Shown one piece after another: positions 1 through 64,000 of a stretch of 64,000 bases of DNA (position 1 is the first letter of the stretch; each line of letters starts with the position of its first letter). This DNA comes from an uncultured Chryseobacterium sp. (GTDB lineage: Bacteria > Bacteroidota > Bacteroidia > Palsa-965). The notes below the pieces were generated by a model, which worked only from the letters and a program-made list of their open reading frames with translations, had not been told where the DNA came from and searched no databases. The stretch lies in the NCBI GenBank assembly GCA_966211705.1, contig CBIHOC010000010.1:8339-72338 (forward strand). The letters are read 5' to 3'. The position numbers and the translations under genes were made by a program.

Positions 1-40
1 CCAAAACAAATGGTTGAAACCGGCGTGTTGTTGTAAATAT
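1..40 (-). repeat. Partial copy, cut by the window edge, of the ~100-bp cassette-boundary repeat (core AACAGCAyGC-N-GTTTTGGTATGAAGTTACGAA).
   Basis: Reverse complement reads ...aacaacacgccggtttcaaccatttgttttgg, which matches the core of the copies at 548-630 and 6325-6400. Confidence 0.45.
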
Positions 41-513
41 TATAAACTCCACTTTATAGCAGTAAGTTGTTCGTCACTAAGATAGCTTAGTGGCTTATCT
101 AAATCGGATCCTATTATTAATTTCCCGTTTTTGGCACAAGCTGCATAAATATTTGAGTCGGCGAGTATAGGATCGAGTGATGTAACCGACGGCGACGAAG
201 AGTGATCACCAAACCATACCGCTAAAGCTCCATCTTTAAATAATTCCAGACAAATCGACTCAAGAACCAAGCGCCATTTATCCGCCGAAGGCCAATGAAT
301 GAAATGGATTGCAAATGATGAGACCTTGTGCGTATCGTATTCAAATATACTCCATGCTAATTCGTAATCACCTTTATTCAATAAGCCAGAATCTAATGTT
401 TTTCTGCACGAGTCTTCCGGACGATATACGGCATAACAATATAACCCCTGTACTTCTTCCTGCCCGCCACCAGGAGCACGAAACATAATTCCCAAACTAT
501 TTTGTGCTACCAT
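40..513 (-). CDS. Hypothetical protein, 157 aa. Orphan immunity-like gene in an AT-rich cassette.
   Basis: ORF bounded by two copies of the cassette repeat. AT-rich composition is typical of toxin/immunity modules. No recognisable motif. Confidence 0.4.
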   Translation of the reverse strand: MVAQNSLGIMFRAPGGGQEEVQGLYCYAVYRPEDSCRKTLDSGLLNKGDYELAWSIFEYDTHKVSSFAIHFIHWPSADKWRLVLESICLELFKDGALAVWFGDHSSSPSVTSLDPILADSNIYAACAKNGKLIIGSDLDKPLSYLSDEQLTAIKWSL

Positions 514-547
514 AAGTCGAAGTTAGTCATCTGCTAAGCAGCACTTG

Positions 548-630
548 TTTCATGGGTCTTGCTCTTGGCTTTTTGCTTTAGTGCTACGTAACTTCATACG
601 AAACACGTAATTGAAACCGGCATGCTGTTC
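548..630 (-). repeat. Cassette-boundary intergenic repeat, minus-orientation copy.
   Basis: Reverse complement contains aacagcatgccggtttcaattacgtgtttcgtatgaagttacgta, matching the conserved core of the other copies. Confidence 0.6.
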
Positions 631-640
631 AGAATACTTC

Positions 641-1129
641 CTATATATAAGGTTTAAACATCTCTATATCCTGATTCCTGAGCAATTGTTTGACTTCTAC
701 CTTTATCCCATGAATATCGAATTGTTGCTTTTGAATAGAATGATTGTCCATAACTAAAAATGAAAATGTCTCTGCTTCTACCCACCAATCCCAATATTGT
801 GAACCGTTCTGGTAATCCAAAAGCTCTAATAAATACTTCTGCGCATTAGTTGCATCAAAACCTGTGTTCAGGTAATCTGTTCGTACAAATGATTCTATAT
901 GTTCTCCATTTTTAGTTAAAAAAACTTTTCTCTGCGAAGAGAGCACATTTTTAAAAACCGCAATGCCAAAATCCAGGTAAACCACCTCTTGAGGCGTCTG
1001 GTTCAAGGGGTGCTCGGCTAATTGAATGTTATACATCGGCAGGATCAGGTGCTGATTATATATAAGCAATTCGCCGCAGTATGTTTCGAACATACCCAAC
1101 TCTTCAAAGTGTTCCTTTGTTTCTATCAT
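641..1129 (-). CDS. Hypothetical protein, 162 aa. Immunity-like or orphan module.
   Basis: ORF in the AT-rich islet downstream of the DUF4157 toxin gene, followed by the cassette repeat. Confidence 0.4.
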   Translation of the reverse strand: MIETKEHFEELGMFETYCGELLIYNQHLILPMYNIQLAEHPLNQTPQEVVYLDFGIAVFKNVLSSQRKVFLTKNGEHIESFVRTDYLNTGFDATNAQKYLLELLDYQNGSQYWDWWVEAETFSFLVMDNHSIQKQQFDIHGIKVEVKQLLRNQDIEMFKPYI

Positions 1130-1222
1130 TGTTTAATAAGAATTGTAGTTCTCATACTCTCACTTGGAATTTTAGTGACTGCATCGGTGTAAAAGAATTT
1201 CATTTCACCGAATGAGTTCCAA

Positions 1223-1762
1223 TCATTTCATGTGTATGAAAATGGCTGGAATTGCATCCGAAAGCCATATATTTTCATTTACCTTATAGAAACGAATACC
1301 GTGCGTTGAAGCTTGAACCGCTTCAATTATAAGAATGACCGGGCTCCGGGACTTTCTTTTTCCTACCAGTTCGGCATCTCCAGGCAGTCGGGATAAATGT
1401 ACATATTGACGTCCCATAGGGAGTAATCCTTTTTCTTTAATAGAATCCAGCAGCGTAGGTAACGTACCGTGGTAAAGGTTCTCCGATGGAACGGCAGCGT
1501 CAACGTGGAATTTTCCGGCTACGGAATGTCCATATATTGCCCGGATTCTATTACCTGAAATTTCATGTCGTTTTTTAGATAATGATCCGATCATTAATTC
1601 GATATCGGCCCGTGTGAGCATTGAATATTCTGAATATCCTCTCAAAGCCTGCAGCAATTGGTCAAGTAGAACCCATCCACTTTTATCCAATTCTAACTCA
1701 TACAGCCACGGTTCATGCCTTAACGCGTGTGAGATGACTTTACTCAACCTTTCAAAATCCAT
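1223..1762 (-). CDS. kptA: KptA/Tpt1-family RNA 2'-phosphotransferase homolog (ADP-ribosyltransferase fold).
   Basis: Protein shows the family motifs LSKxxSHALRHEPW...LD..GWV...L...IRA..GHS...LYHGT...I...GL....R.YVHLS. Confidence 0.7.
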   Translation of the reverse strand: MDFERLSKVISHALRHEPWLYELELDKSGWVLLDQLLQALRGYSEYSMLTRADIELMIGSLSKKRHEISGNRIRAIYGHSVAGKFHVDAAVPSENLYHGTLPTLLDSIKEKGLLPMGRQYVHLSRLPGDAELVGKRKSRSPVILIIEAVQASTHGIRFYKVNENIWLSDAIPAIFIHMK

Positions 1763-1766
1763 TCGC

Positions 1767-2228
1767 CTATGAGTATATTCGACTCACAAGTTCAGTAATA
1801 ACTTCCTGCGCTGATCTTAACTCCATTGTTGCTTCAAAATCCTTTGCAACACATTCAAACATGTTGTCATGAAAAGTGATGATATAGTGATTGAATCCAG
1901 TCCATTTTTTATCATCGAAGTAAGGGTGGATTTTATCAATAGTCTTCAGTTGTTCTATCCAATCCGACCCATTCAACCTAAATATTCCAGGGGACCGGAG
2001 GCCTATTTTATAGTATGGATGTCCTTGTATCGTTTCATTACCCGGCATTCCAAACTTATGCGCTATCGGAAGAATAAATTTCATCAACCGGATTGGTTCC
2101 TGGTCTGCGGTTTCTTCCAATTCTTTACCGAAGAACATTAAATAGAGCAACGTATCGTTTGCTACGACAAACGGTAATGGAGCTCCAGAATTAATGCCAG
2201 AGTCATCCAAAATTTCGTGAAGTTCCAT
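1767..2228 (-). CDS. Hypothetical protein, 153 aa. Likely immunity protein for the upstream toxin.
   Basis: Lies 75 bp downstream of the DUF4157 toxin gene on the same strand, in AT-rich sequence. Confidence 0.45.
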   Translation of the reverse strand: MELHEILDDSGINSGAPLPFVVANDTLLYLMFFGKELEETADQEPIRLMKFILPIAHKFGMPGNETIQGHPYYKIGLRSPGIFRLNGSDWIEQLKTIDKIHPYFDDKKWTGFNHYIITFHDNMFECVAKDFEATMELRSAQEVITELVSRIYS

Positions 2229-2302
2229 ATGATTTTTTAGAAACGGTACAACTTTCTTCGCACAAATATAGTACTCAGTTCTTTATATCTATATGCTTAT
2301 TC

Positions 2303-5300
2303 TTATTTAGTTATGACAGTTTGCGTACCAGATTGTTTAATTGAGTTAACGCCTTGTGAAAGGCCATTCCTCTTAAACTGATCGGTAAGTTGTTGTTCAA
2401 AAAACTCTTGCCCTGTTCTGTCAACAACATTCCATTGACTTCTAGGAATGTTTGCCTTTGTAAGAGCAGCAGAAGATCTGGTATTTAAAATTACAGTTTC
2501 ACCATTTCTGAAAACCACATCAATAGATACATCAGCGACCTTGATCTCTCCTGAGACTAATTGGGCCGCAACTTCGTCAGTTGTCATGCCTGAGAACTTT
2601 CCCGTTTTGCTGAAACTATTACCAAATGATTTTTGTGCCCATGTCGCATTTTCAATGTTAATTAACCCGCTTCGTTGTTCATTCCACACGGTTTTAGCCA
2701 TGTTTGCATCGTAATCCAAAAACTCATCGTTAAACTGTGATTTCGTACCCTTATAAACATTCGTCTCCACCTTCGCCGTATTCATCCACGCCTTCATACT
2801 CTGCAAATACGCTTTTGAATTCTTGAAGACTTGTAACACTTTCTGCCATTCAGCTAAAGCGCCAAGGAGCACATCAAACGATCCCTCCGCGATCATTGTT
2901 TTGCGCTGTTCGGGGGTCAGGTTTGACGTGAAAGTGCCTTCCAATATTTTTACAACACCTAAACTGGTAATCGCAAAAGAAATAAACCTGAAAAGCATGG
3001 ACCGCCCCAGGTTGCCCATTACCGTCCAGAATGCAGCCGTTATCAGTGGCAGTTCGGTCGTTATCCAGAAGAGCGCGCCTTCAACAACCCATGCGGCGGC
3101 GGCCATAATCATTTCCACCAGGGCGCCTACCAGGATCGCCACCAGGGCAACCAATGCCTCGATGAGCAGCACCAGCAGCACAATGAGCGCGATGATCGCA
3201 AGCACGAGAAGAATGATCGCGATAACAATACCTATGATCCATAAGATCGCCTCGCCTATCGCTAAAAGAATATCCCCGATGACCGAGAGGATCTGGCGGG
3301 TATAATAAGTGGCCTCCCATTCGCTGGCCAGTTGTTCCGCCTCGTCGCGGATGGCATCTTTGGTATCATTGAAGAGCTCTTCATTTTCCGCAAGCGCATC
3401 GTCAACTTTCTCTGTAATGTCTGTTTTCCCCTCGGCAAGGTCTGCTTCCCATTCAACAATGCTGTCGTTTGCTGTCTGGCGAAGCCCGGCAATGCTCTTG
3501 TTCACAATGTCCTTCATGCCGGCATTGGCCTGGTCGCCCGCCTTGGTATAGATATCAATGATCGACGCCTGGATATTTACAGACTGTGTCGAGAATTCGG
3601 TCTTTATCGTTTCCGTTCCCTTCTGAGCTTCGTCGCGCAGGCAGTCCAGCTGGTACAAAACTTCCTGCGAGGCTTCACAATACATCACCGATTTTGCGGC
3701 GACGCTCTGAACGATTTCCTCCTGCATTTCACCGGTAGACTTGACCAGCTGGTCTTCCGCCAGGTGAATGATCTGTATGCCGACATCATCCGGGCTATTG
3801 GCGACTTCGCTCTCCACGCCGGCAACCAGCTGCGCGGTTTCCTGCTTATAGTTTACAAGAGTCTGGCGGAGCTCGGCAGTACGTTTTTCTTCGTCGGTCG
3901 TGATTTCTGTAATGGCATTCGTCACCATCGCATCCAAATTCACCAGCGACTGTTGTTTCTGCATCTCCAGCTGCGCAATAACGCCTTCGCCTGATGCCAT
4001 ATAGGCAGCCAGGGGTTCTGCAGATGCATTTACCAGCGCATCGATCGACTGGTCCGCCAGGTCTCTGATGCTTTGTGCAACCTCCTCTTTATTTTCGGGT
4101 AAACTTTCTGCGGCTTCTTTCGATTCTTCCCTGAAACGTTCGGCGAGGTCGGCGGCATCCTCGTGAATTTGCTCGATCAGGGCATCATTATTTTCCTTGA
4201 TACCCTCGATGGCATCATCTCGCATTTCACCCAGGTTGTCTTCCATCCTGCCCCGGCGACCTTCAGCGTCATATTCCCGGATAAACCGGTCGATCTGTTC
4301 GGTCGTGTAACTGAACAGCTCCGAAACCTGTGTTTTCTCAATCGCCCGGACGCGTTTCTCTTCATCAACAGCGTGCTGTTCGGCCTCCTTCGCTAACCGC
4401 TCGCCTTCTTCTTCCAGCCGTTTCACTTCGCCGGCCGTCTCCAGGTCCAACCGTTCCAGCTCAGTTAACCGGAAGCCCTTGATCCTCATTTTCTCATACG
4501 CGTGCGCATCTTCCGTTTGCTTCTGGGCCGTTGCCATCTCGTTCCTGACGGCAGTTATCGCCAGATCGTATACAAGCTCCGTTTGGGCCCGTTTAATAAC
4601 GGATTCCGATTTTATTTTTTCCCGTTCAGCTGATGCAGTAATGCTAAGCTGCGCGATCTGTTCATTGATTGTCTGATCGACCTCGGTTTCCAGTTGCTGC
4701 GCTTCGGCTTTAAATGCGGCAAGCTCCTCGCGGGCGCTGGCTTTTCCTGCACGACGTTTCTTTCTTCCGCTCGTCTTCGACGCCGTTTTCAGATTTAAGG
4801 GTGCGGCCGTTTTTATCAACTCTCCTGTGCCCAGGTTTCCTTTCCCGGTCTTTTCCTTTTTCTCTCCTTTCCTTTCTGTCTTTTCTTCGTCTGTCTTTTC
4901 TTCTTCCTTTACTTTTTCTTTTTCTATGCCCTTTTTCTCCTCAGTAGTAATACCTGTCCCGGCCGGAATATTTTCAACCGTAACGTTCTCGCTTACATCC
5001 GGCGCAACCTGTTCCTCGGATAATTTAACGGATGAGGCCTGGATATACCCAAAAGCAGAAGTGGGCCCCAGCGTGCGCGCAAAGTACCATCCCGTTGCTT
5101 CGGATATATAAAGTAACGCCACGAGTTGATCAGGCTCCAGGGCTACTTCGACAACAGCATCGGCATTGTCGTTTGCTTTTAAGCCCGGACTTTCTCCTAT
5201 TACAATTCCTTTCTTCGGAGGCGTCAACATCACATAGCCCTCTTTCTCTGCCGGATCTTCCGCTTTCCGCATCACCTTCCTCCCCACTCCTCCCCCATTC

Positions 5301-5845
5301 TGCTGCGTATGCACCACCTCATGCGCCAGCAACTCCTTCCCACCCTTACTCCCCGGATCGTAATTCCCATCCTTGAAATAAATATCCTGCCCGTGCGTGA
5401 ACGCTTTCGCATTCACACTGTCCGCCATCTCGTGCGCGTTGCTGCCGGTGTGGATTTTCACATCGCTCAAATCCGCCCCCATCTTCCCGCCGATGTCCTG
5501 CTGCACGTTCTCCGGCAATGATTGTCCGCTGCCTTTGCTGCTGTTGAGCTGGCGCTGCAAACCTTCCGGCGCGTGCAACGTATCGCCTTCGGATTTCGAT
5601 TGCACGGAATTATTCGCAGATGAAAGCTGGCTGATGTTCGCGTCGCCGCCATCAACAACTTTGCGCGCGATCATATCCGCTTCCTGCTCCTGCGCGTCGC
5701 CGGGTTGTGAAACCTCAAGCTTCGCTTTGATCGACGCATTTTCCATCGCCATTTCCTCTTCTTCCTGGCGCATGACAAGCTCGCGCCGGCGACGGATCGT
5801 TTCGGCCTTCTCGTTCTTCGTATGGATCTTATTATAAAAACTCAT
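2303..5845 (-). CDS. DUF4157 (HExxH zincin-like) N-terminal domain eCIS-cargo or polymorphic-toxin protein, 1180 aa. Has a long coiled-coil/KE-rich region, a hydrophobic segment and a variable AT-rich C-terminal domain.
   Basis: N-terminus is near-identical to that of 6735-9500. Contains the motif LLAHEVVHTQQ. The C-terminal ~200 codons are AT-rich. Confidence 0.75.
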   Translation of the reverse strand: MSFYNKIHTKNEKAETIRRRRELVMRQEEEEMAMENASIKAKLEVSQPGDAQEQEADMIARKVVDGGDANISQLSSANNSVQSKSEGDTLHAPEGLQRQLNSSKGSGQSLPENVQQDIGGKMGADLSDVKIHTGSNAHEMADSVNAKAFTHGQDIYFKDGNYDPGSKGGKELLAHEVVHTQQNGGGVGRKVMRKAEDPAEKEGYVMLTPPKKGIVIGESPGLKANDNADAVVEVALEPDQLVALLYISEATGWYFARTLGPTSAFGYIQASSVKLSEEQVAPDVSENVTVENIPAGTGITTEEKKGIEKEKVKEEEKTDEEKTERKGEKKEKTGKGNLGTGELIKTAAPLNLKTASKTSGRKKRRAGKASAREELAAFKAEAQQLETEVDQTINEQIAQLSITASAEREKIKSESVIKRAQTELVYDLAITAVRNEMATAQKQTEDAHAYEKMRIKGFRLTELERLDLETAGEVKRLEEEGERLAKEAEQHAVDEEKRVRAIEKTQVSELFSYTTEQIDRFIREYDAEGRRGRMEDNLGEMRDDAIEGIKENNDALIEQIHEDAADLAERFREESKEAAESLPENKEEVAQSIRDLADQSIDALVNASAEPLAAYMASGEGVIAQLEMQKQQSLVNLDAMVTNAITEITTDEEKRTAELRQTLVNYKQETAQLVAGVESEVANSPDDVGIQIIHLAEDQLVKSTGEMQEEIVQSVAAKSVMYCEASQEVLYQLDCLRDEAQKGTETIKTEFSTQSVNIQASIIDIYTKAGDQANAGMKDIVNKSIAGLRQTANDSIVEWEADLAEGKTDITEKVDDALAENEELFNDTKDAIRDEAEQLASEWEATYYTRQILSVIGDILLAIGEAILWIIGIVIAIILLVLAIIALIVLLVLLIEALVALVAILVGALVEMIMAAAAWVVEGALFWITTELPLITAAFWTVMGNLGRSMLFRFISFAITSLGVVKILEGTFTSNLTPEQRKTMIAEGSFDVLLGALAEWQKVLQVFKNSKAYLQSMKAWMNTAKVETNVYKGTKSQFNDEFLDYDANMAKTVWNEQRSGLINIENATWAQKSFGNSFSKTGKFSGMTTDEVAAQLVSGEIKVADVSIDVVFRNGETVILNTRSSAALTKANIPRSQWNVVDRTGQEFFEQQLTDQFKRNGLSQGVNSIKQSGTQTVITK

Positions 5846-6290
5846 GATTCAAAAAGTCCAAAAAATTTAAAACCCAAACGCCGCCCCAACTCACAATCCC
5901 AGGGAGGTTTGATACCTCGTACATGATTACCCCTTTGGGATTTGGAATTTTTGGATTTATTTTTTCTATGGCGTTCTGTTCTCCTTCGCCAGCTCGCGGC
6001 GTATGCCTTTCACAAGATCGATGCCGCCGATCTCCGAAAGTCCTTTCACCGTGGCTTCCACGCAGCAGTATTTCAAAATGTTGCTTACGTTGGCGCCGGT
6101 CAATTCGTACTTCGATAATTTGTCGAACGAGATGTTTTCCGCATAGCTGAACCCTTCGGGCAACGCCTGTTTCCACAGCAGCATGCGCTCTTCTTTTGCC
6201 GGGCGCGGGAAATAGATCATGGCCTGGAAGCGGCGCGTCATGGCGGGATCGAGGTTGTGCTTCAGGTTGGTGGCGAGGATGGTGAGGCCG
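5300..6290. repeat. About 1-kb segmental duplication, copy A of the region at about 8955-9917: toxin 5' end plus intergenic region plus ATPase 3' end.
   Basis: Encoded N-terminal ~180 aa of both toxins and the ATPase C-terminal 91 aa are near-identical. Alignment is interrupted by an about 32-bp indel in the intergenic part and diverges at about 6287. Confidence 0.7.
5966..6287 (-). pseudogene. Truncated 3' fragment of an eCIS AAA ATPase gene, remnant of the segmental duplication.
   Basis: 91-aa ORF is identical to the C-terminus of the 9589-11151 product (MTRRFQAMIYFPRPAKEERMLLWKQ...KENRTP). Homology ends abruptly at about 6287. Confidence 0.6.
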
Positions 6291-6324
6291 GGGTAATTAA
6301 ATCGGGAGTTGGTTTTATGTTTGA

Positions 6325-6400
6325 CTTTATGCTAAAGCGCTTCGTAACTTCATACCAAAACACGTTGGTTAAAACCGGCGTGCTGTTCTGAAGTTCATTT
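6325..6400 (-). repeat. Cassette-boundary intergenic repeat, minus-orientation copy.
   Basis: Reverse complement contains aacagcacgccggttttaaccaacgtgttttggtatgaagttacgaagcgc. Confidence 0.6.
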
Positions 6401-6727
6401 CTTTTCATTCAGAAAGCTTCTCCAGTCTTCAAGCAATTGAATAAGCTCCACGGTTGAAATTTCTGTTTCGCTCTCTCCAAAATCATAGAATATTTTTGAT
6501 TTGTCCTTATAACTGTCGATGATGCAATAATCTGAACCTCCAAAAGAATACATCTCCATTTCGCCCTCTGCTACTTTCCGGACATTCTGGAGAACGTCCT
6601 CAACTCCTTCTATTGTTTGCAAAAAGCCGGAAGACAAGTCATAGAGCATTTCATAAGGGGGCTCAACATTTATCAATAGGATGCGTTCGTCAAGAACATT
6701 TTTTTCACTGAAATGGTATTTTATCAT
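6395..6727 (-). CDS. Hypothetical protein, 110 aa. Probable immunity protein for the adjacent EndoU-like toxin.
   Basis: Lies 8 bp downstream of the toxin stop on the same strand. Small, AT-rich. Confidence 0.5.
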   Translation of the reverse strand: MIKYHFSEKNVLDERILLINVEPPYEMLYDLSSGFLQTIEGVEDVLQNVRKVAEGEMEMYSFGGSDYCIIDSYKDKSKIFYDFGESETEISTVELIQLLEDWRSFLNEKK

Positions 6728-6734
6728 ATCGCGT

Positions 6735-9500
6735 TTAGAATTTAGGGAATGCAGAGATAATATTACCGCTTTTATCTAAATACATTTCAATCTTGGTACC
6801 ATCAGAAGCCGTCCCGAGCCAGGTATTGCCCTTTACAAAAATCTTATTGTTAAAGGCATGTGTTATTTCCTCCAGCACTTTTTGCTTATTCCAAGTGGGC
6901 CGAAAAAAGGACGAGTAGCCACCATTTGCAGTTTTACGGACCCAGTTGCCGGCTGCATCTTTCACTTCTACAATGGCCTTAAAAACCCCTTTGGGGCCAA
7001 TCTTTATTGTTCCGGGAACGATTCTCGCTGTACCACCTCTGATTGCATCAATATGATGTACTCCGGTCGCTTTTCCAGCTTTAATTTCACCTTCAAAAAT
7101 ATGCTTAATTGTTTTGGGCGTGATCTTACTCGTGATTTTTTTGACTTGGGTCACCACCTTCTTTGTCTTCGTCACCACTTTCTTCGCCGGTACAATCCCC
7201 TTCTTGAACGCCTTCTTCAACGGTCCGAGGCCTGGCATCTTTTTAGTCATTTTAGTGAACTTCGATACGATCTTCATCACCATCGTCATCACCTTGCTCA
7301 GCCACGTTACCGCTTTACCTCCCCATTTGATCGCAGTGATCGAGCCCCAGGAAACGACCGCCATTATTACCTCGGCAATGATGTAACCGATGAGCCAGCC
7401 CCAGTTGTAACCCGACACCCAAGGGTCGGGGGAGCTCAGCTTTTCGCCGAACGCGCTCATTTCTTTCCCGATCTCCTCGACAACCGCAGAAGCAATTTCC
7501 TTCATCTGTGCCCAGGTGAGGTTGCTCACAAATTCCCATATCTCTTTTGCCTTCTGGACGCCGTCACCGAAAAAGAGACTGTAGAGTACCTTAAAGGGCA
7601 TTGCCACCAGGTTGTAGATCGCAACGATCGTATCCCAGATGGACTCGAGGAACCCGACGACCAGTCCGCCGACGAAAGCAAGGCCGAACTGGATGCCCCA
7701 CCAGATAGATTCCAATATTTTCTTGACGGACTTCCAAATCTCGCCCGTGTAAGAACCCGAAGAAATGGTGCCTTTCTTTTCCAGCTCTATAATGTATTCT
7801 TTCGAAGGCATCCAGATCGTCATGCCTTTGATCAGGATCGGGTCGTGGTGGTACTGGTCGTTCTCTTCAAACCATCCGGGTGAGCTGGTATTTTTGATTT
7901 GCTTCAGGCGCCCTGAGATTCTATTGGCATAGACCACGCCGTTCACGTACATCCGTTTGTCCTCCTTGTCGCGCAGGCTGTAGTACTGCTTCACGAGCTG
8001 GGATAACGTCTGGCCCTTTTCGATGGTGTACAGGGTGGCATTAGGTTCCGGCGGGTTGAAAGCCAGCGCATGCTCTTCCACCCAGCCGCTTTTCGCGCCC
8101 GACTGGATAAAATACCAGCCGTTGTACTCCTTCGTCACGCTCACCCGCTCGTTCTGGTACACCATGAAACGATAGCCCAGCTCGCCGATGCCTTCCTGGC
8201 GCGGGATGGGTGTGAATTTCACCTTGAATTCGTTCTGGGCGACGATGCCGGTCTTCTTCACGTCATTACCGCGGCGGCCGAGCATGTACTGCACATCTTC
8301 GTCGTTGCGGATGATCGGCGTGAAGCCGCCCATGCGCTGCACAACTCCGGTGGCGGTTGCGATATATTCCTGGTTAAGCGCCACGAGGTGCAGCAGCTTC
8401 TGCGTGTCCGCTTCGCTGACCCCGGCGATGAGGTTGTTGATCGATGATGATGAGCTGGTGAACTGTCCTTTCGTATAGAACCACTTCTTCTCCGTATTGA
8501 TCCCTTTGATCTCGTATTCCAGCATGGCGCCGCTGCCCACGACGAGCAGGAGCTGGTGCTCCGACAGGTTGTCAAGCCCCGCAAGAGGCGCAGGAGCGGT
8601 GGTCGCATTGACGTTAATGTAGATCTCCCCACCGTCCTGCGGCTCGATCTTGATCTGCCGGCTGTAGCGGATATTCCGCATCGGGACAGGGTTGATCGGG
8701 CGGGTAGAGAACTCCGGGTCGAACGCTACGCTGGGGGCTTTTTGCCCGGCCGTATTCTTTTGTATACCGACGAAATTGTTCGACACCGAAATTTTCCCGA
8801 GCGGTGTAGCTGCCACGAGACGATAGCTGTCGGCAATCCCCCACACCATGGGCGAATCGAAAACATTCTTGAGCTCACTGAGCGGCTTGGGGTCTGTCTG
8901 GCGCTGAATTTTCCGCCCCACGCCATTTTGATTCTGCTGCGCCTGCCCGGCATTCTGCTGCGTATGCACAACCTCATGCGCCAGCAACTCCTTCCCACCC
9001 TTGCTCCCCGGATCATAATTCCCATCCTTGAAATAAATATCCTGTCCGTGCGTGAACGCCTTTGCATTCACACTGTCCGCCATCTCGTGCGCGTTGCTGC
9101 CGGTGTGGATTTTCACGTCGCTCAAATCCGCCCCCATCTTCCCGCCGATGTCCTGCTGCACATTCTCCGGCAACGATTGCCCGTTTCCTTTGCTGCTGTC
9201 GAGCTGGCGCTGCAAACCTTCCGGCGCACGCAACGTGTCGCCTTCAGATTTGGATTGCACGGAGCTGCTTGCAGGCGAAAGCTGGCTGATGTTCGCATCG
9301 CCGCCGTCGACCACTTTCCGCGCGATCATGTCTGCTTCCTGCTCCTGCGCGTCGCCGGGTTGCGAAACCTCAAGCTTCGCTTTGATCGACGCATTTTCCA
9401 TCGCCATTTCCTCTTCTTCCTGGCGCATGACAAGCTCGCGCCGGCGACGGATCGTTTCGGCCTTCTCGTTCTTCGTATGGATCTTATTATAAAAACTCAT
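6735..9500 (-). CDS. DUF4157 N-terminal domain toxin, 921 aa from MSFYNK. Has a central hydrophobic junction segment and a C-terminal domain resembling bacterial EndoU-type RNase toxins.
   Basis: Contains HExxH (LLAHEVVHTQQ). C-terminal HIFEGEIKAGKATGVHHIDAIRGG...GVFKAIVEVKD..GNWVRK...NGGYSSFFRPTWNKQKVLEEI matches the EndoU_bacteria signature as I recall it. Start chosen at the second ATG (9500) by homology to 2303-5845. Confidence 0.75.
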   Translation of the reverse strand: MSFYNKIHTKNEKAETIRRRRELVMRQEEEEMAMENASIKAKLEVSQPGDAQEQEADMIARKVVDGGDANISQLSPASSSVQSKSEGDTLRAPEGLQRQLDSSKGNGQSLPENVQQDIGGKMGADLSDVKIHTGSNAHEMADSVNAKAFTHGQDIYFKDGNYDPGSKGGKELLAHEVVHTQQNAGQAQQNQNGVGRKIQRQTDPKPLSELKNVFDSPMVWGIADSYRLVAATPLGKISVSNNFVGIQKNTAGQKAPSVAFDPEFSTRPINPVPMRNIRYSRQIKIEPQDGGEIYINVNATTAPAPLAGLDNLSEHQLLLVVGSGAMLEYEIKGINTEKKWFYTKGQFTSSSSSINNLIAGVSEADTQKLLHLVALNQEYIATATGVVQRMGGFTPIIRNDEDVQYMLGRRGNDVKKTGIVAQNEFKVKFTPIPRQEGIGELGYRFMVYQNERVSVTKEYNGWYFIQSGAKSGWVEEHALAFNPPEPNATLYTIEKGQTLSQLVKQYYSLRDKEDKRMYVNGVVYANRISGRLKQIKNTSSPGWFEENDQYHHDPILIKGMTIWMPSKEYIIELEKKGTISSGSYTGEIWKSVKKILESIWWGIQFGLAFVGGLVVGFLESIWDTIVAIYNLVAMPFKVLYSLFFGDGVQKAKEIWEFVSNLTWAQMKEIASAVVEEIGKEMSAFGEKLSSPDPWVSGYNWGWLIGYIIAEVIMAVVSWGSITAIKWGGKAVTWLSKVMTMVMKIVSKFTKMTKKMPGLGPLKKAFKKGIVPAKKVVTKTKKVVTQVKKITSKITPKTIKHIFEGEIKAGKATGVHHIDAIRGGTARIVPGTIKIGPKGVFKAIVEVKDAAGNWVRKTANGGYSSFFRPTWNKQKVLEEITHAFNNKIFVKGNTWLGTASDGTKIEMYLDKSGNIISAFPKF

Positions 9501-9588
9501 GCTTAAAAATTCCAAATATTACAAAACCCAAATCCCACCTCGTACATGATTTACCCTTTGGGAATTTGGAATTTCCGCTTTGTTTTTT

Positions 9589-11151
9589 CTATGGCGTCCT
9601 GTTCTCCTTCGCCAGCTCGCGGCGTATGCCTTTCACAAGGTCGATGCCGCCGATCTCCGAAAGTCCTTTCACCGTGGCTTCCACGCAACAGTATTTCAAA
9701 ATGTTGCTCACATTGGCGCCGGTCAATTCGTACTTCGATAATTTGTCGAACGAGATGTTTTCCGCATAGCTGAACCCTTCGGGCAACGCCTGTTTCCACA
9801 GCAGCATGCGCTCTTCTTTTGCCGGGCGCGGGAAATAGATCATGGCCTGGAAGCGGCGCGTCATGGCGGGATCGAGGTTGTGCTTCAGGTTGGTGGCGAG
9901 GATGGTGAGGCCGGGATAATCTTCCATCTTTTGCAGCAAATACGCCACCTCGAGGTTGGCCCATTTGTCGTTGGAGGAATTGACCTCGGTGCGCTTGGTG
10001 AACAGCGCGTCGGCTTCGTCGAAGAAGAGAATGCAGTCTTTGTTCTCGGAACGGTCGAACAGGAGCGCGAGGTTTTTTTCCGTTTCGCCGATGTATTTGG
10101 AGACAACCATGGACAGGTCGATGCGGAAGACGTCTTTCCCGAACGTTTTTCCCATCAGCGTCGCGGTCAACGTTTTTCCCGTTCCCGGAGGGCCGAAGAA
10201 GAGGCAGGGAAAACCACGTTTGATCTTTCTCCGCGTGTTGAGCGTTTTCGATGTGGCCACCCAGTTCATCACTTCCTGCACTTCCTGCCGTGTGTGCTTG
10301 TTCAGCACGAGGTCGTCCCACTCGAGATCGGTGCGGGCGAGCGTTGCGGGGAACGCGCGGCCGAAATCGGGACGGGGCTTTTCGCTGCACAATAAATACT
10401 GCACATATTCCGGGGCGAGCGCCACGACATGGTTTCGCTCGTTGGTTTCATCGTCGGTGTGGCTGACGGCGCGGAACCCGAGCACCTGCTCGCGCACGAG
10501 CACGCTCTGTTTCAGCGAAAGCTGGTAGAACACCATGTTCGTGATGTCTTCGCCGGCGAGCATGTACAGCGCGGTCTGCAGCGTGGGCACGAAGCTGGTG
10601 AACGTGGCGTCGAAATAGCCGCCCATTTCAGGATATTCCACTTTATACACCCGGCTATCGCTGCGCAGGCGTTTTGTAAAAACTTCGGGACTTACATGCG
10701 GCAGCAAACCGCAGAGCAGCAGCAAACGTTCGGCAGGCGAAAGCGCGAAGCGGTTGACAAGGTCGGCGTACGCGGATTTTTTTCCTTCGAGGTCCGGAAG
10801 CTGCAGCGTGGAAAAGAACGTCACCTCGCCGGCTTCACCTTTCAGCCGCTTCAGGCGGTTGTCAAGCAATGCCTGGAACCATTCCATCTCCTCGATAATG
10901 ATCTTCGAATTTTCAGAAACGACGCCGGCATCGAGAAGATGTTTCCGTTCGCGTTCATAACCGTTGAGCTTCACTTTTTCCTGTTCGTATTCCATAGTTC
11001 GTCGCGTTACACTTTTCAGCACGATAAAGATGGCGAACGAAAGAGGCAATCGCCCCGGACAGTTTGGTGCCAAAAAATTTGTTAAAACGGGGTATGTGCA
11101 ACTAGTCAACCTGCTGATTACCAATAGCAAAGTCCGGACAGTAAAATGCAA
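9589..11151 (-). CDS. eCIS-associated AAA+ ATPase (Afp15/Pvc15-like).
   Basis: Walker A GPPGTGKT, Walker B ILFFDEAD, and sensor/arginine finger segments. Paralog of 48574-49923. Sits at the edge of the eCIS structural operon. Confidence 0.8.
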   Translation of the reverse strand: MHFTVRTLLLVISRLTSCTYPVLTNFLAPNCPGRLPLSFAIFIVLKSVTRRTMEYEQEKVKLNGYERERKHLLDAGVVSENSKIIIEEMEWFQALLDNRLKRLKGEAGEVTFFSTLQLPDLEGKKSAYADLVNRFALSPAERLLLLCGLLPHVSPEVFTKRLRSDSRVYKVEYPEMGGYFDATFTSFVPTLQTALYMLAGEDITNMVFYQLSLKQSVLVREQVLGFRAVSHTDDETNERNHVVALAPEYVQYLLCSEKPRPDFGRAFPATLARTDLEWDDLVLNKHTRQEVQEVMNWVATSKTLNTRRKIKRGFPCLFFGPPGTGKTLTATLMGKTFGKDVFRIDLSMVVSKYIGETEKNLALLFDRSENKDCILFFDEADALFTKRTEVNSSNDKWANLEVAYLLQKMEDYPGLTILATNLKHNLDPAMTRRFQAMIYFPRPAKEERMLLWKQALPEGFSYAENISFDKLSKYELTGANVSNILKYCCVEATVKGLSEIGGIDLVKGIRRELAKENRTP

Positions 11152-11528
11152 AATCCGGGGAACGCGGTTATGCTATAGAACAACGAAAATGAGCTCGTTT
11201 TTTTTCACAGATTTTCACTTATTTCTCCCGGAATCCTTGTCAATAAAGGATTTCGTGAACGCGAGGTTTCATCGCAGGAAGAGAAAAACACAAAAAAAAG
11301 TGATCTGGAATTTTGACAAAAAAGTCGTTTTTCAGCGAAAAAAAGAAAGTGCCGTCCGGGATATTTATTTAATAATCAGCAGTTTGTGATTTTTCCGGGT
11401 GTGCATTCTGCACCGGTTTCGGAGGCAAAGTGTCCTTTTTCCCGGCTTTAAAATATCGTCTCTTTATCACCGAAGTTTCAGGATAAAGTTTTCCCGCAGT
11501 GCAATGAAAAATTAAGATCAGCTAACCC
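11152..11528. promoter_or_regulatory. Divergent AT-rich intergenic region between the ATPase/toxin operon and the eCIS structural operon. Probable bidirectional promoter region.
   Basis: 377-bp noncoding gap with poly-A/T tracts between divergent gene starts. No specific promoter motif confidently identified. Confidence 0.3.
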
Positions 11529-13355
11529 ATGGCCGTCCTACCCAGGAATATTCTCAAAACGTTTTTCCAGAAAAACGATATACCGACCGAATCGCAATTT
11601 GGTTCGTTGATCGATTCGGCGCTTAGCCTGACTGAAGATAGAAAACTTCTCGGGCTGAAAAAATACGATCCTTCTGTTACGTATGCTGTCGGCGACTCGG
11701 CCGTGAAAGACGGGCTTATTTACGAAGCCATCGCGGTGACCACAGGACCATTCGACAGCACAAAATGGCAGAAGCTCACGTTCGGCCCTGTCAACTACGT
11801 CGGTACATGGGACGCGACGGCAAACACCCCCACGCTGGTCAGCTCAACCGGCAACAAAGGCGATTATTATGTCGTGAGTACCGCCGGCACCACCAACCTT
11901 GACGGGATCAATGACTGGCAGGTGCGCGACTGGGTCGTGTTCAACGGATCGGTCTGGCAAAAGGTCGATAACTCGGAAGGCCAGGTACCGGCTTCGCTCG
12001 TTACGTACGACAATTCGGTAAGCGGCATGCTGGCGGTTGACGTACAGGATGCGATCGATGAGCTCGACGTGCGTCTCGATACCGTGGAAACGGACATCGG
12101 CACGCTGCAGTCCGGGAAGGAGCCCGCGAACGTGAATATCCAGGGGCACATTGCTACAGTCGGTAACCCGCACGGAACAACGAAGACCGATCTCGGCCTC
12201 GGCAATGTCGACAACACCTCCGATGCCGCAAAGCCTGTGAGCACAGCACAGCAGGCCGCGCTCGATCTCAAGACCGATCTTACTTCATTCAATGCGCACA
12301 CCGGCGATACCGCCAACCCGCACGCGGTTACAAAAGCGCAGGTCGGACTCGGCAACGCCGACAACACATCGGATGCGAACAAGCCGGTGAGCACTGCGCA
12401 GCAGGCTGCGCTCGACCTGAAGACAGACCTCACTGCGTTCAACGTGCATACCGGCGATACGGCCAACCCGCACGCCGTCACCAAAGCGCAGGTCGGGCTT
12501 GTAAACGCCGACAACACATCGGATGCCGATAAACCGGTGAGCACCGCGCAGCAGTCGGCGCTCAACCTGAAAACTGATCTTACCACTTTCAACGCGCATA
12601 CCGGCAATACTTCCAACCCGCACGCCGTCACCAAAGCACAGGTCGGGCTGGGCAACGCCGACAATACTTCGGACGCCGACAAACCGGTGAGCACCGCGCA
12701 GCAGTCGGCGCTCGACCTGAAAACAGATCTGACCTCGTTCACAGCGCACACGGGAAACACATCGAACCCGCACGCGGTCACGAAGGCGCAGGTCGGTCTC
12801 GGCAATGCGGACAACACATCCGATGCGAACAAGCCCGTGAGCACTGCGCAGCAGGCTGCGCTCGACCTGAAAACGGACCTCACGGCATTCACCGCGCACA
12901 CAGGGAATACGTCAAACCCTCACGCTGTTACCAAAACGCAGGTCGGCCTCGGCAACGTGACCGACGATCAGCAGCAGTCGCATAAATTTTATTTTTTCGA
13001 TTCTCCTTCCGAAGCGACGTTGTTCGTCAATACCACCACCGGGTTTATCCCCACGATCACGATGGGCTTTACGCCTGCGGTGGCCGGCGACTATCTCGTG
13101 GAGTGGTATTACGAGATCGGCTCCGATTCCGGGAATGGTAATGTTGAGGGCCAGGTAACGCTCGACAGCACAGAGATCGGCCTTCACTCCGAAAAAATCG
13201 ACATCGCGGACACGTTGATCTCCGTGTCCGGTTTTAAAAAAGAAACCCTGACAGCTGCCGCGCATACGCTTGACGTAAAGTTCAGGAAGATCTCAGGCGC
13301 AGCAGGCGTAGAGATCTGGCTCAAGCGGCCGCGTGTCAAAATCACTAAAGTATAA
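11529..13355 (+). CDS. eCIS tail fiber protein (Afp13-like) with 6-7 tandem 40-aa phage-tail-fibre repeats.
   Basis: Repeats of NTSDAxKPVSTAQQxALDLKTDLTxFxAHTGxTxNPHAVTKAQVGLGNAD, which resemble the Pfam Phage_fiber_2 repeat. First gene of the structural operon. Confidence 0.7.
   Translation: MAVLPRNILKTFFQKNDIPTESQFGSLIDSALSLTEDRKLLGLKKYDPSVTYAVGDSAVKDGLIYEAIAVTTGPFDSTKWQKLTFGPVNYVGTWDATANTPTLVSSTGNKGDYYVVSTAGTTNLDGINDWQVRDWVVFNGSVWQKVDNSEGQVPASLVTYDNSVSGMLAVDVQDAIDELDVRLDTVETDIGTLQSGKEPANVNIQGHIATVGNPHGTTKTDLGLGNVDNTSDAAKPVSTAQQAALDLKTDLTSFNAHTGDTANPHAVTKAQVGLGNADNTSDANKPVSTAQQAALDLKTDLTAFNVHTGDTANPHAVTKAQVGLVNADNTSDADKPVSTAQQSALNLKTDLTTFNAHTGNTSNPHAVTKAQVGLGNADNTSDADKPVSTAQQSALDLKTDLTSFTAHTGNTSNPHAVTKAQVGLGNADNTSDANKPVSTAQQAALDLKTDLTAFTAHTGNTSNPHAVTKTQVGLGNVTDDQQQSHKFYFFDSPSEATLFVNTTTGFIPTITMGFTPAVAGDYLVEWYYEIGSDSGNGNVEGQVTLDSTEIGLHSEKIDIADTLISVSGFKKETLTAAAHTLDVKFRKISGAAGVEIWLKRPRVKITKV
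12190..12960 (+). repeat. About 120-bp tandem repeats, about 6.4 copies, inside the tail-fiber CDS.
   Basis: Recurrent ...gcgcaggtcgg(a/t)ctcggcaa(c/t)gc(c/g)gacaacac(a/t)tc(g/c)ga(t/c)gc... units encoding the 40-aa fibre repeat. Confidence 0.7.
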
Positions 13356-13358
13356 GGT

Positions 13359-14073
13359 CATGAAACTCGGTCAATATAACAACTGGAACCCAGCCAACAA
13401 TTCGTTCACGGGCACGCCCAAGGACCCGCATATCGTTGCCGATCCGCTGCCTGCCGATTACACGGATATTTCCTCCATCGCGAACTGGGCATTGTACGGC
13501 CCGACCATCATCGGCTCTGTTGCCGGCTTCAAAGACTGGAAATGCCTCCAGCGCGAGATCCGCACGCTCGCCGATGCTGTCGTAAATAACGATTACGATA
13601 CGAACTGGAACAACCTGTCTGTCGCTGAAAAAGTAATCGTTTGCAGTTACCTGCTCAGCCGCGTGCCGCCTGCAAAGTTTGCAGAAACCATCCCGGACGC
13701 CAATCAGCGCATACAGATCTCCATTGATTTCGATCTCAATAATCGCCGTGCGCGCGGCAACTGGCAGACCGGCAGCGGCAGGATCCAGGTGATGCGGGTT
13801 TACCTCTTCGGCAAGATCGGCAAAACGAACGGGTTGACGGTATTGAGCGACGTTGTTCGTGATGGCTTGCTGGAATTGTATGAAGGAGGTATTGAAGGAA
13901 CCGCAGAAGACGGCATACCCGGTCTGAACGATTTTCTCCTCAGCCGGACCGGTACGCCCTATGAAACCACCGGCCTGTCGAGCAGGAACTATGATGTCAT
14001 TGACGGAAGCCCCGACACGTTGGGTGACGTCGCGAACGCATTGGTGGGCATCGCAAGCAACGGAACGTATTAA
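13359..14073 (+). CDS. Hypothetical eCIS-associated protein, 238 aa. Possibly a fiber-associated or assembly protein.
   Basis: ORF directly after the fiber stop. No motif recognised. Confidence 0.45.
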
Positions 14074-14103
14074 GCAGGATTGATTTTTTAAGAGAAGCAA
14101 GTT

Positions 14104-14703
14104 ATGATCGATAAGGCGCTTGACTTTTTAACGACGGAGATCGAAGATTATCTCACCCTGCAGTTCGGCCCCGCGAGCGGAAGCTGGACAGTGCTTTCGA
14201 ACGTGGCGACCGAAACCGGCAACTGGGCCATCCCCAATGACACCGTAGGCGTTTCGCTCATTAATATCGAGGAAGAACGCGTGCTGAAAGAACAGCAGAG
14301 CGCATTCCGGGATGAGTCGGGAAACATCCAGCATTACAATCCCGAGCTCAAGCTGAACCTCTACGTGTTGATCACCGCGCGCTTCGTGAGCAGCGACGGC
14401 ACCGGCGGAGGCCTGCAATACAAGGAAGGACTGAACCGCCTGTCGCACGTGATCTCCTTGTTCCAGGGAAAGAATGTTTTTACGGTGGATAACTCTCCAG
14501 GTCTTGACAAAAACATCAAGAGGCTGGTGATCGAGCTCTACTCCTACAGCTTCGAGCAGCAATATAATTTCTGGACCGTGATCGGCGCAAAATACCTGCC
14601 GTCGGTGCTGTACAGGGTGAGGCTGGTCACTTTCCAGGAGAAAAAAGCGCTCGACCAGCAGGTGCCGATCGTAACCGTTGAATCTGAAATCGTCGGAGGA
14701 TAA
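14104..14703 (+). CDS. Putative eCIS tail terminator/cap (Afp16/Pvc16-like, DUF4255-type), 199 aa.
   Basis: Size and position immediately upstream of the sheath/tube block. Assignment rests on position and size rather than a recognised motif. Confidence 0.4.
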   Translation: MIDKALDFLTTEIEDYLTLQFGPASGSWTVLSNVATETGNWAIPNDTVGVSLINIEEERVLKEQQSAFRDESGNIQHYNPELKLNLYVLITARFVSSDGTGGGLQYKEGLNRLSHVISLFQGKNVFTVDNSPGLDKNIKRLVIELYSYSFEQQYNFWTVIGAKYLPSVLYRVRLVTFQEKKALDQQVPIVTVESEIVGG

Positions 14704-14706
14704 GCA

Positions 14707-15801
14707 ATGGGAGTTGTAGCCTATAAAAAGTTTTTCAACGTCGACGTGAAGCATGACTTTAACAAAAGCGGCTTTACGAAAGACATTACGATCACGCCGA
14801 CGATGGAGACGGAGCTGAAGATGCGGAATTCAAAGATGATGCTCCGGCCCACACCCTCCGGAGTGCGGATGTTCTATCGTGCAGTGGGAAGCGGGATCGC
14901 CGACACCGATTCATTTGTGCCGATCGACAATACCGTTTTCACGTTCGCACTTCAGTTGAGCAACAAAGCAGAATTCCTCAATGTAACGGACCTCAATGAA
15001 ACTCTGGGAAAAGAATATCAGCAGGGAAACATTGTTCGCTTCTGGAATGACCCGGCTACCACGCTCGGCCTGGAGTACGAGATCATCGACTTGCTCCGCC
15101 CGGCGGCCTTTGTTTTCAATTTCACATTGGCAAATACTGCAGTGGGAAACGTGCAGGTTGAAGTACTGGATGCCGGCGGCGGCCCTGTGATCCCTATCAG
15201 CGATCCCCTCACAGCTGTGAATGGCGTATACAGCTACAAGATCGACCTTTCCGAAGAGCCCAAAGGCAAATACCAGCTCGTGGTAACCGATGACGGCGAC
15301 AGCAATAATGATAAAACCGTATTGGCATATATCGACGGCGACCTTTCCGATAAGGACATATTCGGCATCCTGGAGATCGATTATCCGTCCACCGTCACGC
15401 TTGCTGATTTTGTCGCGCTCGGGAATTTCAGGATGGAGCTCAAGCGGCGCCTGTCGAAATGGAAGTATTTCATCATCAATAAGACGGAAAGAATTACTCC
15501 TTTCGACGACACTACTGCATTTACGATAGAACAACTGACCCCGTATGAAAACCTGCCGGTGTATACCGGTTCTCCATACCTGTTTGGGCCTGCAGTGGTA
15601 GAGGAACAGCCCATAAACGGCATGGACGCTGTTTCAATCGTATCCGTGGCTGCTATTCCTTTTTTTGAAGAATCTATCGCAAGATTAAAACTGAGCGTCA
15701 ATGCCTCTACCCTTATCACGAACCTCCCGAACCCAACGCGCTATACGGTAAGCTCCGATCCAACGGATTATTCGATTACGCACATCTACGTTTACGTCTG
15801 A
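14707..15801 (+). CDS. Hypothetical eCIS structural protein, 364 aa.
   Basis: ORF packed tightly within the structural operon, with a 4-bp gap to the previous gene. Confidence 0.5.
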   Translation: MGVVAYKKFFNVDVKHDFNKSGFTKDITITPTMETELKMRNSKMMLRPTPSGVRMFYRAVGSGIADTDSFVPIDNTVFTFALQLSNKAEFLNVTDLNETLGKEYQQGNIVRFWNDPATTLGLEYEIIDLLRPAAFVFNFTLANTAVGNVQVEVLDAGGGPVIPISDPLTAVNGVYSYKIDLSEEPKGKYQLVVTDDGDSNNDKTVLAYIDGDLSDKDIFGILEIDYPSTVTLADFVALGNFRMELKRRLSKWKYFIINKTERITPFDDTTAFTIEQLTPYENLPVYTGSPYLFGPAVVEEQPINGMDAVSIVSVAAIPFFEESIARLKLSVNASTLITNLPNPTRYTVSSDPTDYSITHIYVYV

Positions 15802-15842
15802 ACTCAAAATAAAAATCAACAAACCATAAAAACAACTAACAA

Positions 15843-17591
15843 ATGGCAGTCAATCCACTTTCACCCGGTGTGTATATCGACGAGATCCCGGTACTCCCGG
15901 CTTCCGTCGCACCGGTAGCAACAGCGATACCGGCGTTTATCGGGTATACGGAAACTGGCCCTCCGCTGGTCGCAACACGAATTACGTCGATGCTTGAATA
16001 TGAGCAGATTTTTGGCTTTGCATTCGTTACAGATTATGAAGTAGACATCAGCGATGCAGATGTAACCATCGATAATACGGCGACTGTACTTTCAGAATAC
16101 ACGCTCTATTATAACTTGCGGATGTATTTTGCCAATGGTGGAGGTCCTTGCTACATTGTTTCAGTAGGAAATTACGCAACGAGCTCTCCTTTTGTTGATG
16201 CAAATGATTTGATCACCGGCATAGCAGCTACAGAAAAGGTCGATGAAATCACACTGCTGGTTACGCCTGAAGCGGTTTCGGTCGATGTAACCCAACCGCA
16301 GCGAAATCTGATCAACTCAACAATGCTTGACCTGTGCAACAAGCTCAAGGACCGGTTTTCGATCATCGACGTAATTACCGACACCAGCCAGACTATTTTC
16401 GCCGACGCTGCAGATTTCAGAAATTCTGAAACAGGGCTTAACAACCTGAAATATGGAGCAGCGTACTATCCTTCGCTCAGCACACTCCTGTCACGTCATT
16501 ATCTGGACTCAGCTGTTGTGATTGACGATGGCAGAAGTTCTCCTGTTTTTGTTTCTCCGAACGATAGTCTTTCTGACATCTTAAATGGTGTAGCGGCCGC
16601 AGGCACTATTACTATTACCGGTTCAGTTGCTGTAAATGATGAAGTTACGATCAATGGCGTAACACTTATCGGAAAAGATCCAGCAAACCCCTTGGATCCT
16701 GAAGAGTTTACGCTTCTTCCAACAAGTGGTCCTCCCTTTAACAGCGTTCAAACTGCAGAAAGTTTAAGGGACATTATCAATAATCATCCCGTTCTTAAGC
16801 TCATTGTTCAGGCTAGTGTTCTGACGCCTTCGGTCGTAACGGTAACAGCAAAAGTAGCTGGCATAAGCGGCAATTCATTCACATTTACGGCACCATTAGG
16901 CAACGCCGGCCTGACAATATCTACAACCAATACGGGATTCCTCGATGGAGGTATTGATCCTGACATGACATTATACAATAGTATTACAACTCTTCTCCAG
17001 GCAAATACGCTCACTCTTTACCCGTCATCAACAATGGCCGGTATTTACGCCAGCGTCGACCGCGACCGCGGTGTATGGAAAGCACCCGCAAACGTCAGCA
17101 TCAACGGTGTTGTTGCTCCCACACTTGCCATCAGCTCTGCCGACCAGGAAAACCTGAACATCGATGCGGGCTCGGGCAAATCCATCAACGCGATCCGCGC
17201 TTTCGCCGGAAAAGGGATTCTCGTATGGGGCGCCCGTACGCTTGCCGGCAATGACAATGAATGGCGCTACGTACCTGTACGCCGACTTTTCATCTTCGTC
17301 GAAGAGTCTATCCAGGAAGCCAGCGAATTCGTCGTATTCGAACCGAACGACAAGAACACCTGGACGCGGGTCAAATCACTCATCACCAATTTCCTCACCA
17401 ACCTTTGGAGAGACGGCGCTCTTGCCGGCGCAACGCCTGACGAAGCATTCTTTGTGAGAGTCGGTCTCGGGGAAACCATGACGGCGCAGGATATCCTCGA
17501 AGGCAAAATGATCATCCAGGTCGGTCTCGCTGCAGTCCGCCCCGCAGAATTCATCATCCTCCAATTCTCGCATAAGCTCCAGGAATCATAA
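15843..17591 (+). CDS. Contractile sheath protein, paralog 1 (Afp2-4/Pvc2-4-like).
   Basis: Conserved sheath C-terminal domain (KYGAAYYPSL...GILVWGARTLAGNDNEWRYVPVRRLFIFVEESI...AVRPAEFIILQF). N-terminus is near-identical to that of paralog 2. Confidence 0.85.
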   Translation: MAVNPLSPGVYIDEIPVLPASVAPVATAIPAFIGYTETGPPLVATRITSMLEYEQIFGFAFVTDYEVDISDADVTIDNTATVLSEYTLYYNLRMYFANGGGPCYIVSVGNYATSSPFVDANDLITGIAATEKVDEITLLVTPEAVSVDVTQPQRNLINSTMLDLCNKLKDRFSIIDVITDTSQTIFADAADFRNSETGLNNLKYGAAYYPSLSTLLSRHYLDSAVVIDDGRSSPVFVSPNDSLSDILNGVAAAGTITITGSVAVNDEVTINGVTLIGKDPANPLDPEEFTLLPTSGPPFNSVQTAESLRDIINNHPVLKLIVQASVLTPSVVTVTAKVAGISGNSFTFTAPLGNAGLTISTTNTGFLDGGIDPDMTLYNSITTLLQANTLTLYPSSTMAGIYASVDRDRGVWKAPANVSINGVVAPTLAISSADQENLNIDAGSGKSINAIRAFAGKGILVWGARTLAGNDNEWRYVPVRRLFIFVEESIQEASEFVVFEPNDKNTWTRVKSLITNFLTNLWRDGALAGATPDEAFFVRVGLGETMTAQDILEGKMIIQVGLAAVRPAEFIILQFSHKLQES

Positions 17592-17629
17592 TCCCTATCA
17601 ACTCAAACTAAACTTTTAAAAACCAAACT

Positions 17630-19015
17630 ATGGCTATCAACACATTTTCACCTGGCGTGTATGTCGAGGAAATCCCGACACTGCCGGCATCCGTTGCCCC
17701 GGTTGCTACCGCTATTCCGGCTTTCATCGGGTATACCGAGTTGGACCCGTTTGCTACAATTACCCCGACCCGAATCACTTCGCTTCCTGAATTCGTTTCG
17801 ATTTTTGGAGGTGCAATGGGTGAGGTTTTTACTGTAAACGTGACAGATAATACTATAAACAGTCAACTGGTCAGAACTATTGACGCATCACTTACCAACT
17901 CGACTCCTGCGTACAATCTTTATTATAGTCTTCAACTCTACTTTGCAAACGGCGGAGGTCCTTGCTGGATCGTATCGGTAGGAAACTTGACAACGCCAAC
18001 ACCTATCAGCAACACCACATTGAAAGATGGTCTTGATGCAATTGAAAAAATCGACGAACCCACATTGCTGTTGTTCCCTGATGCGGCTACGCTTGCGACA
18101 AACCTGTATGGCGACGTGGTCAAACATGCTCTTATCCAGTGCAACAAGCTCCAGGATCGATTCGTTATTTCTGATGTCCCCGGAAATACGCTCGGGTCTG
18201 TAGGATCATTCCGTACCGAGGTCGGGCTGAACTACCTGAAATATGCCGCTGCTTATATGCCCTTCTTGAACTCGATTCTCAATTTTACGATCGACGAAGT
18301 GGCAACGACACTCACAAGCAACAATGTCGGCCTGAATGGTCTTACACTGGCAACCCTTAACGACAGCACCCCGAGCCCTAATTATAATCCCAGTCTTTAC
18401 CGCCAGATCATTGCCAAAATCAACGAGATTACCGTCACACTTCCTCCTTCCGGAGCTATCGCCGGTATTTACGCCAGCGTAGACCGTGACCGCGGGGTGT
18501 GGAAGGCTCCTGCCAATGTGAGCGTCAACGCCATTTCCGGTCCGACCATCACGATCACTTCAGCCGAACAGGAAAATCTGAACGTCGATGCAAATACCGG
18601 CAAATCCATCAATGCTATCCGCCCGTTCACCGGAAAAGGAACGCTTGTATGGGGAGCCCGCACGCTTGCCGGTAACGACAACGAATGGCGTTATGTACCG
18701 GTACGCCGCCTCTTCATCATGGCAGAAGAATCCATCCGCAAAGCGACGGAGTTCGTGGTGTTTGAGCCGAACGACGCGAATACCTGGAAACTGGTGAAAG
18801 GACTGATCAACGGCTTCCTGAACAACCTGTACAGGGATGGCGCTCTTGCCGGTGCTACGCCTGACGAAGCATTCTTCGTGAAGGTCGGTCTCGGTGAAAC
18901 CATGACCGCACAGGATATCCTCGAAGGAAAAATGTACGTGCAGGTCGGCATGGCCGCTGTTCGTCCCGCTGAATTCATCATCCTCCAGTTCATGCATAAG
19001 CTCCAGGAATCCTGA
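17630..19015 (+). CDS. Contractile sheath protein, paralog 2.
   Basis: Same sheath signatures as 15843-17591 but 121 aa shorter (461 vs 582 aa). Confidence 0.85.
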   Translation: MAINTFSPGVYVEEIPTLPASVAPVATAIPAFIGYTELDPFATITPTRITSLPEFVSIFGGAMGEVFTVNVTDNTINSQLVRTIDASLTNSTPAYNLYYSLQLYFANGGGPCWIVSVGNLTTPTPISNTTLKDGLDAIEKIDEPTLLLFPDAATLATNLYGDVVKHALIQCNKLQDRFVISDVPGNTLGSVGSFRTEVGLNYLKYAAAYMPFLNSILNFTIDEVATTLTSNNVGLNGLTLATLNDSTPSPNYNPSLYRQIIAKINEITVTLPPSGAIAGIYASVDRDRGVWKAPANVSVNAISGPTITITSAEQENLNVDANTGKSINAIRPFTGKGTLVWGARTLAGNDNEWRYVPVRRLFIMAEESIRKATEFVVFEPNDANTWKLVKGLINGFLNNLYRDGALAGATPDEAFFVKVGLGETMTAQDILEGKMYVQVGMAAVRPAEFIILQFMHKLQES

Positions 19016-19078
19016 TCCGGGTCCAGCTCAAATTAATTAACCAACAACAAAACTCAATCATCTAAAACAACCCAAATT

Positions 19079-19510
19079 ATGGCAGCAAATTATCCTCAGA
19101 CCACTTTCCATTTTACTGTAGAATGGAACGGGGCACGTGTCGGTTTTACGGAAGTTACCGGCCTCAACATCGAAAACCAGGTCATCGAATACCGTGAGGG
19201 CGATGCAAAGAGCTACCAGGTCACAAAGATGCCGGGCATTCCCAAGTTCCCGAACATTACGCTGAAGCGCGGCGTGCTCAGCGGCGACAACGACTTCAAC
19301 ACCTGGATCACGACGGTGAAGATGAACAAGATCGAGCGCCGTACGCTCAAGATCAGCCTGCTCGACGAAGAGCACAACCCGGTGATGACCTGGCAGATCT
19401 TCGATTGCTGGCCGACCAAGATCACCTGGCCCGACATGAAATCGACCGGCAATGAAGTTGCCATCGAGACGCTGGAGCTTGTCAATGAAGGAATCCAGCT
19501 GCTGGTCTAA
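19079..19510 (+). CDS. Tail tube protein (Afp1/Pvc1-like, T4 gp19 fold).
   Basis: 143 aa. Has the tube signature YPxTTFHFTVEW...GFTEVTGL...EYREGD. Confidence 0.8.
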   Translation: MAANYPQTTFHFTVEWNGARVGFTEVTGLNIENQVIEYREGDAKSYQVTKMPGIPKFPNITLKRGVLSGDNDFNTWITTVKMNKIERRTLKISLLDEEHNPVMTWQIFDCWPTKITWPDMKSTGNEVAIETLELVNEGIQLLV

Positions 19511-19528
19511 TTGTAAACAAAGAGAGAA

Positions 19529-20032
19529 ATGGCAACGTATTATCCGCCGGTTGGGTTTCATTTCAGGGTAGAGTTCCAGGGATTCGCTTCCGGGAGCGAT
19601 CCCGATGTGCGCTTCCAGGAAGTTTCGGGGATCAATGTCAGCATTGAGACCGAAACTTTCCAGGAGGGTGGAGAAAACCGTTTCTCTCACCGTTTCCCCA
19701 AGCCGGTAACATTTCAGAACCTCACGTTAAAACGTGGAATGCTGGTGGGCTCGAAGCTCATCAAATGGTTCCAGGATGCGATCACGGGTTTTACATTCAA
19801 GCCGACGACAGTCAGGGTTTACCTGCTCAACGGCGATCATGAAACGCTTGAATCCTGGGATTTCATTAATGCTTACCCGGTAAAGTGGAGCATCGACCCG
19901 TTCAATGCACAGGATGGAAAAGTGCTTGTGGAAACGATCGAGCTCTGCTACCAGTACTATGAGCGGAAGGCGGAAGGCTCATTACCCTCGCCCGTTCCGG
20001 AACCGACTTTTAAGGACCCGAGTTTTGGCTAA
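19529..20032 (+). CDS. Tail tube protein paralog (Afp5/Pvc5-like).
   Basis: 167 aa. YPPVGFHFRVEF...FQEVSGI motif parallels the first tube gene. Confidence 0.8.
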   Translation: MATYYPPVGFHFRVEFQGFASGSDPDVRFQEVSGINVSIETETFQEGGENRFSHRFPKPVTFQNLTLKRGMLVGSKLIKWFQDAITGFTFKPTTVRVYLLNGDHETLESWDFINAYPVKWSIDPFNAQDGKVLVETIELCYQYYERKAEGSLPSPVPEPTFKDPSFG

Positions 20033-20044
20033 AAAATCTGAAAC

Positions 20045-20203
20045 ATGCCTATTGAAATCAGGGAATTGGTTATTAAAGCTGTCGTCAATAACGAAGCGAA
20101 GGGAGAAGGCGGAGCGCCGTCTGCTCCCGGGCCTGCAGAGGATGTCGTGCAGGTGAGCATGGAGCAAATAAGTGAAATGAAACGTAAGGAAAAAGAGAGG
20201 TAG
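20045..20203 (+). CDS. Small 52-aa protein (MPIEIRELVIKAVVNNEAKGEGG...). Candidate Afp6/Pvc6-like small eCIS component, absent from the supplied ORF track.
   Basis: ATG at 20045 is 13 bp after the tube stop. In-frame stop TAG at 20201-20203 lies just before the LysM gene start. Location matches that of the small Afp6/Pvc6 proteins in canonical eCIS operons. Confidence 0.4.
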   Translation: MPIEIRELVIKAVVNNEAKGEGGAPSAPGPAEDVVQVSMEQISEMKRKEKER

Positions 20204-20206
20204 CTT

Positions 20207-20965
20207 ATGAGCAGCGCAACAGGAATGTTGGAAAAAATGACAATCGTCGCGTTTTCGGATGCAGAGCTGCAAACCGAAACCGAATCGTTTGTCGTGATGT
20301 TCAATCCGACTACGTTTTCAGTAAATCACTCCAACTCGTACGACCAATTTGCAAAGCCGGTCAAAGGAGTGGCCGACCAGAAACAGCTGAAGCGAAACCC
20401 GCGTACGCTGAGCCTGGAACTGTTCTTTGATGGAACCGGGGTGACTGATTTCTCCGGAACAGGCAGGACCGGCGCCAGCCAGGTATCGGTATCATCGACT
20501 GCTCCTGCGAATTCAAGGGTTGTGGAGGAGTCGCTGGTTGACGCCAACGTAAACACATTTCTCAAAGTCACTTACGACATTGACAGCACCGAACACCGTA
20601 CACCTTTCCTTGTATTTGTATGGGGCAGTTTTTTGTTTGCAGGCGTCCTCGAATCAGCCAACGTTACCTATTCGCTTTTCGACAGTAACGGTAGAAGCCT
20701 GAGAGCGAAGGTCAGTCTCAGCGTTAAAGAGCACATTACGGACAAAAAGCTCACCAAAGTCCTCAAGCTCGAATCGCCGGACCTTACGCAGTCGCGTGTC
20801 GTAATTGCGGGGGATACGTTACCCAACCTCGCCAAAAAACTATACGGTGACGAAAGGCTGTACGTGGAACTGGCCAAGGCAAATAAACTTCGTAATTACC
20901 GGAAACTGGTCCCCGGGCAAAAATTGATCTTTCCACCCATTGAGAAAATTGCGAAGAAAGCATGA
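20207..20965 (+). CDS. Tube initiator/baseplate hub with N-terminal tube-like domain and C-terminal LysM domain (Afp7/Pvc7-like).
   Basis: C-terminus carries the LysM motif VIAGDTLPNLAKKLYGDERLYVELAKANKLRNYRKLVPGQKLIFP. N-terminus resembles a tube fold. Confidence 0.7.
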   Translation: MSSATGMLEKMTIVAFSDAELQTETESFVVMFNPTTFSVNHSNSYDQFAKPVKGVADQKQLKRNPRTLSLELFFDGTGVTDFSGTGRTGASQVSVSSTAPANSRVVEESLVDANVNTFLKVTYDIDSTEHRTPFLVFVWGSFLFAGVLESANVTYSLFDSNGRSLRAKVSLSVKEHITDKKLTKVLKLESPDLTQSRVVIAGDTLPNLAKKLYGDERLYVELAKANKLRNYRKLVPGQKLIFPPIEKIAKKA

Positions 20966-22710
20966 CAGCGAGCAGAGAAATACCGACACAGGATACTACG
21001 GATCTTTCGACATTTCGCATTCTTGTCGAAGGAGAAGAGCTTGATTCGAAATTCCAGGTATCCTCGATTGTTGTCCACAAACAAGTCAACAAAATTCCGA
21101 CCGCGCAATTAACGCTTGTTGACGGAGATGCTTCAAAGCAGGACTTCGAAGCCAGCAGCTCCGACGTGCTCGTCCCGGGAAAAGAAGTGACCATTAAATT
21201 AGGTTACCATTCCAAAGAGGATATTGTTTTTAAGGGCCTGATCATCCGGCATGGCATCAAGACCAGCGGCGCAAAACCTTCGATGCTCACATTAGAACTC
21301 AAGGACGCGGCTGTAAAAATGACAACGGCCCGGAAAAACAAGTATTTCTCGGAAATTAAAGACAGTGACGCCATCGAAGAGATCATTGAAGCGGCCGGGC
21401 TGGAAAGCGATGTAACTGCGACCAGCACGGAACACGCGGAAATGATCCAGTACTACACAAGCGATTGGGATTTTATCGTTTCCCGCGCCGATGTCAACGG
21501 CTTGCTTGTTTTCGCTGATGACGGAACAGTCACGGTCAAAGCGCCCGGGATCGGGGAACCGCTGGTTACGCTCGCTTACGGGGATAACATCTATGAATTC
21601 GAAGCGCAGATCGATGCACGTGATCAGTACACTTCCGTCAAATCATCCGCCTGGAGTTATACAGACCAGGCTATTGTGTCGGAAGACGGCAGCGCCACTC
21701 TTGACGAAGCAGGCGAGCTTACAACGAACAACCTGGCCGAAGTGTTAAGCACGAATTTCGAGCTGCAGCATACGGCCAAGCTCTCAAACGGCGAGCTGTC
21801 TCAATGGGCGAACGCAAAACTGCTCCGCAGCAAGCTCGCAAAGATCCAGGGAAGAGTGAAGATCGTGGGCTTCAGCGACATCAAACCGGGCGATACCATC
21901 CGCCTTGAACAATTCGGGAAGAATTTCAACGGGGATGTTTTTGTTTCAGAAGTCATGCACCAGATGAGCCCGGACAGCGCATGGTACACCGACATTCAAT
22001 TTGGCCTGTCGCAGGAATCCTATGCGCATAAGTACCCCGATATCGTCGAGCGCCCTGCCGCCGGTCTTCTTCCGGGCATAGGAGGATTGCACATCGCAAT
22101 CGTCACCCAAATCGAGGATGATCCCGATTCCGAATTTCGCGTCAAGATCCGCATTCCTATGATCAGCGCTGAAGATGAAGGCTCATGGGCGCGCATCGCT
22201 ACACTCGACGCCGGTAATGCGCGCGGGTCATTTTTCCGCCCGGAAGTGAACGACGAGGTTGTTGTAGGATTTCTTAACGACGACCCGCGCAGCCCCATTA
22301 TTCTCGGAATGTTACACAGCAGCGCGCTGGCCGCTCCACTTACACCAACAGCCGACAATTACCAGAAAGGTTTTTTTACCCGCGAAAACATCCAGCTCCT
22401 GTTCGACGACGAAAAGAAATCTGTTACCATCAAAACTCCCGGTGAAAACTCCATAGTGATCAGTGACGATGAAAAGTCAATCGTCATCATGGACCAAAAC
22501 AACAACAAATTTGAACTGAACAAAGACGGCATCAACATGGAAAGCGGAAAAGACATTACGATCAAGGCTGCTTCCGGGGATGTTACAATAGAAGCATTGA
22601 ATATTACGCTTAGCGCAGATTCGCAGTTTAAAGCAGAAGGCAATAGCGGGGTGGAGATGAGCAGCAGCGCAAACGCGGTGCTCAAAGGAGGAATTGTACA
22701 GATCAATTAA
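20962..22710 (+). CDS. VgrG/gp27-gp5-like central spike (Afp8/Pvc8-like).
   Basis: Typical gp5 OB-fold segment WARIATLDAGNARGSFFRPEVNDEVVVGFLNDDPRSPIILGMLHS. C-terminal beta-helical region with repeat-like segments. Confidence 0.8.
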   Translation: MTASREIPTQDTTDLSTFRILVEGEELDSKFQVSSIVVHKQVNKIPTAQLTLVDGDASKQDFEASSSDVLVPGKEVTIKLGYHSKEDIVFKGLIIRHGIKTSGAKPSMLTLELKDAAVKMTTARKNKYFSEIKDSDAIEEIIEAAGLESDVTATSTEHAEMIQYYTSDWDFIVSRADVNGLLVFADDGTVTVKAPGIGEPLVTLAYGDNIYEFEAQIDARDQYTSVKSSAWSYTDQAIVSEDGSATLDEAGELTTNNLAEVLSTNFELQHTAKLSNGELSQWANAKLLRSKLAKIQGRVKIVGFSDIKPGDTIRLEQFGKNFNGDVFVSEVMHQMSPDSAWYTDIQFGLSQESYAHKYPDIVERPAAGLLPGIGGLHIAIVTQIEDDPDSEFRVKIRIPMISAEDEGSWARIATLDAGNARGSFFRPEVNDEVVVGFLNDDPRSPIILGMLHSSALAAPLTPTADNYQKGFFTRENIQLLFDDEKKSVTIKTPGENSIVISDDEKSIVIMDQNNNKFELNKDGINMESGKDITIKAASGDVTIEALNITLSADSQFKAEGNSGVEMSSSANAVLKGGIVQIN

Positions 22711-22722
22711 CAACGACCTCAG

Positions 22723-22992
22723 ATGGCCGGCAAACCCGCAGCAAGACTTACAGATACAATGGCCGACGGAGGGATCATCACCGGTCCTGGTGACGCGACC
22801 GTTATGATCGGGGGAATGCCTGCGGCTGTGCTTGGCGATTCGCTAACATGGCCTGCAGGACAATCAACCGCAACATTCACGCTCGGGAGCACGACCGTCC
22901 TGATCGGCGGTAAACCCGCGATCCGCGTTGGCGACATGTCTTCCGGGGGAACATCAGCAGTAGTCGGCAAACCGACAGTTTTAATCGGATAA
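22723..22992 (+). CDS. PAAR-repeat spike tip protein (Afp10-like).
   Basis: 89 aa with triplicated PAAR-like motifs (GGIITGPGD, GMPAAVLGDS, GKPAIRVGDMSSGG). Confidence 0.8.
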   Translation: MAGKPAARLTDTMADGGIITGPGDATVMIGGMPAAVLGDSLTWPAGQSTATFTLGSTTVLIGGKPAIRVGDMSSGGTSAVVGKPTVLIG

Positions 22993-22997
22993 TTATT

Positions 22998-23429
22998 ATG
23001 GCAGAAAATAAGTTTATAAAAAGCAGCGCTGCGTTTCTCGGGAGAGGCTGGGGATTTCCTGTCACTTTTTCCCGCGGCATCAACGGTGTCAGCATGGTGG
23101 AAAGCGAAGAAGATATTCGGAGCAGCCTTGAGCTTCTTCTTGCAACAGCACTCGGTGAGCGCGTTATGCAACCGGGATATGGCTGCAATCTCGACAAGCT
23201 GATTTTTGAACCGCTCGACACGACATTCAGCACATTTATCACGGACCAGATACGAACAGCCGTTTTATATAATGAGCCCCGCGTGACACTGGAAACTGTG
23301 AATTATTTCCTGGATAACCTTGCAGGCCGCATTGATATCTCGATCGATTATACAATTGTGGCAACGAATAACAGGGCCAACCTGGTCTACCCATTCTATC
23401 TCAACGAAGGAACTGACATTTCACAATGA
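22998..23429 (+). CDS. gp25-like baseplate wedge protein (GPW_gp25 family, Afp9-like).
   Basis: GRGWGFPV...EEDIRSSLELLLATALGERVMQPGYGC signature of gp25/lysozyme-like baseplate proteins. Confidence 0.8.
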   Translation: MAENKFIKSSAAFLGRGWGFPVTFSRGINGVSMVESEEDIRSSLELLLATALGERVMQPGYGCNLDKLIFEPLDTTFSTFITDQIRTAVLYNEPRVTLETVNYFLDNLAGRIDISIDYTIVATNNRANLVYPFYLNEGTDISQ

Positions 23430-26400
23430 GCGAAGACTGCAACAATACCAGACACCCACTGCTTCGCGACGGTACAAGCCAGCAGCAACGGCTCCTCAAA
23501 GCCCTGCTCCCTTCTTATGTATCGGTGGACGAGCGAAGCATGGACGATCTCATCGCGTTTGCAAAGAAATACGCGGAGGAGATCCACTTTTACGACCAGG
23601 ACAATCTCACGAACGGCAACTGGGTTGAATTTTTTCAGCATGCCGTTGATGCGCAGAACCAGGAGACCGAACCGCACTACGCGCTTTTTATCGCGTTCCT
23701 CGACCTCTTCCGCGTCGCGCAGGACGACCTGAACACGATCACGCAGCGCCACCTCGATTTCTATTACCGCGAGGTGCTGCAGTTGAAAGAAAAGCCCGCT
23801 GTACCGGACCAGGTGTACGTGATCTTCAAGCTGGCCAAACAGGTCGCTTCCGGGCTGGCGGAAGAAGGCACGCTGCTCAACGCGGGAAAAGACGCGACCG
23901 GCGTGAACCTGAGCTACGACACCGATGAAAATATTGTCGTCAACAAAGGCGCGATCCAGGAACTGAAAGCGGTGTTCGCTGAAAAAACGCCGCAGCACAG
24001 GATCTATGGCTCGCCGGTTGCGAATTCTTCCGACGGCATCGGCGGCGAACTGACCGGCGACGAGCTGAAGTGGCGCACGTTCGGACGTAATCAACCCGTG
24101 GGCCCGGCAGACCGGCCGCAGGGGGAAGTTGGTTTTGCGTTCGCGTCGCCGATCCTTTTCATGGAAGAAGGAAAGCGCACGGTGACGATCAAGTTGACAT
24201 TTGCCCCGGCGCCATCCGGGCTTACGGCAGCGATGCTGGCAAATGCCTTCCGCATGCAGCTCAGCGGCGAAGAGGAATGGCTCACGCCGGAAGACCCGGC
24301 GAATGTTGTGCTTGTTTCGGGCAACCAGGTCACGATCGAGCGTACGCTGACGGAAGCGCAACCTCCTGTTGTAGCTTACGATGCGGAAAACCTGGGACAG
24401 TTGTTCCAGACTTCCTGGCCGGTAGTGAAAATTGTGCTGAACAATGATCCTGCTGTTTCATTCGCCTATAATAGCCTGAAAGGACTTGTGCTGTCCGGCG
24501 CGGAGATTAAGGTGAACGTCCGTGGCGTGAAGAACCTGACGTTATTCAACGACGACGCGAAACTGAAAGCGGATAAACCGTTCCTGCCGTTTACAAGCAG
24601 ACCGTTAATTGGTTCTACCCTTTACATTGGCAGTACAGAGGTTTTTTCAAAAAAAATAGATTCTCTCGGTATCGATCTTACCTGGCACGGGCTACCCTTT
24701 GCTCCGAATGGATTCTGGAACCATTATCACAATTACATTCCTGCCGTTGATAATCTTAACAGAACGAACGCCGGATTTAAAGCCAATATCAGTTTGCTCG
24801 ACGGAAAGAAATGGAACTATATTTCTACAGAGCGACTTTTTGCGGAACAAAACTCAGTTACGCTCGCCGTTGAAGATATTGAGATTCAAACCAGGGGACT
24901 TGAGCCTTATGTTGGCATTGTTGGGCCTAATTCACAAGCTCTGCCTCCCGCTCCTATCATTCTGATGGCTATTCCCACTTTCCGATTGAGTGAGTTGAAG
25001 CATATAAGCATTTCAGGGAATAGCACACTCTCATCGATCCCCCGCGATGCATCAATGGCTCCTGCAAAAGCGATCGATTCAACCACATTCAAAGGATTTG
25101 TCAAACTCGAGCTTACGGGTGCGGATTTCGGACATAAAGATTATCCGTTGTCCGTCACCCAGCAAGTCGTGCAGGCTGTTATCGATGAAACTGTACCCGC
25201 TATTGTAAACGAACCCTACACACCTACCATAAAAGAAATTTCGCTTAACTACACCTCCTCCGTCTCCATCTCTTTTCCGAACGACGAAACCGCATTCAAC
25301 GATCGCATCGAACAATTCTACCACGTTCAGCCGTTCGGCGTATGCGAAATGCACCCGTTCACGTTCGTCCCTTCCACGCCATCGCTCACGCTCCTGCCCC
25401 AGTTCAACGACGAAGGCAACCTCTACATCGGCGTCAGCGGGCTTAAGCCGGCACAGGTGCTCAACGTCCTCTTCAAAGTGGCGGACGGAAGCGCGAATCC
25501 CGACCTCAATACCCAAGAGGTGAAGTGGAGCTACATGGTGCGCAACCAGTGGGTGGAATTCCCGGCGCTGAAAGTATTGGCCGACGGTACGAAAGGTTTG
25601 CTGAATTCGGGCATCGTCATCTTCGATGTTCCGTCGGAAGCGACGAGCGACAATACCGTGCTTACTCCCGGCCTGCACTGGCTCCGCGCGAGCGTTGAAA
25701 ACGAGTCGGGCGCGGTATGCGACCTGATCAACCTTCATGCGCAGGCGGTAACGGCGACGTTCGCGGATAAAGGGAACGATCCTGAACATTTGCGCCAGGC
25801 CCTTCCCGCGGAAACGATCGCCAAGCTCCGCGAAAGCGACGCGCGGTTCTCCTCCGTAGCACAACCTTATGCTTCTTTCGGCGGTAAAGTAAAGGAGCAA
25901 AGCAACGACTTCTACCTGCGCGTGAGCGAACGCCTGCGTCACAAACATCGCGCGGTGACGATCTGGGATTACGAACACCTCGTGCTCGAAAAATTCCCTT
26001 CGGTTTACAAAGTGAAATGCATCAGCCACACGGAAGACAACCAACTGAATTATTCCGAGCTGGCCCCGGGGCACGTCACGCTGATCGCAGTCTCCAACCT
26101 GCGCAACAAAAACCTGGTCAACCCGCTCCAGCCGAAAACAAGCCTCGGCACGCTGCAGGACATCAAAGATTACATTTCAACGCTCACTTCCTGGTGGGTC
26201 GAGCTCGACGTGCGCAATCCATTGTTCGATGAGGTCCGCGTGACGTTCAATGTTCGCTTCCTCCCGGGATTCGACAACGGGTTCTACGGCAGCCAGCTCC
26301 AGGACGATATCAAAAAGTTCCTGTCGCCGTGGGCATACGAAGGCAGCAAAGACCTTTCGTTCGGCGGACGCGTTCACCGTTCCGTGATCCTGAATTTCGT

Positions 26401-26758
26401 GGAAGAGCTCGAATACGTCGACTTCGTCACCTGCTTCCGCATGGACATGATCACTTCCGGCAACGTAGTGCTGCCGAACATCGAAGAAGCAATACCTGTG
26501 AATGCCGCGTCGGTCCTTGTTTCAGCGACAACGCATTTCATCACGGTGCTCGAAACCGAAGATTGCGAATGCAACGAGAACACGGTGGTGGTCGACCAGC
26601 TCCGCCCTGCAGACGATGTCTCCTGCGACGTGCGCGGCGTACAGCCGCCGGAAGACGGCATCGGCTCGGAAACGATCGGCGACGACTTCATCGTAGGCGA
26701 TCCGCCGCAGTCGGGCATCAACTTCTTCCAGATCGAAAACGATTTTACCATTGATTAA
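23426..26758 (+). CDS. Baseplate J/gp6-like wedge protein (Afp11-like), 1110 aa.
   Basis: Position immediately after gp25 and large size. Assignment rests on position and size rather than a recognised motif. Confidence 0.65.
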   Translation: MSEDCNNTRHPLLRDGTSQQQRLLKALLPSYVSVDERSMDDLIAFAKKYAEEIHFYDQDNLTNGNWVEFFQHAVDAQNQETEPHYALFIAFLDLFRVAQDDLNTITQRHLDFYYREVLQLKEKPAVPDQVYVIFKLAKQVASGLAEEGTLLNAGKDATGVNLSYDTDENIVVNKGAIQELKAVFAEKTPQHRIYGSPVANSSDGIGGELTGDELKWRTFGRNQPVGPADRPQGEVGFAFASPILFMEEGKRTVTIKLTFAPAPSGLTAAMLANAFRMQLSGEEEWLTPEDPANVVLVSGNQVTIERTLTEAQPPVVAYDAENLGQLFQTSWPVVKIVLNNDPAVSFAYNSLKGLVLSGAEIKVNVRGVKNLTLFNDDAKLKADKPFLPFTSRPLIGSTLYIGSTEVFSKKIDSLGIDLTWHGLPFAPNGFWNHYHNYIPAVDNLNRTNAGFKANISLLDGKKWNYISTERLFAEQNSVTLAVEDIEIQTRGLEPYVGIVGPNSQALPPAPIILMAIPTFRLSELKHISISGNSTLSSIPRDASMAPAKAIDSTTFKGFVKLELTGADFGHKDYPLSVTQQVVQAVIDETVPAIVNEPYTPTIKEISLNYTSSVSISFPNDETAFNDRIEQFYHVQPFGVCEMHPFTFVPSTPSLTLLPQFNDEGNLYIGVSGLKPAQVLNVLFKVADGSANPDLNTQEVKWSYMVRNQWVEFPALKVLADGTKGLLNSGIVIFDVPSEATSDNTVLTPGLHWLRASVENESGAVCDLINLHAQAVTATFADKGNDPEHLRQALPAETIAKLRESDARFSSVAQPYASFGGKVKEQSNDFYLRVSERLRHKHRAVTIWDYEHLVLEKFPSVYKVKCISHTEDNQLNYSELAPGHVTLIAVSNLRNKNLVNPLQPKTSLGTLQDIKDYISTLTSWWVELDVRNPLFDEVRVTFNVRFLPGFDNGFYGSQLQDDIKKFLSPWAYEGSKDLSFGGRVHRSVILNFVEELEYVDFVTCFRMDMITSGNVVLPNIEEAIPVNAASVLVSATTHFITVLETEDCECNENTVVVDQLRPADDVSCDVRGVQPPEDGIGSETIGDDFIVGDPPQSGINFFQIENDFTID

Positions 26759-26778
26759 AAAATAAAAAACATCGCTCC

Positions 26779-28512
26779 ATGCCTATCGAACCAAGAGAAA
26801 AACTCAAGCTATACTTCGGAAACGGTGCTCAGCCCGTCCAGGAAAATTTCTGGAACTGGATCGATTCCTTTATTCACCAGACGGAGGACGGGATCACGAG
26901 CTGGACCGCACCCGACGGCAGCAAGTTGATCGGGATTGGAATCCCTCAGCCGGAGGGACCGCTCAGTATCAAAGCGATCGGCGCCGGCGAACGGCTCATG
27001 AGCTTTCACCGCGCCGATGGGCGTGCAATGTGGTTCCTGAACCTTCTTCCGGCAGGCGATGCGCCGGGTTTCAATATCCTGCGTTCAACGGCAGCGGGAA
27101 ACCTGTCAAGCCTCTTCATCGAGGAAAAGACAGGCTGGATCGGTCTCGGGAGCCTTGCGCCGTCGCGCCAGCTGCACCTGCGCGCGAACATGCCGTCGGA
27201 CCTTACCGCGCTGAGGCTGGAAAATATCTCGGCGCTGCATCCCGGCTGGATCGTTGGCCATAAGCACGACGGAAGCGTTGCCGCAAAAAACGGCGCATTC
27301 TCCATCTCTTCGGAACGTACCGCCGAACCCGGCGCTGTTCCCCTGGAACGTTTGACCATTTTGCCGCAGGGCTACGTCGGCATCAATGCGTTCACGCCTG
27401 AAACCTACTTCCACGTAGGCGGCGATGCGGCGCTTGCTTCTTCTTACGTAGCGCTCCTGCCGAACACCGGCCTCGCCCAGTTCGGGCCCGTCACCAAGAG
27501 CGTGGTCATCGACCCGGAAACCGTGCAGGCGCGTGTCGCCACGGATACAGGCGGAGGCGTGTACGATTTCGATCCTTCCACGCTGCATCTCCAGAAACTC
27601 GGCGGCGATCTCGAGATCCACGCCGGCACCGGTATTCCCGAAGACGAGCAGGTCGTGATCCGCAGCAACGGCCGCGTCGGCCTCGGTGAAACGACACCGC
27701 TCGCAAAGCTTCACATCAACGGAAGAGCGATTTTCGGCGACAGCGCTACGGATGAGCCCGTGGAAGGCGCCGTCCGCTGGACCGGGGGAGACCTCGAAGT
27801 ATTCGACGGCACAAATTGGGTGTCGCTCACCGGTGGCGCAGGCTACTGGATCGAGGCAGGCGTAGACAAGATCACTTACAACCCGGCGGATGCACAGGTC
27901 GGCATCGGCGTCGCTGTTCCCACCGCAGCGCTCGATGTGCAGAACAATACCGATTCGCTGACCGGCAGCGTCGGCGCCAACATCGTTAACCTGGGCCGCA
28001 CGACGGGCACCGGTCCCGATGACATGCGCCTGGGACTGCGCGTCTTCAACGACGGCTCCTGGAGCTCCATCCCGTCTGCGAAGAACATCGGCCTGTATGC
28101 CGGCGCGCTCGGGCAGGAAAACAGGAACGCGAACATCGCTGCAGTGCTCGACGGGAACGTCGTTATTGGCGGACTGGTCAGCGGCGCAGACATGGTAGGA
28201 ACGAACGGGGAAAAAGTCCTCGTCCTGCAGAATGCGACCGTTCCCTCGACCCAGGTCGGCGGGGCCGGCGCGCGCGACAGGGGCGTGCAGATCTACTCCG
28301 ACAGGAATGCCGCCGGTATTTCCGTATTCCACGTCATGAACGGCGACGGCACGTCGAACATCGTCAAGCTTTTCCGCTCACCCGCGTTGCCTGTCGCCGA
28401 CAACACAGTGATCGACGACGTGTACGATGCGACGGAAATGAATGTCATCAATAACCTCCGCGAGCGTGTGAACGCGATCGAAACGATACTGCGCAACCTC
28501 GGACTGCTTTAG
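26779..28512 (+). CDS. Putative baseplate/tail-fiber-like protein, 577 aa.
   Basis: Gly-rich beta-strand repeats typical of fibre or spike proteins (GDLEIHAGTG..., GDLEVFDGTNWVSLTG). Located within the baseplate block. Confidence 0.5.
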   Translation: MPIEPREKLKLYFGNGAQPVQENFWNWIDSFIHQTEDGITSWTAPDGSKLIGIGIPQPEGPLSIKAIGAGERLMSFHRADGRAMWFLNLLPAGDAPGFNILRSTAAGNLSSLFIEEKTGWIGLGSLAPSRQLHLRANMPSDLTALRLENISALHPGWIVGHKHDGSVAAKNGAFSISSERTAEPGAVPLERLTILPQGYVGINAFTPETYFHVGGDAALASSYVALLPNTGLAQFGPVTKSVVIDPETVQARVATDTGGGVYDFDPSTLHLQKLGGDLEIHAGTGIPEDEQVVIRSNGRVGLGETTPLAKLHINGRAIFGDSATDEPVEGAVRWTGGDLEVFDGTNWVSLTGGAGYWIEAGVDKITYNPADAQVGIGVAVPTAALDVQNNTDSLTGSVGANIVNLGRTTGTGPDDMRLGLRVFNDGSWSSIPSAKNIGLYAGALGQENRNANIAAVLDGNVVIGGLVSGADMVGTNGEKVLVLQNATVPSTQVGGAGARDRGVQIYSDRNAAGISVFHVMNGDGTSNIVKLFRSPALPVADNTVIDDVYDATEMNVINNLRERVNAIETILRNLGLL

Positions 28513-28536
28513 TATGAATTGTAACCGATATCGAAT

Positions 28537-28731
28537 ATGAAAGACCTTAAACTCCAACTCTCCGTCAGCGAAGTCAATCTTGTGCTGAAAGCGCTCGGCA
28601 ACCTGCCTTATTACCAGGTATGCACCCTGATCGATAAGATCCAGGGACAGGGCAATCTCCAGATCACGCCACCGAACGGCAACGGTCACGACGTCGAGCA
28701 CAAAGCAGAAAATACGATTCATCATTCTTAA
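28537..28731 (+). CDS. Small hypothetical protein, 64 aa.
   Basis: Fills the 233-bp gap between two large same-strand genes. Weak evidence. Confidence 0.3.
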   Translation: MKDLKLQLSVSEVNLVLKALGNLPYYQVCTLIDKIQGQGNLQITPPNGNGHDVEHKAENTIHHS

Positions 28732-28745
28732 TTCCCGACCGTATT

Positions 28746-31700
28746 ATGGCCGAATCACTAACCATATCGCGACAGCCCCAGGCCATTCCGAGCATGAACT
28801 ATCCGTTCCTGCGCGAAAAGGGGATCAACCGCCTGCAGGAACTGTCCGGGAATGTCTGGAACGATTTCAACATTCACGACCCCGGAGTCACGCTTCTCGA
28901 AGCGCTGGCCTATGCCATTACCGATCTCGGTTACCGCTCCAGCTACAAGATCCAGGACATTCTCGCCAACGATCCGAGCAGCAGCGCCGACATCCGGAAT
29001 TTTTTCAGCGCCTACCAGATCCTCACCAACCGCGCGCTGACGCCTGACGATTACCGGAAGCTGCTCATCGACGTACAGGTCACCGATCCCGTGACAGGGG
29101 CGAAAGCCGGCGTAAAAAACGCGTGGCTGATGAAAGCGCTTGAATCGGAGATCCCGTTCTACGTGCATGGAACAAAAAACACGCTCGACTACGTTCCCGA
29201 TCCGCTCGTTCCACCCGTGCAGGATCCCGTGAGGCTGAAAGGCCTGTACAACGTGCTGCTGGAATTCGACGAGAACGACCAGTACGGCGACATGAACGAG
29301 AATTATCTCGTCGGTGAGATGAAGATCGGCGCGCCGTCGGCATTCCCGGACTGCGCAGTTCCGCCCGATGCAGGGATGCTGTATAAAGACGTGGTGATCA
29401 CCGTGGGCTTCCCGCACTGGGACGACGCGCGCGTGGTGAACTGGGACGATCCGAACGACATCCGTCAATACATCGGCGAGCAGGTGAAGCTGGAATTTAT
29501 CGGGCTTCCCGACAGCTACATCATCGACTACGTTGTAAATCCCAATGACGGCAGCGTGATGCTGGCCGGCGGTATCGACACGGACTACGACGGCACTGTA
29601 GATGCGCCTTTCAACCCGGTCACGAGCCTTGCCTGCCTGCAGGACCAGGTCAACGATTTTATTTTCAACGCCACGACCGGCCTGATCGCGGAATACCAGG
29701 AAAAGGTCAAGCTCATTTTCCGCCTGCTTTGCGAAGTTCGCCGCACGCTGATGGCGAACCGCAACCTCTGTGAAGATTTCCTGAAGCTGAACGCGGTGAA
29801 AGTGGAAGAGATCGCGATGTGCGGCGATATCGAGCTGGAAAACGACGCCGACGTCGAAACCGTCATGGCGGATATCTATCACCGCATCGGCGAGTTCCTC
29901 TCCCCTACCGTATTCTTCCACACGATCGAAGAGATGATGGCGAAAGGAAGATCGGTGGAGGAAATTTTCGAAGGCCCGCGCCTGAAACACGGGTTCATCG
30001 ACAACGACGAGCTGAAGAAAGCCGGCTTCCGGGAATCCATCCACGTTTCCGATTTCTACCAGATCATTATGGACGTGCCGGGTGTGATCGCGGTGAAAAA
30101 TCTGCAGATCGCCAATTTCCCGGAGCAGACCACCGAGAATATCCCGACCGTCAGCGTAAAATGGTGCCTCGGACTGGCATTCGACAAAAATTTTGTTCCC
30201 CGTCTCAGCGTCGGGCGGTCCAGCATTACGTTCTTCAAAGGACTGCTGCCTTTCCAGGCGAAAGCAGACGAAGTGCTCGAACGCCTGAAAGCGTTGCGCG
30301 CGCTGGATCCGTTGCAGCGCCTGGAAAATCCCGTGCTCGATCTTCCTGTTCCGCAGGGAGAGTTCAGGGACATCGACGATTACGTCAGCGTGCAGGAAGA
30401 ATTCCCGCTCGTGTACGGCATCGGTTCCGAAGGCTTGCCCAACAGCGCGACCGATCTGCGGAAGGCACAGGCGCACCAGCTCAAAGGATTTCTCATGTTC
30501 TTCGACCAGCTGCTGGGCGATTATCTCTCGCAGCTCTCGCATATCAAAGACCTTTTCTCGCTGAACGACGCGCTGGACAACGACGGGAATTTCGTGATCG
30601 ACCGCACCTACTTCACGCGGAGCCTGCTCAACATCGTTCCGAACGCGGCGGACCTTTACATCAATTCGCCCGCGGTCCATGACGCCAACCTGCTGGCGAT
30701 TACCGAAAGCCCCGAACTGTTCGAAAACCGGAGAAACCGTTTCCTCGATCACATGCTCGCGCGTTTTGCGGAATCCTTCACCGATTACGCGCTGCTGGCA
30801 TACAAGCTCGACGGCCCCAAAGCCCCGGAAGAGCTGATCGAAGACAAGCTCGATTTCCTCAACGCTTACCCGGAGCTGAGCTACCACCGCGCGGGCGCTT
30901 TCGACTACAAAGACACCTGCGAGATCTGGAGCATCGACAACGTATCGGGCGTGGAGAAAAGAGTTTCGCTGCTCACGGGCATCGACCCGGTGAAACCGTC
31001 GGACCTCGCGCTTCCTGTTTACGTCGACATTATCGACACTGCCGGCGGCGCCCCGTTTTCCTATAAGCTGAAAGACTTGTCGCTCACGGTGATCATGGAT
31101 TCGGTCAACACGTACGCGACGATCGACGAAGTGTTCCTGGCGGTTGAGCAGTTGCTGCTTACCGGCTTGTTCACCGAAAATTATTTCATCTACGACGTCA
31201 GTAATTTAAACACGCCGATCGATCCGGCCAATCCGCCCGCGGGCCCGTTCATCGTCAAACTGCGCTGCCTCGAAACGGCTATCGCGATCACCACGCCCCC
31301 GGCGAATTTCCTGACGGTGGGCGCAGCGCAGACCGCCATCGCCGATGCGGCAGCCGCGTGCATGAACGAATACCAGCGTGTTCCGCCGACCAACCGGAAA
31401 GACCTCGATTGCGCGCTCGAAGACAACGTCGACATCGACGTGGTCATTATCGAGCCGACAGACGAGTGCCCGAGAAAAGCGGAGATCACGTACACGATCC
31501 TCAACGATCTCGACCAGCCGCTTTTCACTTACGTGGCGACGGTCGGTTCGAAAACCGGCGAATCTGCCGCGGATTTTGCGATCCGTGTTGACGAAGAGAA
31601 ACACGATATTTTCCTCGAGTTCCTCCTGAGGGCTGCGAACCGCAACGTCTACCGTTTCGAGGATGACGGCGGCAATTATATTTTCGCCGCCACGGACACC

Positions 31701-33296
31701 TGCCAGCAAACGATCGCGAAAAGCGAGGAAGTCGATTTCAACTTCCATCTCGCAGCAAGGATCGGCACAGGCCCTGTCGACGTGTATGATGCGAACGGCA
31801 GCTTCGCGGGGAATTTCCCGGTGGCGTCGTCCGCAAGCAACGAAGACAAGATCGAGATCACGTTAACAGGCGCGACACTGACTCCTGCCATTGCCGGAGG
31901 AAAGATCACGAAAGACTTCACCGCGTCGATCCTTGCCGGCGACTTCGATCCTGTCCGCAAGCGTTTCATCGTCAACGAAGATCTTCGCGGATGTGTAAAA
32001 ACCGGCGACGTGCTCCCGGTGATCATCGACCTGGCGCTGCCTCCTGTCCTGCTCACCGTAACGGGCACACGGATCATCGACTTTACGCCTTCAGCGTACA
32101 GGACAGAAATTACGGTCAAAGAAAACTTCACCGTAACGCTTACGTCGACGGCAACGTTCACGTACACGGTGAGCCTGCCGATCATTGCCCTCGACAATCC
32201 GCCGCTCTCGCCCCCTCCTCCATCTGACCTTGTGCTGAAAGGCGGCGTGGAAGAGATCGCGCTGGACGAATTCCTCGCGTACATCACGCTGAAGTTCCTG
32301 GGCCGCGAAGGTTTCCACCTCGTGGAGCACATCCTGCTCCGGCCGACGACAAAGCTGAAGCGATGGGAGCCGGCCACGAACACGACGCTGACCGAAGGCC
32401 TCACGCAGCAGGGCGACATCTACTTCCTGAAAACCGTCAACATCGTCGCGGTGGATATTCCGAACCGCATTTTCACGGTCACAGGGGATGTTACGACGGA
32501 GCTCCTGCCTTTCCAGAATATCGTGCTGAACGGCTCGAACCTCGGGCTCAACGACAGGTCGTATGTCGTGCAATCGGTAACGCCGAACGGGACGGACACG
32601 GACATAAAAGTCACCACAGCCATCACCGACAACACGATGCCCTTCGGTGATATTACGTTCACGAAAAAATCGGCGGTCGGCGCCGTTGTCGCGGCGACCA
32701 TCACGATCAGCATTCCCGGCGACGACCTGTCCGGCGAGCTGGATCCCGGCGACGTGATCATCCTCAAAGGTTCGCAGAACGGGGCCAACGATACGCGCTA
32801 TACCGTGCTTTCCGTAACGTACGACCCGATCACCGACATCACCGACATCACGATCGACGAGGTGGAGGTCGAATACAAAGACGACTTCCTGCCGGTCAAC
32901 GTGGATGACAACTGTGAAGATTGCCGTTACCATGATCCGTATTCGTTCATCGTCACGGTTATTCTCCCGCACTGGCGCGGGCGCTTTTCCAACTTCGCGT
33001 TCCGCAAATTCTTCGAGCGTACGCTGCGTCTCGAAACACCGGCCCACGTGGTGGTGAACATTTGCTGGATCAATTGCGAGCAGATGAAAGCGTTCGAATC
33101 GCGTTACAAGCTCTGGCTGTACCTGCGTGCCAAAAAGGAAAAAGATCCCATCGCTATTTCAAACGCGCTCAACGACGTTATCGATATCCTCGGCAAGCTT
33201 CGCACGGTTTACAACAAAGGCACGCTGCACGACTGCGAATTCGAAGATGTGCGCAACTCGATCATTCTCAACCAGACTCAATTAGGAACCAGCTAG
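28746..33296 (+). CDS. Large eCIS baseplate-associated protein (Afp12-like candidate), 1516 aa.
   Basis: Long ORF with protein-like composition in the structural operon. The antisense 709-aa ORF is Arg-rich and judged spurious. Confidence 0.6.
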   Translation: MAESLTISRQPQAIPSMNYPFLREKGINRLQELSGNVWNDFNIHDPGVTLLEALAYAITDLGYRSSYKIQDILANDPSSSADIRNFFSAYQILTNRALTPDDYRKLLIDVQVTDPVTGAKAGVKNAWLMKALESEIPFYVHGTKNTLDYVPDPLVPPVQDPVRLKGLYNVLLEFDENDQYGDMNENYLVGEMKIGAPSAFPDCAVPPDAGMLYKDVVITVGFPHWDDARVVNWDDPNDIRQYIGEQVKLEFIGLPDSYIIDYVVNPNDGSVMLAGGIDTDYDGTVDAPFNPVTSLACLQDQVNDFIFNATTGLIAEYQEKVKLIFRLLCEVRRTLMANRNLCEDFLKLNAVKVEEIAMCGDIELENDADVETVMADIYHRIGEFLSPTVFFHTIEEMMAKGRSVEEIFEGPRLKHGFIDNDELKKAGFRESIHVSDFYQIIMDVPGVIAVKNLQIANFPEQTTENIPTVSVKWCLGLAFDKNFVPRLSVGRSSITFFKGLLPFQAKADEVLERLKALRALDPLQRLENPVLDLPVPQGEFRDIDDYVSVQEEFPLVYGIGSEGLPNSATDLRKAQAHQLKGFLMFFDQLLGDYLSQLSHIKDLFSLNDALDNDGNFVIDRTYFTRSLLNIVPNAADLYINSPAVHDANLLAITESPELFENRRNRFLDHMLARFAESFTDYALLAYKLDGPKAPEELIEDKLDFLNAYPELSYHRAGAFDYKDTCEIWSIDNVSGVEKRVSLLTGIDPVKPSDLALPVYVDIIDTAGGAPFSYKLKDLSLTVIMDSVNTYATIDEVFLAVEQLLLTGLFTENYFIYDVSNLNTPIDPANPPAGPFIVKLRCLETAIAITTPPANFLTVGAAQTAIADAAAACMNEYQRVPPTNRKDLDCALEDNVDIDVVIIEPTDECPRKAEITYTILNDLDQPLFTYVATVGSKTGESAADFAIRVDEEKHDIFLEFLLRAANRNVYRFEDDGGNYIFAATDTCQQTIAKSEEVDFNFHLAARIGTGPVDVYDANGSFAGNFPVASSASNEDKIEITLTGATLTPAIAGGKITKDFTASILAGDFDPVRKRFIVNEDLRGCVKTGDVLPVIIDLALPPVLLTVTGTRIIDFTPSAYRTEITVKENFTVTLTSTATFTYTVSLPIIALDNPPLSPPPPSDLVLKGGVEEIALDEFLAYITLKFLGREGFHLVEHILLRPTTKLKRWEPATNTTLTEGLTQQGDIYFLKTVNIVAVDIPNRIFTVTGDVTTELLPFQNIVLNGSNLGLNDRSYVVQSVTPNGTDTDIKVTTAITDNTMPFGDITFTKKSAVGAVVAATITISIPGDDLSGELDPGDVIILKGSQNGANDTRYTVLSVTYDPITDITDITIDEVEVEYKDDFLPVNVDDNCEDCRYHDPYSFIVTVILPHWRGRFSNFAFRKFFERTLRLETPAHVVVNICWINCEQMKAFESRYKLWLYLRAKKEKDPIAISNALNDVIDILGKLRTVYNKGTLHDCEFEDVRNSIILNQTQLGTS

Positions 33297-33320
33297 AACA
33301 TTATAAAAAAGAACCATATC

Positions 33321-36300
33321 ATGAGTACTTCTCACCCGATATTCCAGGACAACCAGGTTCTGACCAGCCAGCAACTTAACTTTTTGCGGGATTATCTTGA
33401 CGAGCAGGTTCGTCTTACCCGCGCCAAGCTGATCGGCATCGGCGTAACCAACGGGCTCCACGTGAGCTCCAACTACGACGCCGTAGCCGATACGCTCAGC
33501 GAAATATATATTTCCTGCGGCGCCGCCGTATCGTCGGAAGGTTACCTGATGACGCTCGGGCAATGCACGATCAACCGGTACAGGGATTATACGCTTCCGC
33601 TGGGCCAGGTGTACGAACCGTTCACCGGGAACGACGCGACCCTCGACATTACGCTGTACGAACTGCTGACCCCGACCGCCGCCACGTTGCCGTCGGATAC
33701 GGTTACATTGCTCAGCGACAACCCGGGGAGCTTCTACAACGACATGGTCGTACTGCTCTTTGTTGAGTTCTTCGACATGGAAAAGGATTCCTGCCTCGGC
33801 GGAAAATGCGAAGAGTTCGGCATCTCGCGCACGTACACGCTGCGCAAGCTGATGCTCAGCAAGGCCCACGCCAACATCGTCCTCAGCAGGGCGCCCGGGG
33901 TCCTGTTCGACCCGCTCTATCCCACGAAATACGGCCTTGACGACATCATCATGCGCCGCACGCTGTTCGACCCGGCCCTGCCGCACAGCAATAACTATAC
34001 GGACTTTTCGCTGAACTACGCGACGACGTTCAGGAGCGACATTTTCGTCGACATGATCCAGCTGCTCAAGGATACATACACGGTTTACAAACCACTGCTT
34101 GAGGAACATTACAACAGCAATAACCCGTTCAACGATCCCGACATTACTACGCTCGTAGGCACGTGGACCAACTTCCTGAACGGCTCCTCGACCGGCCCGG
34201 CTTATCTCGGCATCCAGTATTTCTACGACTTCGTCAAGGACCTGATCCTCGCGTACAATGAATTCTGCGGCGTGGCTTTCGAGCTGGCCTCGGAATGCTG
34301 CGTGAACATGACGCGTTTCCCGCGCCACGTGTTCATCGGTGAAGTGATCCCGACCGGCATCTGCGGACCGACGCCGTATCGCCAGGAATTCATTTACTCC
34401 GAGCTGCACGACAGCCAGAAGCTGCTCCTGGACGAAGCGGTCATGCTTCACAAGCGTATGGTGCTCCAGCTTCGCAGCTTCGACTTCGACCTCATCAACA
34501 ACCCGGTGGTGGCGAACCCGCTCATCCACATCACGCCCAGCTTCGAGAAGAAAGGCCGTCTCAGCGAACGCTCCGTTCCTTATTATTACGACCTCAACAA
34601 CAACTTCCCGTTCGTTTCCACCGCGCCGGTAACTACCGGGCAACTTTCGGCACACTGGCGCTATGAGCTGGCCCGCAAATGCAAAACGATCGGCGGGGTT
34701 ACGCAGATCCTTGCTTACGGCAACCAGGAGGTCAACCAGTTGGTCGACCAGGGACCGATCAAAACGCCGCTGCGCTACGACCTCGACCAGACCAATTTTT
34801 TCCGGATCGAAGGTCATCTCGGGAAGAGCTACGTGACTGTCAAACAAACCATCGAGGATAAAAAGCACCAGTTCGATCTCCCGTTCAATATCGTGGCGCT
34901 CCGCCTCCAGGGAGAAGCGTTCGACCAGATCGAAGAGCGCTGCAGCTTTGAAGACCTGCGGCTGGAGTATTCGACGACGCGGGCGAGCTTCATCTGCAGG
35001 ATTGACAATTATTGCCAGCGGATCGCGCAGCAGGCTTCGCCGGGACAATTCTGGTCGACACTCATCACGGACGCCAATGCCGTCACCGGCAGTTCGTCGG
35101 TTGCGTTCAATCCTCCCGCTTCCTTCAGCGGCGACCTGGGCGACGTGGGTATCGGCGGGGCCGGCAGCACGCAACGGCAGGCGGGCACCGGCAATCCTGC
35201 AGTGGTCATCGTCAACCGCGGTAAGCCGCTGGAGCTCCTTGCGCAGGATTTCTACGATACCGCCGACGACCTTTGCACGAAGCTCAACCTCGTGAAGGGC
35301 CTCCTGCCTTTCGATTTCAAAGCATTCAACTACGGCGCAGATATCGCGGCCATCGACGACAGCTTCATCAAATCGTGGATCGAAGCCGTCAACCTGGCGA
35401 TCGACGCGAAAGTCGCTTTTGCACGCGTGCTCGACTTTATCGCGCGCTCCCCGAAATCGCGTCCTTCGGCAGAAGTTTATTTTGCGCTTTCCCAGTACGC
35501 GGCGGAAGTGATCGATATGTATAACGAGATCATCCAGGACTGCACCTACAAGGAGTTCGAGATGCTTTATTATACCTATCGTTACCGGCTGAACTACCTG
35601 CAGCAGAACGATCCGCTGCTGTTCTCCAACTTCATCCGCAAGCACCCCGGCGTCGATCACAAAGCCGGCGTGGCGCCCGGCGGAACGTTCATCATCGTGT
35701 ACAACGGCGACAACGTTTCGATCAACATCCAGAACATCGAGCAGGCCATACTTTTCGCCGAGAACATCAACGATCTCGAATGCCAGCGCAACGTGCTGAT
35801 GGCAAAACCGATGCGTTCGAAGGAAGATAATCTCGTGCTGGCCAACATCAATTTCCAGCTCAACCAGTGTTTCGAGCTCGAGGCCAGCCTGACCTCCGAA
35901 GCCGTATTCCTCAATCCTTCGCCCACCATCCAGCAGATCCTCATCCAGGAAGATTGGGTTATCGCCGATTTCGCGCTGCCTTATCTCTGCTGCTGCGACT
36001 GCGATTGCGGCGATATCCCCGCTCCTGCCCTGGCCGACCTCGCGCTGCCCGAGCTCAACCCGGTGCTGGCGCCCGGCGTTACGGTGCCGCTGTTCGTACA
36101 GTACAACATGGGCGATTACGCATTCGCCAACCCGATCGATACTTCGATGGAAGGCTGCACGCTCAACGTGGTCCCGCTCAACATCGACGTCGAGAACCAC
36201 ATGCGTTACGATTCGACCGCCGGCGACAACTTCGTGCTGAAGTTCATCGTCAACGGCGAGCTCCGTACGCCGAAACCCTCCACCACTTCGCTCATCGATA

Positions 36301-36554
36301 CCATCTTCACCACGCAGGGCGGCAAGGCGGAGATCGTTTCGATCTCTTCGAACATCATGCGTTTCCGCTACACGCCGTACGTCGGCTTCGTCGGCGTCGA
36401 CCGCTGGCAGTTCATGTTCGAAGTCTACAGCGGTGAGACCAGGATGCTCGTCTCCACACCGGGCGAAGTTGCAGTACACGTAATGAACCAGTGTACCGTC
36501 GTTCCGCCGCTCGAATCAGGAGAGACCCTGCCGCCTGCGGAGCCGACGTTGTAA
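33321..36554 (+). CDS. Large eCIS-associated protein, 1077 aa. Last structural gene before the cargo array.
   Basis: Long ORF. The antisense 1065-aa ORF is Arg/His-rich and spurious. Contains a Cys-rich CCCDCDCGD segment. Confidence 0.6.
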   Translation: MSTSHPIFQDNQVLTSQQLNFLRDYLDEQVRLTRAKLIGIGVTNGLHVSSNYDAVADTLSEIYISCGAAVSSEGYLMTLGQCTINRYRDYTLPLGQVYEPFTGNDATLDITLYELLTPTAATLPSDTVTLLSDNPGSFYNDMVVLLFVEFFDMEKDSCLGGKCEEFGISRTYTLRKLMLSKAHANIVLSRAPGVLFDPLYPTKYGLDDIIMRRTLFDPALPHSNNYTDFSLNYATTFRSDIFVDMIQLLKDTYTVYKPLLEEHYNSNNPFNDPDITTLVGTWTNFLNGSSTGPAYLGIQYFYDFVKDLILAYNEFCGVAFELASECCVNMTRFPRHVFIGEVIPTGICGPTPYRQEFIYSELHDSQKLLLDEAVMLHKRMVLQLRSFDFDLINNPVVANPLIHITPSFEKKGRLSERSVPYYYDLNNNFPFVSTAPVTTGQLSAHWRYELARKCKTIGGVTQILAYGNQEVNQLVDQGPIKTPLRYDLDQTNFFRIEGHLGKSYVTVKQTIEDKKHQFDLPFNIVALRLQGEAFDQIEERCSFEDLRLEYSTTRASFICRIDNYCQRIAQQASPGQFWSTLITDANAVTGSSSVAFNPPASFSGDLGDVGIGGAGSTQRQAGTGNPAVVIVNRGKPLELLAQDFYDTADDLCTKLNLVKGLLPFDFKAFNYGADIAAIDDSFIKSWIEAVNLAIDAKVAFARVLDFIARSPKSRPSAEVYFALSQYAAEVIDMYNEIIQDCTYKEFEMLYYTYRYRLNYLQQNDPLLFSNFIRKHPGVDHKAGVAPGGTFIIVYNGDNVSINIQNIEQAILFAENINDLECQRNVLMAKPMRSKEDNLVLANINFQLNQCFELEASLTSEAVFLNPSPTIQQILIQEDWVIADFALPYLCCCDCDCGDIPAPALADLALPELNPVLAPGVTVPLFVQYNMGDYAFANPIDTSMEGCTLNVVPLNIDVENHMRYDSTAGDNFVLKFIVNGELRTPKPSTTSLIDTIFTTQGGKAEIVSISSNIMRFRYTPYVGFVGVDRWQFMFEVYSGETRMLVSTPGEVAVHVMNQCTVVPPLESGETLPPAEPTL

Positions 36555-36624
36555 AGAGTAACGACCGGGCGCAGTTTTGAGTTGACGATCGTGAACAGAT
36601 GAGTTTTGTTTAAACGGGATAGCC

Positions 36625-37445
36625 ATGTTCGCTGAACCGCAGCAGAAGAACGTATCGCAATTGCAATCCCCGCAGTCGCAATCGCCCCACATCCAGGCAA
36701 AGCTGGAAGTAGGCGCCAAAGACGACCCGCAGGAGAAAGAAGCAGATGCCGTCGCCGACTCGGTGATGCGCATGAGCGAAAGTTCCGGCGCTGCAGGCGA
36801 TGCAACCGGCGTAAAGGCGCAGCAGGAAAGCCCCATGGCCCGCCTGCTGCGCCGTCATCCCGACGCGCCACGCCCGCAAATCATCCACCGTTTGGCCGAC
36901 GCGCCGAAAGCCCAGCCTGTTCAACGCGCGCCCGCAGCAATACAAGGCCCCGCATCACCCGCCCTCCGCAAAAAAGAAGGCGAAGAAAACGCCATTGCGA
37001 AAGCGCCGGAGCATGGGGCAGTGCTGCGAATGCACGATGCAGACGAAGAAACGGTGCAGAAGAAAGAGGATGAGGAAAGTGTGATGAAGATGGACGATGA
37101 GGAAGGTCTGCAGAAGAAAGACGAAGAAGAGAGCGTGATGAAAATGGACGACGGCGGAAAAGGCGGCACCGCTCCGGCTGCTGTCGAGCAAGGCATTCAG
37201 TCCGGCAAAGGCCAGGGAAACCCGCTCCCTGAAAATGTACAGCAGGACATCGGCGGAAAGATGGGCGCGGATTTGAGTGATGTGCGTGTGCATACGGGAA
37301 GCAACGCGCATGAGATGTCCACCGCGATCAACGCGAAAGCGTTCACGCACGGGCAGGATGTGTATTTCAAGAACGGAAATTATGATACCTCGAGCAGTTC
37401 GGGGAAGAAGTTATTGACGCACGAGCTGACGCATACGCAGCAGCA
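36625..37445 (+). repeat. About 820-bp segment duplicated at about 97% identity at 42313-43133. Covers the shared N-terminal part of toxin genes 3 and 4.
   Basis: Direct comparison of the two nucleotide stretches shows only scattered substitutions from the ATG through the HExxH motif. Confidence 0.8.
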
Positions 37446-39261
37446 GAAGGCGCCCGGCGTGCAAAGGAAGGTGCAGCGGGGGTTCTGGGGGGATGTCTGG
37501 GAAGGTGTTAAATCGGTCGGAAACTTTGTATACGAAAATACCGGCCTCAAGACGATCGTCGAAACCGGCAAAGACATTTATCACTGGGCCGTTGATTCCC
37601 CCGAAGAGTTCCAGGCCTACATGCAGGGGAAGCTCAAAGATAAGATCGACGAGATCAGGGCCCAGAAAGAGCCGACCGTGATGTTTACCGCCAAATACTG
37701 GGCAATGAAAACCATTGCCATCGCGATGAATCCGCTGTCGATCTTCGCGATGCCTTCCACGCAGGCCATCTGGGATATTTTCCGGCAGGCCAAGCTGGGT
37801 TATTATGAGCACCTCTACAACCTGGGCAACGAATACGTCCTTAAGAAGAATGAAGACACCGGTAAAATGGAGCGCGTGAAAAACGAAAGCTTCAAAAAGG
37901 GTGGATATGCCGAGGTGTTCTCGAACCAGATGCGCAACATGCTCGATCCCCGCTTTATGCTGGGCGAAGTGGTCGGCATCTTTAAAGGCATCGGCGGCTG
38001 GTTCGTCGACCTGTGGGAGATGATCAAATGGTTCGGTGAAATGATCTGGGGCGGCATCAAAGGCACCTGGAACCTGCTTGTCAATTTTGAGCCGCCTGCA
38101 TTTATGACACAAGCTGCCGATCTCGCAACATCAGCCGGTGCCTGGTTCAAAGAGAACGGGAAAGCAATCATGGAAGAGCTCGGCATGCTGCTCCAGAATC
38201 CCACCAAGCTCAAGGAGGTCCTCGCTGACCTGAGAGCTGCGATCAAAACCGGCGCAGAGGGCCTCGCGTACGGAGCCGGCCAGGGCATGGCCGCGCTGCA
38301 GGTGAAGATCATGAGCATGAGCGCTTACGACCAGGGCGAGATGGTGGGCAAAGCCATCGGCTACCTCATCCCCGAGATCATCATCGCCGTGTTTAGCGGC
38401 ACCATCGTGAACTGGATCAAAGGCGGCGTGAAAGCGCTGCAGGTTTTCGGCTCGGCGCTCAAAGGCCTCAAAGCCATCAAGGCGCTCATGAACGGCGCGC
38501 GCGGCGTGATGAATGCTTTTGAGAAAATGGGCCGCCTGTTCAAGGCCCTTGGCAGCAAGATCGGCGGCGCACTCGGCAAGGCGTTCGACAATGTGATGGA
38601 TTTCTTCAAAGGGATTTTGAAATGGGGAGATGAGGCGCCGGCAGGTGCGGTGGATGATGTGCATGCGCCGCATGACCGGACGCCGGACGGGCCGGATGGG
38701 CCGAGGAATGATGGGCCGGATGGGCCGAAGAATAAGCCCGACGCCGACAACGCTATGCGGAATTTAGCGTACGGAGAGATGGTAGCGGAAGTGATACAGA
38801 GTAATGCAGCGGATGAACCGATCGCGAAGTTCAAGAGCGATATTTATAAAATAAAACGTCATTTCCCGATCGTTAAGGCATTCAAGTTTGTTCCGGATGG
38901 AGCTGGAGGATTATACGTTTATATGAAAGCTAGCCCATGGCGACTTGGAGGGCATAAGAAGGCACCCAAATATTCTCCCACTTCAAAACACCAAAAAGGA
39001 GGATGGGGAACTGAAATGGATCTAGACGACATAACAGCTCAACATGTGTTAGACAACTCAACGGTACTCGGAAAACAGAGCTATGGCTATCATAATGGAA
39101 AAATATATGAATTCCAATATGATAATGTCGGCGGATGGCATGGGTATCCTATACCGTCAATTCAACTTATTTCAAAATCAGGAGGCACGAAAATTTTGAG
39201 GCAGTGGTTAAAAGATGGTATCTTGTCAAAACCTGATTATAATAAGTTAATTGGTGGGTGA
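36625..39261 (+). CDS. DUF4157 N-terminal domain eCIS cargo toxin, 878 aa, with the conserved hydrophobic junction segment and an AT-rich variable C-terminal toxin domain.
   Basis: Contains HExxH (LLTHELTHTQQQ). N-terminal ~270 aa are near-identical to those of 42313-45096. Has the junction motif GYLIPEIIIAVFSGTIVNWIKGG. GC content drops sharply at about 38760. Confidence 0.75.
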   Translation: MFAEPQQKNVSQLQSPQSQSPHIQAKLEVGAKDDPQEKEADAVADSVMRMSESSGAAGDATGVKAQQESPMARLLRRHPDAPRPQIIHRLADAPKAQPVQRAPAAIQGPASPALRKKEGEENAIAKAPEHGAVLRMHDADEETVQKKEDEESVMKMDDEEGLQKKDEEESVMKMDDGGKGGTAPAAVEQGIQSGKGQGNPLPENVQQDIGGKMGADLSDVRVHTGSNAHEMSTAINAKAFTHGQDVYFKNGNYDTSSSSGKKLLTHELTHTQQQKAPGVQRKVQRGFWGDVWEGVKSVGNFVYENTGLKTIVETGKDIYHWAVDSPEEFQAYMQGKLKDKIDEIRAQKEPTVMFTAKYWAMKTIAIAMNPLSIFAMPSTQAIWDIFRQAKLGYYEHLYNLGNEYVLKKNEDTGKMERVKNESFKKGGYAEVFSNQMRNMLDPRFMLGEVVGIFKGIGGWFVDLWEMIKWFGEMIWGGIKGTWNLLVNFEPPAFMTQAADLATSAGAWFKENGKAIMEELGMLLQNPTKLKEVLADLRAAIKTGAEGLAYGAGQGMAALQVKIMSMSAYDQGEMVGKAIGYLIPEIIIAVFSGTIVNWIKGGVKALQVFGSALKGLKAIKALMNGARGVMNAFEKMGRLFKALGSKIGGALGKAFDNVMDFFKGILKWGDEAPAGAVDDVHAPHDRTPDGPDGPRNDGPDGPKNKPDADNAMRNLAYGEMVAEVIQSNAADEPIAKFKSDIYKIKRHFPIVKAFKFVPDGAGGLYVYMKASPWRLGGHKKAPKYSPTSKHQKGGWGTEMDLDDITAQHVLDNSTVLGKQSYGYHNGKIYEFQYDNVGGWHGYPIPSIQLISKSGGTKILRQWLKDGILSKPDYNKLIGG

Positions 39262-39823
39262 CATGGAAAAGTTATACTTCGAACTCACACCTTGTGAGCA
39301 TCCATATGCAAATGAACCCAGCTCAAAAGCTGATGCCTGGAGTATAATTGCAATGAAGCACCTTTCTCTAGGTAAAGCTCATGCTATTTTTGAATGGCAA
39401 TGGGATGCCTTTCCGGTACTTGAGTGGTTTTTTACAACTAAGGAAGCTATGCTAACAGAAAACTTTCCATTTAATACGATTGAAGGAAGGTGTATTGCGG
39501 AGTGCAGGACGAAGCTGTATGCCTATGATTCATTTTTAAACGAGAAGGAAGAAGACGATTACCTCCTCAGCTTAGAAAACTATTTTTCAAAACACAGCTT
39601 TACGCTTCCGGGCACTCCTTTGCCGTTATTTTATATCGGCTTATTCAAGGGCAAAGGCGACATCTCTTTTTACAATTCAACAAATGAGCTTGAATACTAT
39701 TCCTTTAATATGCCATCGTTTATTAACGACACGGAAGAAACTATTAATATTTTTCTTATGGAATGGAAAAAGGAGTACGCACGGGATCTGGGATTAGAGA
39801 GATTAGCAACCATACTTAAATAA
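39251..39823 (+). CDS. Hypothetical protein, 190 aa. Probable cognate immunity protein.
   Basis: Overlaps the toxin stop. AT-rich. Followed by the cassette repeat. Confidence 0.5.
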   Translation: MVGDMEKLYFELTPCEHPYANEPSSKADAWSIIAMKHLSLGKAHAIFEWQWDAFPVLEWFFTTKEAMLTENFPFNTIEGRCIAECRTKLYAYDSFLNEKEEDDYLLSLENYFSKHSFTLPGTPLPLFYIGLFKGKGDISFYNSTNELEYYSFNMPSFINDTEETINIFLMEWKKEYARDLGLERLATILK

Positions 39824-39870
39824 CAGGGCTGAATACAGCGAAGTAAGCGGGAAGGGATGCAGACTCGATT

Positions 39871-39995
39871 TTCACTCAGGCAGGCGCCGCGGGAAAACAG
39901 CATGCGATTAGAATCGCATGTTTTGGTATGAAGTTACGAACGGCTTTCCCGAAAATCAATTTTAATTTTCAGCACACGAGCAGAGTGAAAAGGTC
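39871..39995 (+). repeat. Cassette-boundary intergenic repeat, plus-orientation copy 1.
   Basis: ttcactcaggcaggcgccgcgggaaaacagcatgcgattagaatcgcatgttttggtatgaagttacgaacggctttcccgaaaatcaattttaattttcagcacacg, with an internal near-palindrome. Confidence 0.75.
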
Positions 39996-40001
39996 GGTTA
40001 C

Positions 40002-40976
40002 GTGATCGGCTACCTCATCCCCGAGATCATCATCGCCGTGTTTAGCGGCACCATCGTGAACTGGATCAAAGGCGGCGTGAAAGCGCTGCAGGTTTTCGGC
40101 TCGGCGCTCAAAGGCCTCAAAGCCATCAAGGCGCTCATGAACGGCGCGCGCGGCGTGATGAATGCTTTTGAGAAAATGGGCCGCCTGTTCAAGGCCCTTG
40201 GCAGCAAGATCGGCGGCGCACTCGGCAAGGCGTTCGACAATGTGATGGATTTCTTCAAAGGGATTTTGAAATGGGGCGATGAGGCGCCGGCGGTTGCGGT
40301 GGATGATGTGCATGCGCCGCATGACCGGACGCCGGATGGGCCGGATGGGAAGAAGAATAAGAATGATCGTGATGATAATGAGTCAAAAGCAGCGGAACTG
40401 CTAAAGGCAAAAGCAATCTTAGAGTTTAATAATAAAAGTGGAAATTTAGGATTATTAAAGACGCAGCTTTCAGTCTTAGATTTTCGTTCTGATTTAATTA
40501 AACGATTTGAATATCGGCCTGATGGAGACGATGTGAATGTTTACATGATTGCCAGTGAAAATTATGTAGGAAAATATTCTGTCAGAGCACGTAGGAGCAA
40601 TCCGAATTCTCCAAAAAGGACAATTAAACACAAAGGAATAGATCATACGGGAGGAAGGATAGTAAAAAAGACTAAAACAAAAGTAGATTATATAATGAAG
40701 GACAGCTCAGAAGCAATGAATTGGGCAAGAAAACAACTTGGACATAATACAAAAAAAATATATGAAAATGGGAAACTAGTAGGCTGGGAAAATGTAACAA
40801 ATGGCAATAAGGTAAAATGGGGGCATTATGATTGGTACCAAGGAGGTGGTTCGTCAAACTTTCCACATCTAAACTATGAGTTCAATGGGAGTAAACTGAA
40901 AGGGCATTTATTTCTTGAAGATAAAATTCATAATACAGGCCTAATGGATGATTTTATTGCGTATTTTGATCTTTAA
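40002..40976 (+). CDS. Orphan toxin C-terminal cassette, 324 aa. Begins with the conserved junction segment, then a distinct AT-rich C-terminal toxin domain.
   Basis: First about 115 aa (GYLIPEIIIAVFSG...WGDEAPA) are near-identical to residues about 574-690 of the 36625-39261 product, then diverge. Confidence 0.55.
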   Translation: MIGYLIPEIIIAVFSGTIVNWIKGGVKALQVFGSALKGLKAIKALMNGARGVMNAFEKMGRLFKALGSKIGGALGKAFDNVMDFFKGILKWGDEAPAVAVDDVHAPHDRTPDGPDGKKNKNDRDDNESKAAELLKAKAILEFNNKSGNLGLLKTQLSVLDFRSDLIKRFEYRPDGDDVNVYMIASENYVGKYSVRARRSNPNSPKRTIKHKGIDHTGGRIVKKTKTKVDYIMKDSSEAMNWARKQLGHNTKKIYENGKLVGWENVTNGNKVKWGHYDWYQGGGSSNFPHLNYEFNGSKLKGHLFLEDKIHNTGLMDDFIAYFDL

Positions 40977-40979
40977 ATA

Positions 40980-41396
40980 TTGTCCATGGATATCTCATCA
41001 ATAATTCCGAAGAGCGGAGACTCCATTCTTATGGCAACTTCGTGGAATATGGGTATTCTCCATATTGAATTAACACTGGGAGAAACAGATGAGCGTATAC
41101 ATTTATCTATAGCAACAGATCGGGTCTTTTTTTCGCCAAAAGTGTATGATAGCGGATCTGATAAGACATGCTTTATTGAATTTAAGCTCCTTGAAGAAAT
41201 AATCCCGCCACAAAACACACTATATCTTCCACCTTCGGATTTTCATTTACTCATGGAGCAAATCAATAATCAGTTTCATATTGCATATGGGCTTAAAAAG
41301 AGCGAATATGGTTATTTTTTTTCCCTCAGAGGTTATCAAAGACTGGTGGCTTGTGTTATTAAAAACCACAATGATATAAAGGTGTCTGGGATTTAA
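40980..41396 (+). CDS. Hypothetical protein, 138 aa. Probable immunity protein for the orphan cassette.
   Basis: Starts 4 bp after the cassette stop. AT-rich. Confidence 0.5.
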   Translation: MSMDISSIIPKSGDSILMATSWNMGILHIELTLGETDERIHLSIATDRVFFSPKVYDSGSDKTCFIEFKLLEEIIPPQNTLYLPPSDFHLLMEQINNQFHIAYGLKKSEYGYFFSLRGYQRLVACVIKNHNDIKVSGI

Positions 41397-41405
41397 AAAT
41401 AGTGC

Positions 41406-41520
41406 TTTTCACTCAGGAATGCGCCGCGGGAAAACAGATTATAATCGCATGTTTTGGTATGAAGTTACGAACGATTTTCCCGAAAATCAATTTTAATTTT
41501 TCGCACACGACTAGGGCGAA
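41406..41520 (+). repeat. Cassette-boundary intergenic repeat, plus-orientation copy 2.
   Basis: ttttcactcaggaatgcgccgcgggaaaacagattataatcgcatgttttggtatgaagttacgaacgattttcccgaaaatcaattttaatttttcgcacacg. Confidence 0.75.
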
Positions 41521-41691
41521 ATGCTCGGCAAAGCCATCGGCTACCTCATCCCGGAGATCATCATCGCCGTGTTCACCGGCACCATCGTGAATCGCCTTTT
41601 ACCCACAAAAGGCTACCGGAAACCAAATGAAAAATGTGTTTGGACGCGGAGAAATGCTCGAAACTATAAATGTCTTAAAAGCATACGCTAA
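41521..41691 (+). pseudogene. Truncated orphan cassette remnant: a 56-aa ORF retaining only the junction motif (MLGKAIGYLIPEIIIAVFTGTIVN) before diverging and stopping.
   Basis: Homology to the junction segment for about 25 codons, then unrelated sequence and a stop. The downstream small ORF at 41627-41791 is in a different frame. Confidence 0.45.
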
Positions 41692-41787
41692 ATCCCAAGG
41701 GTTTGCTAAATTGCGAATACAATGGATAAGGGCACAAAAGAGTTCTTCTGCTAACCCGGGGCATTCTTTTGACAAAACATTTGATTT

Positions 41788-42045
41788 ATGACAAGTCCGA
41801 ATTTCATAACCTTTGTAAAACAACATTATTCGCCTGAGGCGAATAATATTGAAGAAGTTATCCTTGGTTTGAAAACCATTGGAGCCTCACAAATGCTGAG
41901 CGTAAAAGCGCTTATGACTGCATTGGGTTTGTCCTTGAAAGAAGCGGATCATTTAGTTATCAACTCAGAAGCATGGAAAGAGCGCAAGGAAGACGTCGAG
42001 CGTTTCAGGAATGACCTTGGAGAGTTTCTTGAAAATTTAGAATAA
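41788..42045 (+). CDS. Hypothetical protein, 85 aa. Possible orphan immunity gene.
   Basis: Small ORF between the truncated cassette and the next repeat copy. Confidence 0.35.
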   Translation: MTSPNFITFVKQHYSPEANNIEEVILGLKTIGASQMLSVKALMTALGLSLKEADHLVINSEAWKERKEDVERFRNDLGEFLENLE

Positions 42046-42153
42046 TAATGGGCGTTGTCAGGAACAGGGGGCGTTGTTAAGAATTACTTCCTGACGACTC
42101 CATTTTTTTGTCGGAAAATACGATTGCAAATCAACCCTATAATCCTCTGTCCC

Positions 42154-42272
42154 TTTTCACTCAGGAATGTGCCGCGGGAAAACAGATTATAATCGCATGT
42201 TTTGGTATGAAGTTACGAACGATTTTCCCTGGAAGTCAATTCTGATTTCCACCTGCGAGCAGGGCGAAATAG
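42154..42272 (+). repeat. Cassette-boundary intergenic repeat, plus-orientation copy 3, here preceding a full-length toxin gene.
   Basis: ttttcactcaggaatgtgccgcgggaaaacagattataatcgcatgttttggtatgaagttacgaacgattttccctggaagtcaattctgatttccacctgcgagcagggcgaaatag. Confidence 0.75.
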
Positions 42273-42312
42273 TTTTTATATTAATTCAATTAACCCCTAA
42301 CCCCTGATCCCT

Positions 42313-45096
42313 ATGTTCGCTGAACCGCAGCAGAAGAACGTATCACAATTGCAATCGCCGCAGTCGCAATCGCCCCACATCCAGCCGAAGCTGGAAGTGG
42401 GCGCCAAAGACGACCCGCAGGAGAAAGAAGCAGATGCCGTCGCCGACTCGGTGATGCGCATGAGCGAAAGTTCCGGCGCTGCAGGCGATGCAACCGGCGT
42501 AAAGGCGCAGCAGGAAAGCCCCATGGCCCGCCTGCTGCGCCGCCATCCCGACGCGCCCCGCCCGCAAATCATCCACCGTTTGGCCGACGCGCCGAAAGCC
42601 CTGCCTGTTCAACGCGCGCCCGCAGCGATACAAGGCCCCGCATCGCCTGCCCTCCGCAAAAAAGAAGACGAAGAAAACGCCATTGCGAAAGCGCCGGAGC
42701 ATGGCGCGATCCTGCGAATGCACGATGCAGACGAAGAAACGGTGCAGAAGAAAGAGGACGAGGAAAGCGTGATGAAGATGGACGACGAGGAAGGTCTGCA
42801 GAAGAAAGAGGATGAAGAGAGCGTGATGAAAATGGACGACGGCGGAAAAGGCGGCACCGCTCCGGCTGCTGTCGAGCAAGGCATTCAGTCCGGCAAAGGC
42901 CAGGGAAACCCGCTCCCTGAAAATGTACAGCAGGACATCGGCGGAAAGATGGGCGCGGATTTGAGTGATGTGCGTGTGCATACGGGAAGCAACGCGCATG
43001 AGATGTCCACCGCGATCAACGCGAAAGCGTTCACGCACGGGCAGGATGTGTATTTCAAGAACGGAAATTATGATACCTCGAGCAGTTCGGGGAAGAAGTT
43101 ATTGACGCACGAGCTGACGCATACGCAGCAGCAGTCCGCCCGCGGCGGAGGCGGGATGAACAGGAAGATCCAGCGGTTCGAATCTAACGAGCACCGGAAA
43201 ATGGGCGATGAAGGCTCGGGAGGAAAACAGATCGTTTTATCACCTTATTTCACGATTTCATATGGCGATATGACGGCTCTTGCCGGAGATTGGTTCGGCT
43301 CTGTAGAAGAAATCACCGAGTTGGCTAAAAAGCGGGGTAAAGTTACATTCGGCAAAACAGTTGAGGATATACTCTCTTATGGAAATAAGTATCAGTATTT
43401 CAACCAACCCGGTACAGTTGATGAGATCAAATATGCTGTTGTTGTCGGCATACACGGGAAAACGAATTATAAAAATATTTTTGGTGCCGAGGTTCCTAAG
43501 AAAGTGGATGCCCGGGCTAAACTTTTATTGCAACGGAACTGGGACCATTTTACAAATCCCAGGGCCGGGGATGCTCAGCTGGCCCATAAGGATAAGCTTA
43601 ACCTGAGAGAAAATGATTTTCCTCTGAATAATGCGACGGCATATAGAGATAATCATGAAAGAGCAATACAGGAAGCGGTCAAGGCCGGGAAAAATAACAG
43701 CGGCTTGAATACAGCAATGTTATATGAATCGTTCGCCAGCCATTTTTTAACAGATGCTTATGCCTCGGGGCACATACGGGCAGAACGATTCGATATTGCA
43801 AAATATTGGAATGAGAAATACCCCATGTTTTATTTTAATATGCTGCGCTGGATAGCTGAAAAAATGGCGCAACATATTCAAAAAAACAAATACTACGGAC
43901 TCACTAAGCATTTTGTTTTCGGGCAGGTTGTTGATACGCTCAACGAGATGCTGGGTAGTGATCCTGAAACTTTATTGGGAGATATTATCGGGGGGGCAAT
44001 TCATGATCTCGACAATAAACGTGGTGTTGCTTCAAAAGTAGATAAAGCACAAAAAGCGGTTCGGTTGTTTGGAGATGGCCAGGTGCTGGACGACCAGGAC
44101 AGGCTGCTGGCCCAGGGCATGGAAACGTTTAATCTGGTTACTGCGGCAGTAAAAGTCAGTCTTAAAGATATTACTGCAGCTTACGAAAAAGGGAAAAACG
44201 GGCAGGATGTCAACAGCGTCTTAAAATCGCTTCAAACAAAAGATCTGTACAAAGCCGAACAACTATGGCCAGCAGCGGTAAGCGACACCGACCCGTTGCA
44301 GAAGGAATCTCCAGCCGTCAAATGGAAAGCTGACACTTACGAAAAACTGATTGAGCTGGCGGATGTCAAGGACGCTATCAAATTGCTCCTGGACGAAAAG
44401 ACAAAGACGATCAAGGACTCCGTCACTTTCGACGAGGATTATAAAAAAACGGCTTTCGAAGAAAGTGTAGTAACCAATCTCCAGGGAGATGCAGGTATTG
44501 AATCATTGAAACAAATCATCCATTATTACCCTGGGATTATATTAGACCTCAGCGGATTCTTCGGTTCAGATGACGACGATGAAGCATATGACTATTATAA
44601 AGAAACGAAAGACAGAAGTGCATTAGGCTCGCTGACAAGCAAACAACGCGAAGGCCTTATTAAAAAAGCATTGAGCGGTCCAACTGTCGGTGATGACGAC
44701 GTCATGATTGCCGATATCCTGAGCAATACACCAGAGGCTGATGTATATGATATAATTACCGGGCTCGATGAGGATGGCTATACCGGATGGGCCTGGATAT
44801 ATGACGATTTGTCGGGGCAAGAATTAGAAGATGTAATCCGTAAAGCCGGACCTGCCTATTGGAAACAAGCCACGTTCGATGAAAAATGGAATGAATGCTA
44901 CAGGATGATCGGGATAACCAATGTTTATTTTCCGGGCATCGCTTCTCTTTCTGACTTCGAAAACAAGGTTGTTATGGTTATTTTACGATCGGATAAGACC
45001 AAGATTGAGAACCAGCTTCTGAATGTCGATTTCCAGTTTGAGAAAGTGCTTAAGAGTGCATATAAATACGAAATAAGAGAGCTTGTTACTCCCTGA
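42313..45096 (+). CDS. DUF4157 N-terminal domain toxin, 927 aa, with a large distinct C-terminal domain. Paralog of 36625-39261.
   Basis: N-terminal ~270 aa are near-identical to those of 36625-39261, including HExxH. Sequence downstream of about 43133 is unrelated and AT-richer. Confidence 0.75.
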   Translation: MFAEPQQKNVSQLQSPQSQSPHIQPKLEVGAKDDPQEKEADAVADSVMRMSESSGAAGDATGVKAQQESPMARLLRRHPDAPRPQIIHRLADAPKALPVQRAPAAIQGPASPALRKKEDEENAIAKAPEHGAILRMHDADEETVQKKEDEESVMKMDDEEGLQKKEDEESVMKMDDGGKGGTAPAAVEQGIQSGKGQGNPLPENVQQDIGGKMGADLSDVRVHTGSNAHEMSTAINAKAFTHGQDVYFKNGNYDTSSSSGKKLLTHELTHTQQQSARGGGGMNRKIQRFESNEHRKMGDEGSGGKQIVLSPYFTISYGDMTALAGDWFGSVEEITELAKKRGKVTFGKTVEDILSYGNKYQYFNQPGTVDEIKYAVVVGIHGKTNYKNIFGAEVPKKVDARAKLLLQRNWDHFTNPRAGDAQLAHKDKLNLRENDFPLNNATAYRDNHERAIQEAVKAGKNNSGLNTAMLYESFASHFLTDAYASGHIRAERFDIAKYWNEKYPMFYFNMLRWIAEKMAQHIQKNKYYGLTKHFVFGQVVDTLNEMLGSDPETLLGDIIGGAIHDLDNKRGVASKVDKAQKAVRLFGDGQVLDDQDRLLAQGMETFNLVTAAVKVSLKDITAAYEKGKNGQDVNSVLKSLQTKDLYKAEQLWPAAVSDTDPLQKESPAVKWKADTYEKLIELADVKDAIKLLLDEKTKTIKDSVTFDEDYKKTAFEESVVTNLQGDAGIESLKQIIHYYPGIILDLSGFFGSDDDDEAYDYYKETKDRSALGSLTSKQREGLIKKALSGPTVGDDDVMIADILSNTPEADVYDIITGLDEDGYTGWAWIYDDLSGQELEDVIRKAGPAYWKQATFDEKWNECYRMIGITNVYFPGIASLSDFENKVVMVILRSDKTKIENQLLNVDFQFEKVLKSAYKYEIRELVTP

Positions 45097-45150
45097 AAAA
45101 CGCGAAAGAATATCTCAAAATAGCTACATTGAAAAACAAATCCGGTTAAA

Positions 45151-45621
45151 ATGAAATGGCTGATTTCTTTGTTTGTTGTTTTAATAGGCGTTGGCCTGTT
45201 ATATGCACCGGTTGCTTCCGTTAAACGGGACACTATTGATATTTCTTTCAAGGGGATAACTCAAAAAACCTATCCCGGTACAGTAACTGTATCCGGTAAA
45301 AAAATACTTAACGATTGGCCCTCTGCAGCACTTGTGATTTTCTCCCTGTTTTTGCCCTTGCTCCTCCAGGTCCAGGGATTATTCTTTTCCGAACAATCAT
45401 GGAATATCCTCCGTTTTCTTTTACTTTTTGAGCTGCTGATTGCCCTGGCCGGTATTTTTTCCACCTGGCTCTCCATCGAAACGATACTGATGGTCTCATC
45501 CGGCACATGGCGCTGGGGACGTTACGCGCTGTTGTTCATCGAAACGTTTTATGCTGTCGTTTTACTTTTACTGGTGACCCCTGCAGGTAGAAATCTGCGT
45601 ACACTGTTGCTTTATCGTTAG
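45151..45621 (+). CDS. Hypothetical polytopic membrane protein, 156 aa. Probable immunity protein.
   Basis: Four or five hydrophobic helices (LISLFVVLIGVGLLY...). Immediately downstream of the toxin. Confidence 0.5.
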   Translation: MKWLISLFVVLIGVGLLYAPVASVKRDTIDISFKGITQKTYPGTVTVSGKKILNDWPSAALVIFSLFLPLLLQVQGLFFSEQSWNILRFLLLFELLIALAGIFSTWLSIETILMVSSGTWRWGRYALLFIETFYAVVLLLLVTPAGRNLRTLLLYR

Positions 45622-45622
45622 T

Positions 45623-45706
45623 CTTTTCACTCAGGAATGCGCCGCGGGAAAACAGCATGCGATTATAATCGCATGTTTTGATATGAAGTTACGAACGGCT
45701 TTCCCC
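45623..45706 (+). repeat. Cassette-boundary repeat, plus-orientation copy 4. Its 3' part is deleted so the repeat is fused directly to junction-motif coding sequence.
   Basis: cttttcactcaggaatgcgccgcgggaaaacagcatgcgattataatcgcatgttttgatatgaagttacgaacggctttccc runs straight into ccgagatcatcatcgccgtg. Confidence 0.7.
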
Positions 45707-45953
45707 CGAGATCATCATCGCCGTGTTTAGCGGCACCATCGTGAACTGGATCAAAGGCGGCGTGAAAGCGCTGCAGGTTTTCGGCTCGGCGCTCAAAGGC
45801 CTCAAAGCCATCAAGGCGCTCATGAACGGCGCGCGCGGCGTGATGAATGCTTTTGAGAAAATGGGCCGCCTGTTCAAGGTCCTGGGCAGCAGGATGAGCA
45901 AACTGTATGGAATGTACAGACCGAATGCCCGTTATTTATCAACAAATCCTTGA
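45706..45953 (+). pseudogene. Start-codon-less orphan toxin cassette fragment (PEIIIAVFSGTIVNWIKGG...KMGRLFKVLGSRMSKLYGMYRPNARYLSTNP).
   Basis: In-frame homology to the junction segment begins inside the repeat with no upstream ATG. About 60 aa identical to 36625-39261, then a short divergent tail. Confidence 0.5.
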
Positions 45954-46004
45954 CTTTGCTGAAATTATTCATAACTTATGTATCATTTTTAACCCTTACG
46001 CAAT

Positions 46005-47540
46005 ATGTTCCAGCACAAAACAATGAACAGGCCCGGCGATAGTCCGGTTTCCCTGAATTATGCCCGGCTGACGCAAGACGATAACCGGCTTACGCCCGGA
46101 ACCACGACCAACGCCGCTGCCGATAAAATGGACGAGGAGAAAAGCATGAATGCTTCGTACAACATGGCCGACGACGAGAAAACAATGAACGCGGCCGGAA
46201 GCATGGATGAAGAGAAAACAATGAACGCGGCCGGAAGCATGGATGAAGAGAAAACAATGAATGCCGCAACCGGAAGCATGGAGGAAGAAAAATCCATGAA
46301 TGCCGCAACCGGAAGCATGGAGGAAGAAAAATCCATGAACGCCGCCGGGGAGAAAGACGAAGAAAAAAGCATGAACGCTTCGTATTCCGCAAACATGGCC
46401 GACGACGAAAAGACCATGAACGCGGCGGGAAGCTCGATGGACGAAGAGAAATCGATGAACGCCGGCGGAGATAAAATGGATGAAGAGAAAAGCATGAATG
46501 CGGCGGGAAAAATGGATGAAGAGAAAAGCATGAATGCCGCCAGCGATAAAGTGGAAGACCTGAACCAGTCAAAGGGTAAGCCGGCCGGCAAAGCGTTTGG
46601 CAGTTCCGGATCGGCGATCAAAAGTGCGGGCAGGGCAATCGGGCTTATCGGGGCAAATTATCTTGCCGCTTCCAGGATAAAAGCATCCATCGCGCCTGTC
46701 GACGGGAAGTTCGGCAAGGCAGGCGTGAAGCGCATTCCCCCGCGCGTGGATACGGACGTGGCCGTTAAAGTTACGGGCATACCGGAAGGATCAAAGGGAT
46801 TGTTCTTTAAGGTCAACCAGGTGGATGGAAACAATGACGGTACGGTAACGGTCAACGGGCAGACTTCCGTTTATATCAAAAACGATCAAACGCTGAAGCT
46901 GCGCGGGAACAAACAGACGGAGCCGGGACACGCCTCGCACCTTTGCCTGGCAGGTGCTTATAACGGGATAAACGTCGCCTACAGCAATCATTTTTCCGTA
47001 GCCGCTTTCCCGGAAAGCATCGAATCGACGACCGTTTCCCCGCACTATGCATCCGGGCCGAACTATGTACACATGGGTGGAATTTACAACCTGCCGTCGA
47101 AATCGGATTCAGGCGTAGACACCGACCTCGGCAAGACCTGGATTTCTGAAAGTGTGAGCGTTGCTTCGAAATCGGGGGTGTTTGCGACCTCAACGGAATC
47201 GAATACGGGCTTTATGAGACCTTCTCCTCACTTCGATCATAACATCTCCAAATTCGGCGACAGCGCGCAGGGTTTGAAAGCGGGCTTAAACACCGGCAAC
47301 CTGATCGCTTCCGAAAAAACCAATCACCAGTGTTTTTATTTCGCCTGCGACCGTACCGGTATCACAACGAACCTTGCTACTGCGCCGCTCATCCCTAAGT
47401 CGGGATTCAAACTGAAACGCACTTTTTCCAAAGTAGGTAACCGCACGTATTTCCATATTTCCCGTTCCTCACTGGCCGTCGGAAATGCAACAGGCGCTTC
47501 GGTGGCGACCGCATCACCCGGAAGCATTGAACTTATTTAA
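46005..47540 (+). CDS. Hypothetical protein, 511 aa. N-terminal about 150 aa consist of about 12 tandem acidic repeats (M/A)DEEK(S/T)MNAAG, followed by a globular C-terminal domain.
   Basis: Obvious about 33-39-bp tandem nucleotide repeats at about 46130-46545. The C-terminal domain is not recognised. Confidence 0.55.
   Translation: MFQHKTMNRPGDSPVSLNYARLTQDDNRLTPGTTTNAAADKMDEEKSMNASYNMADDEKTMNAAGSMDEEKTMNAAGSMDEEKTMNAATGSMEEEKSMNAATGSMEEEKSMNAAGEKDEEKSMNASYSANMADDEKTMNAAGSSMDEEKSMNAGGDKMDEEKSMNAAGKMDEEKSMNAASDKVEDLNQSKGKPAGKAFGSSGSAIKSAGRAIGLIGANYLAASRIKASIAPVDGKFGKAGVKRIPPRVDTDVAVKVTGIPEGSKGLFFKVNQVDGNNDGTVTVNGQTSVYIKNDQTLKLRGNKQTEPGHASHLCLAGAYNGINVAYSNHFSVAAFPESIESTTVSPHYASGPNYVHMGGIYNLPSKSDSGVDTDLGKTWISESVSVASKSGVFATSTESNTGFMRPSPHFDHNISKFGDSAQGLKAGLNTGNLIASEKTNHQCFYFACDRTGITTNLATAPLIPKSGFKLKRTFSKVGNRTYFHISRSSLAVGNATGASVATASPGSIELI
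46130..46545 (+). repeat. About 36-bp tandem repeat array inside the CDS, encoding the MDEEKSMNAAG units.
   Basis: Repeating atggatgaagagaaaa(c/g)(a/c)atgaa(c/t)gc(g/c)gc(c/g)gg... units. Confidence 0.7.
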
Positions 47541-47545
47541 ACAAT

Positions 47546-48055
47546 ATGCCGCTCTTTTCGCCTGGAATGTTTCGCATAAGCTTCAATACCTTTTTCTCTT
47601 TGAGGAATTTGTCATTAGGCATGCTGTTCCTTTTTTATTCATGCACGAATGAAAACCAGGCGGCCGAACCAGGAATGAATGAACCGAAGATGGAGTTAAA
47701 TGTCAAAATGGAGAACCAGGGCCTTTTTGACAGCGATACTGTTAACATGAGCGCCCATGTCATCAATAGGTCGTCTGAGCCGATTACGATCCTGGGAAGC
47801 CAAGTGGTGCCTTCATTTGAATCTACAAGCTGGAAAAGGAACGATATGAACGTAACTAATTATAACGGTCCCGCAACCTCCCTCGTCGCTCCCGGGGATT
47901 CTGCTTATTTCGGCTATCAGTTGAATGAGTTCTTTGATAACATTCCCCCCGGCCAAAGCACACTTACTGTTAAACTTAACGTCTTTCATGAAGGCAGGAC
48001 TAATCCGGTAATGCTTTCAGACCAAATAACCGTATTGGTGAAGAATTCAGAATAA
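47546..48055 (+). CDS. Putative lipoprotein, 169 aa. Paralog of the next gene.
   Basis: Signal/lipobox-like LFLFYSC. Shared motif Y.GP...L.PGDS.Y..Y.L..FF...PG...L...L.......P..LSD...V..K with 48087-48545. Confidence 0.5.
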   Translation: MPLFSPGMFRISFNTFFSLRNLSLGMLFLFYSCTNENQAAEPGMNEPKMELNVKMENQGLFDSDTVNMSAHVINRSSEPITILGSQVVPSFESTSWKRNDMNVTNYNGPATSLVAPGDSAYFGYQLNEFFDNIPPGQSTLTVKLNVFHEGRTNPVMLSDQITVLVKNSE

Positions 48056-48086
48056 CCTTTCCTTTCCCCATCGAATCCGTTTAAAC

Positions 48087-48545
48087 ATGGCGCTTCTTTT
48101 TCGCCTTTCCTGTATCGGAGCACTCACGTTGTTCTCCTGCACGTCTCCCGGCGACAGGAATCCTGTTATCCCTCCCACAGGCGCATTCACCGTTCACGCC
48201 TGCCCGGTGCGCGATTCCGTACCCGGCGACAGCATGATCATCCACATCGGCGTGCGAAACAGTTCGGCAGATACGATAGGCATTCGCGAAGACCTCACCA
48301 CCGTATCTTTTCTGCCGGTGAACGAGTGGACCAAACAAGGTCTGCGCGTCTTTTCCTACGACGGTCCCGGCAAGACCACGCTCATTCCCGGCGATTCTAT
48401 CGTTTACAATTATCACCTCGTCGATTTTTTCGCCGGTTTTACACCCGGGAAAAACAATCTCGTATTCCAGCTGAGTCTTTGGCCGCGCGCCGCGAAATCA
48501 CCGCTCGTGCTGAGCGATTCGCTGTCGGTGTTCATCAAAGAATAA
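48087..48545 (+). CDS. Putative lipoprotein, 152 aa. Paralog of the previous gene.
   Basis: Lipobox LTLFSC. Paralogy motif as above. Confidence 0.55.
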   Translation: MALLFRLSCIGALTLFSCTSPGDRNPVIPPTGAFTVHACPVRDSVPGDSMIIHIGVRNSSADTIGIREDLTTVSFLPVNEWTKQGLRVFSYDGPGKTTLIPGDSIVYNYHLVDFFAGFTPGKNNLVFQLSLWPRAAKSPLVLSDSLSVFIKE

Positions 48546-48573
48546 AATACTTTCCACTTTAATCCCTACTCCA

Positions 48574-49923
48574 TTGCCTACCCCTGCTTCACCCTCCACG
48601 ACCTTCAGCAACGCCGCCGCCATGCAGGCCAACGCACGTTTCATCAACGAAGAAATGAATTGGTTCAGCCGCGCCATCAGCTCCAATGATTTGTCCAGCC
48701 TCATTCCCCCCATGCTCCCGGAATCCGGCGGTTCGACCTACGCGGCTTTTATCGCGAAGCACAACCTCTCCATCGAAGAACGTTTTATTCTTATCCTCGC
48801 GCTGGCGCCGCACCTTCGGCCTGAATTCCTTGACGGTTTTTTTGCACGCAACGATTCCGGCCGGCATCCGTCGGAGATCGGCGGGCGCATAGGGAAACAT
48901 CACTCCGGCTTTTTGCCCACGGGCGAAACAGCGGTTTTCCTGCTCGGCGGGAGGACCCTCGAAGGACGGCTGCCGCTGATCGGCCTGTTTGACCAGGACA
49001 GCACGCTTGTGCGCGAAGGGGTTATTTTCCTTTCCGACGTGGAAAACGGCGAACCGAAACTCAGCGGAGTCCTGTGTGTTCCCGACGAAATGATCGCCCA
49101 TCTCCTGCTCTGCAAAAAGATGGCGCCGAAATTTTCAAAAGATTTTCCCGCGCAGCTGTTGACGACGACAAAAACCTGGGACGATCTCGTGCTGAACGAA
49201 CAGACCGTGCGCCAGCTCCGGGAGATCGAAGTGTGGCTCGAATTCAACCATGTGCTGATGAACGGCTGGGGACTTTCCAGGCTCATCCGCCCGGGGTTCA
49301 AAGCCCTGTTTCACGGCGCGCCCGGCACCGGCAAATCGCTCACTGCCTCGCTGCTCGGACAGCGCACCGGCCGCGAAGTGTACCGCATCGATCTTTCCAT
49401 GATCGTTTCGAAATACATCGGTGAAACGGAGAAGAACCTGGCCCGTGTGTTCGACCGGGCGGAAAATAAAGAATGGATACTTTTTTTCGATGAAGCCGAT
49501 GCCCTCTTCGGGAAACGTACCGCCGTCAGCAGCTCCCACGACCGTTACGCCAACCAGGAAGTTTCCTACCTCCTCCAGCGCATCGAGGAGTTCAATGGCC
49601 TCGTGATCCTGGCCAGCAACCTGAAAAGCAACATGGACGACGCTTTCCTGCGACGCTTTAACTCGATCATCTTTTATCCGTCACCGCGCCAGGAAGAACG
49701 CTACCTCATCTGGAAAAAAGGATTTTCCTCCTCCACGCAGCTGGAGGAACAGATCCGACTCGAGCATATCGCCCAGAAATACGACCTTTCCGGGGGACAC
49801 ATCGTCAACGTGATCCACTATTGCTCGCTCATGGCAGCAAGCCGCGGCGACAGCACCATACGCCTGGCAGACCTGACCGAAGGATTGCGAAAAGAATATG
49901 CAAAGCTCGGCAGAACGATTTGA
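48574..49923 (+). CDS. Second eCIS-type AAA+ ATPase (Afp15-like paralog), 449 aa.
   Basis: Walker A GAPGTGKS and Walker B ILFFDEADALFGKR. Same architecture as 9589-11151, including the N-terminal LSIEERFILILALAPHL segment. Confidence 0.8.
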   Translation: MPTPASPSTTFSNAAAMQANARFINEEMNWFSRAISSNDLSSLIPPMLPESGGSTYAAFIAKHNLSIEERFILILALAPHLRPEFLDGFFARNDSGRHPSEIGGRIGKHHSGFLPTGETAVFLLGGRTLEGRLPLIGLFDQDSTLVREGVIFLSDVENGEPKLSGVLCVPDEMIAHLLLCKKMAPKFSKDFPAQLLTTTKTWDDLVLNEQTVRQLREIEVWLEFNHVLMNGWGLSRLIRPGFKALFHGAPGTGKSLTASLLGQRTGREVYRIDLSMIVSKYIGETEKNLARVFDRAENKEWILFFDEADALFGKRTAVSSSHDRYANQEVSYLLQRIEEFNGLVILASNLKSNMDDAFLRRFNSIIFYPSPRQEERYLIWKKGFSSSTQLEEQIRLEHIAQKYDLSGGHIVNVIHYCSLMAASRGDSTIRLADLTEGLRKEYAKLGRTI

Positions 49924-51799
49924 AACCACCGTGGAAAAAGACGACAACCATATCATCCGGCGCCAGGTTATCGAAGTGGAAGTTCCTTCGGTGGAGAGCG
50001 CATGGCGCATCCAGGACCGCCTCAGCCAGCTCTACAGGTACGAACTCACGCGCATACTCGAAGAAGTGTTTACAGGAATTGCGAATCCCGGCGAAGTGCT
50101 TCGTATCGACCGGCTGGAGGTAGACCTCGGCAATATTAAACCAGGCACGCTCGAAGAGGATTTTGCCGGCAAGCTGCGTGAGAAGCTGCACGAACAGTTA
50201 TCACTGGCGGCGGCTACTGCCGCATCCGGCACTACGGCTCCCACACCTCCCGGGGAAACAGAACTGAAAGCAAAAGCGGTGAAGTATTCACAGACCGACC
50301 TGCTTTACCATTTCCTGTTGTCCGGAACGGTTCCCTGGTGGTACAGGAAAAGCACGTTCGGTACGATCGCTTCCGTAGCGGCGAAAGTGATCCTCGACAA
50401 GCCCGCCTGGTGCAGGCTGCAGCTCGCCCCCCTGCTTTCTTCCCCGGAGATCCGCCGCCGTTTTGTGCAGCACCTGTCCGACGGGGAACTTGCCGCATTC
50501 ATTCACCACACGGATGATGCGGTCGCAACCACAGCGGCCCGGGCCTTTGCACCGCTGGCGGAAGCCATGCAGGCCGGGAGCCACCGCCCCGCCCCGGCTG
50601 TCTTCCGGCTGGAATACTGGGATGCCGTGCTTTCCTCCGCGTTGCTGAAAAAACAGGAAGCGCTCCGCACCCTGCTCGCGCGCGAGGACGTGATCACACC
50701 CGCAGCACGCCTCAGCAGCAAAGTTCCGGAGATCAACCACCTTGCGGAGATTGCCGGGATCACGAAAGAATTCGAAGCGAAAAAAATCGCCGTTGGAAAC
50801 CTGCTTCCGGGCGAAAAAAAGAAAGACGAAAAAACATCGTCGCGAAAGACACGCCCGCCCGGTGAACAACCTGACGAACAACTCCGCGCGGAAGATGGAT
50901 TTTTACCGGCGGAAGAACAGGACGATCAGACAGGAGAGGAAACGGGAAGCAGGAAAAAAGGAAAGAAAAAGCTCGTCTTCCGCAAAAAACGCGTGAAACA
51001 ATCGCCTGGCGGCAAGCTACACGGAACGGCCGGCGAAGAAAGCACGGACCTCGACGCGCAGCAAACCGGCGGCGACATTACCGAAACCGCGACCACCGAT
51101 ACATCGCTCGCCAGCGAGACGGGGAACGAAACTTTACGTACATCGAATGATGTCCCCGGTAACAACGACGTTGCGGCAACACCCCGCAAGCAGCAAGCGG
51201 AAGAGAGCGTGACGTCGAAACCCGCGCAACACCAGGAAAAAACCGCGACCCGTAACGGCGATAAAAAAGATTTCGTCTACGAAATCAGCCCGGAGGATCT
51301 TTGCGATTTTACAGTCGATAACGCCGGGCTTGTGCTGCTCTGGCCGTACCTGAAACCTTATTTCACCGAGCTGGGATTAGTGACCGGCCGCGCGTTCACG
51401 GATACGGCGGCACAGCACCGCGCCATTCACCTGTTGCAATACCTGGCGGCGGGCGACAACGCTTATGAAGAGCACGATCTCGTTTTCAATAAGATCCTGT
51501 GCGGGGCCGATCTTACCGAACCGATCGACATGCATTTTGAGATCACAGCGCAGGAAATAGAAGAATCCGAAGGCCTTCTGCGGGCCGTAATTGACAACTG
51601 GAAAGCGATCGGCAAAACCTCCGTCAACAGCCTGCGAGGATCCTTCCTGAATAAAGAAGGCACGTTGAAAAAAACCGGCCAGGGCTGGCAGCTCAACATC
51701 GAACGCACCACGATCGACATGCTGATCGACCGGTTGCCGTGGGGATTGTCGATGATACGGCTCCCGTGGTGCGAGGAAATGATCTACGTAGAATGGTAA
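49898..51799 (+). CDS. Hypothetical protein, 633 aa. Candidate eCIS tape-measure-like protein: conserved N- and C-terminal regions flanking a low-complexity K/E/T-rich middle.
   Basis: Overlaps the ATPase stop, so likely co-transcribed. Central region is low complexity. The assignment is inferred from architecture only. Confidence 0.35.
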   Translation: MQSSAERFETTVEKDDNHIIRRQVIEVEVPSVESAWRIQDRLSQLYRYELTRILEEVFTGIANPGEVLRIDRLEVDLGNIKPGTLEEDFAGKLREKLHEQLSLAAATAASGTTAPTPPGETELKAKAVKYSQTDLLYHFLLSGTVPWWYRKSTFGTIASVAAKVILDKPAWCRLQLAPLLSSPEIRRRFVQHLSDGELAAFIHHTDDAVATTAARAFAPLAEAMQAGSHRPAPAVFRLEYWDAVLSSALLKKQEALRTLLAREDVITPAARLSSKVPEINHLAEIAGITKEFEAKKIAVGNLLPGEKKKDEKTSSRKTRPPGEQPDEQLRAEDGFLPAEEQDDQTGEETGSRKKGKKKLVFRKKRVKQSPGGKLHGTAGEESTDLDAQQTGGDITETATTDTSLASETGNETLRTSNDVPGNNDVAATPRKQQAEESVTSKPAQHQEKTATRNGDKKDFVYEISPEDLCDFTVDNAGLVLLWPYLKPYFTELGLVTGRAFTDTAAQHRAIHLLQYLAAGDNAYEEHDLVFNKILCGADLTEPIDMHFEITAQEIEESEGLLRAVIDNWKAIGKTSVNSLRGSFLNKEGTLKKTGQGWQLNIERTTIDMLIDRLPWGLSMIRLPWCEEMIYVEW

Positions 51800-51931
51800 A
51801 ATGCCGACGCGCCGATACACGCATGGCCGCCTGGCACTATATCAGGAACCAGGACTGATGCGTGGAGCGTGCGCCGTGGAATACAGTTAAAGTACCCGGT
51901 ACCCCATCGGCATTTCAGCACATTTCCCGTG

Positions 51932-52594
51932 TTACCCGATCGCTTCCTCTTCTTCCTCCTCTTCTTTTCTCCGCACCAGCTTCACCTTCGATTCCTGCCT
52001 GCGCAGCAAACGTTCGATGTTCTTCTGGTGCGTGATCAGGATAAGGATCGCGACCATGATCGAGAAGATCACGTGGGAAGGAACGATCTCGCTGCCGAAC
52101 GCAAGGATGACGATCACCGGGTAAGAAATGCCGGCGCTGATCGAGCCGAGGGAAACATAGCCGCTGGCCAGGAAAACAACGAGGAACACGCCCGCCGCCA
52201 TGAGGCACGACCAGGGATGCACCGCGAGGATCACGCCGAACAGGGTGGCGATGCCTTTGCCCCCGCGGAAACCTGCAAAGACCGGGAAAATGTGCCCGAC
52301 CACGGCCGCCACGCCGAGCGCGAGCTGGATGTTGGTAAAATCCTGGGAATGAACAGGCGCTTCGGTGACCAGCCCGGCCATCATCACGGCCACCCAGCCT
52401 TTGAACACGTCGATAAGAAGAACAGGAATGCCGGCTTTTTTGCCCAGCACGCGGAAGGTGTTGGTGGCTCCCGAATTGCCGCTGCCGTGCTCCCGCACGT
52501 CGACATTATAAAACGCTTTTCCGATCCAGACCGCGGCAGGGAACGATCCCAGGAGATACGCGATCAACAATGCAAGAATGGCGGTTGTTGTCAT
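51932..52594 (-). CDS. plsY: Glycerol-3-phosphate acyltransferase PlsY.
   Basis: GSGNSGATNTFRVLGKKAG...GGKGIAT motifs. Polytopic membrane protein of about 200 aa. Confidence 0.85.
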   Translation of the reverse strand: MTTTAILALLIAYLLGSFPAAVWIGKAFYNVDVREHGSGNSGATNTFRVLGKKAGIPVLLIDVFKGWVAVMMAGLVTEAPVHSQDFTNIQLALGVAAVVGHIFPVFAGFRGGKGIATLFGVILAVHPWSCLMAAGVFLVVFLASGYVSLGSISAGISYPVIVILAFGSEIVPSHVIFSIMVAILILITHQKNIERLLRRQESKVKLVRRKEEEEEEEAIG

Positions 52595-55500
52595 TTAGTT
52601 GCCCGGATTTTCTGGGTTGCCACCTTCGCCTCCTCCGTCATCGCTTTCGCCTTCCCCGGCACGCTTCAGCTTCTTCAGCAGAAGGTTTCGCTCGTTGGGA
52701 CTGCCTGCGGTGAACTTGAACTTGGCTTTGGTCTCCCCTAAACACGCTTTGTTATAATCATCCGGCGCCTGCTTGTCCTCGTCCTTCATTTCCTTGAGCA
52801 TCGTCGTGTACTTTTCGTTCGACGAGTAACAGAGCATGATGCCGTTTGAGTAGCTAAAGGTATACCATTTCTGGTTATCCAGCTCCAGGTAAATGCTCAA
52901 TACGTCCCCGCTCTTCTTCCGCTCGAGCATCATCGTGCCCGGTATATACTTGTTAATCTGCGTTTTGCCGATGCTGCCCAGGCCCAGCTTACCCTCGGAG
53001 ATGTACGACTTCACCTTCTGGTTCCAGTTCATTTTTACGTCGGAGAAGAAGAACGTGTACTTCAGCTCGTCGGGGAATTTTTTGTACGTACCGTACAGTG
53101 TGAGCTGGGAAATGAGCTTGTCGGCCTGCTCCTTGCCCACCATCTCGTTCAGCGCCCGCTGGAAGGTCTGGCGCGAGGGGTCGGTGCCCGCAAAGCTCGT
53201 CGAGGCGTTGATGTCGTCGATCAGGATGTCGAGCGCTTTGTCGCTCATGTAGAAATCGATGCCGATGACGAGATCGAACGAGGTGCTGTGGTTGATCGTG
53301 TTGTGCGTGGCGTTGCCGATGGACTGGATGCAGACCTTGCCGAGGTTGGCGCCGAGCGACATGCGTCCTTCGCCGTACACCATGCAGGTTTTCGTGTTAA
53401 AGCTCACGTAGTTGCCCGGCAGCGAACGTTCCACCAGCTTTTCCTTGTTGGAAATGCGGTATTCGCGGGATCCTTTGTCGAAGAACAGGTACCCGCTCGC
53501 CACCACCACGCTCACATCCGTCTTCGCTTTCTTCGTGGAAAGGAACGCCCCGTAAATGCCCGACGAGTCAGGCGACAGCGTGCTCAGCAGTCCCGAAGCG
53601 ATCGGCTCGCCTTTGTCATTGACCTGTTCTTCGGCCACGGGAATGTAGATCTCCGCCGGGTTGATCTCGCCTTTGAAGAACAGGCGGTTCTTGTTGATGG
53701 CGCAATCGTGGTTGAGCGAGGTGGAACCTTCGAACACGAGGAACTGGTTGTTTGCGGCAAGCACCACTTTCCCCCGGTAGTCGAATGCCGGGCTGAGCTG
53801 GAATTTCGCGGAATCGGAGATCATGCCTTCCGCGTAGGTCTGCCCGGTCGTATCCGGGGCGATTTTGGCGAAGTGGATGATCTGTTCTTTCTTCAGCTCA
53901 TCGATGTAGGCGTAATCGCCTGAAGCGGTGTAGCTGCGCCGGGAATAAATGTCGACCACGCAGCCGAACAGGTGGTGGTAATTCGTCACCGTGTTGGCGT
54001 TGATCATGGCGCTGGTGAGCGTTTCCATGTACGCGTTCTTCTGGATCACCACTTTTCCGCTGTCGGGAATGATCTCGGCGTCGGCCACGAGGATCCTTTT
54101 CACTTCTTCCGCGCGGATGATGTAATTCTTCAGGTCGTATTTGGCGCGCGGCGCGCGGAAACGGAGGGAATCCTGCTTCGGGTGAACGGAAATGAATTCC
54201 GGCCCTTCGAGTGTCACGTCGCTGCCGCCGCCCTTCGGCTTGCCCGCGCCGCCCAGCTCGATCTCGCCCTGGTCCATGTACCATTTGAAATTCTCCATGT
54301 AGCAGATGTACTGGTTCACCGGGAATTTCACGATCGATCCTGTTCCGTTCGCTTTAAAATCGCCCTGCCGTTTTTCAAAATCCACGTGCGCATTGACGTT
54401 GTTCGTGGAGAACGCAAGTCCCGCCATTTCCAGCGCTTTCAGGTTGAAATCTGCCGTGTCCGCATCGGCGATGTGATGCTTCAGGATCATTTTTTTCGAC
54501 AGCAGCTCGGCGTTGGTGAAGTCGAGCTTCCCGTTGGCGGAAAGGTTCTTCGGTGAAAGCGTGAGCGTTCCTTCGCATTTCGCCTTGCCGCCGTAAACCG
54601 TGAACGCCGAATCGCGGTTGGTCGCGTTCATGTAGTCCTTCTTCGGCATCCAGTGGATGTACACTTTATTCCCGGTGACATCAGGATATTCCGTCTTCCC
54701 GCTGATCTTCTGCTCGCGGATCACGTACGAATCCGCCATTCCGTTGGTGGAGTCGGGATACAGCAGGAAATCCTTCGAGCGGCTCGTCGACGTGATGTAG
54801 TCGATCGTTCCGTCCCCGCGCAGTCCCTGGTTGCTGAGCGTGACCTGGTTGTTGAATTTCGCTTTTCCCCCGTACATCACGTAACCGCCCGGCGGCGCAA
54901 CCCGCGAAAAGCCCAGCGACTTGTCGGGCATCAGGCGCAGCGTATCGCGTATCTCGGGAAGGATGCCGGCCGACTGGAACACGCCGCCGAAACGCAACGC
55001 TTCATTCTGGAAGTTGTCGAGGCTGTCGATCGTGAACGGGTCGAGCTTGAAGTAAAATTTATCGCGGTTGTACACGCCGCGCTGGATGCCGGGCTTGTCG
55101 TAATACACGAACGCAGGCTTGGCGCTGGTGAAGATGGGATACTGCGCGAACTTTTTATTCAGCACGCCCGATTTATTCGAAGGATCATCGATCTTCAGTT
55201 CCCCGTTCATGTTCTCGATCACGCTTTTCACTTTCGTCTGCACGAAACCGCCTTTCGGATCGCGCGGGTCGCGCACGTCCGTATCGATCCAGATCCGCAC
55301 CGAGTCCACGTTGTTCAGGTTCAATTTGAAAGTGCTGTAGTCGAAGGAGAACAGCTTTCCGTAATAATCGAAACGCCCGGCCATGATCGAACCTTCGAAG
55401 GTGAAATTCCGGTCCTTCTTCAGGATCAGCATGTCGTTCTGCGGGAAGACGGTTACGTTCTGCGAATCGCTCAGCGCGACTTCCTTCACACCGAACAAGG

Positions 55501-57196
55501 TCATGTCGTAGTTCAGCAGGTTCAGCTTCGCGTTGGGCGTTCCCGGCGAAACTTTCGACTGGAACAGGATGTTGTCGTAATCTTTTTTCCCGGCGCGTGC
55601 TGCGATGTACGTATCGCTCTTGTCGAGGTACGTGATCATGTCCGTGCGCGGGTCGTACAGCAGGAATCCCTGGTTGGAAAGGTCCATGATCATCGGCCGC
55701 AGCTGCTCGGCGCCCAGCTTCCAGTATTTCGCCAGGTCGGTCATCGTGAACGTTCGCACGCCTCCATTCGCATCCCTGACGAAATTCCGGATCTTGATCA
55801 GCGGGTGCACCGTTTCCATGCCCTGCAGGCGGTCGTAAAGGTACTGGCGGTAATAGTTCGAGGACGGGAATGAAGCTTCACCGAACGTTGAACCCGGCTG
55901 CGTTTTCATGATGATCTGCGGCTCATTCGTTTTCCAGGAGATCAGCTGCACGTACATGTCCACCTTGTGGAACGAATCGTAGAACGGGGCCTGTGACGCG
56001 CCTTCGTCGGAACGGAAAATTTCCACGCGGGAGCTGTCCGCCATGATGAAGTACTTGAAGTCGACCGACGGGTGAACGATGGAATCGGCGTCGAGCGAGA
56101 ATTTCACGTACGTGTTCTGGCTCGTCACTTTGTCTTTGGTGATCGAGAAGCCGGTGGATGTGACCTGCAGGAAATTTTTCCCGTTGCGCTTGAACACGAA
56201 GAACGCCGGGTTCTGTTTCGTTCCCGAACCGATGAAACGCGCGCCCACCTGCGAAAATCCGCCTTCGTAATCTACGTTCGGGAACATGGCTTTGATCTGG
56301 TAGCGGCTGCTGTAGGACTCAAAACGCGGGTAACCGGCATTCTTTTCCTGCGCGTCGGCCACCAGCTTTTCCGTGAGCCGTCCCTGCAGGGGTTTTTCCT
56401 TGAAGTAAATTTTATTGTAGAACGTCACCGAATCGGCCACGATCGTAAATCCTTTTACGGGGAACGTGTACACTTTCAGGTCGGCGTACACGTCGTCCTT
56501 CTTCAGCCCGGCGCGGTCCCAGTCGATGCGGCCGCCGTAGCCCACCCACAGGCCGCGCGAGGGATAATACGTGCCCGTGGTGTTGTAGATGATCGTGGTG
56601 TCGTGCTTCGCGATGCCGGTAAGCGTTATGCCGGTGAACCTGATGCCCGGCACACTGTCGCAATCGAATTTCCACGTTCCGCCTTCGGTGGACCATTCGC
56701 CGGTAGCGGTTTTGTAAAATTTATTTTCCGCGAACAGGTGCTCGCTCATGAGGATGAAATCGGTGAACGGCTTGTTGAGCTTGCCATTGCCCACCGTGGT
56801 GAAGCAGCCCTGCCAGTCGAGGAATGTCGGGAGCGGCACGTTCTTGTCGACGATGGCTTTGATGGTGTTGATGTATGCGTAATATTCCGGCGCGGGACGG
56901 AATTTCTTTTTCACCATCAGGTTGGCGTTTTTGTACATCGCCTGCTTGATGTCGTCGTTGACCTTGTTCGTCAGCCAGTATTTTTCGTTGAACTCGTCGA
57001 TAAAATCGCGCCCTTCCTTCTTCTCGTAACTTTCGAAGAAGTCGCGCATTTCGGAGATGAACTTCACGGGGTCTTCCGTGAAGGATTTCGGCATCACCTG
57101 CGCGCCGATGGGGCCGGCAGCAAGCAGGAGAAGAAAAAGAATGTTCCGGCAGCTATTTTTCATAGTTATGATCGGGTAAAATGAAGAAGGGCCCAC
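52595..57196 (-). CDS. Large secreted hypothetical protein, 1533 aa, with an N-terminal signal peptide. Possibly a TamB/AsmA-like envelope assembly protein.
   Basis: 4.6-kb ORF. Signal peptide MKNSCRNILFLLLLAAGPIGAQV. Family not recognised from sequence alone. Confidence 0.7.
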   Translation of the reverse strand: MGPSSFYPIITMKNSCRNILFLLLLAAGPIGAQVMPKSFTEDPVKFISEMRDFFESYEKKEGRDFIDEFNEKYWLTNKVNDDIKQAMYKNANLMVKKKFRPAPEYYAYINTIKAIVDKNVPLPTFLDWQGCFTTVGNGKLNKPFTDFILMSEHLFAENKFYKTATGEWSTEGGTWKFDCDSVPGIRFTGITLTGIAKHDTTIIYNTTGTYYPSRGLWVGYGGRIDWDRAGLKKDDVYADLKVYTFPVKGFTIVADSVTFYNKIYFKEKPLQGRLTEKLVADAQEKNAGYPRFESYSSRYQIKAMFPNVDYEGGFSQVGARFIGSGTKQNPAFFVFKRNGKNFLQVTSTGFSITKDKVTSQNTYVKFSLDADSIVHPSVDFKYFIMADSSRVEIFRSDEGASQAPFYDSFHKVDMYVQLISWKTNEPQIIMKTQPGSTFGEASFPSSNYYRQYLYDRLQGMETVHPLIKIRNFVRDANGGVRTFTMTDLAKYWKLGAEQLRPMIMDLSNQGFLLYDPRTDMITYLDKSDTYIAARAGKKDYDNILFQSKVSPGTPNAKLNLLNYDMTLFGVKEVALSDSQNVTVFPQNDMLILKKDRNFTFEGSIMAGRFDYYGKLFSFDYSTFKLNLNNVDSVRIWIDTDVRDPRDPKGGFVQTKVKSVIENMNGELKIDDPSNKSGVLNKKFAQYPIFTSAKPAFVYYDKPGIQRGVYNRDKFYFKLDPFTIDSLDNFQNEALRFGGVFQSAGILPEIRDTLRLMPDKSLGFSRVAPPGGYVMYGGKAKFNNQVTLSNQGLRGDGTIDYITSTSRSKDFLLYPDSTNGMADSYVIREQKISGKTEYPDVTGNKVYIHWMPKKDYMNATNRDSAFTVYGGKAKCEGTLTLSPKNLSANGKLDFTNAELLSKKMILKHHIADADTADFNLKALEMAGLAFSTNNVNAHVDFEKRQGDFKANGTGSIVKFPVNQYICYMENFKWYMDQGEIELGGAGKPKGGGSDVTLEGPEFISVHPKQDSLRFRAPRAKYDLKNYIIRAEEVKRILVADAEIIPDSGKVVIQKNAYMETLTSAMINANTVTNYHHLFGCVVDIYSRRSYTASGDYAYIDELKKEQIIHFAKIAPDTTGQTYAEGMISDSAKFQLSPAFDYRGKVVLAANNQFLVFEGSTSLNHDCAINKNRLFFKGEINPAEIYIPVAEEQVNDKGEPIASGLLSTLSPDSSGIYGAFLSTKKAKTDVSVVVASGYLFFDKGSREYRISNKEKLVERSLPGNYVSFNTKTCMVYGEGRMSLGANLGKVCIQSIGNATHNTINHSTSFDLVIGIDFYMSDKALDILIDDINASTSFAGTDPSRQTFQRALNEMVGKEQADKLISQLTLYGTYKKFPDELKYTFFFSDVKMNWNQKVKSYISEGKLGLGSIGKTQINKYIPGTMMLERKKSGDVLSIYLELDNQKWYTFSYSNGIMLCYSSNEKYTTMLKEMKDEDKQAPDDYNKACLGETKAKFKFTAGSPNERNLLLKKLKRAGEGESDDGGGEGGNPENPGN

Positions 57197-57999
57197 TCCC
57201 CGTCCGTTTCCGTGGCAAGGAGCTGCAATCCGTTTTGCATCGCGGGCTGGCGGAAAGCCTCGACGTCGGTGTGAAAAAAACCGCTGAGCAGGAGTTCCCC
57301 GCCCGGTTTCAGCGCATCGACGTATGCGTCCAGCGCATTCAGCAGCACATTCTTATTGATATTGGCAAGCACCACGTCAAATTTACGGCCTGCGATCGCA
57401 TTTTCCCTCCCAAGGTTAACGCTTACACCCCGCGCTTCATTGCGTAAAACATTCTCACGCGCGTTCTCCACCGAATTTTCTTCAATGTCGATCGCCGCAA
57501 CGCCCGCCGCGCCCAGCTTCGAGGCAAGAATAGCCAGCAAGCCCGTTCCGCATCCCATGTCGAGGACATAACGCCCATCGAGGCGCATTGTTAATAACTT
57601 TTCAGCCATGAGGCGGGTCGTGGGGTGGTGACCGGTGCCGAACGACTGCTGGGGTTGAATGATAAGCTCCAGCTCCACGCCCGGCACAGGCGGATGGAAA
57701 GGTGCACGCACAAGGCAACGCCCGGAAACGAGCACCGGCTGAAAACCTTTCTCCCATTCCGCATTCCAGTTTTGCCCGGGGATCAGCTTCCGGGATACGT
57801 TTACCCGGCCCAGGTCCCCCGCAAATCCTTGTACCGGAGCGAGTAAAGCTTCCGAAAATTGCTCCGAAGGAATATAAGCCAGGAAACCGTCTTCCGTTTC
57901 CGCGAAGCTTTCAAACCCCATTTCCGCCAGCTCTGTGATCAGCAGATCCGTTCCGGGCTGGCGGGGAGTCACTTTAACGTCGAGCTCGAGATAATCCAT
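57166..57999 (-). CDS. prmA: Ribosomal protein L11 methyltransferase PrmA.
   Basis: SFGTGHHPTTRL...VLDMGCGTGLLAILASKLGA...AIDIEE SAM-methyltransferase motifs typical of PrmA. Confidence 0.85.
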   Translation of the reverse strand: MDYLELDVKVTPRQPGTDLLITELAEMGFESFAETEDGFLAYIPSEQFSEALLAPVQGFAGDLGRVNVSRKLIPGQNWNAEWEKGFQPVLVSGRCLVRAPFHPPVPGVELELIIQPQQSFGTGHHPTTRLMAEKLLTMRLDGRYVLDMGCGTGLLAILASKLGAAGVAAIDIEENSVENARENVLRNEARGVSVNLGRENAIAGRKFDVVLANINKNVLLNALDAYVDALKPGGELLLSGFFHTDVEAFRQPAMQNGLQLLATETDGEWALLHFTRS

Positions 58000-58071
58000 T
58001 TTTCTACGGAATGTAAGTTTAAGGGCAAATGGCGTTCCAGCGTTGGGAAAATGCAGGTTCTTTTTAACAAT

Positions 58072-58210
58072 AAGAATGGGGATTGGGGGAATAGGGGATT
58101 GGGGATTAGAGGGTGCAACTGTTCTTAATAGTAAGACAGACTCCCGGTCGCTTTGTTACATTTTGCCCAAATCCCTAATCCCCTATTTCCCCAATCCCTT
58201 ATTCCCTTTT
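58072..58210. repeat. Imperfect long inverted repeat (about 44-bp arms, about 50-bp spacer) built from GGGGATT/GGGGAATA units. The G-rich arm is a canonical G-quadruplex motif.
   Basis: Arm 1 is aagaatggggattgggggaataggggattggggattagagggtg. Arm 2 is gcccaaatccctaatcccctatttccccaatcccttattccctttt, roughly the reverse complement. Lies in the divergent prmA/TPMT intergenic region. Confidence 0.6.
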
Positions 58211-58226
58211 CACTAACTTTGAAAAG

Positions 58227-58814
58227 ATGTCCTCCGCACAATCATACTGGAATGAACGCTGGGAAAACCAGGAAACCGGCTGGGACATCGGCTACCCGTC
58301 GACCCCGCTCAGGGAATTCATCGATACGTTGACGGATAAAAGCCTTCGCATCCTTATCCCCGGCTGCGGCAATGCGTACGAAGCGGAATACCTCTTCGAC
58401 CAGGGATTTGACAAGGTTTACGTGGTTGATTTTGCTGCGAAAGCCTTGCAGGATTTCCGGCGGCGCGTGCCCGGTTTCCCCGATGAGCAGCTGATCTGCG
58501 GGGATTTCTTCACGCTCGACGCGGCGCCTTTCGACCTCATCCTGGAACAAACGTTTTTCTGCGCCATCGAGCCGACCCTGCGGGCGCAATATGCCGCGAA
58601 GATGCACCAGCTGCTGGCGCCGGGCGGAAAGCTGGCCGGCGTGCTGTTCAACGATCCGGCGCTTGGGATGGACAAGCCTCCGTTTGGCGGAAATGCAGAA
58701 GAGTACAAAGCCATCTTCAGCCCCTATTTCGACTTCCTGGAATTCCGCACCGCCACGAACTCCATCCCGCCGCGGGCCGGGCGCGAATTGTTCATCCACC
58801 TCCAGCGAAAATAG
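58227..58814 (+). CDS. Thiopurine S-methyltransferase (TPMT)-family SAM-dependent methyltransferase.
   Basis: YWNERWENQETGWD...LIPGCGNAYEAEYLFDQGF.V..VDF...A motif pattern of the TPMT family. Confidence 0.65.
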   Translation: MSSAQSYWNERWENQETGWDIGYPSTPLREFIDTLTDKSLRILIPGCGNAYEAEYLFDQGFDKVYVVDFAAKALQDFRRRVPGFPDEQLICGDFFTLDAAPFDLILEQTFFCAIEPTLRAQYAAKMHQLLAPGGKLAGVLFNDPALGMDKPPFGGNAEEYKAIFSPYFDFLEFRTATNSIPPRAGRELFIHLQRK

Positions 58815-58816
58815 CC

Positions 58817-59368
58817 ATGGGAAAGCTGCTGACGGGACTGCTGATCTTCTTCTCCCTTCTGCCCCGGGCGCTCGGGGCACAGGAGCCCGGCACGCAACGC
58901 CCCGACACCATCCGCACTGCTTTCGACACCGCACGCGCACTGAATAAAGTGGACGCCTTCTATGCCCGCTACGGACTCGATCCGGATTCCGCGGAAACGC
59001 CTTACCTCTACTACGAAGTGTTCGACTGGCTCGGAACACGCTACCAGTATGCCGGCCACAGCAAAACGGGCGTCGACTGCTCCGGCTTTGTCGGCGCGAT
59101 GTACCAGTCGGTGTATTGCATCACGCTCTGCGGCGGCGCGAAAGACCTGTGCACGCAGGTGGATACGGTTTCGAAAAAGGAGTTGCAGGAAGGCGATCTC
59201 GTTTTTTTCAAGATCAAAAAAGGCCAGGTTTCGCACGTGGGAATTTATCTCGGTAACAACAAGTTTGCGCACGCTTCCGTGCACGGCGGCGTAATGGTGA
59301 ATGACCTTGATGAGCCGTATTACAGGAGATATTATTACACGGGAGGAAGGTTGAAAGCTGCGATTTAG
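58817..59368 (+). CDS. NlpC/P60 (C40) family cell-wall peptidase with signal peptide.
   Basis: GTRYQYAGHSKTGVDCSGFV (catalytic Cys) and DLVFFKIKKGQVSHVGIYLGNNKFAHAS (His). Confidence 0.8.
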   Translation: MGKLLTGLLIFFSLLPRALGAQEPGTQRPDTIRTAFDTARALNKVDAFYARYGLDPDSAETPYLYYEVFDWLGTRYQYAGHSKTGVDCSGFVGAMYQSVYCITLCGGAKDLCTQVDTVSKKELQEGDLVFFKIKKGQVSHVGIYLGNNKFAHASVHGGVMVNDLDEPYYRRYYYTGGRLKAAI

Positions 59369-59440
59369 AGAAGATCAAACGATCCTCAGCATTCGTAGTT
59401 TGTAAATTCGTAAGATTGGTAATTCGCACCCGCGCCGGCG

Positions 59441-60046
59441 TTAGATCACCCCCAGCTCGATCAGCTCTACGATCTCTTCGATCTTCTTGTCATCACCCGT
59501 GGGGTCGTAATCCGCTTTCAGGTTATTCCCGAAAACCACCGCGACGCCTTGCCACATGAAGGCCGAGAACGAGCCGCGGCGCTCCCTGATGATCTGGTAG
59601 GTGGTGGAACCTGTTTCCCGGTCGAGCAGCTTGAACAGGATGCGGCCCTGCGTCATCGTCAGGTTGCGCATGTCCTGGGAGAACTGGGAAGTAAGCTCCT
59701 TCTCGCATTTTTCGGTGAAGGCTTTGCGCTCCTTTTCTCCTTTCACGTACACAAGCTGGGAATCCATTTCGGCCAGCTTCATACGGGCGAGCACGGCATA
59801 CGGGTAAGCCGCTTTCACGTCGCGCTTCAGGCGGTCCCACTTCGCTTTTTCCTTCGCGCTCTTAAACGTTTTTTCCGCCGTGATCACACAGGTGTAATAC
59901 ATGGCGTTGGCCATCGTATCGCCGTTTTCATCGAGGGAAAGCGTGACCATTCCCCTGGGATACGCGGAAACATCGCCCACCTTCAGGTCCTGCGCCTGCA
60001 GGCTGAGAGAGAAGACGATTGCGAGTATGACGAGAGCGTTTTTCAT
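59441..60046 (-). CDS. Secreted hypothetical protein, about 201 aa (DUF4294-like?).
   Basis: Start set at MKNALVILAIVFSLSLQAQD (signal peptide). The longer ORF extension upstream lacks coding character. Confidence 0.5.
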   Translation of the reverse strand: MKNALVILAIVFSLSLQAQDLKVGDVSAYPRGMVTLSLDENGDTMANAMYYTCVITAEKTFKSAKEKAKWDRLKRDVKAAYPYAVLARMKLAEMDSQLVYVKGEKERKAFTEKCEKELTSQFSQDMRNLTMTQGRILFKLLDRETGSTTYQIIRERRGSFSAFMWQGVAVVFGNNLKADYDPTGDDKKIEEIVELIELGVI

Positions 60047-60170
60047 GGCACTGTATATTATTAAGTCAAAAGATGTGCCAAATCCTTCTTCCATAACGCT
60101 GATATCCCGGTATTTGTTACGAATGCAACGAAGAATAATTGTTAACAATTCAACAACCCGGATTTCAGCG

Positions 60171-61658
60171 TCAATCGAGGGTGCGATTCCTTTTCCAGGA
60201 CGACACAGTCGACTGGGAATTAGCCAACTGGCCCGATTTCGATTTCTGCCCGCCCAGCCAGGATGAGCCGATGATGGCGGCAATCCCGGCTTCCACGGTG
60301 GAATGCGTGTGCAGCATATCGGGAGTGAAATAGTTCCTGATGAAGTGGGTATCAAAATTACCCGACTTAAATGCCTCATGGTCAAGCACAAAACGACAGA
60401 ACGGAAGGGTCGTTTCCACCCCGCTCACCTGGTATTCCGAGATGGCCCTCAGCATGCGTTCGATGGCCTCTTCCCGGTCTTTCCCCCACGTCACCAGCTT
60501 GGCGATCATCGGGTCATAATAGATGGGAATGTCCATGCCTTCCTCGAAACCGTCATCGACGCGGATGCCGGTACCCTGGGGACGGCGGTACGTGACAAGA
60601 CGACCGATATCGGGCAGGAAGTTGTTGGCAGGATCTTCGGCATACACGCGCACTTCCACGGAATGGCCGTTGATCCGGAGGTCTTCCTGGCGGAACGACA
60701 GCTTTTCCCCGCGCGCCGCCCGGATCTGCTCCTTGACAAGGTCGATGCCCGTGATCATCTCCGTCACCGGGTGCTCCACCTGCAGGCGGGTGTTCATTTC
60801 CAGGAAATAGAAGTTCTTGTTCTCGTCGAGCAGGAATTCCACCGTTCCCGCACCGATGTAATTACACGCCCGGGCCACGTCCACCGCGCATTTGCCCATG
60901 CGTTCGCGGATCTCCGGCGTGAGCACGCTCGACGGGGCTTCCTCGATGACTTTCTGGTGGCGGCGCTGCACGGAACATTCGCGTTCGAAAAGGTAAACGA
61001 TGTTGCCATGCTTGTCGGCCAGCACCTGGATCTCGATGTGGCGCGGACCGGCGACATATTTTTCGATAAAAACAGAGCCGTCGCCGAATGCGGATGTCGC
61101 TTCGCTCACGGCCATCTTCATCTGCTCGGGGAAATCTTCGATCTTTTCCACGATGCGCATCCCCTTCCCGCCCCCGCCGGCGCTCGCTTTGATGAGCAGC
61201 GGGAACCCGGTGGCCATTGCGATCTTCTTGCCCTCTTCCACGTCGGAAATGGCGCCTTCCGAGCCGGGAACCATGGGAATGTTGTACCGCTTCGCCGCCG
61301 CTTTGGCCGAGAGCTTGTCGCCCATCATGTCCATCGCTTCGGGTGAAGGCCCGATGAATTCGATCCCCGCCGCATTCACCTTCGCCGCGAAATCGGCGTT
61401 CTCGGAAAGAAAGCCATATCCCGGGTGAATGCCCTGGACACCGAGCTTCAGCGCCACTTCGATGATCTTGTCGCCGTTGAGGTACGACTGGGAGGAAGGC
61501 GGCGGACCGATACACACCGCTTCATCCGCATAACGAACGAACGGCGCATTGCGGTCGGCTTCGGAATAAACAGCGACGGTGGAAATGCCCATTTCTTTGC
61601 AGGAACGCATTACGCGCAGGGCGATCTCACCACGGTTGGCAACGAGGATTTTATTCAT
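60171..61658 (-). CDS. accC: Acetyl-CoA carboxylase biotin carboxylase subunit AccC.
   Basis: MNKILVANRGEIALRV...ATP-grasp motifs...EMNTRLQVEHPVTE. Start set at MNKILV. The ORF-track extension upstream runs through a microsatellite and is non-coding. Confidence 0.9.
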   Translation of the reverse strand: MNKILVANRGEIALRVMRSCKEMGISTVAVYSEADRNAPFVRYADEAVCIGPPPSSQSYLNGDKIIEVALKLGVQGIHPGYGFLSENADFAAKVNAAGIEFIGPSPEAMDMMGDKLSAKAAAKRYNIPMVPGSEGAISDVEEGKKIAMATGFPLLIKASAGGGGKGMRIVEKIEDFPEQMKMAVSEATSAFGDGSVFIEKYVAGPRHIEIQVLADKHGNIVYLFERECSVQRRHQKVIEEAPSSVLTPEIRERMGKCAVDVARACNYIGAGTVEFLLDENKNFYFLEMNTRLQVEHPVTEMITGIDLVKEQIRAARGEKLSFRQEDLRINGHSVEVRVYAEDPANNFLPDIGRLVTYRRPQGTGIRVDDGFEEGMDIPIYYDPMIAKLVTWGKDREEAIERMLRAISEYQVSGVETTLPFCRFVLDHEAFKSGNFDTHFIRNYFTPDMLHTHSTVEAGIAAIIGSSWLGGQKSKSGQLANSQSTVSSWKRNRTLD

Positions 61659-61689
61659 AAGTAGTGAGCAAATGTACTGCGAACGAGGG

Positions 61690-61855
61690 AAAGTTCTGCT
61701 TCGATCTGAAAGGCGGCGGTTGGCGGCGGCGGTTGGCGGTGGCGGTGGCGGTTGGCGGTGGCGGTTGGCGGTGGCGGTTGGCGGTGGCGGTTGGCGGTGA
61801 CGGTTGGCGGTGGCGGTTGGCGGTTGGCGGTGGCGGTGGCGGTGGCGGTATTCGA
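61690..61855. repeat. Microsatellite (GGCGGT/GGCGGTT)n, about 25 units, in the accC 5' region.
   Basis: ggcggcggttggcggcggcggttggcggtggcggtggcggttggcgg... Reads (ACCGCC)n on the accC sense strand. Lies between the accC start (61658) and the upstream gene stop (61908). Confidence 0.8.
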
Positions 61856-61907
61856 ATAATTCCTGCAATCCATAACCATTACCGCCAACCGCTGCTGCCA
61901 ACCGCTG

Positions 61908-63599
61908 CTACTTCTCCACGTCCATCCGTATGAGGTGGCTATTGATGTAGGCGGGCAGGTTTCCTGTTTTGATCCCGAAACGCAGGTAGTATGGACCTTC
62001 CACGTCCGGTGTGCGGATCTTTACCACTCTTTTCCACGGAAAAAAATCGATCCAGTCCGGATCGAGCGCGCTGAGGTCAAGCAGTTGGATCTCCTGGTCG
62101 AACTTTTCATAATAATAGCGCTCACAGACCAACGATGCCGGGTAAGCCGTATGCTGATCGAACCAGAACGATCCTCCGTTGGGGCCGTGAAATATCAATA
62201 AAATAGCGACATCGGTTCCGGGCTTGAAATGATACCAATCCTTTTCCGTTTCGATCCGCACCTTCGTATAAGAATGAAAATTATCGATGAACAGCACCTG
62301 CATTTTTCCACGCGGGGTCTCAAACGTTTCCAGGGAATCGCGCCCGTCCGCGTAGGTCATGAACAGCGCGACACGCTTGCCCTGCAGGCTGTCCACGATA
62401 TTCCAGATGTCGAACTGGTTGCGGCGATAGGCGACGTTGTTGAGCGAAAGTGCGTCCTCCCCGGTGTAAAATGAATATTTCGACGCTTTCTGGTACGAAT
62501 TCATAATGACCACCGGCTCGCCTTTCGCATGCTTCTTTACTTCCTCTGCCCATTCATTCCACCCGTAAAATTCCGGCATCGCTTTGCTGCCCAGCGCAGG
62601 AACAAGATCCGTCATGAGATTCACCCGGAAAAACGCGAACACCACCAGCGACACCATCGCCAGCCGCACCGTCCACCGCCGCAGGTTTTGCCGTTCACGG
62701 ATATAGCCATGTGCAACAACAACCAGCGGAACGATCGAAGCCGCCATCCAGTTTGCTTCCACCGGCGCGTTGAACGTCGACACGAGAAAGAACAGGAAAA
62801 ATCCGAAGAAGGTGAACCGCATCGCACGCAGCATCGGTTCTTTCGTACGGTATTTTACCGCGGCGTAAATGAGCAGCCCGCCCGCAAACGGTCCCGCCAC
62901 CAGCAGCACACCGGCCATGAAGCTCAGCGAGTCGAGCGGGTTGTAATAGGATTGCGACTTGTTCAGCACATGGTATTGATACGAAGGCAGATCGTTCCAC
63001 AGTTGCCAGAGGATGTGCGGGAGATACAGCGCCACGGCACCGGCGATCACGGCATAAAATGTTTTCCGGCGAAAAAGTGAACGATTGGAGAGCAGCGTAA
63101 AAAACAAAATGAGAAAACCGTGATACTTGCTGTACAAGAGGAGCGCGATCACGATGGTCAGGAAAATGGTTTCTTTGAAGCCGTCGTGTGCGAGGAAATC
63201 CCGGTACGTAAGAAAAAACAGCGCGGTGAAGAACATCAGCGGCGCGTCGGGAACGGCGATGAAGCCATACACCTGGAACACCGTGGCCGAACAGGTGAGC
63301 AAGACGAGCAAGGGAAAATCTTTTTTGTCCGTCAGCCGGTACAGCACGGGGATGATCAGCGTGCCGAGCAGAACGGTGAACAGCCGCAATCCCAGCTCGC
63401 TGTGGAAAAGCCAATAGCCGGCACGGATCATCAGCGCGATCATCGGCGGGTGATCGAAATAACCCACGTCGAGGTTTTTGGCGTACATCCAGTAATACGC
63501 CTCGTCGTTGGCGAGACCTGTGAATGCGGCCTGCAGCACATTCAGCAAAAGCCATGCGATGCAAAACCACAGGAGCGCGCGGTTAGAAGATGCGGTCAT
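61908..63599 (-). CDS. ArnT/PMT-like (GT83/GT39) membrane glycosyltransferase.
   Basis: N-terminal DEAYYW motif in the first periplasmic loop, polytopic membrane topology, size about 560 aa. Start set at MTASSNRALLWF. Confidence 0.7.
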   Translation of the reverse strand: MTASSNRALLWFCIAWLLLNVLQAAFTGLANDEAYYWMYAKNLDVGYFDHPPMIALMIRAGYWLFHSELGLRLFTVLLGTLIIPVLYRLTDKKDFPLLVLLTCSATVFQVYGFIAVPDAPLMFFTALFFLTYRDFLAHDGFKETIFLTIVIALLLYSKYHGFLILFFTLLSNRSLFRRKTFYAVIAGAVALYLPHILWQLWNDLPSYQYHVLNKSQSYYNPLDSLSFMAGVLLVAGPFAGGLLIYAAVKYRTKEPMLRAMRFTFFGFFLFFLVSTFNAPVEANWMAASIVPLVVVAHGYIRERQNLRRWTVRLAMVSLVVFAFFRVNLMTDLVPALGSKAMPEFYGWNEWAEEVKKHAKGEPVVIMNSYQKASKYSFYTGEDALSLNNVAYRRNQFDIWNIVDSLQGKRVALFMTYADGRDSLETFETPRGKMQVLFIDNFHSYTKVRIETEKDWYHFKPGTDVAILLIFHGPNGGSFWFDQHTAYPASLVCERYYYEKFDQEIQLLDLSALDPDWIDFFPWKRVVKIRTPDVEGPYYLRFGIKTGNLPAYINSHLIRMDVEK

Positions 63600-63640
63600 A
63601 CGGTTGAAGACGGAACAAATGCGGATCAGCTGCTTTTGCG

Positions 63641-64000
63641 TTAACCGGCGGTTTCGGTGGATTCCGGCGCGGCAGGGCTTGCAGGCTCTTCGCGCTTTTC
63701 CGTGACTTTCGCGCCGAGGTAAGTTCCCGAGCTGATTCCCATGAGCAGCAACAGCGTCGTATCGAATTCCGGCATTTTCATGTAGATCATGACGGAACGG
63801 ATGAACACGACGACGAGCACGATCGTCCACGCCAAATTCTGGAAACGGAAAAGCGAAACGTTGGCATGATCGGAAACGAGATCCCTGAAAAAACCTGCCG
63901 AGCGCGCCGGTGGCCCTTGCGCCTTGTTCGTGTCGAGCGCCAGCCCGCCAACGCCCGTGCCCGCCGTGATGCCCATGAGCACCAGCAGCGATTCGGTGAC
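63641..64000 (-). CDS. Partial (5'-truncated by the window edge) small membrane protein with an internal duplicated LLxLMGIxxGT motif.
   Basis: Open frame continues past position 64000. Contains two hydrophobic repeats. Confidence 0.3.
   Translation of the reverse strand, partial: VTESLLVLMGITAGTGVGGLALDTNKAQGPPARSAGFFRDLVSDHANVSLFRFQNLAWTIVLVVVFIRSVMIYMKMPEFDTTLLLLMGISSGTYLGAKVTEKREEPASPAAPESTETAG

Follow-up and report, generated by a model that had tools for sequence, protein, structure and literature searches.

A probable polymorphic toxin locus with orphan cassettes among the eCIS genes of an uncultured Bacteroidota bacterium

Described systems closest to the locus

In Rhs, CdiA and MafB loci (PMC4436062), an immunity gene comes after the full-length toxin gene it belongs to, and 5'-truncated toxin-immunity modules downstream retain part of the constant region, on which recombination can act. 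The cassettes have a foreign base composition, and an orphan toxin can be expressed by a deletion-type recombinant. In Salmonella, an orphan rhs-CT recombined into the main gene (Koskiniemi 2014, as cited in PMC4436062). The locus described here lies in a 64-kb window (the whole stretch of DNA that was analyzed) from a short-read metagenome assembly of an uncultured Bacteroidota bacterium. It resembles these loci in each of these respects, its immunity genes being probable ones and its recombinant a candidate contig. Unlike them, it has no RHS, FHA or MafB_N domains and neither the VENN nor the PxxxxDPxGL boundary motif, and delivery, as read from the genes, would be by an extracellular phage-tail-like particle. 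Here a DUF4157 head and a novel helical body make up the constant region, and the boundary consists of a hydrophobic-helix junction with a PDGPDG linker after it.

DUF4157 (PVC-metallopeptidase) proteins were defined as polymorphic-like toxins that evolve by recombination by Zhang et al. 2012 (PMC3482391). Those toxins and the eCIS-associated toxins (EATs) of Geller et al. 2021 (PMC8213781) share with the present locus an N-terminal DUF4157 with HExxH, a variable C-terminal toxin and a place among the genes of eCIS/PVC-type clusters. Both papers emphasize that many PVC/eCIS toxins are without immunity genes. Orphan cassettes for such toxins are described neither in the available text of Zhang et al. 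nor in Geller et al., from which the word "orphan" is absent. At the present locus, by contrast, we find probable cognate immunity genes, together with an array of orphans and a candidate for a natural recombinant.

AlgoCIS of Algoriphagus machipongonensis (bioRxiv 10.64898/2026.05.27.728243) is likewise a Bacteroidota eCIS. Its two cargos, Cgo1 and Cgo2, have a similar disordered N-terminus, DUF4157 and differing C-termini, and so correspond to the gene A and gene B pair described below. In that preprint, the AAA+ protein requires the N-terminal domain in order to load cargo into the tube lumen, and can do without DUF4157. In contrast to the locus here, the available text mentions neither a cassette array nor a junction repeat nor immunity genes for AlgoCIS. 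In Halogeometricum borinquense (PMC11566945), DUF4157 proteins are encoded in or beside the CIS cluster and their secretion is CIS-dependent; some are toxic and are neutralized by a downstream gene, an arrangement that is probable here from sequence. That CIS differs in being archaeal and cell-bound (T6SS-like), with no orphan modules reported.

Gene A, gene B and their partner genes

The array lies on the plus strand, as do all features below unless stated otherwise. Upstream of it are genes for Pvc16_N, two sheath proteins, two gp19-type tube proteins, CIS_tube, a VgrG-like spike, gp25 and Baseplate_J. The initial annotation had placed the array immediately downstream of the eCIS, which proved incorrect: eCIS genes flank it on both sides, and because genes for an AAA ATPase and a CIS tape-measure protein (CIS_TMP) resume at 48574-51799, the array lies inside the cluster. 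Elsewhere in the window, domain matches identify a further DUF4157-headed toxin of 926 aa with an EndoU_bacteria C-terminus (6735..9515, minus strand), which adjoins an eCIS AAA ATPase gene (9589-11151, minus strand). Before its toxin domain, this protein has a junction-like module (aa 692-770) that is 31% identical to the junction of gene A.

Gene A (36625..39261) encodes a full-length eCIS cargo toxin of 878 aa. Its head (36625-37459) consists of a disordered N-terminus and DUF4157 with the motif HELTH, and is followed by a helical body (37460-38326) and a junction of 383 nt (38327-38709) that opens with the protein's most hydrophobic helix, aa 577-595. After the junction come a proline-rich PDGPDG linker, a pre-toxin segment and the predicted RNase-like toxin domain, CT-A (~38950-39258). 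Gene B (42313..45096) encodes a second eCIS cargo of 927 aa, which has the same head and a conserved tail of ~650 aa. Self-BLAST aligns the two heads from the ATG over 835 nt (36625-37459 and 42313-43147) at 96.9% identity, and the proteins differ at 6 residues in aa 1-274 and part directly after HELTHTQQQ. PF13699 (eCIS_core/DUF4157) matches both at aa 200-276, with E values of 3.6e-28 for gene A and 6.6e-28 for gene B and scores of 98 and 97 bits against a gathering cut-off of 22, the HExxH being present as HELTH. The near-identical ~270-aa DUF4157 head first noted in the two genes is thus confirmed. It is the sole Pfam match in either protein; both are without RHS/YD repeats, VENN-bounded FHA repeats and the N-terminal domain of MafB. 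Over positions 502-822, the gene B head of the window is identical to that of gene A, and two other assemblies have 14 synonymous differences there, which would fit an exchange between repeats that is still going on; the head of gene B in the window may itself be chimeric.

Because AlgoCIS cargos have a like architecture of disordered N-terminus plus DUF4157, we read the head as a loading module that would serve genes A and B alike, and by analogy we infer that the AAA ATPase may load the cargo into the tube and that the particle may eject it. The head does not give way at once to an AT-rich C-terminus, as had been supposed: the last ~550 nt of gene A are at 43% GC, but ~430 aa of body and junction (54-60% GC) intervene. 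Across the array, the constant parts are at 54-60% GC and the cassettes at 34-43%, which suggests that the cassettes were horizontally acquired.

The tail of gene B has invariant His/Asp motifs, and is possibly a metal-dependent hydrolase. Its family comprises 586 cluster representatives at E<=1e-3, and all nine members that were checked against Pfam are DUF4157-headed. Gene B has no junction. We considered gene B as a recipient of cassettes and rejected it, since its tail is a conserved family and the junction is absent. It would be a second, non-swappable cargo with only the loading head in common with gene A.

CT-A homologues sit directly after a PT-HINT domain, and one (P0008) carries PF07591; in P0009, the pre-toxin sequence ends in ...VHN, which we take to be the HINT C-terminal motif. 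The structure model of CT-A gives fold matches to CdiA, YxiD, MafB and RelE-like toxins, from which we infer that CT-A may be an RNase-like toxin with both toxicity and RNase activity. CT-O1, the C-terminal domain of orphan 1, is modeled with a pLDDT of 80 and has three homologues (P0015-17), one of which (P0017) bears the source name "uncharacterized protein RhaS with RHS repeats". CT-A and CT-O1 both appear to be polymorphic-toxin modules.

The gene that follows gene A, immA (39263..39823), encodes 186 aa from its ATG. ImmA matches no Pfam or NCBIfam family, but it is 39% identical to genes immediately downstream of CT-A homologues in the contigs L004 (E 1e-41) and L003 of Flavobacterium sp. 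2755 (E 9e-28). The gene imm1 (40986..41396) encodes 136 aa, and the N-terminus of Imm1 aligns with the contig-truncated genes that directly follow each of the three CT-O1 homologues. In pairwise BLASTP of Imm1 against two of these partner genes, the one in L006 gives an E value of 3e-8 and the one in L005 a weak value of 0.011. As conserved partners of the same toxin domains in unrelated contigs, immA and imm1 are probably the cognate immunity genes of CT-A and CT-O1, respectively, and their products would have an immunity function. A small immunity-like gene had been proposed after each full-length gene, and the conserved linkage (L003, L004) agrees with this for immA. Gene B is followed instead by a multi-pass membrane protein of 156 aa (45151..45621), which has no detectable homologue beside the gene B homologues in L012 and L017, so an immunity role for it is unsupported.

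Junction copies, orphans and intergenic repeats

Self-BLAST identifies three further copies of the gene A junction downstream: 39976-40358 (383 nt, 95.3% identity to 38327-38709), 41507-41591 (85 nt, 91.8%) and 45704-45895 (192 nt, 98.4%). Coordinate arithmetic places all three in frame with gene A. The shared junction segment that the initial annotation described does recur downstream, but among the full-length genes it is present in gene A only. Five different C-termini follow homologous junctions, namely those of gene A, orphan 1, P0001, P0002 and P0004. Gene A and orphan 1 have a junction core of 272 nt without a single difference, while the neighboring intergenic repeats are 85-95% identical. 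Because the core is identical although the adjoining repeats have diverged by 5-15%, gene conversion appears to be continuing, and it would keep the junction copies identical.

Three 5'-truncated cassettes had been described; three junction copies do exist, but only orphan 1 is a complete cassette, with a junction, CT-O1 and the 136-aa partner gene. Orphan 1 (39976..40976) joins its 383-nt junction copy to the different C-terminal toxin CT-O1 in an ORF of 324 aa (40002-40976) with a GTG start inside the junction. The other two are stubs, which we take to be decayed remnants of earlier cassettes. Orphan 2 (41507..41787) has 85 nt of junction (41507-41591) followed by non-homologous sequence with stops; an ORF of 54 aa that lies in a different frame (41627-41791) is perhaps what is left of a toxin. 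An 85-aa ORF after it (41788..42045), which has no family match, is possibly the surviving immunity gene of this decayed orphan; a related JGI contig has an 85-aa gene at the same position, ahead of a second DUF4157 gene. Orphan 3 (45704..45953) has 192 nt of junction, then 19 unrelated codons and a stop, with neither a toxin nor an immunity gene. At its position in a related JGI contig lie P0004, an intact orphan of 295 aa that is truncated at the same 5' point, and a 159-aa gene.

An intergenic repeat of 82-120 nt starts at 39869, 41405, 42153 and 45623, directly 5' of each downstream junction copy or of gene B. These four matches in the 64-kb window compare with 0 expected from shuffles, and there are none elsewhere in the window. 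Copy 1 (39869..39975) has an 8-bp palindromic hairpin between an A-run and a T-run and is terminator-like on both strands. In copy 2 (41405..41506), a 6-nt deletion has removed one arm of the hairpin; copy 3 (42153..42270) gives way to ~20 nt from the 5' flank of the junction, after which comes the upstream region of gene B; and in copy 4 (45623..45703) the hairpin is intact. The hairpin is thus missing from two of the four copies. The repeat has no match in Rfam and its excess structure is small. It reads as a co-duplicated, terminator-like intergenic segment. The "dedicated boundary repeats" of the initial annotation are real repeated DNA, in four copies, with at most a putative function.

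Cassette exchange and alternative explanations

In an independent assembly, contig ERZ27336836 NODE_1708 (L001) is colinear with window positions 38356-47199 at 99.8% identity, with 18 SNPs and no gaps, and has the order CT-A, immA, intergenic repeat, junction, CT-O1, imm1, orphan 2, gene B and orphan 3. In a second sample, contig ERZ27336834 NODE_5174 (L036) matches window positions 37166-38709 and then, across the junction, 39976-42225. It encodes an in-frame chimera of gene A and CT-O1, with imm1 next. Diagnostic sites in its junction are of the gene A type at the 5' edge and of the orphan 1 type at the 3' edge, which puts the breakpoint within the junction and not in the intergenic repeat. 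CT-A and immA are found on a separate contig of ERZ27336834, at a coverage of 2.33 compared with 4.47 and 4.71 for the flanking contigs; since these coverages are low (2-5x), this half-coverage is only suggestive. L036 stems either from a cassette switch in nature or from an assembly path that the repeat induced, and in our reading it would reflect real cells.

L036 is also exactly what a short-read assembler would put out when skipping the loop at a 272-nt perfect direct repeat, an observation that counts against an exchange of toxin tips.

We consider it likely that the locus is a polymorphic toxin/immunity organization with orphan cassettes, that its delivery vehicle is the eCIS and that the tip of gene A can be swapped via orphan 1. 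Gene A would be built in three tiers: the loading head, the helical body ending in the hydrophobic-helix junction, and the short, AT-rich, horizontally acquired CT-A, which ImmA would neutralize in the producer. Orphan 1 would supply a complete alternative toxin, CT-O1, together with Imm1. Because the identical junction core is repeated directly and in frame, gene A and orphan 1 could undergo homologous recombination, which would delete CT-A, immA and the intergenic repeat (1649 bp), leaving a full-length cargo armed with CT-O1. Comparable orphans recur elsewhere: L010, a MAG, has in succession an eCIS-type AAA ATPase, a DUF4157 toxin, a 266-aa gene, an orphan that carries Tox-REase-2 (E 6.6e-9) and a gene of 120 aa, and JGI relatives have the orphan P0004 and an EndoU fragment. 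The Rhs/CdiA-type organization first suggested for DUF4157-headed eCIS cargo is in its core supported by the five C-termini on homologous junctions, the recurrence of CT-A and CT-O1 in other polymorphic-toxin proteins, the conserved toxin-partner linkage and the contig of the predicted gene A-orphan 1 recombinant type.

Alternatively, the array may be only a fossil record, in which incoming cassettes have pushed old tips downstream, the orphans are inert, no switching occurs at present and L036 is a loop-skipping assembler path. Two of the three orphans here are decayed, and the orphan in L010 is frameshifted. In the closest JGI relative, the orphan junction has no full-length partner among the recovered homologues, so orphans can be stranded fossils. 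In addition, L036 and L035 are the contig set expected of an unresolved direct-repeat loop, and their coverage is low. The perfect junction core beside diverged intergenic repeats argues against this account, however, as do the intact ORFs of orphan 1 and imm1 and the loop contig's coverage of about half that of both flanking contigs in the same assembly. We regard it as somewhat unlikely.

We judge it unlikely that the array is kept mainly as an island of orphan immunity genes (imm1 and the 85-aa ORF) against the eCIS toxins of neighbors, with the toxin fragments as by-products. The 85-aa ORF would have outlived its toxin and has a counterpart at the same place in a relative, and each intergenic repeat could provide transcription signals, but orphan 1 retains a full-length in-frame toxin and a perfectly conserved recombination substrate. 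Such a role would also be compatible with cassette switching.

The placement of the four intergenic repeats would suit a specific recombination site that, with the junction, brings about programmed cassette exchange. The array has no recombinase or integrase gene, though, all the repeats are direct, and the hairpin loss, the lack of an Rfam match, the scant excess structure and the L036 breakpoint also speak against it; we think it very improbable.

That the repeats and truncated copies arose by mis-assembly of one or two real genes, as short-read metagenome assemblies, contigs that break at repeats (L001 from 38356, L037 from 42814) and a possibly chimeric gene B head might suggest, is hardly credible, since L001 crosses the whole array order gap-free and independently, which also settles the concern that the orphan fragments were artefacts, and since the copy-specific diagnostic sites at the junction edges recur in both assemblies.

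Under the swappable-tip reading, a deletion-type switch loses immA, so the recombinant would be sensitive to parental CT-A, which counts against that reading. The partnerless orphan junction of the closest JGI relative also counts against it, as does the finding of orphan-type repeats in just one out of 27 further Bacteroidota DUF4157 loci that were sampled. Our search of the literature gave no published account of orphan arrays with eCIS cargo. The initial claim of novelty has to be scaled down, since the concept was anticipated by Zhang et al. 2012 (PMC3482391), in which DUF4157 toxins are already known as recombining polymorphic-like toxins. What appears to be new is an orphan-cassette array with a DUF4157-headed eCIS cargo. 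Judged by its genes, the locus would work like the Rhs, CdiA and MafB families without being a member of them.

Repeated heads and junctions of the cargo array

The two DUF4157-headed eCIS cargo genes of the array, gene A (36625-39261, + strand) and gene B (42313-45096, + strand), share their heads, which consist of a disordered N-terminus and DUF4157 (PF13699, eCIS_core). Self-BLAST aligns 36625-37459 with 42313-43147 at 96.9% identity over 835 nt. The encoded proteins differ by 6 substitutions over aa 1-274 and diverge right after HELTHTQQQ, and PF13699 matches aa 200-276 of both, which bears out the near-identical N-terminal part of ~270 aa with DUF4157 described in the initial annotation. 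The same self-BLAST reveals a second repeat, the junction, 1.7 kb into gene A (38327-38709), whose start encodes the most hydrophobic stretch of the gene A protein (aa 577-595). Three further copies, all of them in frame with gene A, lie downstream in 5'-truncated form: orphan 1 (39976-40358, 383 nt, 95.3% identical to gene A), orphan 2 (41507-41591, 85 nt, 91.8%) and orphan 3 (45704-45895, 192 nt, 98.4%). The central 272 nt of the gene A junction (38356-38627) are identical in orphan 1, and the differences between these two copies are confined to the two edges.

An intergenic repeat of 82-120 nt stands ahead of every junction copy in the orphans and ahead of gene B, giving four copies against none expected by chance and none elsewhere in the window. 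In copies 1 and 4, an A-run and a T-run flank an 8-bp palindrome, an arrangement that resembles a terminator on either strand; in copies 2 and 3, one palindrome arm is gone through a 6-nt deletion. Folding z-scores for this repeat are weak except for copy 1, and Rfam matches no known RNA in 36000-48600, the repeat included. Relatives of the junction were absent from the genome, metagenome and viral contig collections scanned, and the intergenic repeat has no match in the viral contig collection. The GC content is 54-60% in the heads, body and junction copies and 34-43% in the C-terminal domains and small genes. The array is not an assembly artefact: a second assembly, ENA contig ERZ27336836 NODE_1708 (L001), follows 38356-47199 colinearly and without gaps, differs by 18 SNPs, and repeats the diagnostic sites that tell the copies apart at the edges of the junction. 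The repeats of the array are real.

Putative toxin tips and their partner genes

A search of 5.8 billion clustered proteins yields only four relatives for the body and junction of gene A (aa 277-700). These are P0001, which is 62% identical and combines DUF4157, the body and the junction with a C-terminus of its own; P0002 (L002), from a Bacteroidetes MAG, with a full ORF of 694 aa; orphan 1 of the window itself; and P0004, an orphan-like protein of 295 aa that begins VFSGTIVNW and has yet another C-terminus. The junction relatives align through ...FFKGI.KWG.E.P, after which their tails are unrelated, the signature of polymorphic toxins.

CT-A, the putative C-terminal toxin domain of gene A (aa ~776-878), has ten homologues, and in one of them (P0008) the domain sits directly after PT-HINT (PF07591). 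In P0009, the sequence ahead of the CT-A-type domain ends in ...VHN, which we take to be a HINT C-terminal motif. CT-O1, the putative toxin domain of orphan 1 (aa ~205-324), has three homologues, one with the source name RHS-repeat protein. The AlphaFold model of CT-A is confident (pLDDT 91.8) and the CT-O1 model is fair (pLDDT 80). Pfam searches at E values up to 10 matched none of the C-terminal domains or small genes, NCBIfam matched none of the small genes, and PDB sequence searches returned nothing significant. A weak match of CT-O1 to CHAP/LysK (E 0.33) was dismissed, as CT-O1 lacks cysteine.

The small gene downstream of CT-A, immA (39263-39823), is 39% identical to the genes that directly follow a CT-A homologue in a Flavobacterium genome (E 9e-28) and in a Logan contig (E 1e-41). 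Likewise, the N-terminus encoded by imm1 (40986-41396), downstream of CT-O1, aligns with genes, cut short by the ends of their contigs, that directly follow each of the three CT-O1 homologues, with pairwise BLASTP E values of 3e-8 (L006) and a weak 0.011 (L005). Since the linkage between toxin and partner is kept across unrelated N-terminal contexts, the standard comparative argument makes these genes probable cognate immunity genes. The initial annotation had an immunity-like gene after each full-length gene, and the conserved partner of CT-A agrees with this; the 156-aa membrane protein next to gene B is not supported as a conserved partner of gene-B-type proteins, there being no detectable homologue of it beside the gene B homologues at L012 and L017. 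The initial annotation also counted three 5'-truncated cassettes, among which orphan 1 keeps both toxin and partner, and orphans 2 and 3 run into stop codons soon after the junction fragment.

The gene B tail (650 aa, 43135-45093) is a member of a large family that counts 586 cluster representatives at E<=1e-3 (P0019-P0167 included). DUF4157 lies N-terminal to the tail in all nine members checked by Pfam, and 20 of the 36 aligned sequences are DUF4157-headed. Pfam scans of 36 members found no common family besides eCIS_core, and nothing better than an insignificant match to annexin repeats came from a profile search of PDB sequences. EH, NxxH, HxLxD....GH and HDxD motifs are invariant, and the family is a candidate for a new metal-dependent hydrolase toxin domain; judging from the invariant His and Asp motifs, our guess would be a Het-C/phospholipase-C-like metal hydrolase.

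Genomic setting and related loci

Family matches identify a complete eCIS cluster on the + strand of the window. It comprises a Pvc16_N cap gene (14104-14703), two sheath genes (15843-19015), two gp19-type tube genes (19079-20032), CIS_tube-LysM (20207-20965), a VgrG-like spike (20962-22710), gp25 (22998-23429) and Baseplate_J (23426-26758), followed by three large genes without a family match that extend to 36554. An AAA ATPase gene (48574-49923, +) and a CIS tape-measure gene (49898-51799, +) lie 3' of the array. With eCIS genes on both sides, the array therefore lies inside the cluster, and not immediately downstream of it as had been proposed.

The stretch that separates the cargo array from the AAA ATPase gene contains tandem paralogues of 169 aa (47546-48055) and 152 aa (48087-48545) that are ~29% identical and without a family match; their N-termini are hydrophobic and, judged by eye, possibly signal- or lipoprotein-like. 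A 511-aa protein (46005-47540) contains ~12 tandem 12-13-aa 'MDEEKSMNAAG' repeats (46110-46560), which recall the acidic DEEESVMKMDD repeats of the gene A and gene B heads. This protein has neither DUF4157 nor any family match, and may be a further cargo or a particle component. The gene for a 608-aa protein at 11529-13355 has an internal direct repeat of 315 nt at 81% identity (12193-12957).

The upstream part of the window carries, on the - strand, a second AAA ATPase gene (9589-11151) and two more DUF4157 genes, of 926 aa (6735-9515, with an EndoU_bacteria C-terminus) and 1180 aa (2303-5845). Each of the two AAA ATPase paralogues adjoins one cargo group, and the sheath paralogues also number two. 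The two upstream cargo genes have a 1003-nt head in common at 91.5% identity, and the repeat (5296-6297 versus 8951-9920) reaches ~450 nt upstream of both start codons. In the 926-aa paralogue, the EndoU domain likewise comes after a module that resembles the gene A junction (31% identical, E 6e-5). A 110-aa ORF directly after this EndoU toxin (6395-6727, -) is an immunity candidate. Two genes downstream of the 1180-aa toxin is a Tpt1/KptA RNA 2'-phosphotransferase gene (1223-1762, -; PF01885, E 8.7e-33), whose product could be an enzyme of repair or immunity, or else the partner of a toxin.

The closest relative is JGI 3300071358, where a 996-aa DUF4157 gene is followed by genes of 137, 167 (SUKH-4, weak), 111 and 85 aa, and then a 774-aa DUF4157 gene by genes of 161 aa, P0004 (295 aa) and 159 aa. 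This gene order places an intact orphan and the 159-aa gene at the position of orphan 3 in the window. The P0004 orphan and orphan 3 have the same 5' truncation point, and orphan 3 is a decayed cassette.

Among 27 other Bacteroidota DUF4157 loci, heads common to neighbouring paralogues are frequent, and an orphan-type repeat between a gene tail and downstream non-genic sequence occurs at one, L010. There, an eCIS-type AAA ATPase gene, a 1080-aa DUF4157 toxin gene and a 266-aa gene are followed by a frameshifted pre-toxin linker repeat (165 nt, 88% identical), a Tox-REase-2 domain (PF15646, 36.5 bits against a cut-off of 27.6) and a 120-aa gene. A Logan contig (L004; SRR27187796_67127, 442-5300) has the same orphan layout behind an eCIS-like AAA ATPase gene. 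Behind its 1050-aa cargo (PG_binding_1...Toxin-deaminase) come an 88-aa gene, the protein P0007, which is an orphan CT-A homologue paired with an ImmA homologue, and one more junction stub; the junction at 2853-3057 is recopied at 3916-4050 and 5097-5270. The orphan array of L004 accompanies a cargo that has no DUF4157 match. In another relative, JGI 3300050046, a 71-aa EndoU fragment lies between two DUF4157 genes.

Possible cassette exchange and its implications

The intergenic repeats on the flanks have diverged by 5-15% and the junction cores not at all, which implies gene conversion. Positions 502-822 of the gene B head in the window (42814-43134) are identical to gene A (37126-37446), and two other assemblies (L001 and L037) have 14 differences there. 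All 14 affect third positions of codons and leave the gene B protein the same in either source; the differences are therefore synonymous. The identity in the window is either a conversion tract or the product of a chimeric window assembly.

The locus was recovered from sample ERZ27336834 as three contigs. L036 (NODE_5174, 3411 nt, coverage 4.47) runs from 37166 to 38709 and passes via the junction to 39976-42225, so joining the gene A head, body and junction in frame to CT-O1, followed by imm1, orphan 2 and an 85-aa ORF. Its junction has 11 gene-A-type sites at the 5' edge and 7 orphan-1-type sites at the 3' edge, and L036 matches the predicted 1649-bp deletion recombinant exactly. L035 (NODE_38503, 1108 nt, coverage 2.33, 38770-39877) contains CT-A and immA only, and L037 (NODE_2837, 5100 nt, coverage 4.71, 42814-47913) contains gene B from head position 502 onward. 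An assembler that bypassed the loop between the perfect 272-nt direct repeats would yield such a set as well. The CT-A/immA loop contig has half the coverage, which favours a mixed population but at 2-5x is no more than suggestive. The locus is a candidate for natural cassette switching that can be checked in already public reads. We think it unlikely that the junction, possibly with the intergenic repeat, is an actively homogenised eCIS payload switch with frequent natural swaps, about half of the population in sample ERZ27336834 being already switched. If this were true, the content injected by the particles would show phase-variation-like heterogeneity, and the hydrophobic-helix junction would be a natural universal adaptor for placing arbitrary payloads onto an eCIS loading head.

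The AlgoCIS preprint (bioRxiv 10.64898/2026.05.27.728243) is the source of a model with an N-terminal loading sequence and a dispensable DUF4157. On that model, the disordered N-terminus would be the sequence by which an AAA+ ATPase threads cargo into the tube lumen, and DUF4157, dispensable for loading, may process or refold the cargo; autoproteolytic release was proposed by Zhang et al. 2012 (PMC3482391). A loading-type head is common to genes A and B. After injection, the hydrophobic junction and the body might help the RNase-like C-terminal toxin to its target, with ImmA shielding the producer. Orphan 1 would be a reserve warhead, and recombination in the junction would install its toxin at the expense of CT-A and immA.

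Zhang et al. 2012 describe the PVC-metallopeptidase, which corresponds to DUF4157, as a constant head joined to toxin tails that vary and evolve through recombination, and they point out that immunity genes are missing in many of these systems. Geller et al. 2021 (PMC8213781) established DUF4157 as a core marker of eCIS and described the frequent lack of immunity genes beside antibacterial eCIS toxins as 'an intriguing mystery', and DUF4157 toxin-immunity pairs have been shown experimentally for a haloarchaeal CIS (PMC11566945). We found no description of orphan cassettes for eCIS or DUF4157 cargo in the full-text literature searched, beyond which one may exist. The core of the initial reading, polymorphic toxins with orphan cassettes as eCIS cargo, stands, and its details on location, the gene B partner and the decayed orphans are corrected. 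The orphan-array logic of polymorphic toxins here rides on an eCIS cargo scaffold.

The locus adds two toxin and two immunity families, all new and unnamed, and one large DUF4157-associated domain family, also unnamed (the 586 cluster representatives). The cargo divides into modules at two points, where the loading head ends and at the junction, which is useful for the engineering of programmable payloads. Our results also touch the question in the eCIS field of whether particles are used against other bacteria. The locus combines probable cognate immunity genes and an orphan array with modules that also occur in Rhs/HINT-type toxins. These are hallmarks of weapons used between related bacteria, and their presence argues that this Bacteroidota eCIS would serve as an interbacterial weapon.

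Follow-up and report, generated by a model that had tools for sequence, protein, structure and literature searches.

A conserved helical pre-toxin module in eCIS cargo toxins, with a probable role in toxin-cassette exchange and a possible one in membrane passage

eCIS particles are under development as programmable protein injectors, and the stretch between the DUF4157 domain and the toxin of their cargo proteins has so far been treated as a 'linker'. How eCIS payloads that act in the bacterial cytoplasm pass the inner membrane is also unexplained. Here we analyse a 64-kb window (the whole stretch of DNA studied) in which a hydrophobic protein segment, IGYLIPEIIIAVFSGTIVNWIKGGVKALQVFGSALKGLKA (amino acids 578–617 of the product of the open reading frame (ORF) 36625–39261, hereafter tox36625), is found in more than one toxin and beside toxin fragments. 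What is this segment, and why does the locus keep it? The original prediction assigned it to nt 38341–38700, which correspond to amino acids 573–692 of tox36625, and proposed a recombination hotspot and/or an element for membrane insertion, translocation or autoproteolysis ahead of the payload. The explanation that we put forward, with moderate confidence in it as a whole, combines a pre-toxin module, a homology arm and a function in membrane translocation.

The junction segment and its copies in the window

Pfam identifies eCIS structural genes at 15843–26755, comprising two sheath genes, two gp19 tube genes, a GPD/base_V spike gene and a Baseplate_J gene; an AAA ATPase-like ORF at 9589–11151 was called from a reading of its translation rather than by Pfam. 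[quoted passage not shown] In tox6735, SH3b/LysM-like domains (amino acids ~405–585) precede the module and an EndoU nuclease (amino acids 801–924) follows it. The small ORFs that follow the toxin tips, at 39251–39823, 40980–41396 and 6395–6727, have no family match in Pfam. The features of the two toxins are as follows.

36625–39261, + strand: tox36625, a full-length eCIS cargo toxin (ORF; Pfam eCIS_core, E=3.6e-28)
37942–38640, + strand: helical pre-toxin module of tox36625, amino acids 440–672 (profile search; syntenic orthologue P0004 collinear to amino acid 672)
38335–38421, + strand: junction helix core, G571–K599, GEMVGKAIGYLIPEIIIAVFSGTIVNWIK (column conservation, motif listing and the Kyte–Doolittle peak of tox36625)
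38422–38640, + strand: cationic amphipathic tail, amino acids 600–672, ending at KWGDEAP (charge count in relatives; boundary with P0004 at amino acid 672)
38641–39258, + strand: PDG-rich linker and variable C-terminal payload of tox36625 (comparison with P0004 and with P0002, an orphan from another contig)
39251–39823, + strand: putative immunity gene for the tox36625 payload, inferred only from its position directly 3′ of the toxin
6735–9515, − strand: tox6735, with DUF4157, SH3b/LysM-like domains, module, Lys-rich tail and EndoU toxin (ORF; Pfam eCIS_core, E=2.5e-27)
7206–7763, − strand: helical pre-toxin module of tox6735, amino acids ~585–770 (BLASTP, profile, AF2)
7326–7412, − strand: junction helix core of tox6735, G702–K730, GYNWGWLIGYIIAEVIMAVVSWGSITAIK (BLASTP against tox36625, motif listing, AF2 helix)
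6395–6727: candidate immunity gene of tox6735 (position beside the toxin)

We define the segment as amino acids 571–599 of tox36625 (nt 38335–38421) plus the basic tail; its core signature in this protein is G-x3-G-x3-G-Y-x3-E-x6-S-x-[G/T]-x5-K. The predicted homologue in the left-hand toxin is borne out by BLASTP, in which the second HSP joins amino acids 457–654 of tox36625 to 587–770 of tox6735 (27% identity, E=5e-6) and includes LIGYIIAEVIMAVVSWGSITAIKWGGKAV; the diverged copy in tox6735 lies at nt 7326–7412. Chance cannot account for this match, since the motif varies little or not at all among 141–144 homologues of other organisms. The sharing of the segment between the two toxins therefore stands, but its extent had to be corrected, as the likeness spans a module of ~200 amino acids and not ~30 amino acids alone. 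Nor do the toxins belong to 'otherwise unrelated' families, since both have a DUF4157 N terminus and the whole of this module and are unrelated in their tips alone.

Self-BLASTN of the window located three further copies, at the cassette, remnant and fragment where the original prediction had seen the segment recur (40002, 41521 and 45706); the first of them stands at the 5′ end of an orphan cassette.

39976–40358, + strand: junction copy at the 5′ end of an orphan cassette (95.3% identity over 383 nt to 38327–38709)
40002–40976, + strand: orphan cassette ORF of 324 amino acids (P0001), with junction helix, tail, linker and a payload differing from that of tox36625
40980–41396, + strand: putative immunity gene of 138 amino acids after the orphan ORF (position)
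41507–41591, + strand: junction remnant of 85 nt (91.8% identity to 38327–38411)
45704–45895, + strand: junction fragment of 192 nt (98.4% identity to 38370–38561)
39869–39975 (+ strand), 41400–41506, 42153–42270 and 45619–45703: four copies of an inter-cassette spacer (4 matches against 0 expected)

Two of the three extra junction copies are obvious debris: the remnant has an in-frame TAG just upstream and its homology stops after ~28 codons, and the fragment begins at the codon for P583 and is devoid of a payload.

A module conserved across phyla ahead of diverse payloads

Word-indexed protein searches found little (only two orphans with the tox36625 module, and no match with the tox6735 module or with a 10-sequence family alignment), so an exhaustive HMM search was needed. 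With a two-sequence profile of the ~230-amino-acid helical region as query, this search matched 298 protein clusters at E≤1e-3, 71 of them at E≤1e-10, from Bacteroidetes, Acidobacteriota and Methylothermaceae MAGs. The segment is conserved elsewhere and not confined to this genome, the limit that the original prediction had said would count against it. Among the profile matches, the module sits mid-protein (median 373 amino acids before and 206 after). Its most conserved part is the junction helix, G-x3-G-Y-x3-E-x6-[S/T]-x-G-x5-K, of which seven positions are held at 88–100% (G 100%, G 100%, Y 92%, E 93%, S/T 97%, G 88% and K 96%) despite 20–40% overall identity across phyla. The 80 residues after the helix are net positive in 98% of 119 members (median +8).

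AF2 models, which are of medium confidence overall (mean pLDDT 69–72), predict an SH3b-like fold ahead of the module and reach their highest confidence in two long helices; the junction helix of tox6735 is predicted to span 31 residues at pLDDT 85–94. The module is made up of W-rich amphipathic helices, this marginally hydrophobic 31-residue helix and a Lys/Arg-rich amphipathic tail, and the junction helix has a glycine face (G-x3-G-x3-G...G) opposite a polar one (Y, E, S/T, K). No structural analogue was found in the PDB or BFVD, so the fold offers no functional lead.

No covering match to the module was obtained in Pfam, NCBIfam or the PDB. In the window toxins, PT-TG, PT-VENN, PT-HINT and DUF637 gave no match over the junction at E≤0.1, and a scan of 137 relatives showed none of the known Pfam pre-toxin domains across the module. 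Cluster look-ups returned no name other than 'hypothetical protein'. Multi-stretch matches to tape-measure proteins were rejected as family members: they are devoid of the signature helix and match profile positions 7–62 only. The window's two remaining DUF4157 toxins, at 2303–5845 (tox2303) and 42313–45096 (tox42313), do not contain the module, and a strongly hydrophobic block of tox2303 was rejected as a module homologue by hhalign. One relative has a PT-HINT domain, which is additional to the module and lies separately after it.

Where the N terminus is present, members of the family are DUF4157/eCIS_core cargo, often with SH3b/LysM-like domains (of the 137 proteins scanned, 36 have SH3_3, and LysM and PG_binding_1 are seen in others). 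DUF4157/HExxHxxQ occurs in 64 of the 123 motif-bearing sequences (121 matches and the two window toxins), and eCIS_core was confirmed in all 58 proteins scanned from the group flagged by a local DUF4157 HMM; several of the remaining motif-bearing sequences have NTD motifs typical of DUF4157 cargo (LQRTIGN, EREAD..A..VMRM). This co-occurrence argues against the 298 matches being compositional artefacts. Gene neighbourhoods include one in which the toxin directly follows an eCIS-type AAA+/WHD ATPase (L004) and another with four eCIS_core genes (L003).

In 113 proteins, BLAST sorts the regions 3′ of the helix into 46 components. Every payload recognised by Pfam is a nuclease (EndoU, colicin E5/D/DNase, AHH, WHH, SHH, HNH-EHHH, REase-2, CdiA_C, GIY-YIG) or a deaminase (XOO_2897, YwqJ), with Ntox24/50 also present, and no periplasm-acting enzyme was found among them; ~80% of payloads have no Pfam assignment, so that 'all nucleases' rests on ~25 proteins. 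The module is thus conserved across phyla and always stands ahead of diverse payloads. It is attached to nucleic-acid-targeting enzymes wherever the payload is recognisable, and with its conserved motif it offers a concrete element to mutate or transplant. The proposed analogy to pretoxin domains gains support, as orphans keep the segment and the same module precedes unrelated C termini in other contigs. We conclude that the segment is very probably the signature helix of a conserved, unnamed, all-helical pre-toxin module of ~230 residues in eCIS cargo toxins. This module is an unannotated, new addition to the pre-toxin module class.

Cassette exchange and the constant/variable boundary

The segment had been placed at the constant/variable boundary itself, which the comparison with relatives contradicts. 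P0004, 54% identical to tox36625, is collinear with it up to amino acid 672 and has an unrelated tip thereafter, putting the real switch ~75–100 residues downstream of the helix, at KWG[D/E]EAP. These alignments show the true boundary to lie ~75 residues past the helix, behind the module rather than behind DUF4157. The orphans P0001 and P0002 have a common junction and different tips, and the first ~115 amino acids of the tox36625 linker/payload region are still common to P0002.

Between tox36625 nt 38356–38625 and the orphan P0001 there is not one base difference, over 90 consecutive codons (270 nt), and the codons on either side of this tract have diverged. The window's pattern of toxin-tip modules with 5′ homology, which are presumed to be devoid of promoters, also occurs in the contigs of P0002, which holds two eCIS_core toxins, and of P0019, an orphan that follows an EndoU/immunity remnant; locus scans of genomes and metagenomes gave few loci, and orphan arrays outside the window were inspected in three contigs. 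Locus L001 has homologues of both the EndoU end of tox6735 and the immunity gene 6395–6727. The 5′ ends of orphans elsewhere lie at varying distances upstream of the helix, and the helix is therefore not a fixed crossover point. In the window, each immunity-like ORF is separated by the spacer from what follows, a junction copy or tox42313; the spacer contains a terminator-like palindrome (CATGCGAT-TATA-ATCGCATG), has no Rfam match as an RNA element and folds notably better than shuffled sequence in one of its four copies only.

The recombination-hotspot reading is supported by the segment retained in orphans, the substitution-free tract and the unrelated C termini elsewhere. The 3′ half of the module in this locus probably serves as a homology arm for the exchange of toxin/immunity cassettes, with spares kept as orphans. 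As read from its sequence, the locus fits polymorphic-toxin logic, with a constant N-terminal part, unrelated tips, downstream orphan modules and putative immunity genes. eCIS toxin loci can thus use the orphan-cassette logic of CDI/Rhs type with a defined homology arm, which is of use for annotating truncated 'hypothetical' ORFs beside eCIS clusters and for mining new toxin/immunity pairs.

Three other readings of the segment were weighed. It might be a recombination scar or hotspot only, conserved by gene conversion within the genome and devoid of a role at the protein level, as the perfect toxin/orphan identity flanked by diverged codons and the three truncated copies would suggest. The seven helix positions are, however, conserved across phyla at low overall identity, and gene conversion inside one genome cannot be the cause of such conservation, which makes this reading extremely improbable. 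It is also very improbable that the orphans are independent genes in which the helix acts as the N-terminal signal-anchor of a 324-amino-acid product outside the eCIS. The ORF is intact from its GTG at the helix, is followed by an intact partner gene and is annotated as a protein by NCBI and ENA, but starts are chosen by gene callers, and here homology to the full-length toxin reaches ~9 codons farther upstream than the GTG, and orphan-like proteins elsewhere start at variable distances ahead of the helix. Moreover, the orphan has no NTD, which eCIS loading requires, a spacer with a terminator-like palindrome lies just 5′ of it, and two of the three copies are debris.

Autoproteolysis, also part of the original prediction, found no support. 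A processing site could act through the conserved S/T-K or E, or the zincin-like DUF4157 domain, for which a peptidase role in release has been predicted (Zhang et al. 2012, PMC3482391), could cut here to free the payload. One face of the helix is indeed lined by conserved Y, E, S/T and K. Yet the motif is placed within a confidently predicted 31-residue helix, which would be a poor protease substrate, and a cut there, ~75–100 amino acids upstream of the variable boundary, would leave helix and tail on the toxin. Members that have no DUF4157 conserve the motif just as well, no likeness to a known self-cleaving family was found in Pfam, and one member has its PT-HINT domain separately after the module. 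We consider processing at this motif quite unlikely.

The proposed membrane role and comparison with known systems

The junction helix contains the peak Kyte–Doolittle window of tox36625, and in 91 of 123 proteins no other 19-mer is more hydrophobic; its values are 1.94 and 1.91 in the window toxins and 1.79 on family average (usual cut-off, 1.6). On the Hessa scale, its median ΔGapp is +3.3 kcal/mol and just 2% of members have a negative value; by this measure it does not clearly qualify as transmembrane and could be the buried core of a soluble bundle. For the predicted membrane insertion or translocation, the evidence is accordingly circumstantial: the marginal hydrophobicity, the cationic tail and the nuclease/deaminase payloads speak for it and the Hessa values against it. 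We tentatively suggest that the module may help the payload across the target membrane, and it thereby bears on the unexplained inner-membrane step. In such a cargo, the loading and targeting part would consist of the disordered NTD, in most cases DUF4157 and frequently wall-binding domains of SH3b/LysM-like type, followed by the module and then the exchangeable toxin. After injection into the bacterial envelope, the module would bind to or insert into the cytoplasmic membrane, by helix–helix packing through its glycine face, and would assist the basic tail and nuclease in crossing as the membrane potential draws the cationic tail inward. A bolder and rather doubtful version makes the module a self-contained, portable translocation device, in which SH3b/LysM domains anchor the cargo, once an eCIS has released it into a Gram-negative periplasm, at the cell wall, the glycine-faced helix oligomerises in the inner membrane and the potential pulls the tail and unfolded nuclease into the cytoplasm. 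If true, this would be the missing step in how eCIS-delivered nucleases kill bacteria, and the module a transferable part for engineered injection systems.

Alternatively, the helix may be the buried core of a soluble scaffold for packaging, which holds the cargo extended or helical in the tube lumen in the manner of a tape measure or docks it to the tube or spike, and does not act at the target membrane. In favour of this, repeats of PhageMin_Tail tape-measure proteins are matched by the N-terminal third of the module (profile positions 7–62, with a W..IK periodicity), the helix is only marginally hydrophobic, the top AF2 confidence of the two long helices would fit mutual packing, and two tape-measure-related effectors, Tme and Sle1, bind baseplate parts (PMC11126660, PMC13277306). 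On the other hand, loading in AlgoCIS requires the disordered NTD alone (bioRxiv 10.64898/2026.05.27.728243), and the absence of the module from two other DUF4157 toxins of the same locus means that it is not needed for the machine's cargo in general. An hhalign comparison of the module with the repeat-containing ORF 11529–13355 (a guessed tape-measure protein) was negative. A scaffold would also leave unexplained the exclusive tie to nucleic-acid enzymes and the universally cationic tail. We therefore regard it as unlikely and retain the pre-toxin module, with its tentative membrane role, as the preferred reading.

Among classical polymorphic toxins, CdiA is marked by PT-VENN and Rhs by a core ending in PxxxxDPxGL. 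The present proteins resemble this class (Zhang et al. 2012, PMC3482391) in having a conserved stretch that directly precedes a swappable C-terminal toxin, orphan toxin/immunity modules farther 3′ that retain a piece of the stretch as homology arm, and diverse nuclease/deaminase payloads each with an adjacent immunity gene (putative here). They differ from CdiA and Rhs in having no sequence relationship to them (no Pfam PT-VENN or PT-TG match) and in delivery by eCIS rather than T5SS or T6SS. Where those have a short motif placed right at the cut, the conserved unit here is an all-helical module of ~230 amino acids that includes a hydrophobic helix and a cationic tail, and the variable part starts ~75 amino acids past the signature helix. 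A marginally hydrophobic helical element on a cytoplasm-acting toxin, which has to pass the inner membrane once it reaches the periplasm, is also known from T6SS effectors whose delivery is aided by transmembrane domains (prePAAR/Tse6-type) and from colicin and diphtheria-toxin translocation domains; acidic residues within the hydrophobic helices are a further common trait. The analogy to these is functional only, as position, fold and sequence are unrelated and a membrane role is inferred for the module.

Closer in layout is Tme of Streptomyces davawensis, a protein reported to be membrane-associated, whose parts are DUF4157, TM helices, a cationic segment of cell-penetrating-like character and an endonuclease (PMC11126660). 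Compared by description, the order is the same, from N-terminal DUF4157 through hydrophobic helices and a strongly basic segment to a C-terminal endonuclease. Tme differs in its size (>2,200 amino acids), ~70% disorder, several clear TM helices and an intracellular actinobacterial CIS (PMC11126660), whereas the present proteins have 500–1,100 amino acids and a single marginal hydrophobic helix. Sle1-type effectors are likewise tape-measure-related and have variable C-terminal functional domains (PMC13277306); positions 7–62 of the present module also match tape-measure repeats, a likeness that does not extend to the signature helix, the G-x3-G-Y-x3-E motif not being found in the tape-measure matches. 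The present proteins belong to the class of PVC-metallopeptidase (DUF4157/eCIS_core) toxins with variable C termini (Zhang 2012; Geller 2021, PMC8213781). Geller et al. 2021 described the stretch between eCIS_core and toxin only as 'a very long linker' (PMC8213781); part of this linker now becomes a defined conserved domain with its own motif, behind which the recombination boundary lies.

The eCIS locus and its DUF4157 toxins

The window holds an eCIS cluster at 15843-26755, in which Pfam recognises two sheath proteins, two gp19-type tube proteins, a GPD/base_V spike and Baseplate_J. Four ORFs, named by start coordinate, carry eCIS_core/DUF4157 (PF13699), and two AAA-ATPase-like ORFs were identified from translation. 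DUF4157 marks eCIS cargo toxins, whose variable C-termini lie behind a 'very long linker' (PMC8213781; PMC3482391); loading of AlgoCIS requires a disordered N-terminus, not DUF4157 (bioRxiv 10.64898/2026.05.27.728243).

Toxin and ATPase-like ORFs
2303-5845, - strand: tox2303, eCIS_core/DUF4157
6735-9515, - strand: tox6735, eCIS_core/DUF4157
9589-11151: AAA-ATPase-like ORF
36625-39261, + strand: tox36625, eCIS_core/DUF4157
42313-45096, + strand: tox42313, eCIS_core/DUF4157
48574-49923: AAA-ATPase-like ORF

Similarity of tox42313 to tox36625 is confined to the first 288 residues, and tox2303 has DUF4157 alone in common with tox36625. The structural cluster is headed by a 608-aa ORF (11529-13355, +) with 150-nt tandem repeats at 12193-12957 (79-82% identical) and no Pfam match, a candidate for this system's tape-measure or length-determining protein. 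Another ORF without a Pfam match (46005-47540, +; 511 aa) carries ~12 tandem MDEEKSMNAAG-like repeats over its N-terminal third and could encode cargo that lacks DUF4157; the repeats bring to mind the acidic KKEDEESVMKMDD ones that tox36625 and tox42313 carry in their disordered N-termini. A 179-aa ORF (1223-1762, -), one of the small genes that follow tox2303, resembles, judged by eye, RNA 2'-phosphotransferase (Tpt1/KptA) and might provide immunity or repair against an RNA-targeting toxin.

The module ahead of the payload

The original prediction described a hydrophobic segment of tox36625 that recurs in neighbouring orphan cassettes and has a homologue in the left-hand toxin tox6735. The peptide quoted there is tox36625 aa 578-617, overlapping a helix at aa 571-599 (hereafter the junction helix). 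Self-BLASTN of the window recovers the recurrence at 91.8-98.4% identity.

Junction copies (self-BLASTN of the window)
38327-38709 and 39976-40358: 95.3% identity, 383 nt
38327-38411 and 41507-41591: 91.8% identity
38370-38561 and 45704-45895: 98.4% identity

The homologue is also real: tox36625 aa 457-654 and tox6735 aa 587-770 form a BLASTP HSP (27% identity, E=5e-6) that contains both quoted peptides and is separate from the DUF4157 match. The shared unit is, however, ~200 residues long and not ~30; we refer to this helical region as the module. A profile from the alignment of the two modules, searched against 1.84 billion cluster representatives, gave 298 matches at E<=1e-3, 71 at E<=1e-10 and 8 at E<=1e-30. 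Conservation beyond the source genome had been set beforehand as the test, and with 298 matching clusters the similarity is not limited to this genome. In the best 150 of the 298 matches the module lies mid-protein (median 373 residues ahead, 206 behind). Genome loci with the module include MAGs of Methylothermaceae, Acidobacteriota and Bacteroidetes; in one (L004) the toxin directly follows an eCIS-type AAA+/WHD ATPase, and another (L003) has four eCIS_core genes.

Across 141-144 aligned sequences, conservation is highest at G143 (100%), G147 (100%), Y148 (92%), E152 (93%), S/T159 (97%), G161 (88%) and K167 (96%), with G or W at position 139; this core is exactly the segment originally flagged. 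The columns therefore give the signature G-x3-G-x3-G-Y-x3-E-x6-[S/T]-x-G-x5-K, which as a strict regular expression matches 123 of 154 sequences (121 profile matches and two window toxins), in four subfamilies that differ almost everywhere outside the motif. On a helical wheel the glycines share one face of the junction helix (320, 0, 40, 0 degrees), and Y, E, S/T and K the opposite one (140-240 degrees).

DUF4157 or HExxHxxQ is present in 64 of the 123 motif-bearing sequences; several others have cargo-class N-terminal motifs (LQRTIGN..., EREAD..A..VMRM), and some are fragments or orphans. Pfam eCIS_core was found in all 58 scanned proteins previously flagged by a local DUF4157 HMM. SH3_3 occurs in 36 of 137 scanned relatives, LysM or PG_binding_1 in others (Pfam), and the family consensus has an SH3-like and a LysM-like stretch immediately ahead of the module. 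AlphaFold2 with the family alignment models tox6735 aa 405-810 as a beta-rich part (pLDDT >90), best matched in the PDB by SH3b domains of NlpC/P60 hydrolases and TagH, followed by the all-helical module. In a module-only model the first long helix (pLDDT 83-90) and a 31-residue junction helix (pLDDT 85-94) are best defined. No structural likeness to the module was found in PDB or BFVD, no Pfam or NCBIfam model covers it, and cluster members with any name are 'hypothetical protein'. Six profile relatives (P0014, P0082, P0101, P0111, P0116, P0138) are phage tape-measure proteins, four with Pfam PhageMin_Tail; they match profile positions 7-62 repeatedly via W..IK-type repeats, which hints that the front of the module derives from, or converged on, such repeats.

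Payloads recognised by Pfam behind the module, about a fifth of all payloads, all act on nucleic acids: EndoU, colicin E5, colicin D, colicin/pyocin DNase, AHH, WHH, Tox-SHH, Tox-HNH-EHHH, Tox-REase-2, CdiA_C, GIY-YIG, XOO_2897/YwqJ deaminases and Ntox24/50; none among them is a cell-wall, lipid or pore-forming payload. Post-helix regions of 113 proteins fall into 46 unrelated BLAST components. These eCIS cargo nucleases share an unannotated pre-toxin module, of which the flagged segment is the signature helix.

Probable cassette exchange

A codon-by-codon comparison of tox36625 with the orphan at 40002-40976 (+; 324 aa) found nine of the first ten shared codons different, the next 90 (nt 38356-38625) identical at every base, and divergence resuming in a Pro/Gly/Asp linker. 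This 270-nt tract contains no substitution, synonymous or other, whereas the duplicated N-termini that tox36625 shares with tox42313 are 96.9% identical; the contrast indicates recent gene conversion or exchange, not purifying selection alone. In a syntenic metagenomic locus, after structural genes of 579, 1517 and 1089 aa (577, 1516 and 1077 aa in the window), the relative P0004 is collinear with tox36625 at 54% identity up to KWG[D/E]EAP (aa 672) and unrelated beyond; an EndoU fragment and a second eCIS_core toxin lie in the same locus. P0002, a 295-aa orphan on a contig with two eCIS_core toxins, has a 91% identical junction and a different tip. At L001, an EndoU tip remnant and an immunity gene remnant, homologous to tox6735 and ORF 6395-6727 respectively, precede an orphan starting ...FMSAPAFEQGEMMGKMVGYLIPE. 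These four comparisons support a role in recombination. The constant/variable boundary lies ~75 residues past the junction helix. Orphan-like short proteins among the profile matches start 0-80 residues ahead of the helix, so helix and cationic tail are the minimum kept, and the helix is not a fixed crossover point. In this locus the proposed recombination hotspot stands as a probable homology arm for cassette exchange.

A conserved non-coding spacer of 85-120 nt occurs in four copies against none expected. Each copy sits between the end of an immunity-like ORF and the start of either a junction copy or full-length tox42313.

Spacer copies
39869-39990
41400-41522
42153-42270
45619-45705

Two of the four contain a perfect palindrome, CATGCGAT-TATA-ATCGCATG, with A/T runs on either side, in the manner of a bidirectional terminator; the spacer has no Rfam match. 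Since spacer and junction surround every cassette, two homology arms bracket the cassettes, and we infer that replacement may proceed by double crossover between them.

The tox36625 tip (nt 38641-38985) is 40% identical to P0002 aa 85-231 for ~115 residues past the PDG-rich linker, with the motif F..D(L/I)..IK.RFP.VK.F..P, and then diverges; orphan 40002 has only weak similarity in this stretch (E=0.015). Such a pattern points to an adaptor subdomain in this subfamily, or to a second boundary nested behind the first. On the left arm, a 1-kb repeat (5296-6297 versus 8951-9920, 91.5% identical) spans toxin N-termini together with the sequence upstream of them, where the 3' end of the AAA ATPase gene is also copied, and two downstream small genes are each followed by a 70-nt trailer (565-634 versus 6321-6392, 80% identical); this arm is likewise a product of duplication.

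Module function and known systems

In 91 of 123 proteins no 19-mer is more hydrophobic than the junction helix. Its family-average Kyte-Doolittle value (1.79) is the module maximum, and in 98% of members the 80 residues past it carry a net positive charge (median +8). On the Hessa scale its dGapp (median +3.3 kcal/mol; tox36625 +3.6, tox6735 +2.5) counts against a classical transmembrane helix; the genuine transmembrane block of tox2303 scores -8.7. That multi-helix block (aa ~860-970; Kyte-Doolittle 3.87) occupies the same relative place, ahead of the C-terminal domain, lacks homology to the module and looks like an analogous solution built independently.

A pure DNA-level hotspot is excluded because protein-level conservation spans phyla. 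For autoproteolysis at the motif, also raised originally, the conserved polar residues are the sole point in favour. The main rival to the reading preferred below is a purely structural or packaging module, supported by profile positions 7-62, whose W..IK periodicity is tape-measure-like; we consider it improbable. The reading we tentatively prefer is membrane translocation: the marginally hydrophobic helix, with its glycine face and its embedded acidic and basic residues, would combine with wall-binding domains and a cationic amphipathic tail into a conditional element for membrane insertion or translocation, ahead of a cytoplasm-acting nuclease. Such an element would be expected to show this combination, which also parallels the published membrane-associated effector Tme, where DUF4157, transmembrane helices and a cationic, cell-penetrating-like segment accompany an endonuclease (PMC11126660).

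Overall, the original observation is confirmed and its interpretation supported in part. An incomplete literature search found no published description of the module or of eCIS orphan arrays. The likeness to Tme/Sle1 is one of architecture, compared by description. Module-bearing proteins belong to the DUF4157 eCIS toxin class; the pretoxin analogy holds in that the module and its orphan cassettes resemble those of CDI and Rhs polymorphic toxins in function and genetics. The module falls outside all Pfam pre-toxin families.

What the first reader, a model, noticed from the sequence alone, without database searches (positions are those of the whole stretch)
39871..39995. Family of about 100-bp noncoding repeats (at least 7 copies) demarcating every toxin/immunity cassette on both sides of the eCIS
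Copies at 1-40 (partial), 548-630 and 6325-6400 (minus orientation) and at 39871-39995, 41406-41520, 42154-42272 and 45623-45706 (plus orientation) share the core AACAGCAyGC-N-GTTTTGGTATGAAGTTACGAA, with a near-palindromic hairpin in the plus-side copies. Each copy lies right after an immunity-like gene and right before the next orphan module or toxin gene, always in the local transcription direction. It could be a recombination site for cassette swapping, an internal promoter or RNA leader for orphan modules, or an RNA-processing element.
Basis: seen in the sequence. Interest (0 to 1): 0.8.

Follow-up and report, generated by a model that had tools for sequence, protein, structure and literature searches.

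The report
Boundary repeat between stacked toxin–immunity cassettes
A roughly 100-base non-coding repeat really does sit at the joints between stacked toxin–immunity gene cassettes on both sides of a phage-tail-like injection system in an uncultured Bacteroidota bacterium; it is best read as the conserved joint at which spare toxin modules are stacked and reshuffled, like the repeats in other toxin or immunity gene arrays, but how it works is not proven.

Summary
Seven copies of one repeat family (R) lie in the window, all inside the two toxin arrays and all pointing in the local transcription direction. None is expected by chance.

R is composite:
- an AT-rich left part that starts 0-11 nt after an immunity-like gene's stop codon in 6 of 8 cases;
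- a variable hairpin;
- an almost invariant 22-nt box, TGTTTTGGTATGAAGTTACGAA.

On the plus side, R is directly followed by GC-rich DNA copied from the interior of toxin 1 (38327-38709). These are orphan toxin modules of the CDI/Rhs kind, carried here by DUF4157 (eCIS_core) cargo toxins.

Contigs from other samples show the same cassettes in other orders, with the box and the toxin fragment as the conserved joint. A truncated copy lies in a third toxin locus.

The box was not found as a real repeat in GTDB genomes, JGI metagenomes or IMG/VR.

Tests that came back negative or unsupportive:
- No recombinase, Rfam family or consensus promoter.
- No attC-like fold.
- The hairpin is terminator-grade in only 3 of 8 copies.
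- The box's ATG has an unremarkable start context.

Best reading: a cassette-boundary joint used in recombinational stacking of cassettes. What reads the box is unknown. It is a new variant of a known kind, of moderate interest.

The parts
39869..39972 (+). R copy 1 (plus-type, complete). Left part 39869-39900, hairpin CATGCGAT-TAGA-ATCGCATG 39901-39920, invariant box 39919-39940, right extension to 39972. It starts 45 nt after the stop of the 186/190-aa gene (39823).
39973..40358 (+). Toxin-derived 'core-prime' segment that heads orphan module 1. It is 95% identical to toxin 1 interior 38327-38709, with a 272-nt identical run. The orphan ORF (GTG 40002 to 40976, 324 aa = P0001) has no eCIS_core domain.
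41405..41503 (+). R copy 2 (plus-type). A 7-nt deletion removes the left hairpin arm. It starts 8 nt after the stop of the 136/138-aa gene. It is followed by the 85-nt core-prime remnant 41507-41591 of the truncated orphan 2.
42153..42270 (+). R copy 3 (plus-type, same 7-nt deletion). Its last ~20 nt (42251-42270) are toxin-derived. It then joins the 42-nt leader of full-length toxin 2 (ATG at 42313).
45623..45705 (+). R copy 4 (plus-type, hairpin intact, 3'-truncated). It starts 1 nt after the stop of the 156-aa gene. It is fused to core-prime remnant 45704-45895, which is 98% identical to 38370-38561.
6300..6400 (-). R copy 5 (minus-type). Its conserved part starts 7 nt after the stop of the 110-aa gene that follows the EndoU toxin. 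It is followed by a duplicated 3' fragment of the AAA ATPase gene (5914-6297 = 9537-9920) and then the 1180-aa toxin.
565..634 (-). R copy 6 (minus-type, box with a 1-nt deletion and 1 further substitution). It starts 11 nt after the stop of the 162-aa gene. It is followed by a remnant of a barstar-like gene start and then the 157-aa gene.
1..45 (-). R copy 7 (minus-type), cut by the window edge. It is complete in L070 9043-9110 and L071 1763-1830, where a Barstar gene follows it.
38327..38709 (+). Conserved GC-rich (60%) pre-toxin segment inside toxin 1 (36625-39261). It is the segment copied at the head of the three orphan modules, and it is the left homology for swapping the C-terminal toxin (CT) domain with its immunity gene.
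36625..39823 (+). Full-length toxin 1 (878 aa, PF13699 eCIS_core at residues 200-276) and its downstream 186/190-aa putative immunity gene.
42313..45621 (+). Full-length toxin 2 (927 aa, eCIS_core; its first 835 nt are 97% identical to toxin 1) and the 156-aa putative immunity gene.
2303..9515 (-). Two tandem eCIS_core toxins on the minus side: 926 aa with an EndoU C-terminal domain (6735-9515) and 1180 aa (2303-5845). They sit in ~1-kb direct repeats that are 91.5% identical and include the N-terminal toxin coding region.

Best explanation
R is the conserved non-coding joint between stacked cassettes, each made of a C-terminal toxin (CT) domain and its immunity gene. The cassettes belong to a polymorphic-toxin array whose carrier proteins are DUF4157 (eCIS_core) cargo toxins of an extracellular contractile injection system (eCIS).

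Shown:
- Each unit is an AT-rich block made of a toxin domain, an immunity gene and R.
- On the plus side this block is followed by a GC-rich copy of an interior segment of toxin 1.
- The array is therefore a stack of displaced ('orphan') toxin modules.

Inferred mechanism:
- A piece of DNA carrying [conserved toxin segment, new toxin domain, new immunity gene, R, toxin fragment] can recombine by ordinary homologous recombination with both crossovers inside the resident toxin gene.
- This installs the new toxin end and pushes the old one downstream, behind a copy of R.
- That explains why every plus-side orphan has the same R/toxin-fragment junction.
- The repeated joints then allow deletion, fusion and reordering.

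R itself is a composite:
- a left part tied to the upstream gene's end;
- a hairpin plus T-run that is a plausible intrinsic terminator in some copies only;
- a 22-nt box tied to the downstream module.

The box appears to be under selection, but what reads it (a protein on DNA, or the ribosome or an RNase on RNA) is not identified.
For: Placement and direction:
- All 7 copies lie in the 21 kb of toxin arrays and none in the other 43 kb. All are co-directional with the genes.
- Left ends lie 0, 1, 8, 7, 7 and 11 nt after unrelated stop codons. The two exceptions are 45 and 107 nt.

Orphan structure:
- 39976-40358, 41507-41591 and 45704-45895 are 92-98% identical to toxin 1 interior 38327-38709. 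The R/toxin junction is the same in copies 1, 2 and 3.
- A 272-nt identical run between the main gene and orphan 1 points to ongoing gene conversion.

Base composition:
- conserved toxin parts: 55-60% GC;
- toxin C-terminal domains and immunity genes: 34-44% GC;
- R: 37-46% GC.

Comparison with other samples:
- L110 carries the intact version of the window's truncated orphan 2, plus the 85-aa gene, on a different toxin backbone (92% to P0130). This is followed by a rearranged R and an orphan-1-like toxin fragment. The shared sequence begins at the T-run of the box and is 92.5% identical, against 99.1% for the cassette itself.
- L109 joins toxin 1 to orphan toxin domain 1 through the shared segment.
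- L070 lacks the EndoU cassette and its R, with a clean switch inside the ~1-kb repeats.
- A truncated R (left 40 nt only) follows a stop codon in a third DUF4157 toxin locus from one of the same samples (L069).

Selection on the box:
- It is 22/22 identical between the plus-type copies and minus copy 6325, whereas the adjacent 27 columns are about 70% identical (my count on the alignments).
- It survives in L110 with a completely different hairpin in front of it.

Established knowledge: orphan CT/immunity modules that keep a stretch of the main gene and can recombine with it are known for CDI and Rhs (PMC3150448, PMC3967940).
Against: - No recombination event is caught unambiguously at R itself.
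- L109 and L070 switch inside long exact repeats (272 nt and 138 nt). The 'deleted' segment of L109 is present in the same sample as a low-coverage contig (L112). Both could therefore be assembly collapses rather than real recombinants.
- On the minus side no toxin fragment follows R. R alone (about 70 nt at 80% identity) is a poor substrate for RecA, so the homologous-recombination model does not explain those copies.
- That model also does not explain why unrelated immunity genes end within about 10 nt of R.
- It gives no reason for the 22-nt box to be invariant.
- All evidence comes from one species-level lineage. Two more distant relatives show the same gene layout, but their DNA could not be read.
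Confidence: 0.45

Rival explanations
1. R is a dedicated site-specific recombination site, like an integron attC or the repeats of rAID arrays (rAID = recombinase-associated acquired interbacterial defence). A recombinase encoded elsewhere in the genome inserts and excises cassettes at the hairpin or box, so that each inserted cassette ends up bounded by one copy.
For: - The element is tightly apposed to unrelated stop codons: 0-11 nt in 6 of 8 cases. This is as in integron cassettes.
- It is present in the minus-side array, where no other homology exists between cassettes.
- The left and right halves are separable. L069 has only the left half. L110 keeps the right half behind a different left half.
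- Three independent rearrangement end-points fall inside the ~24-nt palindrome: the L069 breakpoint after the left arm, the L110 breakpoint in the loop, and the 7-nt deletion of the left arm.
- Arms of 8 nt around a 4-6-nt spacer are the usual layout of tyrosine-recombinase sites (own knowledge).
- rAID arrays in Bacteroidales have repetitive intergenic sequences 'reminiscent of integrons' (bioRxiv 10.1101/471110).
Against: - No recombinase is found in the 64-kb window or in 8 kb beyond the minus array.
- The invariant box has no dyad symmetry.
- There is no R''/R' consensus and no whole-element hairpin. DNA folding z-scores range from +0.5 to -2.2.
- The palindrome is degenerate or deleted in 5 of 8 copies.
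- The same 85-aa cassette has different sequence from 8 nt after its stop codon in two strains. It therefore does not carry its own site, as an integron cassette would.
- Palindromes are generic deletion hot spots (own knowledge).
Confidence: 0.2
2. R is an expression adaptor carried between cassettes. The hairpin plus U-run ends or stabilises the upstream toxin-immunity transcript. The box is a Shine-Dalgarno-less translation start that opens a short leader ORF (MKLR...). Ribosomes translating that leader are handed to whatever gene lies downstream, by termination-reinitiation. Alternatively, it is an RNA-processing site.
For: - The ATG is present in all 8 copies, and the box spans about -10 to +12 around it.
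- The short ORF ends overlapping the GTG start of orphan 1 (GTGA at 40002-40005). The same is true in L110.
- In copy 565-634, the short ORF ends overlapping the ATG of a barstar-like start remnant (ATGA).
- After the last minus copy, the short ORF ends 5 nt before the Barstar ATG. This covers every case in which an intact gene other than a full-length toxin follows R closely.
- Three unrelated hairpin sequences occupy the same position directly before the T-run. The L110 one (-16.7 kcal/mol) is stronger than all 728 background windows.
- The organism uses no Shine-Dalgarno sequence.
Against: - The ATG context scores only at the 70th-89th percentile of all ATGs in the window. It lacks the A at -3 and the A-rich leader typical of this organism's gene starts.
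- The leader peptides are not conserved beyond five residues. Substitutions are not clearly synonymous: 3 at third codon positions against 4 at first or second positions among three copies.
- The hairpin is absent or weak in 5 of 8 copies.
- No promoter is found, and there is no Rfam match.
- The stop/start coincidences were noticed after the fact. By my rough estimate each has a chance probability of about 5-17%.
Confidence: 0.2
3. R is a neutral relic, or a generic genome-wide repeat (REP- or MITE-like) that merely accumulates in this recombination-prone region and has no role of its own.
For: - Only about 90 kb of this genome could be inspected.
- Copies are decaying in various ways: truncations, a 7-nt deletion, degenerate boxes.
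- Folding is not significant.
Against: - There are 7 copies in 21 kb of arrays, plus a fragment in a third toxin locus.
- There are none in about 43 kb of other window sequence, nor in about 20 kb of non-toxin sequence in L069 and L070.
- Orientation strictly follows transcription on both sides.
- The box is 22/22 identical between subfamilies whose flanks are about 70% identical or cannot be aligned.
- By inspection, there are no terminal inverted repeats or target-site duplications shared by the copies.
Confidence: 0.1

Closest known systems
Orphan toxin/immunity module arrays downstream of CDI (cdiA-CT/cdiI) and Rhs genes (Poole et al. 2011, PMC3150448; Koskiniemi et al. 2014, PMC3967940)
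   Same: - A full-length polymorphic toxin is followed by its immunity gene.
- Downstream lie further toxin-domain/immunity pairs that lack the N-terminal part and a proper start.
- These pairs keep a stretch of the main gene's conserved sequence, through which they can recombine with it.
- The variable parts have foreign base composition.
   Different: - The carriers are DUF4157 (eCIS_core) cargo toxins inside an eCIS gene cluster, not CdiA or Rhs proteins.
- There is no VENN or PxxxxDPxGL boundary motif.
- Each module is also bounded by a conserved ~100-nt non-coding element. I am not aware of this as a described feature of CDI or Rhs orphan arrays (own knowledge, not checked in the literature).
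[quoted passage not shown]
   Same: - The phylum is the same.
- Both are arrays of co-oriented short genes for orphan immunity proteins.
- Both have low GC content and conserved, repetitive intergenic sequence motifs.
- The minus-side tail of this locus (162 aa | R | 157 aa | R | Barstar) looks just like this.
   Different: - rAID is defined by a XerD-family tyrosine recombinase at the head of the array. None is present here.
- The present arrays hang on active full-length toxins of an eCIS and include toxin fragments.
- The rAID motif sequence itself could not be compared, because it is available only as a figure.
Integron attC sites / chromosomal integron repeats
   Same: - A repeated element lies directly 3' of each cassette ORF.
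- All copies are in one orientation.
- It is partly palindromic.
- Copies are highly similar within one array, as in sedentary chromosomal integrons.
   Different: - There is no IntI, attI or Pc.
- There are no R''/R' core sites.
- The element does not fold into one long imperfect hairpin.
- The same cassette does not carry the same downstream element in two strains.
REP/BIME-type intercistronic hairpin repeats and intrinsic terminators
   Same: - A hairpin followed by a T-run lies right after the last gene of a transcription unit.
- Such hairpins can end or stabilise the upstream mRNA.
   Different: - The element is restricted to toxin arrays in the sequence available.
- The hairpin is dispensable in most copies.
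- The most conserved part is the 17 nt downstream of the T-run.

Membership tests
CDI/Rhs-type orphan toxin-immunity arrays (as an architecture) | Full-length polymorphic toxin with a conserved N-terminal part, a variable C-terminal toxin domain and a downstream immunity gene | tested here: met
   - There are four eCIS_core toxins whose N-terminal coding DNA is 91-97% identical between the two toxins of each side.
- Their C-terminal ends are unrelated, for example EndoU in one.
- The immunity role of the downstream genes is inferred from position only.
CDI/Rhs-type orphan toxin-immunity arrays (as an architecture) | Downstream modules that lack the N-terminal part but retain a segment homologous to the main gene | tested here: met
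   39976-40358, 41507-41591 and 45704-45895 match 38327-38709 at 92-98%. The orphan ORF has no ATG and no eCIS_core domain.
CdiA or Rhs protein families | CdiA (FHA repeats, VENN motif) or Rhs (YD repeats, PxxxxDPxGL) carrier protein | tested here: not met
   The Pfam scan of all four toxins gives only eCIS_core, plus EndoU in one and a sub-threshold GW hit.
rAID system | XerD-family tyrosine recombinase gene at the head of the array | tested here: not met
   No recombinase domain is found in any ORF scanned in the window or in L070 beyond the array.
rAID system | Array of co-oriented short orphan immunity genes with low GC and conserved intergenic motifs | tested here: met
   - Co-oriented genes of 85-190 aa are separated by R.
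- Their GC content is 36-44%, against 52% for the whole window.
- Barstar and, in a relative, SUKH-4 are recognised immunity families.
rAID system | Sequence identity of the intergenic motif with the published rAID motif | not testable with these tools
   The motif is shown only as an image (Fig. S4 of 10.1101/471110).
Integron / attC | IntI integrase with attI and Pc next to the array | tested here: not met
   No integrase is found (same calls as for rAID). The arrays are flanked by eCIS genes.
Integron / attC | attC architecture: R''/L''...L'/R' boxes (RYYYAAC ... GTTRRRY) folding into one long imperfect hairpin | tested here: not met
   - By inspection, neither strand has the core-site consensus at the ends.
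- Single-strand DNA folds pair only the central 8-10 bp, with z-scores from +0.5 to -2.2.
Intrinsic (Rho-independent) terminator | Stable GC-containing hairpin immediately followed by a T-run | tested here: inconclusive
   - Met in L110 (-16.7 kcal/mol).
- Marginal in copies 39869 and 45623 (-9.4, 6th percentile of the background).
- Not met in 41405, 42153, 565-634 and 1-45.
- Weak in 6300-6400.
REP/BIME or MITE | Many copies dispersed through the genome; for MITEs also terminal inverted repeats and target-site duplications | tested here: inconclusive
   - No copy lies outside toxin loci in about 90 kb of this organism.
- There are no shared terminal inverted repeats or target duplications, by inspection.
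- The rest of the genome could not be read.
Rfam RNA families | Match to a curated covariance model | tested here: not met
   There are no hits at gathering thresholds in the window. In E-value mode on two copies, one gave no match and the other gave only chance-level matches with E above 1.

The most novel reading that the evidence does not exclude
The 22-nt box, with its flanking palindrome, is the attachment site of a previously undescribed cassette-capture system. That system would load new toxin-immunity payload cassettes into eCIS gene clusters of Bacteroidota. It would be an integron-like mechanism whose recombinase is encoded elsewhere in the genome, possibly related to the one behind rAID immunity arrays.
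Probability: 0.15. Interest if true: 0.8.

Novelty: new variant of a known kind. Interest (0 to 1): 0.45.

Why it matters
- Payload diversification in eCISs. These systems are being engineered as protein-delivery devices, but how their natural payload sets diversify is poorly described. This locus shows that DUF4157-type cargo toxins form orphan-module stacks like CDI and Rhs toxins. It also shows that the stacks use a dedicated-looking non-coding joint.
- If the joint is actively recognised, it would define a portable cassette boundary for swapping payloads. It would also link eCIS cargo islands mechanistically to the immunity-gene arrays of gut Bacteroidales.
- If the joint is only passive homology plus a terminator, the locus is still a clear natural example of how toxin arsenals and the matching immunity genes are stockpiled.

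Tried and rejected
1. Exact-pattern scans with the box.
 - I scanned GTDB species genomes, JGI metagenome contigs and IMG/VR.
 - All 99 loci matched only the 17-24 nt of the pattern itself.
 - Five identical hits in a Latescibacterota MAG are copies of an unrelated, probably mobile, repeat.
 - The family is therefore not detectable outside this lineage by exact match. Diverged relatives would be missed.

2. Relatives found through proteins.
 - The two best (JGI samples 3300071358 and 3300050046) have the same array layout, but no DNA could be fetched.
 - L107 and L108 carry single toxin-immunity pairs without R.

3. Promoters.
 - The sigma-70-type scan found no site inside any R.
 - The strict Bacteroidetes pattern TTTG-N17-23-TANNTTTG has no match anywhere in the window, so it cannot tell either way.
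 - A perfect TATAAT in the hairpin loop of three plus copies has no -35 partner and is absent from the minus-type copies. I rejected it as a conserved feature.

4. Sigma-54, ECF and LytTR-like readings of the box, by eye. The spacing or key bases do not fit. Not pursued.

5. Conserved RNA or DNA structure.
 - Folds of both strands are weakly significant or not significant.
 - Two compensatory changes between subfamilies keep a hairpin possible. However, the hairpin is lost in several copies.

6. Coding potential. Short ORFs from the box ATG are not conserved beyond MKLR[T/S], and the synonymous/non-synonymous pattern is inconclusive.

7. Start-codon context model built from 54 gene starts. The R ATG is unremarkable.

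8. Pfam at relaxed thresholds for the small neighbouring proteins. Nothing was found.

9. Organism name through cluster look-up. No names were returned.

10. Reading L110 as an allele of toxin 2. Rejected: its backbone matches P0130 and not toxin 2.
Full report

Yes. The 21-nt core occurs five times with at most 1 mismatch, against 0 expected in shuffles. A relaxed pattern adds a sixth copy at 588-604. The window starts inside a seventh copy, which is complete in two other contigs of the same organism. A profile built from eight copies finds exactly these seven places in the window and no others.

- The four plus-strand copies are 80-95% identical over 83-118 nt. The three minus-strand copies are about 80% identical.
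- The two groups share only about 50 nt.
- Within those 50 nt, the 22-nt box TGTTTTGGTATGAAGTTACGAA is identical between the plus-type copies and minus copy 6325. The 27 columns before it are about 70% identical, and everything else cannot be aligned.

**2. Context**

The window carries a complete extracellular contractile injection system (eCIS):
- two sheath genes, a tube gene, a VgrG-like spike and baseplate J;
- a Pvc16-like gene, two AAA ATPases and a CIS tape-measure protein.

Four long proteins carry the PF13699 eCIS_core (DUF4157) domain. Geller et al. associate this domain with eCIS toxins (PMC8213781).
- The two toxins on each side share their N-terminal coding region (97% and 91.5% DNA identity). 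They then diverge completely; one ends in an EndoU nuclease.
- Gene starts lack Shine-Dalgarno sequences and prefer A at -3. DUF4294 is present, and T9SS sorting domains occur in a contig from one of the same samples. Homologues are labelled Bacteroidota.
- The organism is known only from metagenome assemblies.

**3. What follows the repeat: the key point**

Directly after the plus-side copies comes DNA copied from the interior of toxin 1:
- 38327-38709 equals 39976-40358 at 95%;
- its first 85 nt equal 41507-41591 at 92%;
- 38370-38561 equals 45704-45895 at 98%.

The homology starts about 5 codons further upstream at protein level: FSAHEQSEK in the orphan against MSAYDQGEM in toxin 1.

These are orphan toxin modules, as described for CDI and Rhs loci (PMC3150448, PMC3967940). 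Their state:
- orphan 1 is intact (324 aa plus a 136-aa gene);
- orphan 2 is internally deleted;
- orphan 3 is a stub.

Copy 42153 keeps 20 nt of the toxin fragment and then joins the leader of full-length toxin 2. Minus copy 6325 is followed by a duplicated 3' piece of the ATPase gene and then the second toxin.

Base composition is a mosaic:
- conserved toxin parts: 55-60% GC;
- toxin C-terminal domains and immunity genes: 34-44% GC;
- R: 37-46% GC.

R therefore belongs compositionally to the exchangeable cassettes.

**4. Anatomy of R**

- *Left part.* CTTTTCACTCAGGAATGCGCCGCGGGAAAACAG occurs in the plus type only. It begins 1, 8, 45 and 107 nt after the preceding stop codon. In the minus type the conserved part begins 7, 7 and 11 nt after the stop.
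- *Palindrome.* It is perfect (8-10 bp) in two plus copies and lacks its left arm in the other two. In the minus type it is imperfect, with two compensatory differences.
- *Box.* It starts with the T-run and contains an ATG in all copies.
- *Right extension.* On the plus side, about 30 nt run into the toxin fragment.

**5. Other contigs of the lineage**

- *L069* comes from one of the samples that hold this locus, but is a different locus. It has a DUF4157 toxin followed by small ORFs. It holds only the left 40 nt of R, directly after a stop codon, and similarity ends at the left arm of the palindrome.
- *L110* comes from another study. It has the intact form of the window's truncated orphan 2, with its 85-aa gene, on a different toxin backbone (92% to P0130). 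The downstream order is:
  1. a box-like ATGAAGGTTACGAAA, 8 nt after the stop;
  2. rearranged pieces of the palindrome;
  3. a new strong GC hairpin;
  4. the invariant T-run and box, the right extension and an orphan-1-like toxin fragment.

  The cassette is 99.1% identical to the window, whereas the joint is 92.5% identical. The two therefore have different histories.
- *L109* joins toxin 1 to orphan toxin domain 1 through the shared segment. *L070* lacks the EndoU cassette and its R. Both switch cleanly inside exact repeats of 272 nt and 138 nt. Because the segment missing from L109 is present in the same sample at low coverage (L112), these two may be real recombinants or assembly collapses. 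I do not rely on them.
- Two more distant relatives (toxins 84% and 54% identical) show the same gene layout, with orphan fragments and intergenic gaps of 100-250 nt. Their DNA could not be fetched.

**6. Distribution**

Exact-match scans with the box returned only chance-length matches in GTDB genomes, JGI metagenomes and IMG/VR. In the roughly 90 kb available from this organism, R occurs only in toxin loci. The whole genome was not available.

**7. Tests of function**

| Question | Result |
|---|---|
| Known RNA family? | No Rfam match |
| Stable fold? | z-scores from +0.5 to -2.2 on either strand, as RNA or DNA; no attC-like whole-element hairpin |
| Terminator? | Hairpin before the T-run is strong in L110 (-16.7 kcal/mol, beyond all 728 background windows), marginal in two plus copies (-9.4, 6th percentile) and absent or weak in five copies |
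| Promoter? | None by the sigma-70-type scan; the strict Bacteroidetes pattern occurs nowhere in the window |
| Recombinase nearby? | None in the window or beyond the minus array |

A terminator role is thus possible for some copies but is not the common denominator.

*Translation.* The box ATG opens short ORFs beginning MKLR[T/S]. They end in three notable places:
- overlapping the GTG of orphan 1 (GTGA; the same in L110);
- overlapping the ATG of a barstar-like start remnant;
- 5 nt before the Barstar ATG.

This covers all cases where an intact gene other than a full-length toxin follows R closely. Against this, the ATG context ranks only at the 70th-89th percentile of all ATGs under a model built from 54 gene starts. 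The peptides are not conserved either.

**8. Interpretation**

*Shown:*
- R marks cassette joints.
- The plus-side array is a stack of displaced toxin modules headed by copies of a toxin 1 segment.
- Cassette content and order differ between strains, while the box plus toxin fragment is kept.
- The main gene and orphan 1 share a 272-nt identical run, which suggests gene conversion.

*Inferred:*
- DNA carrying [conserved segment, new toxin end, new immunity gene, R, toxin fragment] can integrate with both crossovers inside the resident toxin gene. This pushes the old toxin end downstream behind R.
- That would propagate one R/toxin junction through the array, as observed.

*Left unexplained by this model:*
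- the minus-side copies, which have no toxin fragment;
- the tight apposition of R to unrelated stop codons;
- the invariance of the box.

These three points keep two rivals alive: a site-specific, integron- or rAID-like site, and an expression adaptor. I put the recombinational-joint reading at 0.45, the two rivals at 0.2 each, and a neutral or generic repeat at 0.1.

**9. Comparison with known systems**

- In architecture and likely dynamics, this works like CDI/Rhs orphan arrays. It is not a member of those protein families, because it has no CdiA or Rhs features.
- The minus-side tail looks like a rAID array: co-oriented orphan immunity genes, low GC and repetitive intergenic motifs (10.1101/471110, PMC12247911). 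It lacks the defining recombinase.
- It fails the attC tests.

**10. Verdict**

The finding is real and is correctly located. It is a new variant of a known kind: an orphan toxin/immunity array with a conserved inter-cassette element, here attached to eCIS cargo toxins. Interest is moderate. It would be high only if the box proves to be an actively recognised cassette-capture site.

Noticed in passing
window 1223-1762 (-); L070 7326-7865: A stand-alone Tpt1/KptA RNA 2'-phosphotransferase gene (179 aa, E = 9e-33) sits inside the minus-side toxin array, between small unknown genes. It may be an orphan toxin domain or an immunity-type enzyme. In L070 it is split into 54 + 123 aa by a frameshift.
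   Followed up: partly
window 5296-6297 and 8951-9920: A ~1-kb direct repeat (91.5% identical) covers the 3' end of the AAA ATPase gene, the intergenic region and the toxin N-terminal coding region. One copy of the intergenic part carries a 31-nt insertion. The divergence suggests that the two toxin units came from different strains rather than from a recent duplication.
   Followed up: partly
window 12165-12958: Five to six tandem 150-nt (50-codon) repeats, 64-79% identical, lie inside the first eCIS gene (11529-13355, no Pfam hit).
   Followed up: no
window 46128-46558; 37042-37151; 42730-42839: Acidic tandem peptide repeats occur in two places. A 36/39-nt unit encoding MDEEKSMNAAGS-like repeats lies in the 511-aa gene after the plus array. 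A 27-nt unit (DEE.V.KK) lies in the N-terminal regions of toxins 1 and 2. The 511-aa protein may be another eCIS cargo that shares an N-terminal packaging-type region.
   Followed up: no
window 61699-61905: A run of 13-nt GGCGGTGGCGGTT-like tandem repeats has an inverted partner at 61874-61905. It lies at the 5' end of the biotin carboxylase ORF (60171-61901, minus strand).
   Followed up: no
window 39868-39880 and 39982-39993: In copy 1 only, the first 9-10 nt of R (TTTTCACTC) are the exact inverted repeat of GAGTGAAAA, which lies 10 nt upstream of the orphan's GTG. Compared with toxin 1, orphan 1 has four substitutions here that create this complementarity. It also has a 5-of-6-nt change (AAAGCC to TACGTG) that creates the GTG start and the overlapping TGA.
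   Followed up: partly
window 42046-42152: The 107 nt between the 85-aa gene and R copy 3 are unique. They contain their own hairpin (GTCAGGAAG...CTTCCTGAC) followed by a run of seven T, which looks like a terminator. In L110 this segment is replaced from 8 nt after the stop codon.
   Followed up: partly
L010, L014, L017, L021, L026 (Candidatus Latescibacterota MAG CBDCXV01): Five identical copies of a sequence at least 178 nt long (the stretch compared) happen to contain the 18-mer GTTTCGTATGAAGTTACG. It is probably an insertion sequence and is unrelated to R.
   Followed up: partly
tool behaviour: the search for homologous proteins returned no hit longer than about 1.75 times the query length. 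Full-length toxins appeared only when the full-length protein was used as the query.
   Followed up: yes
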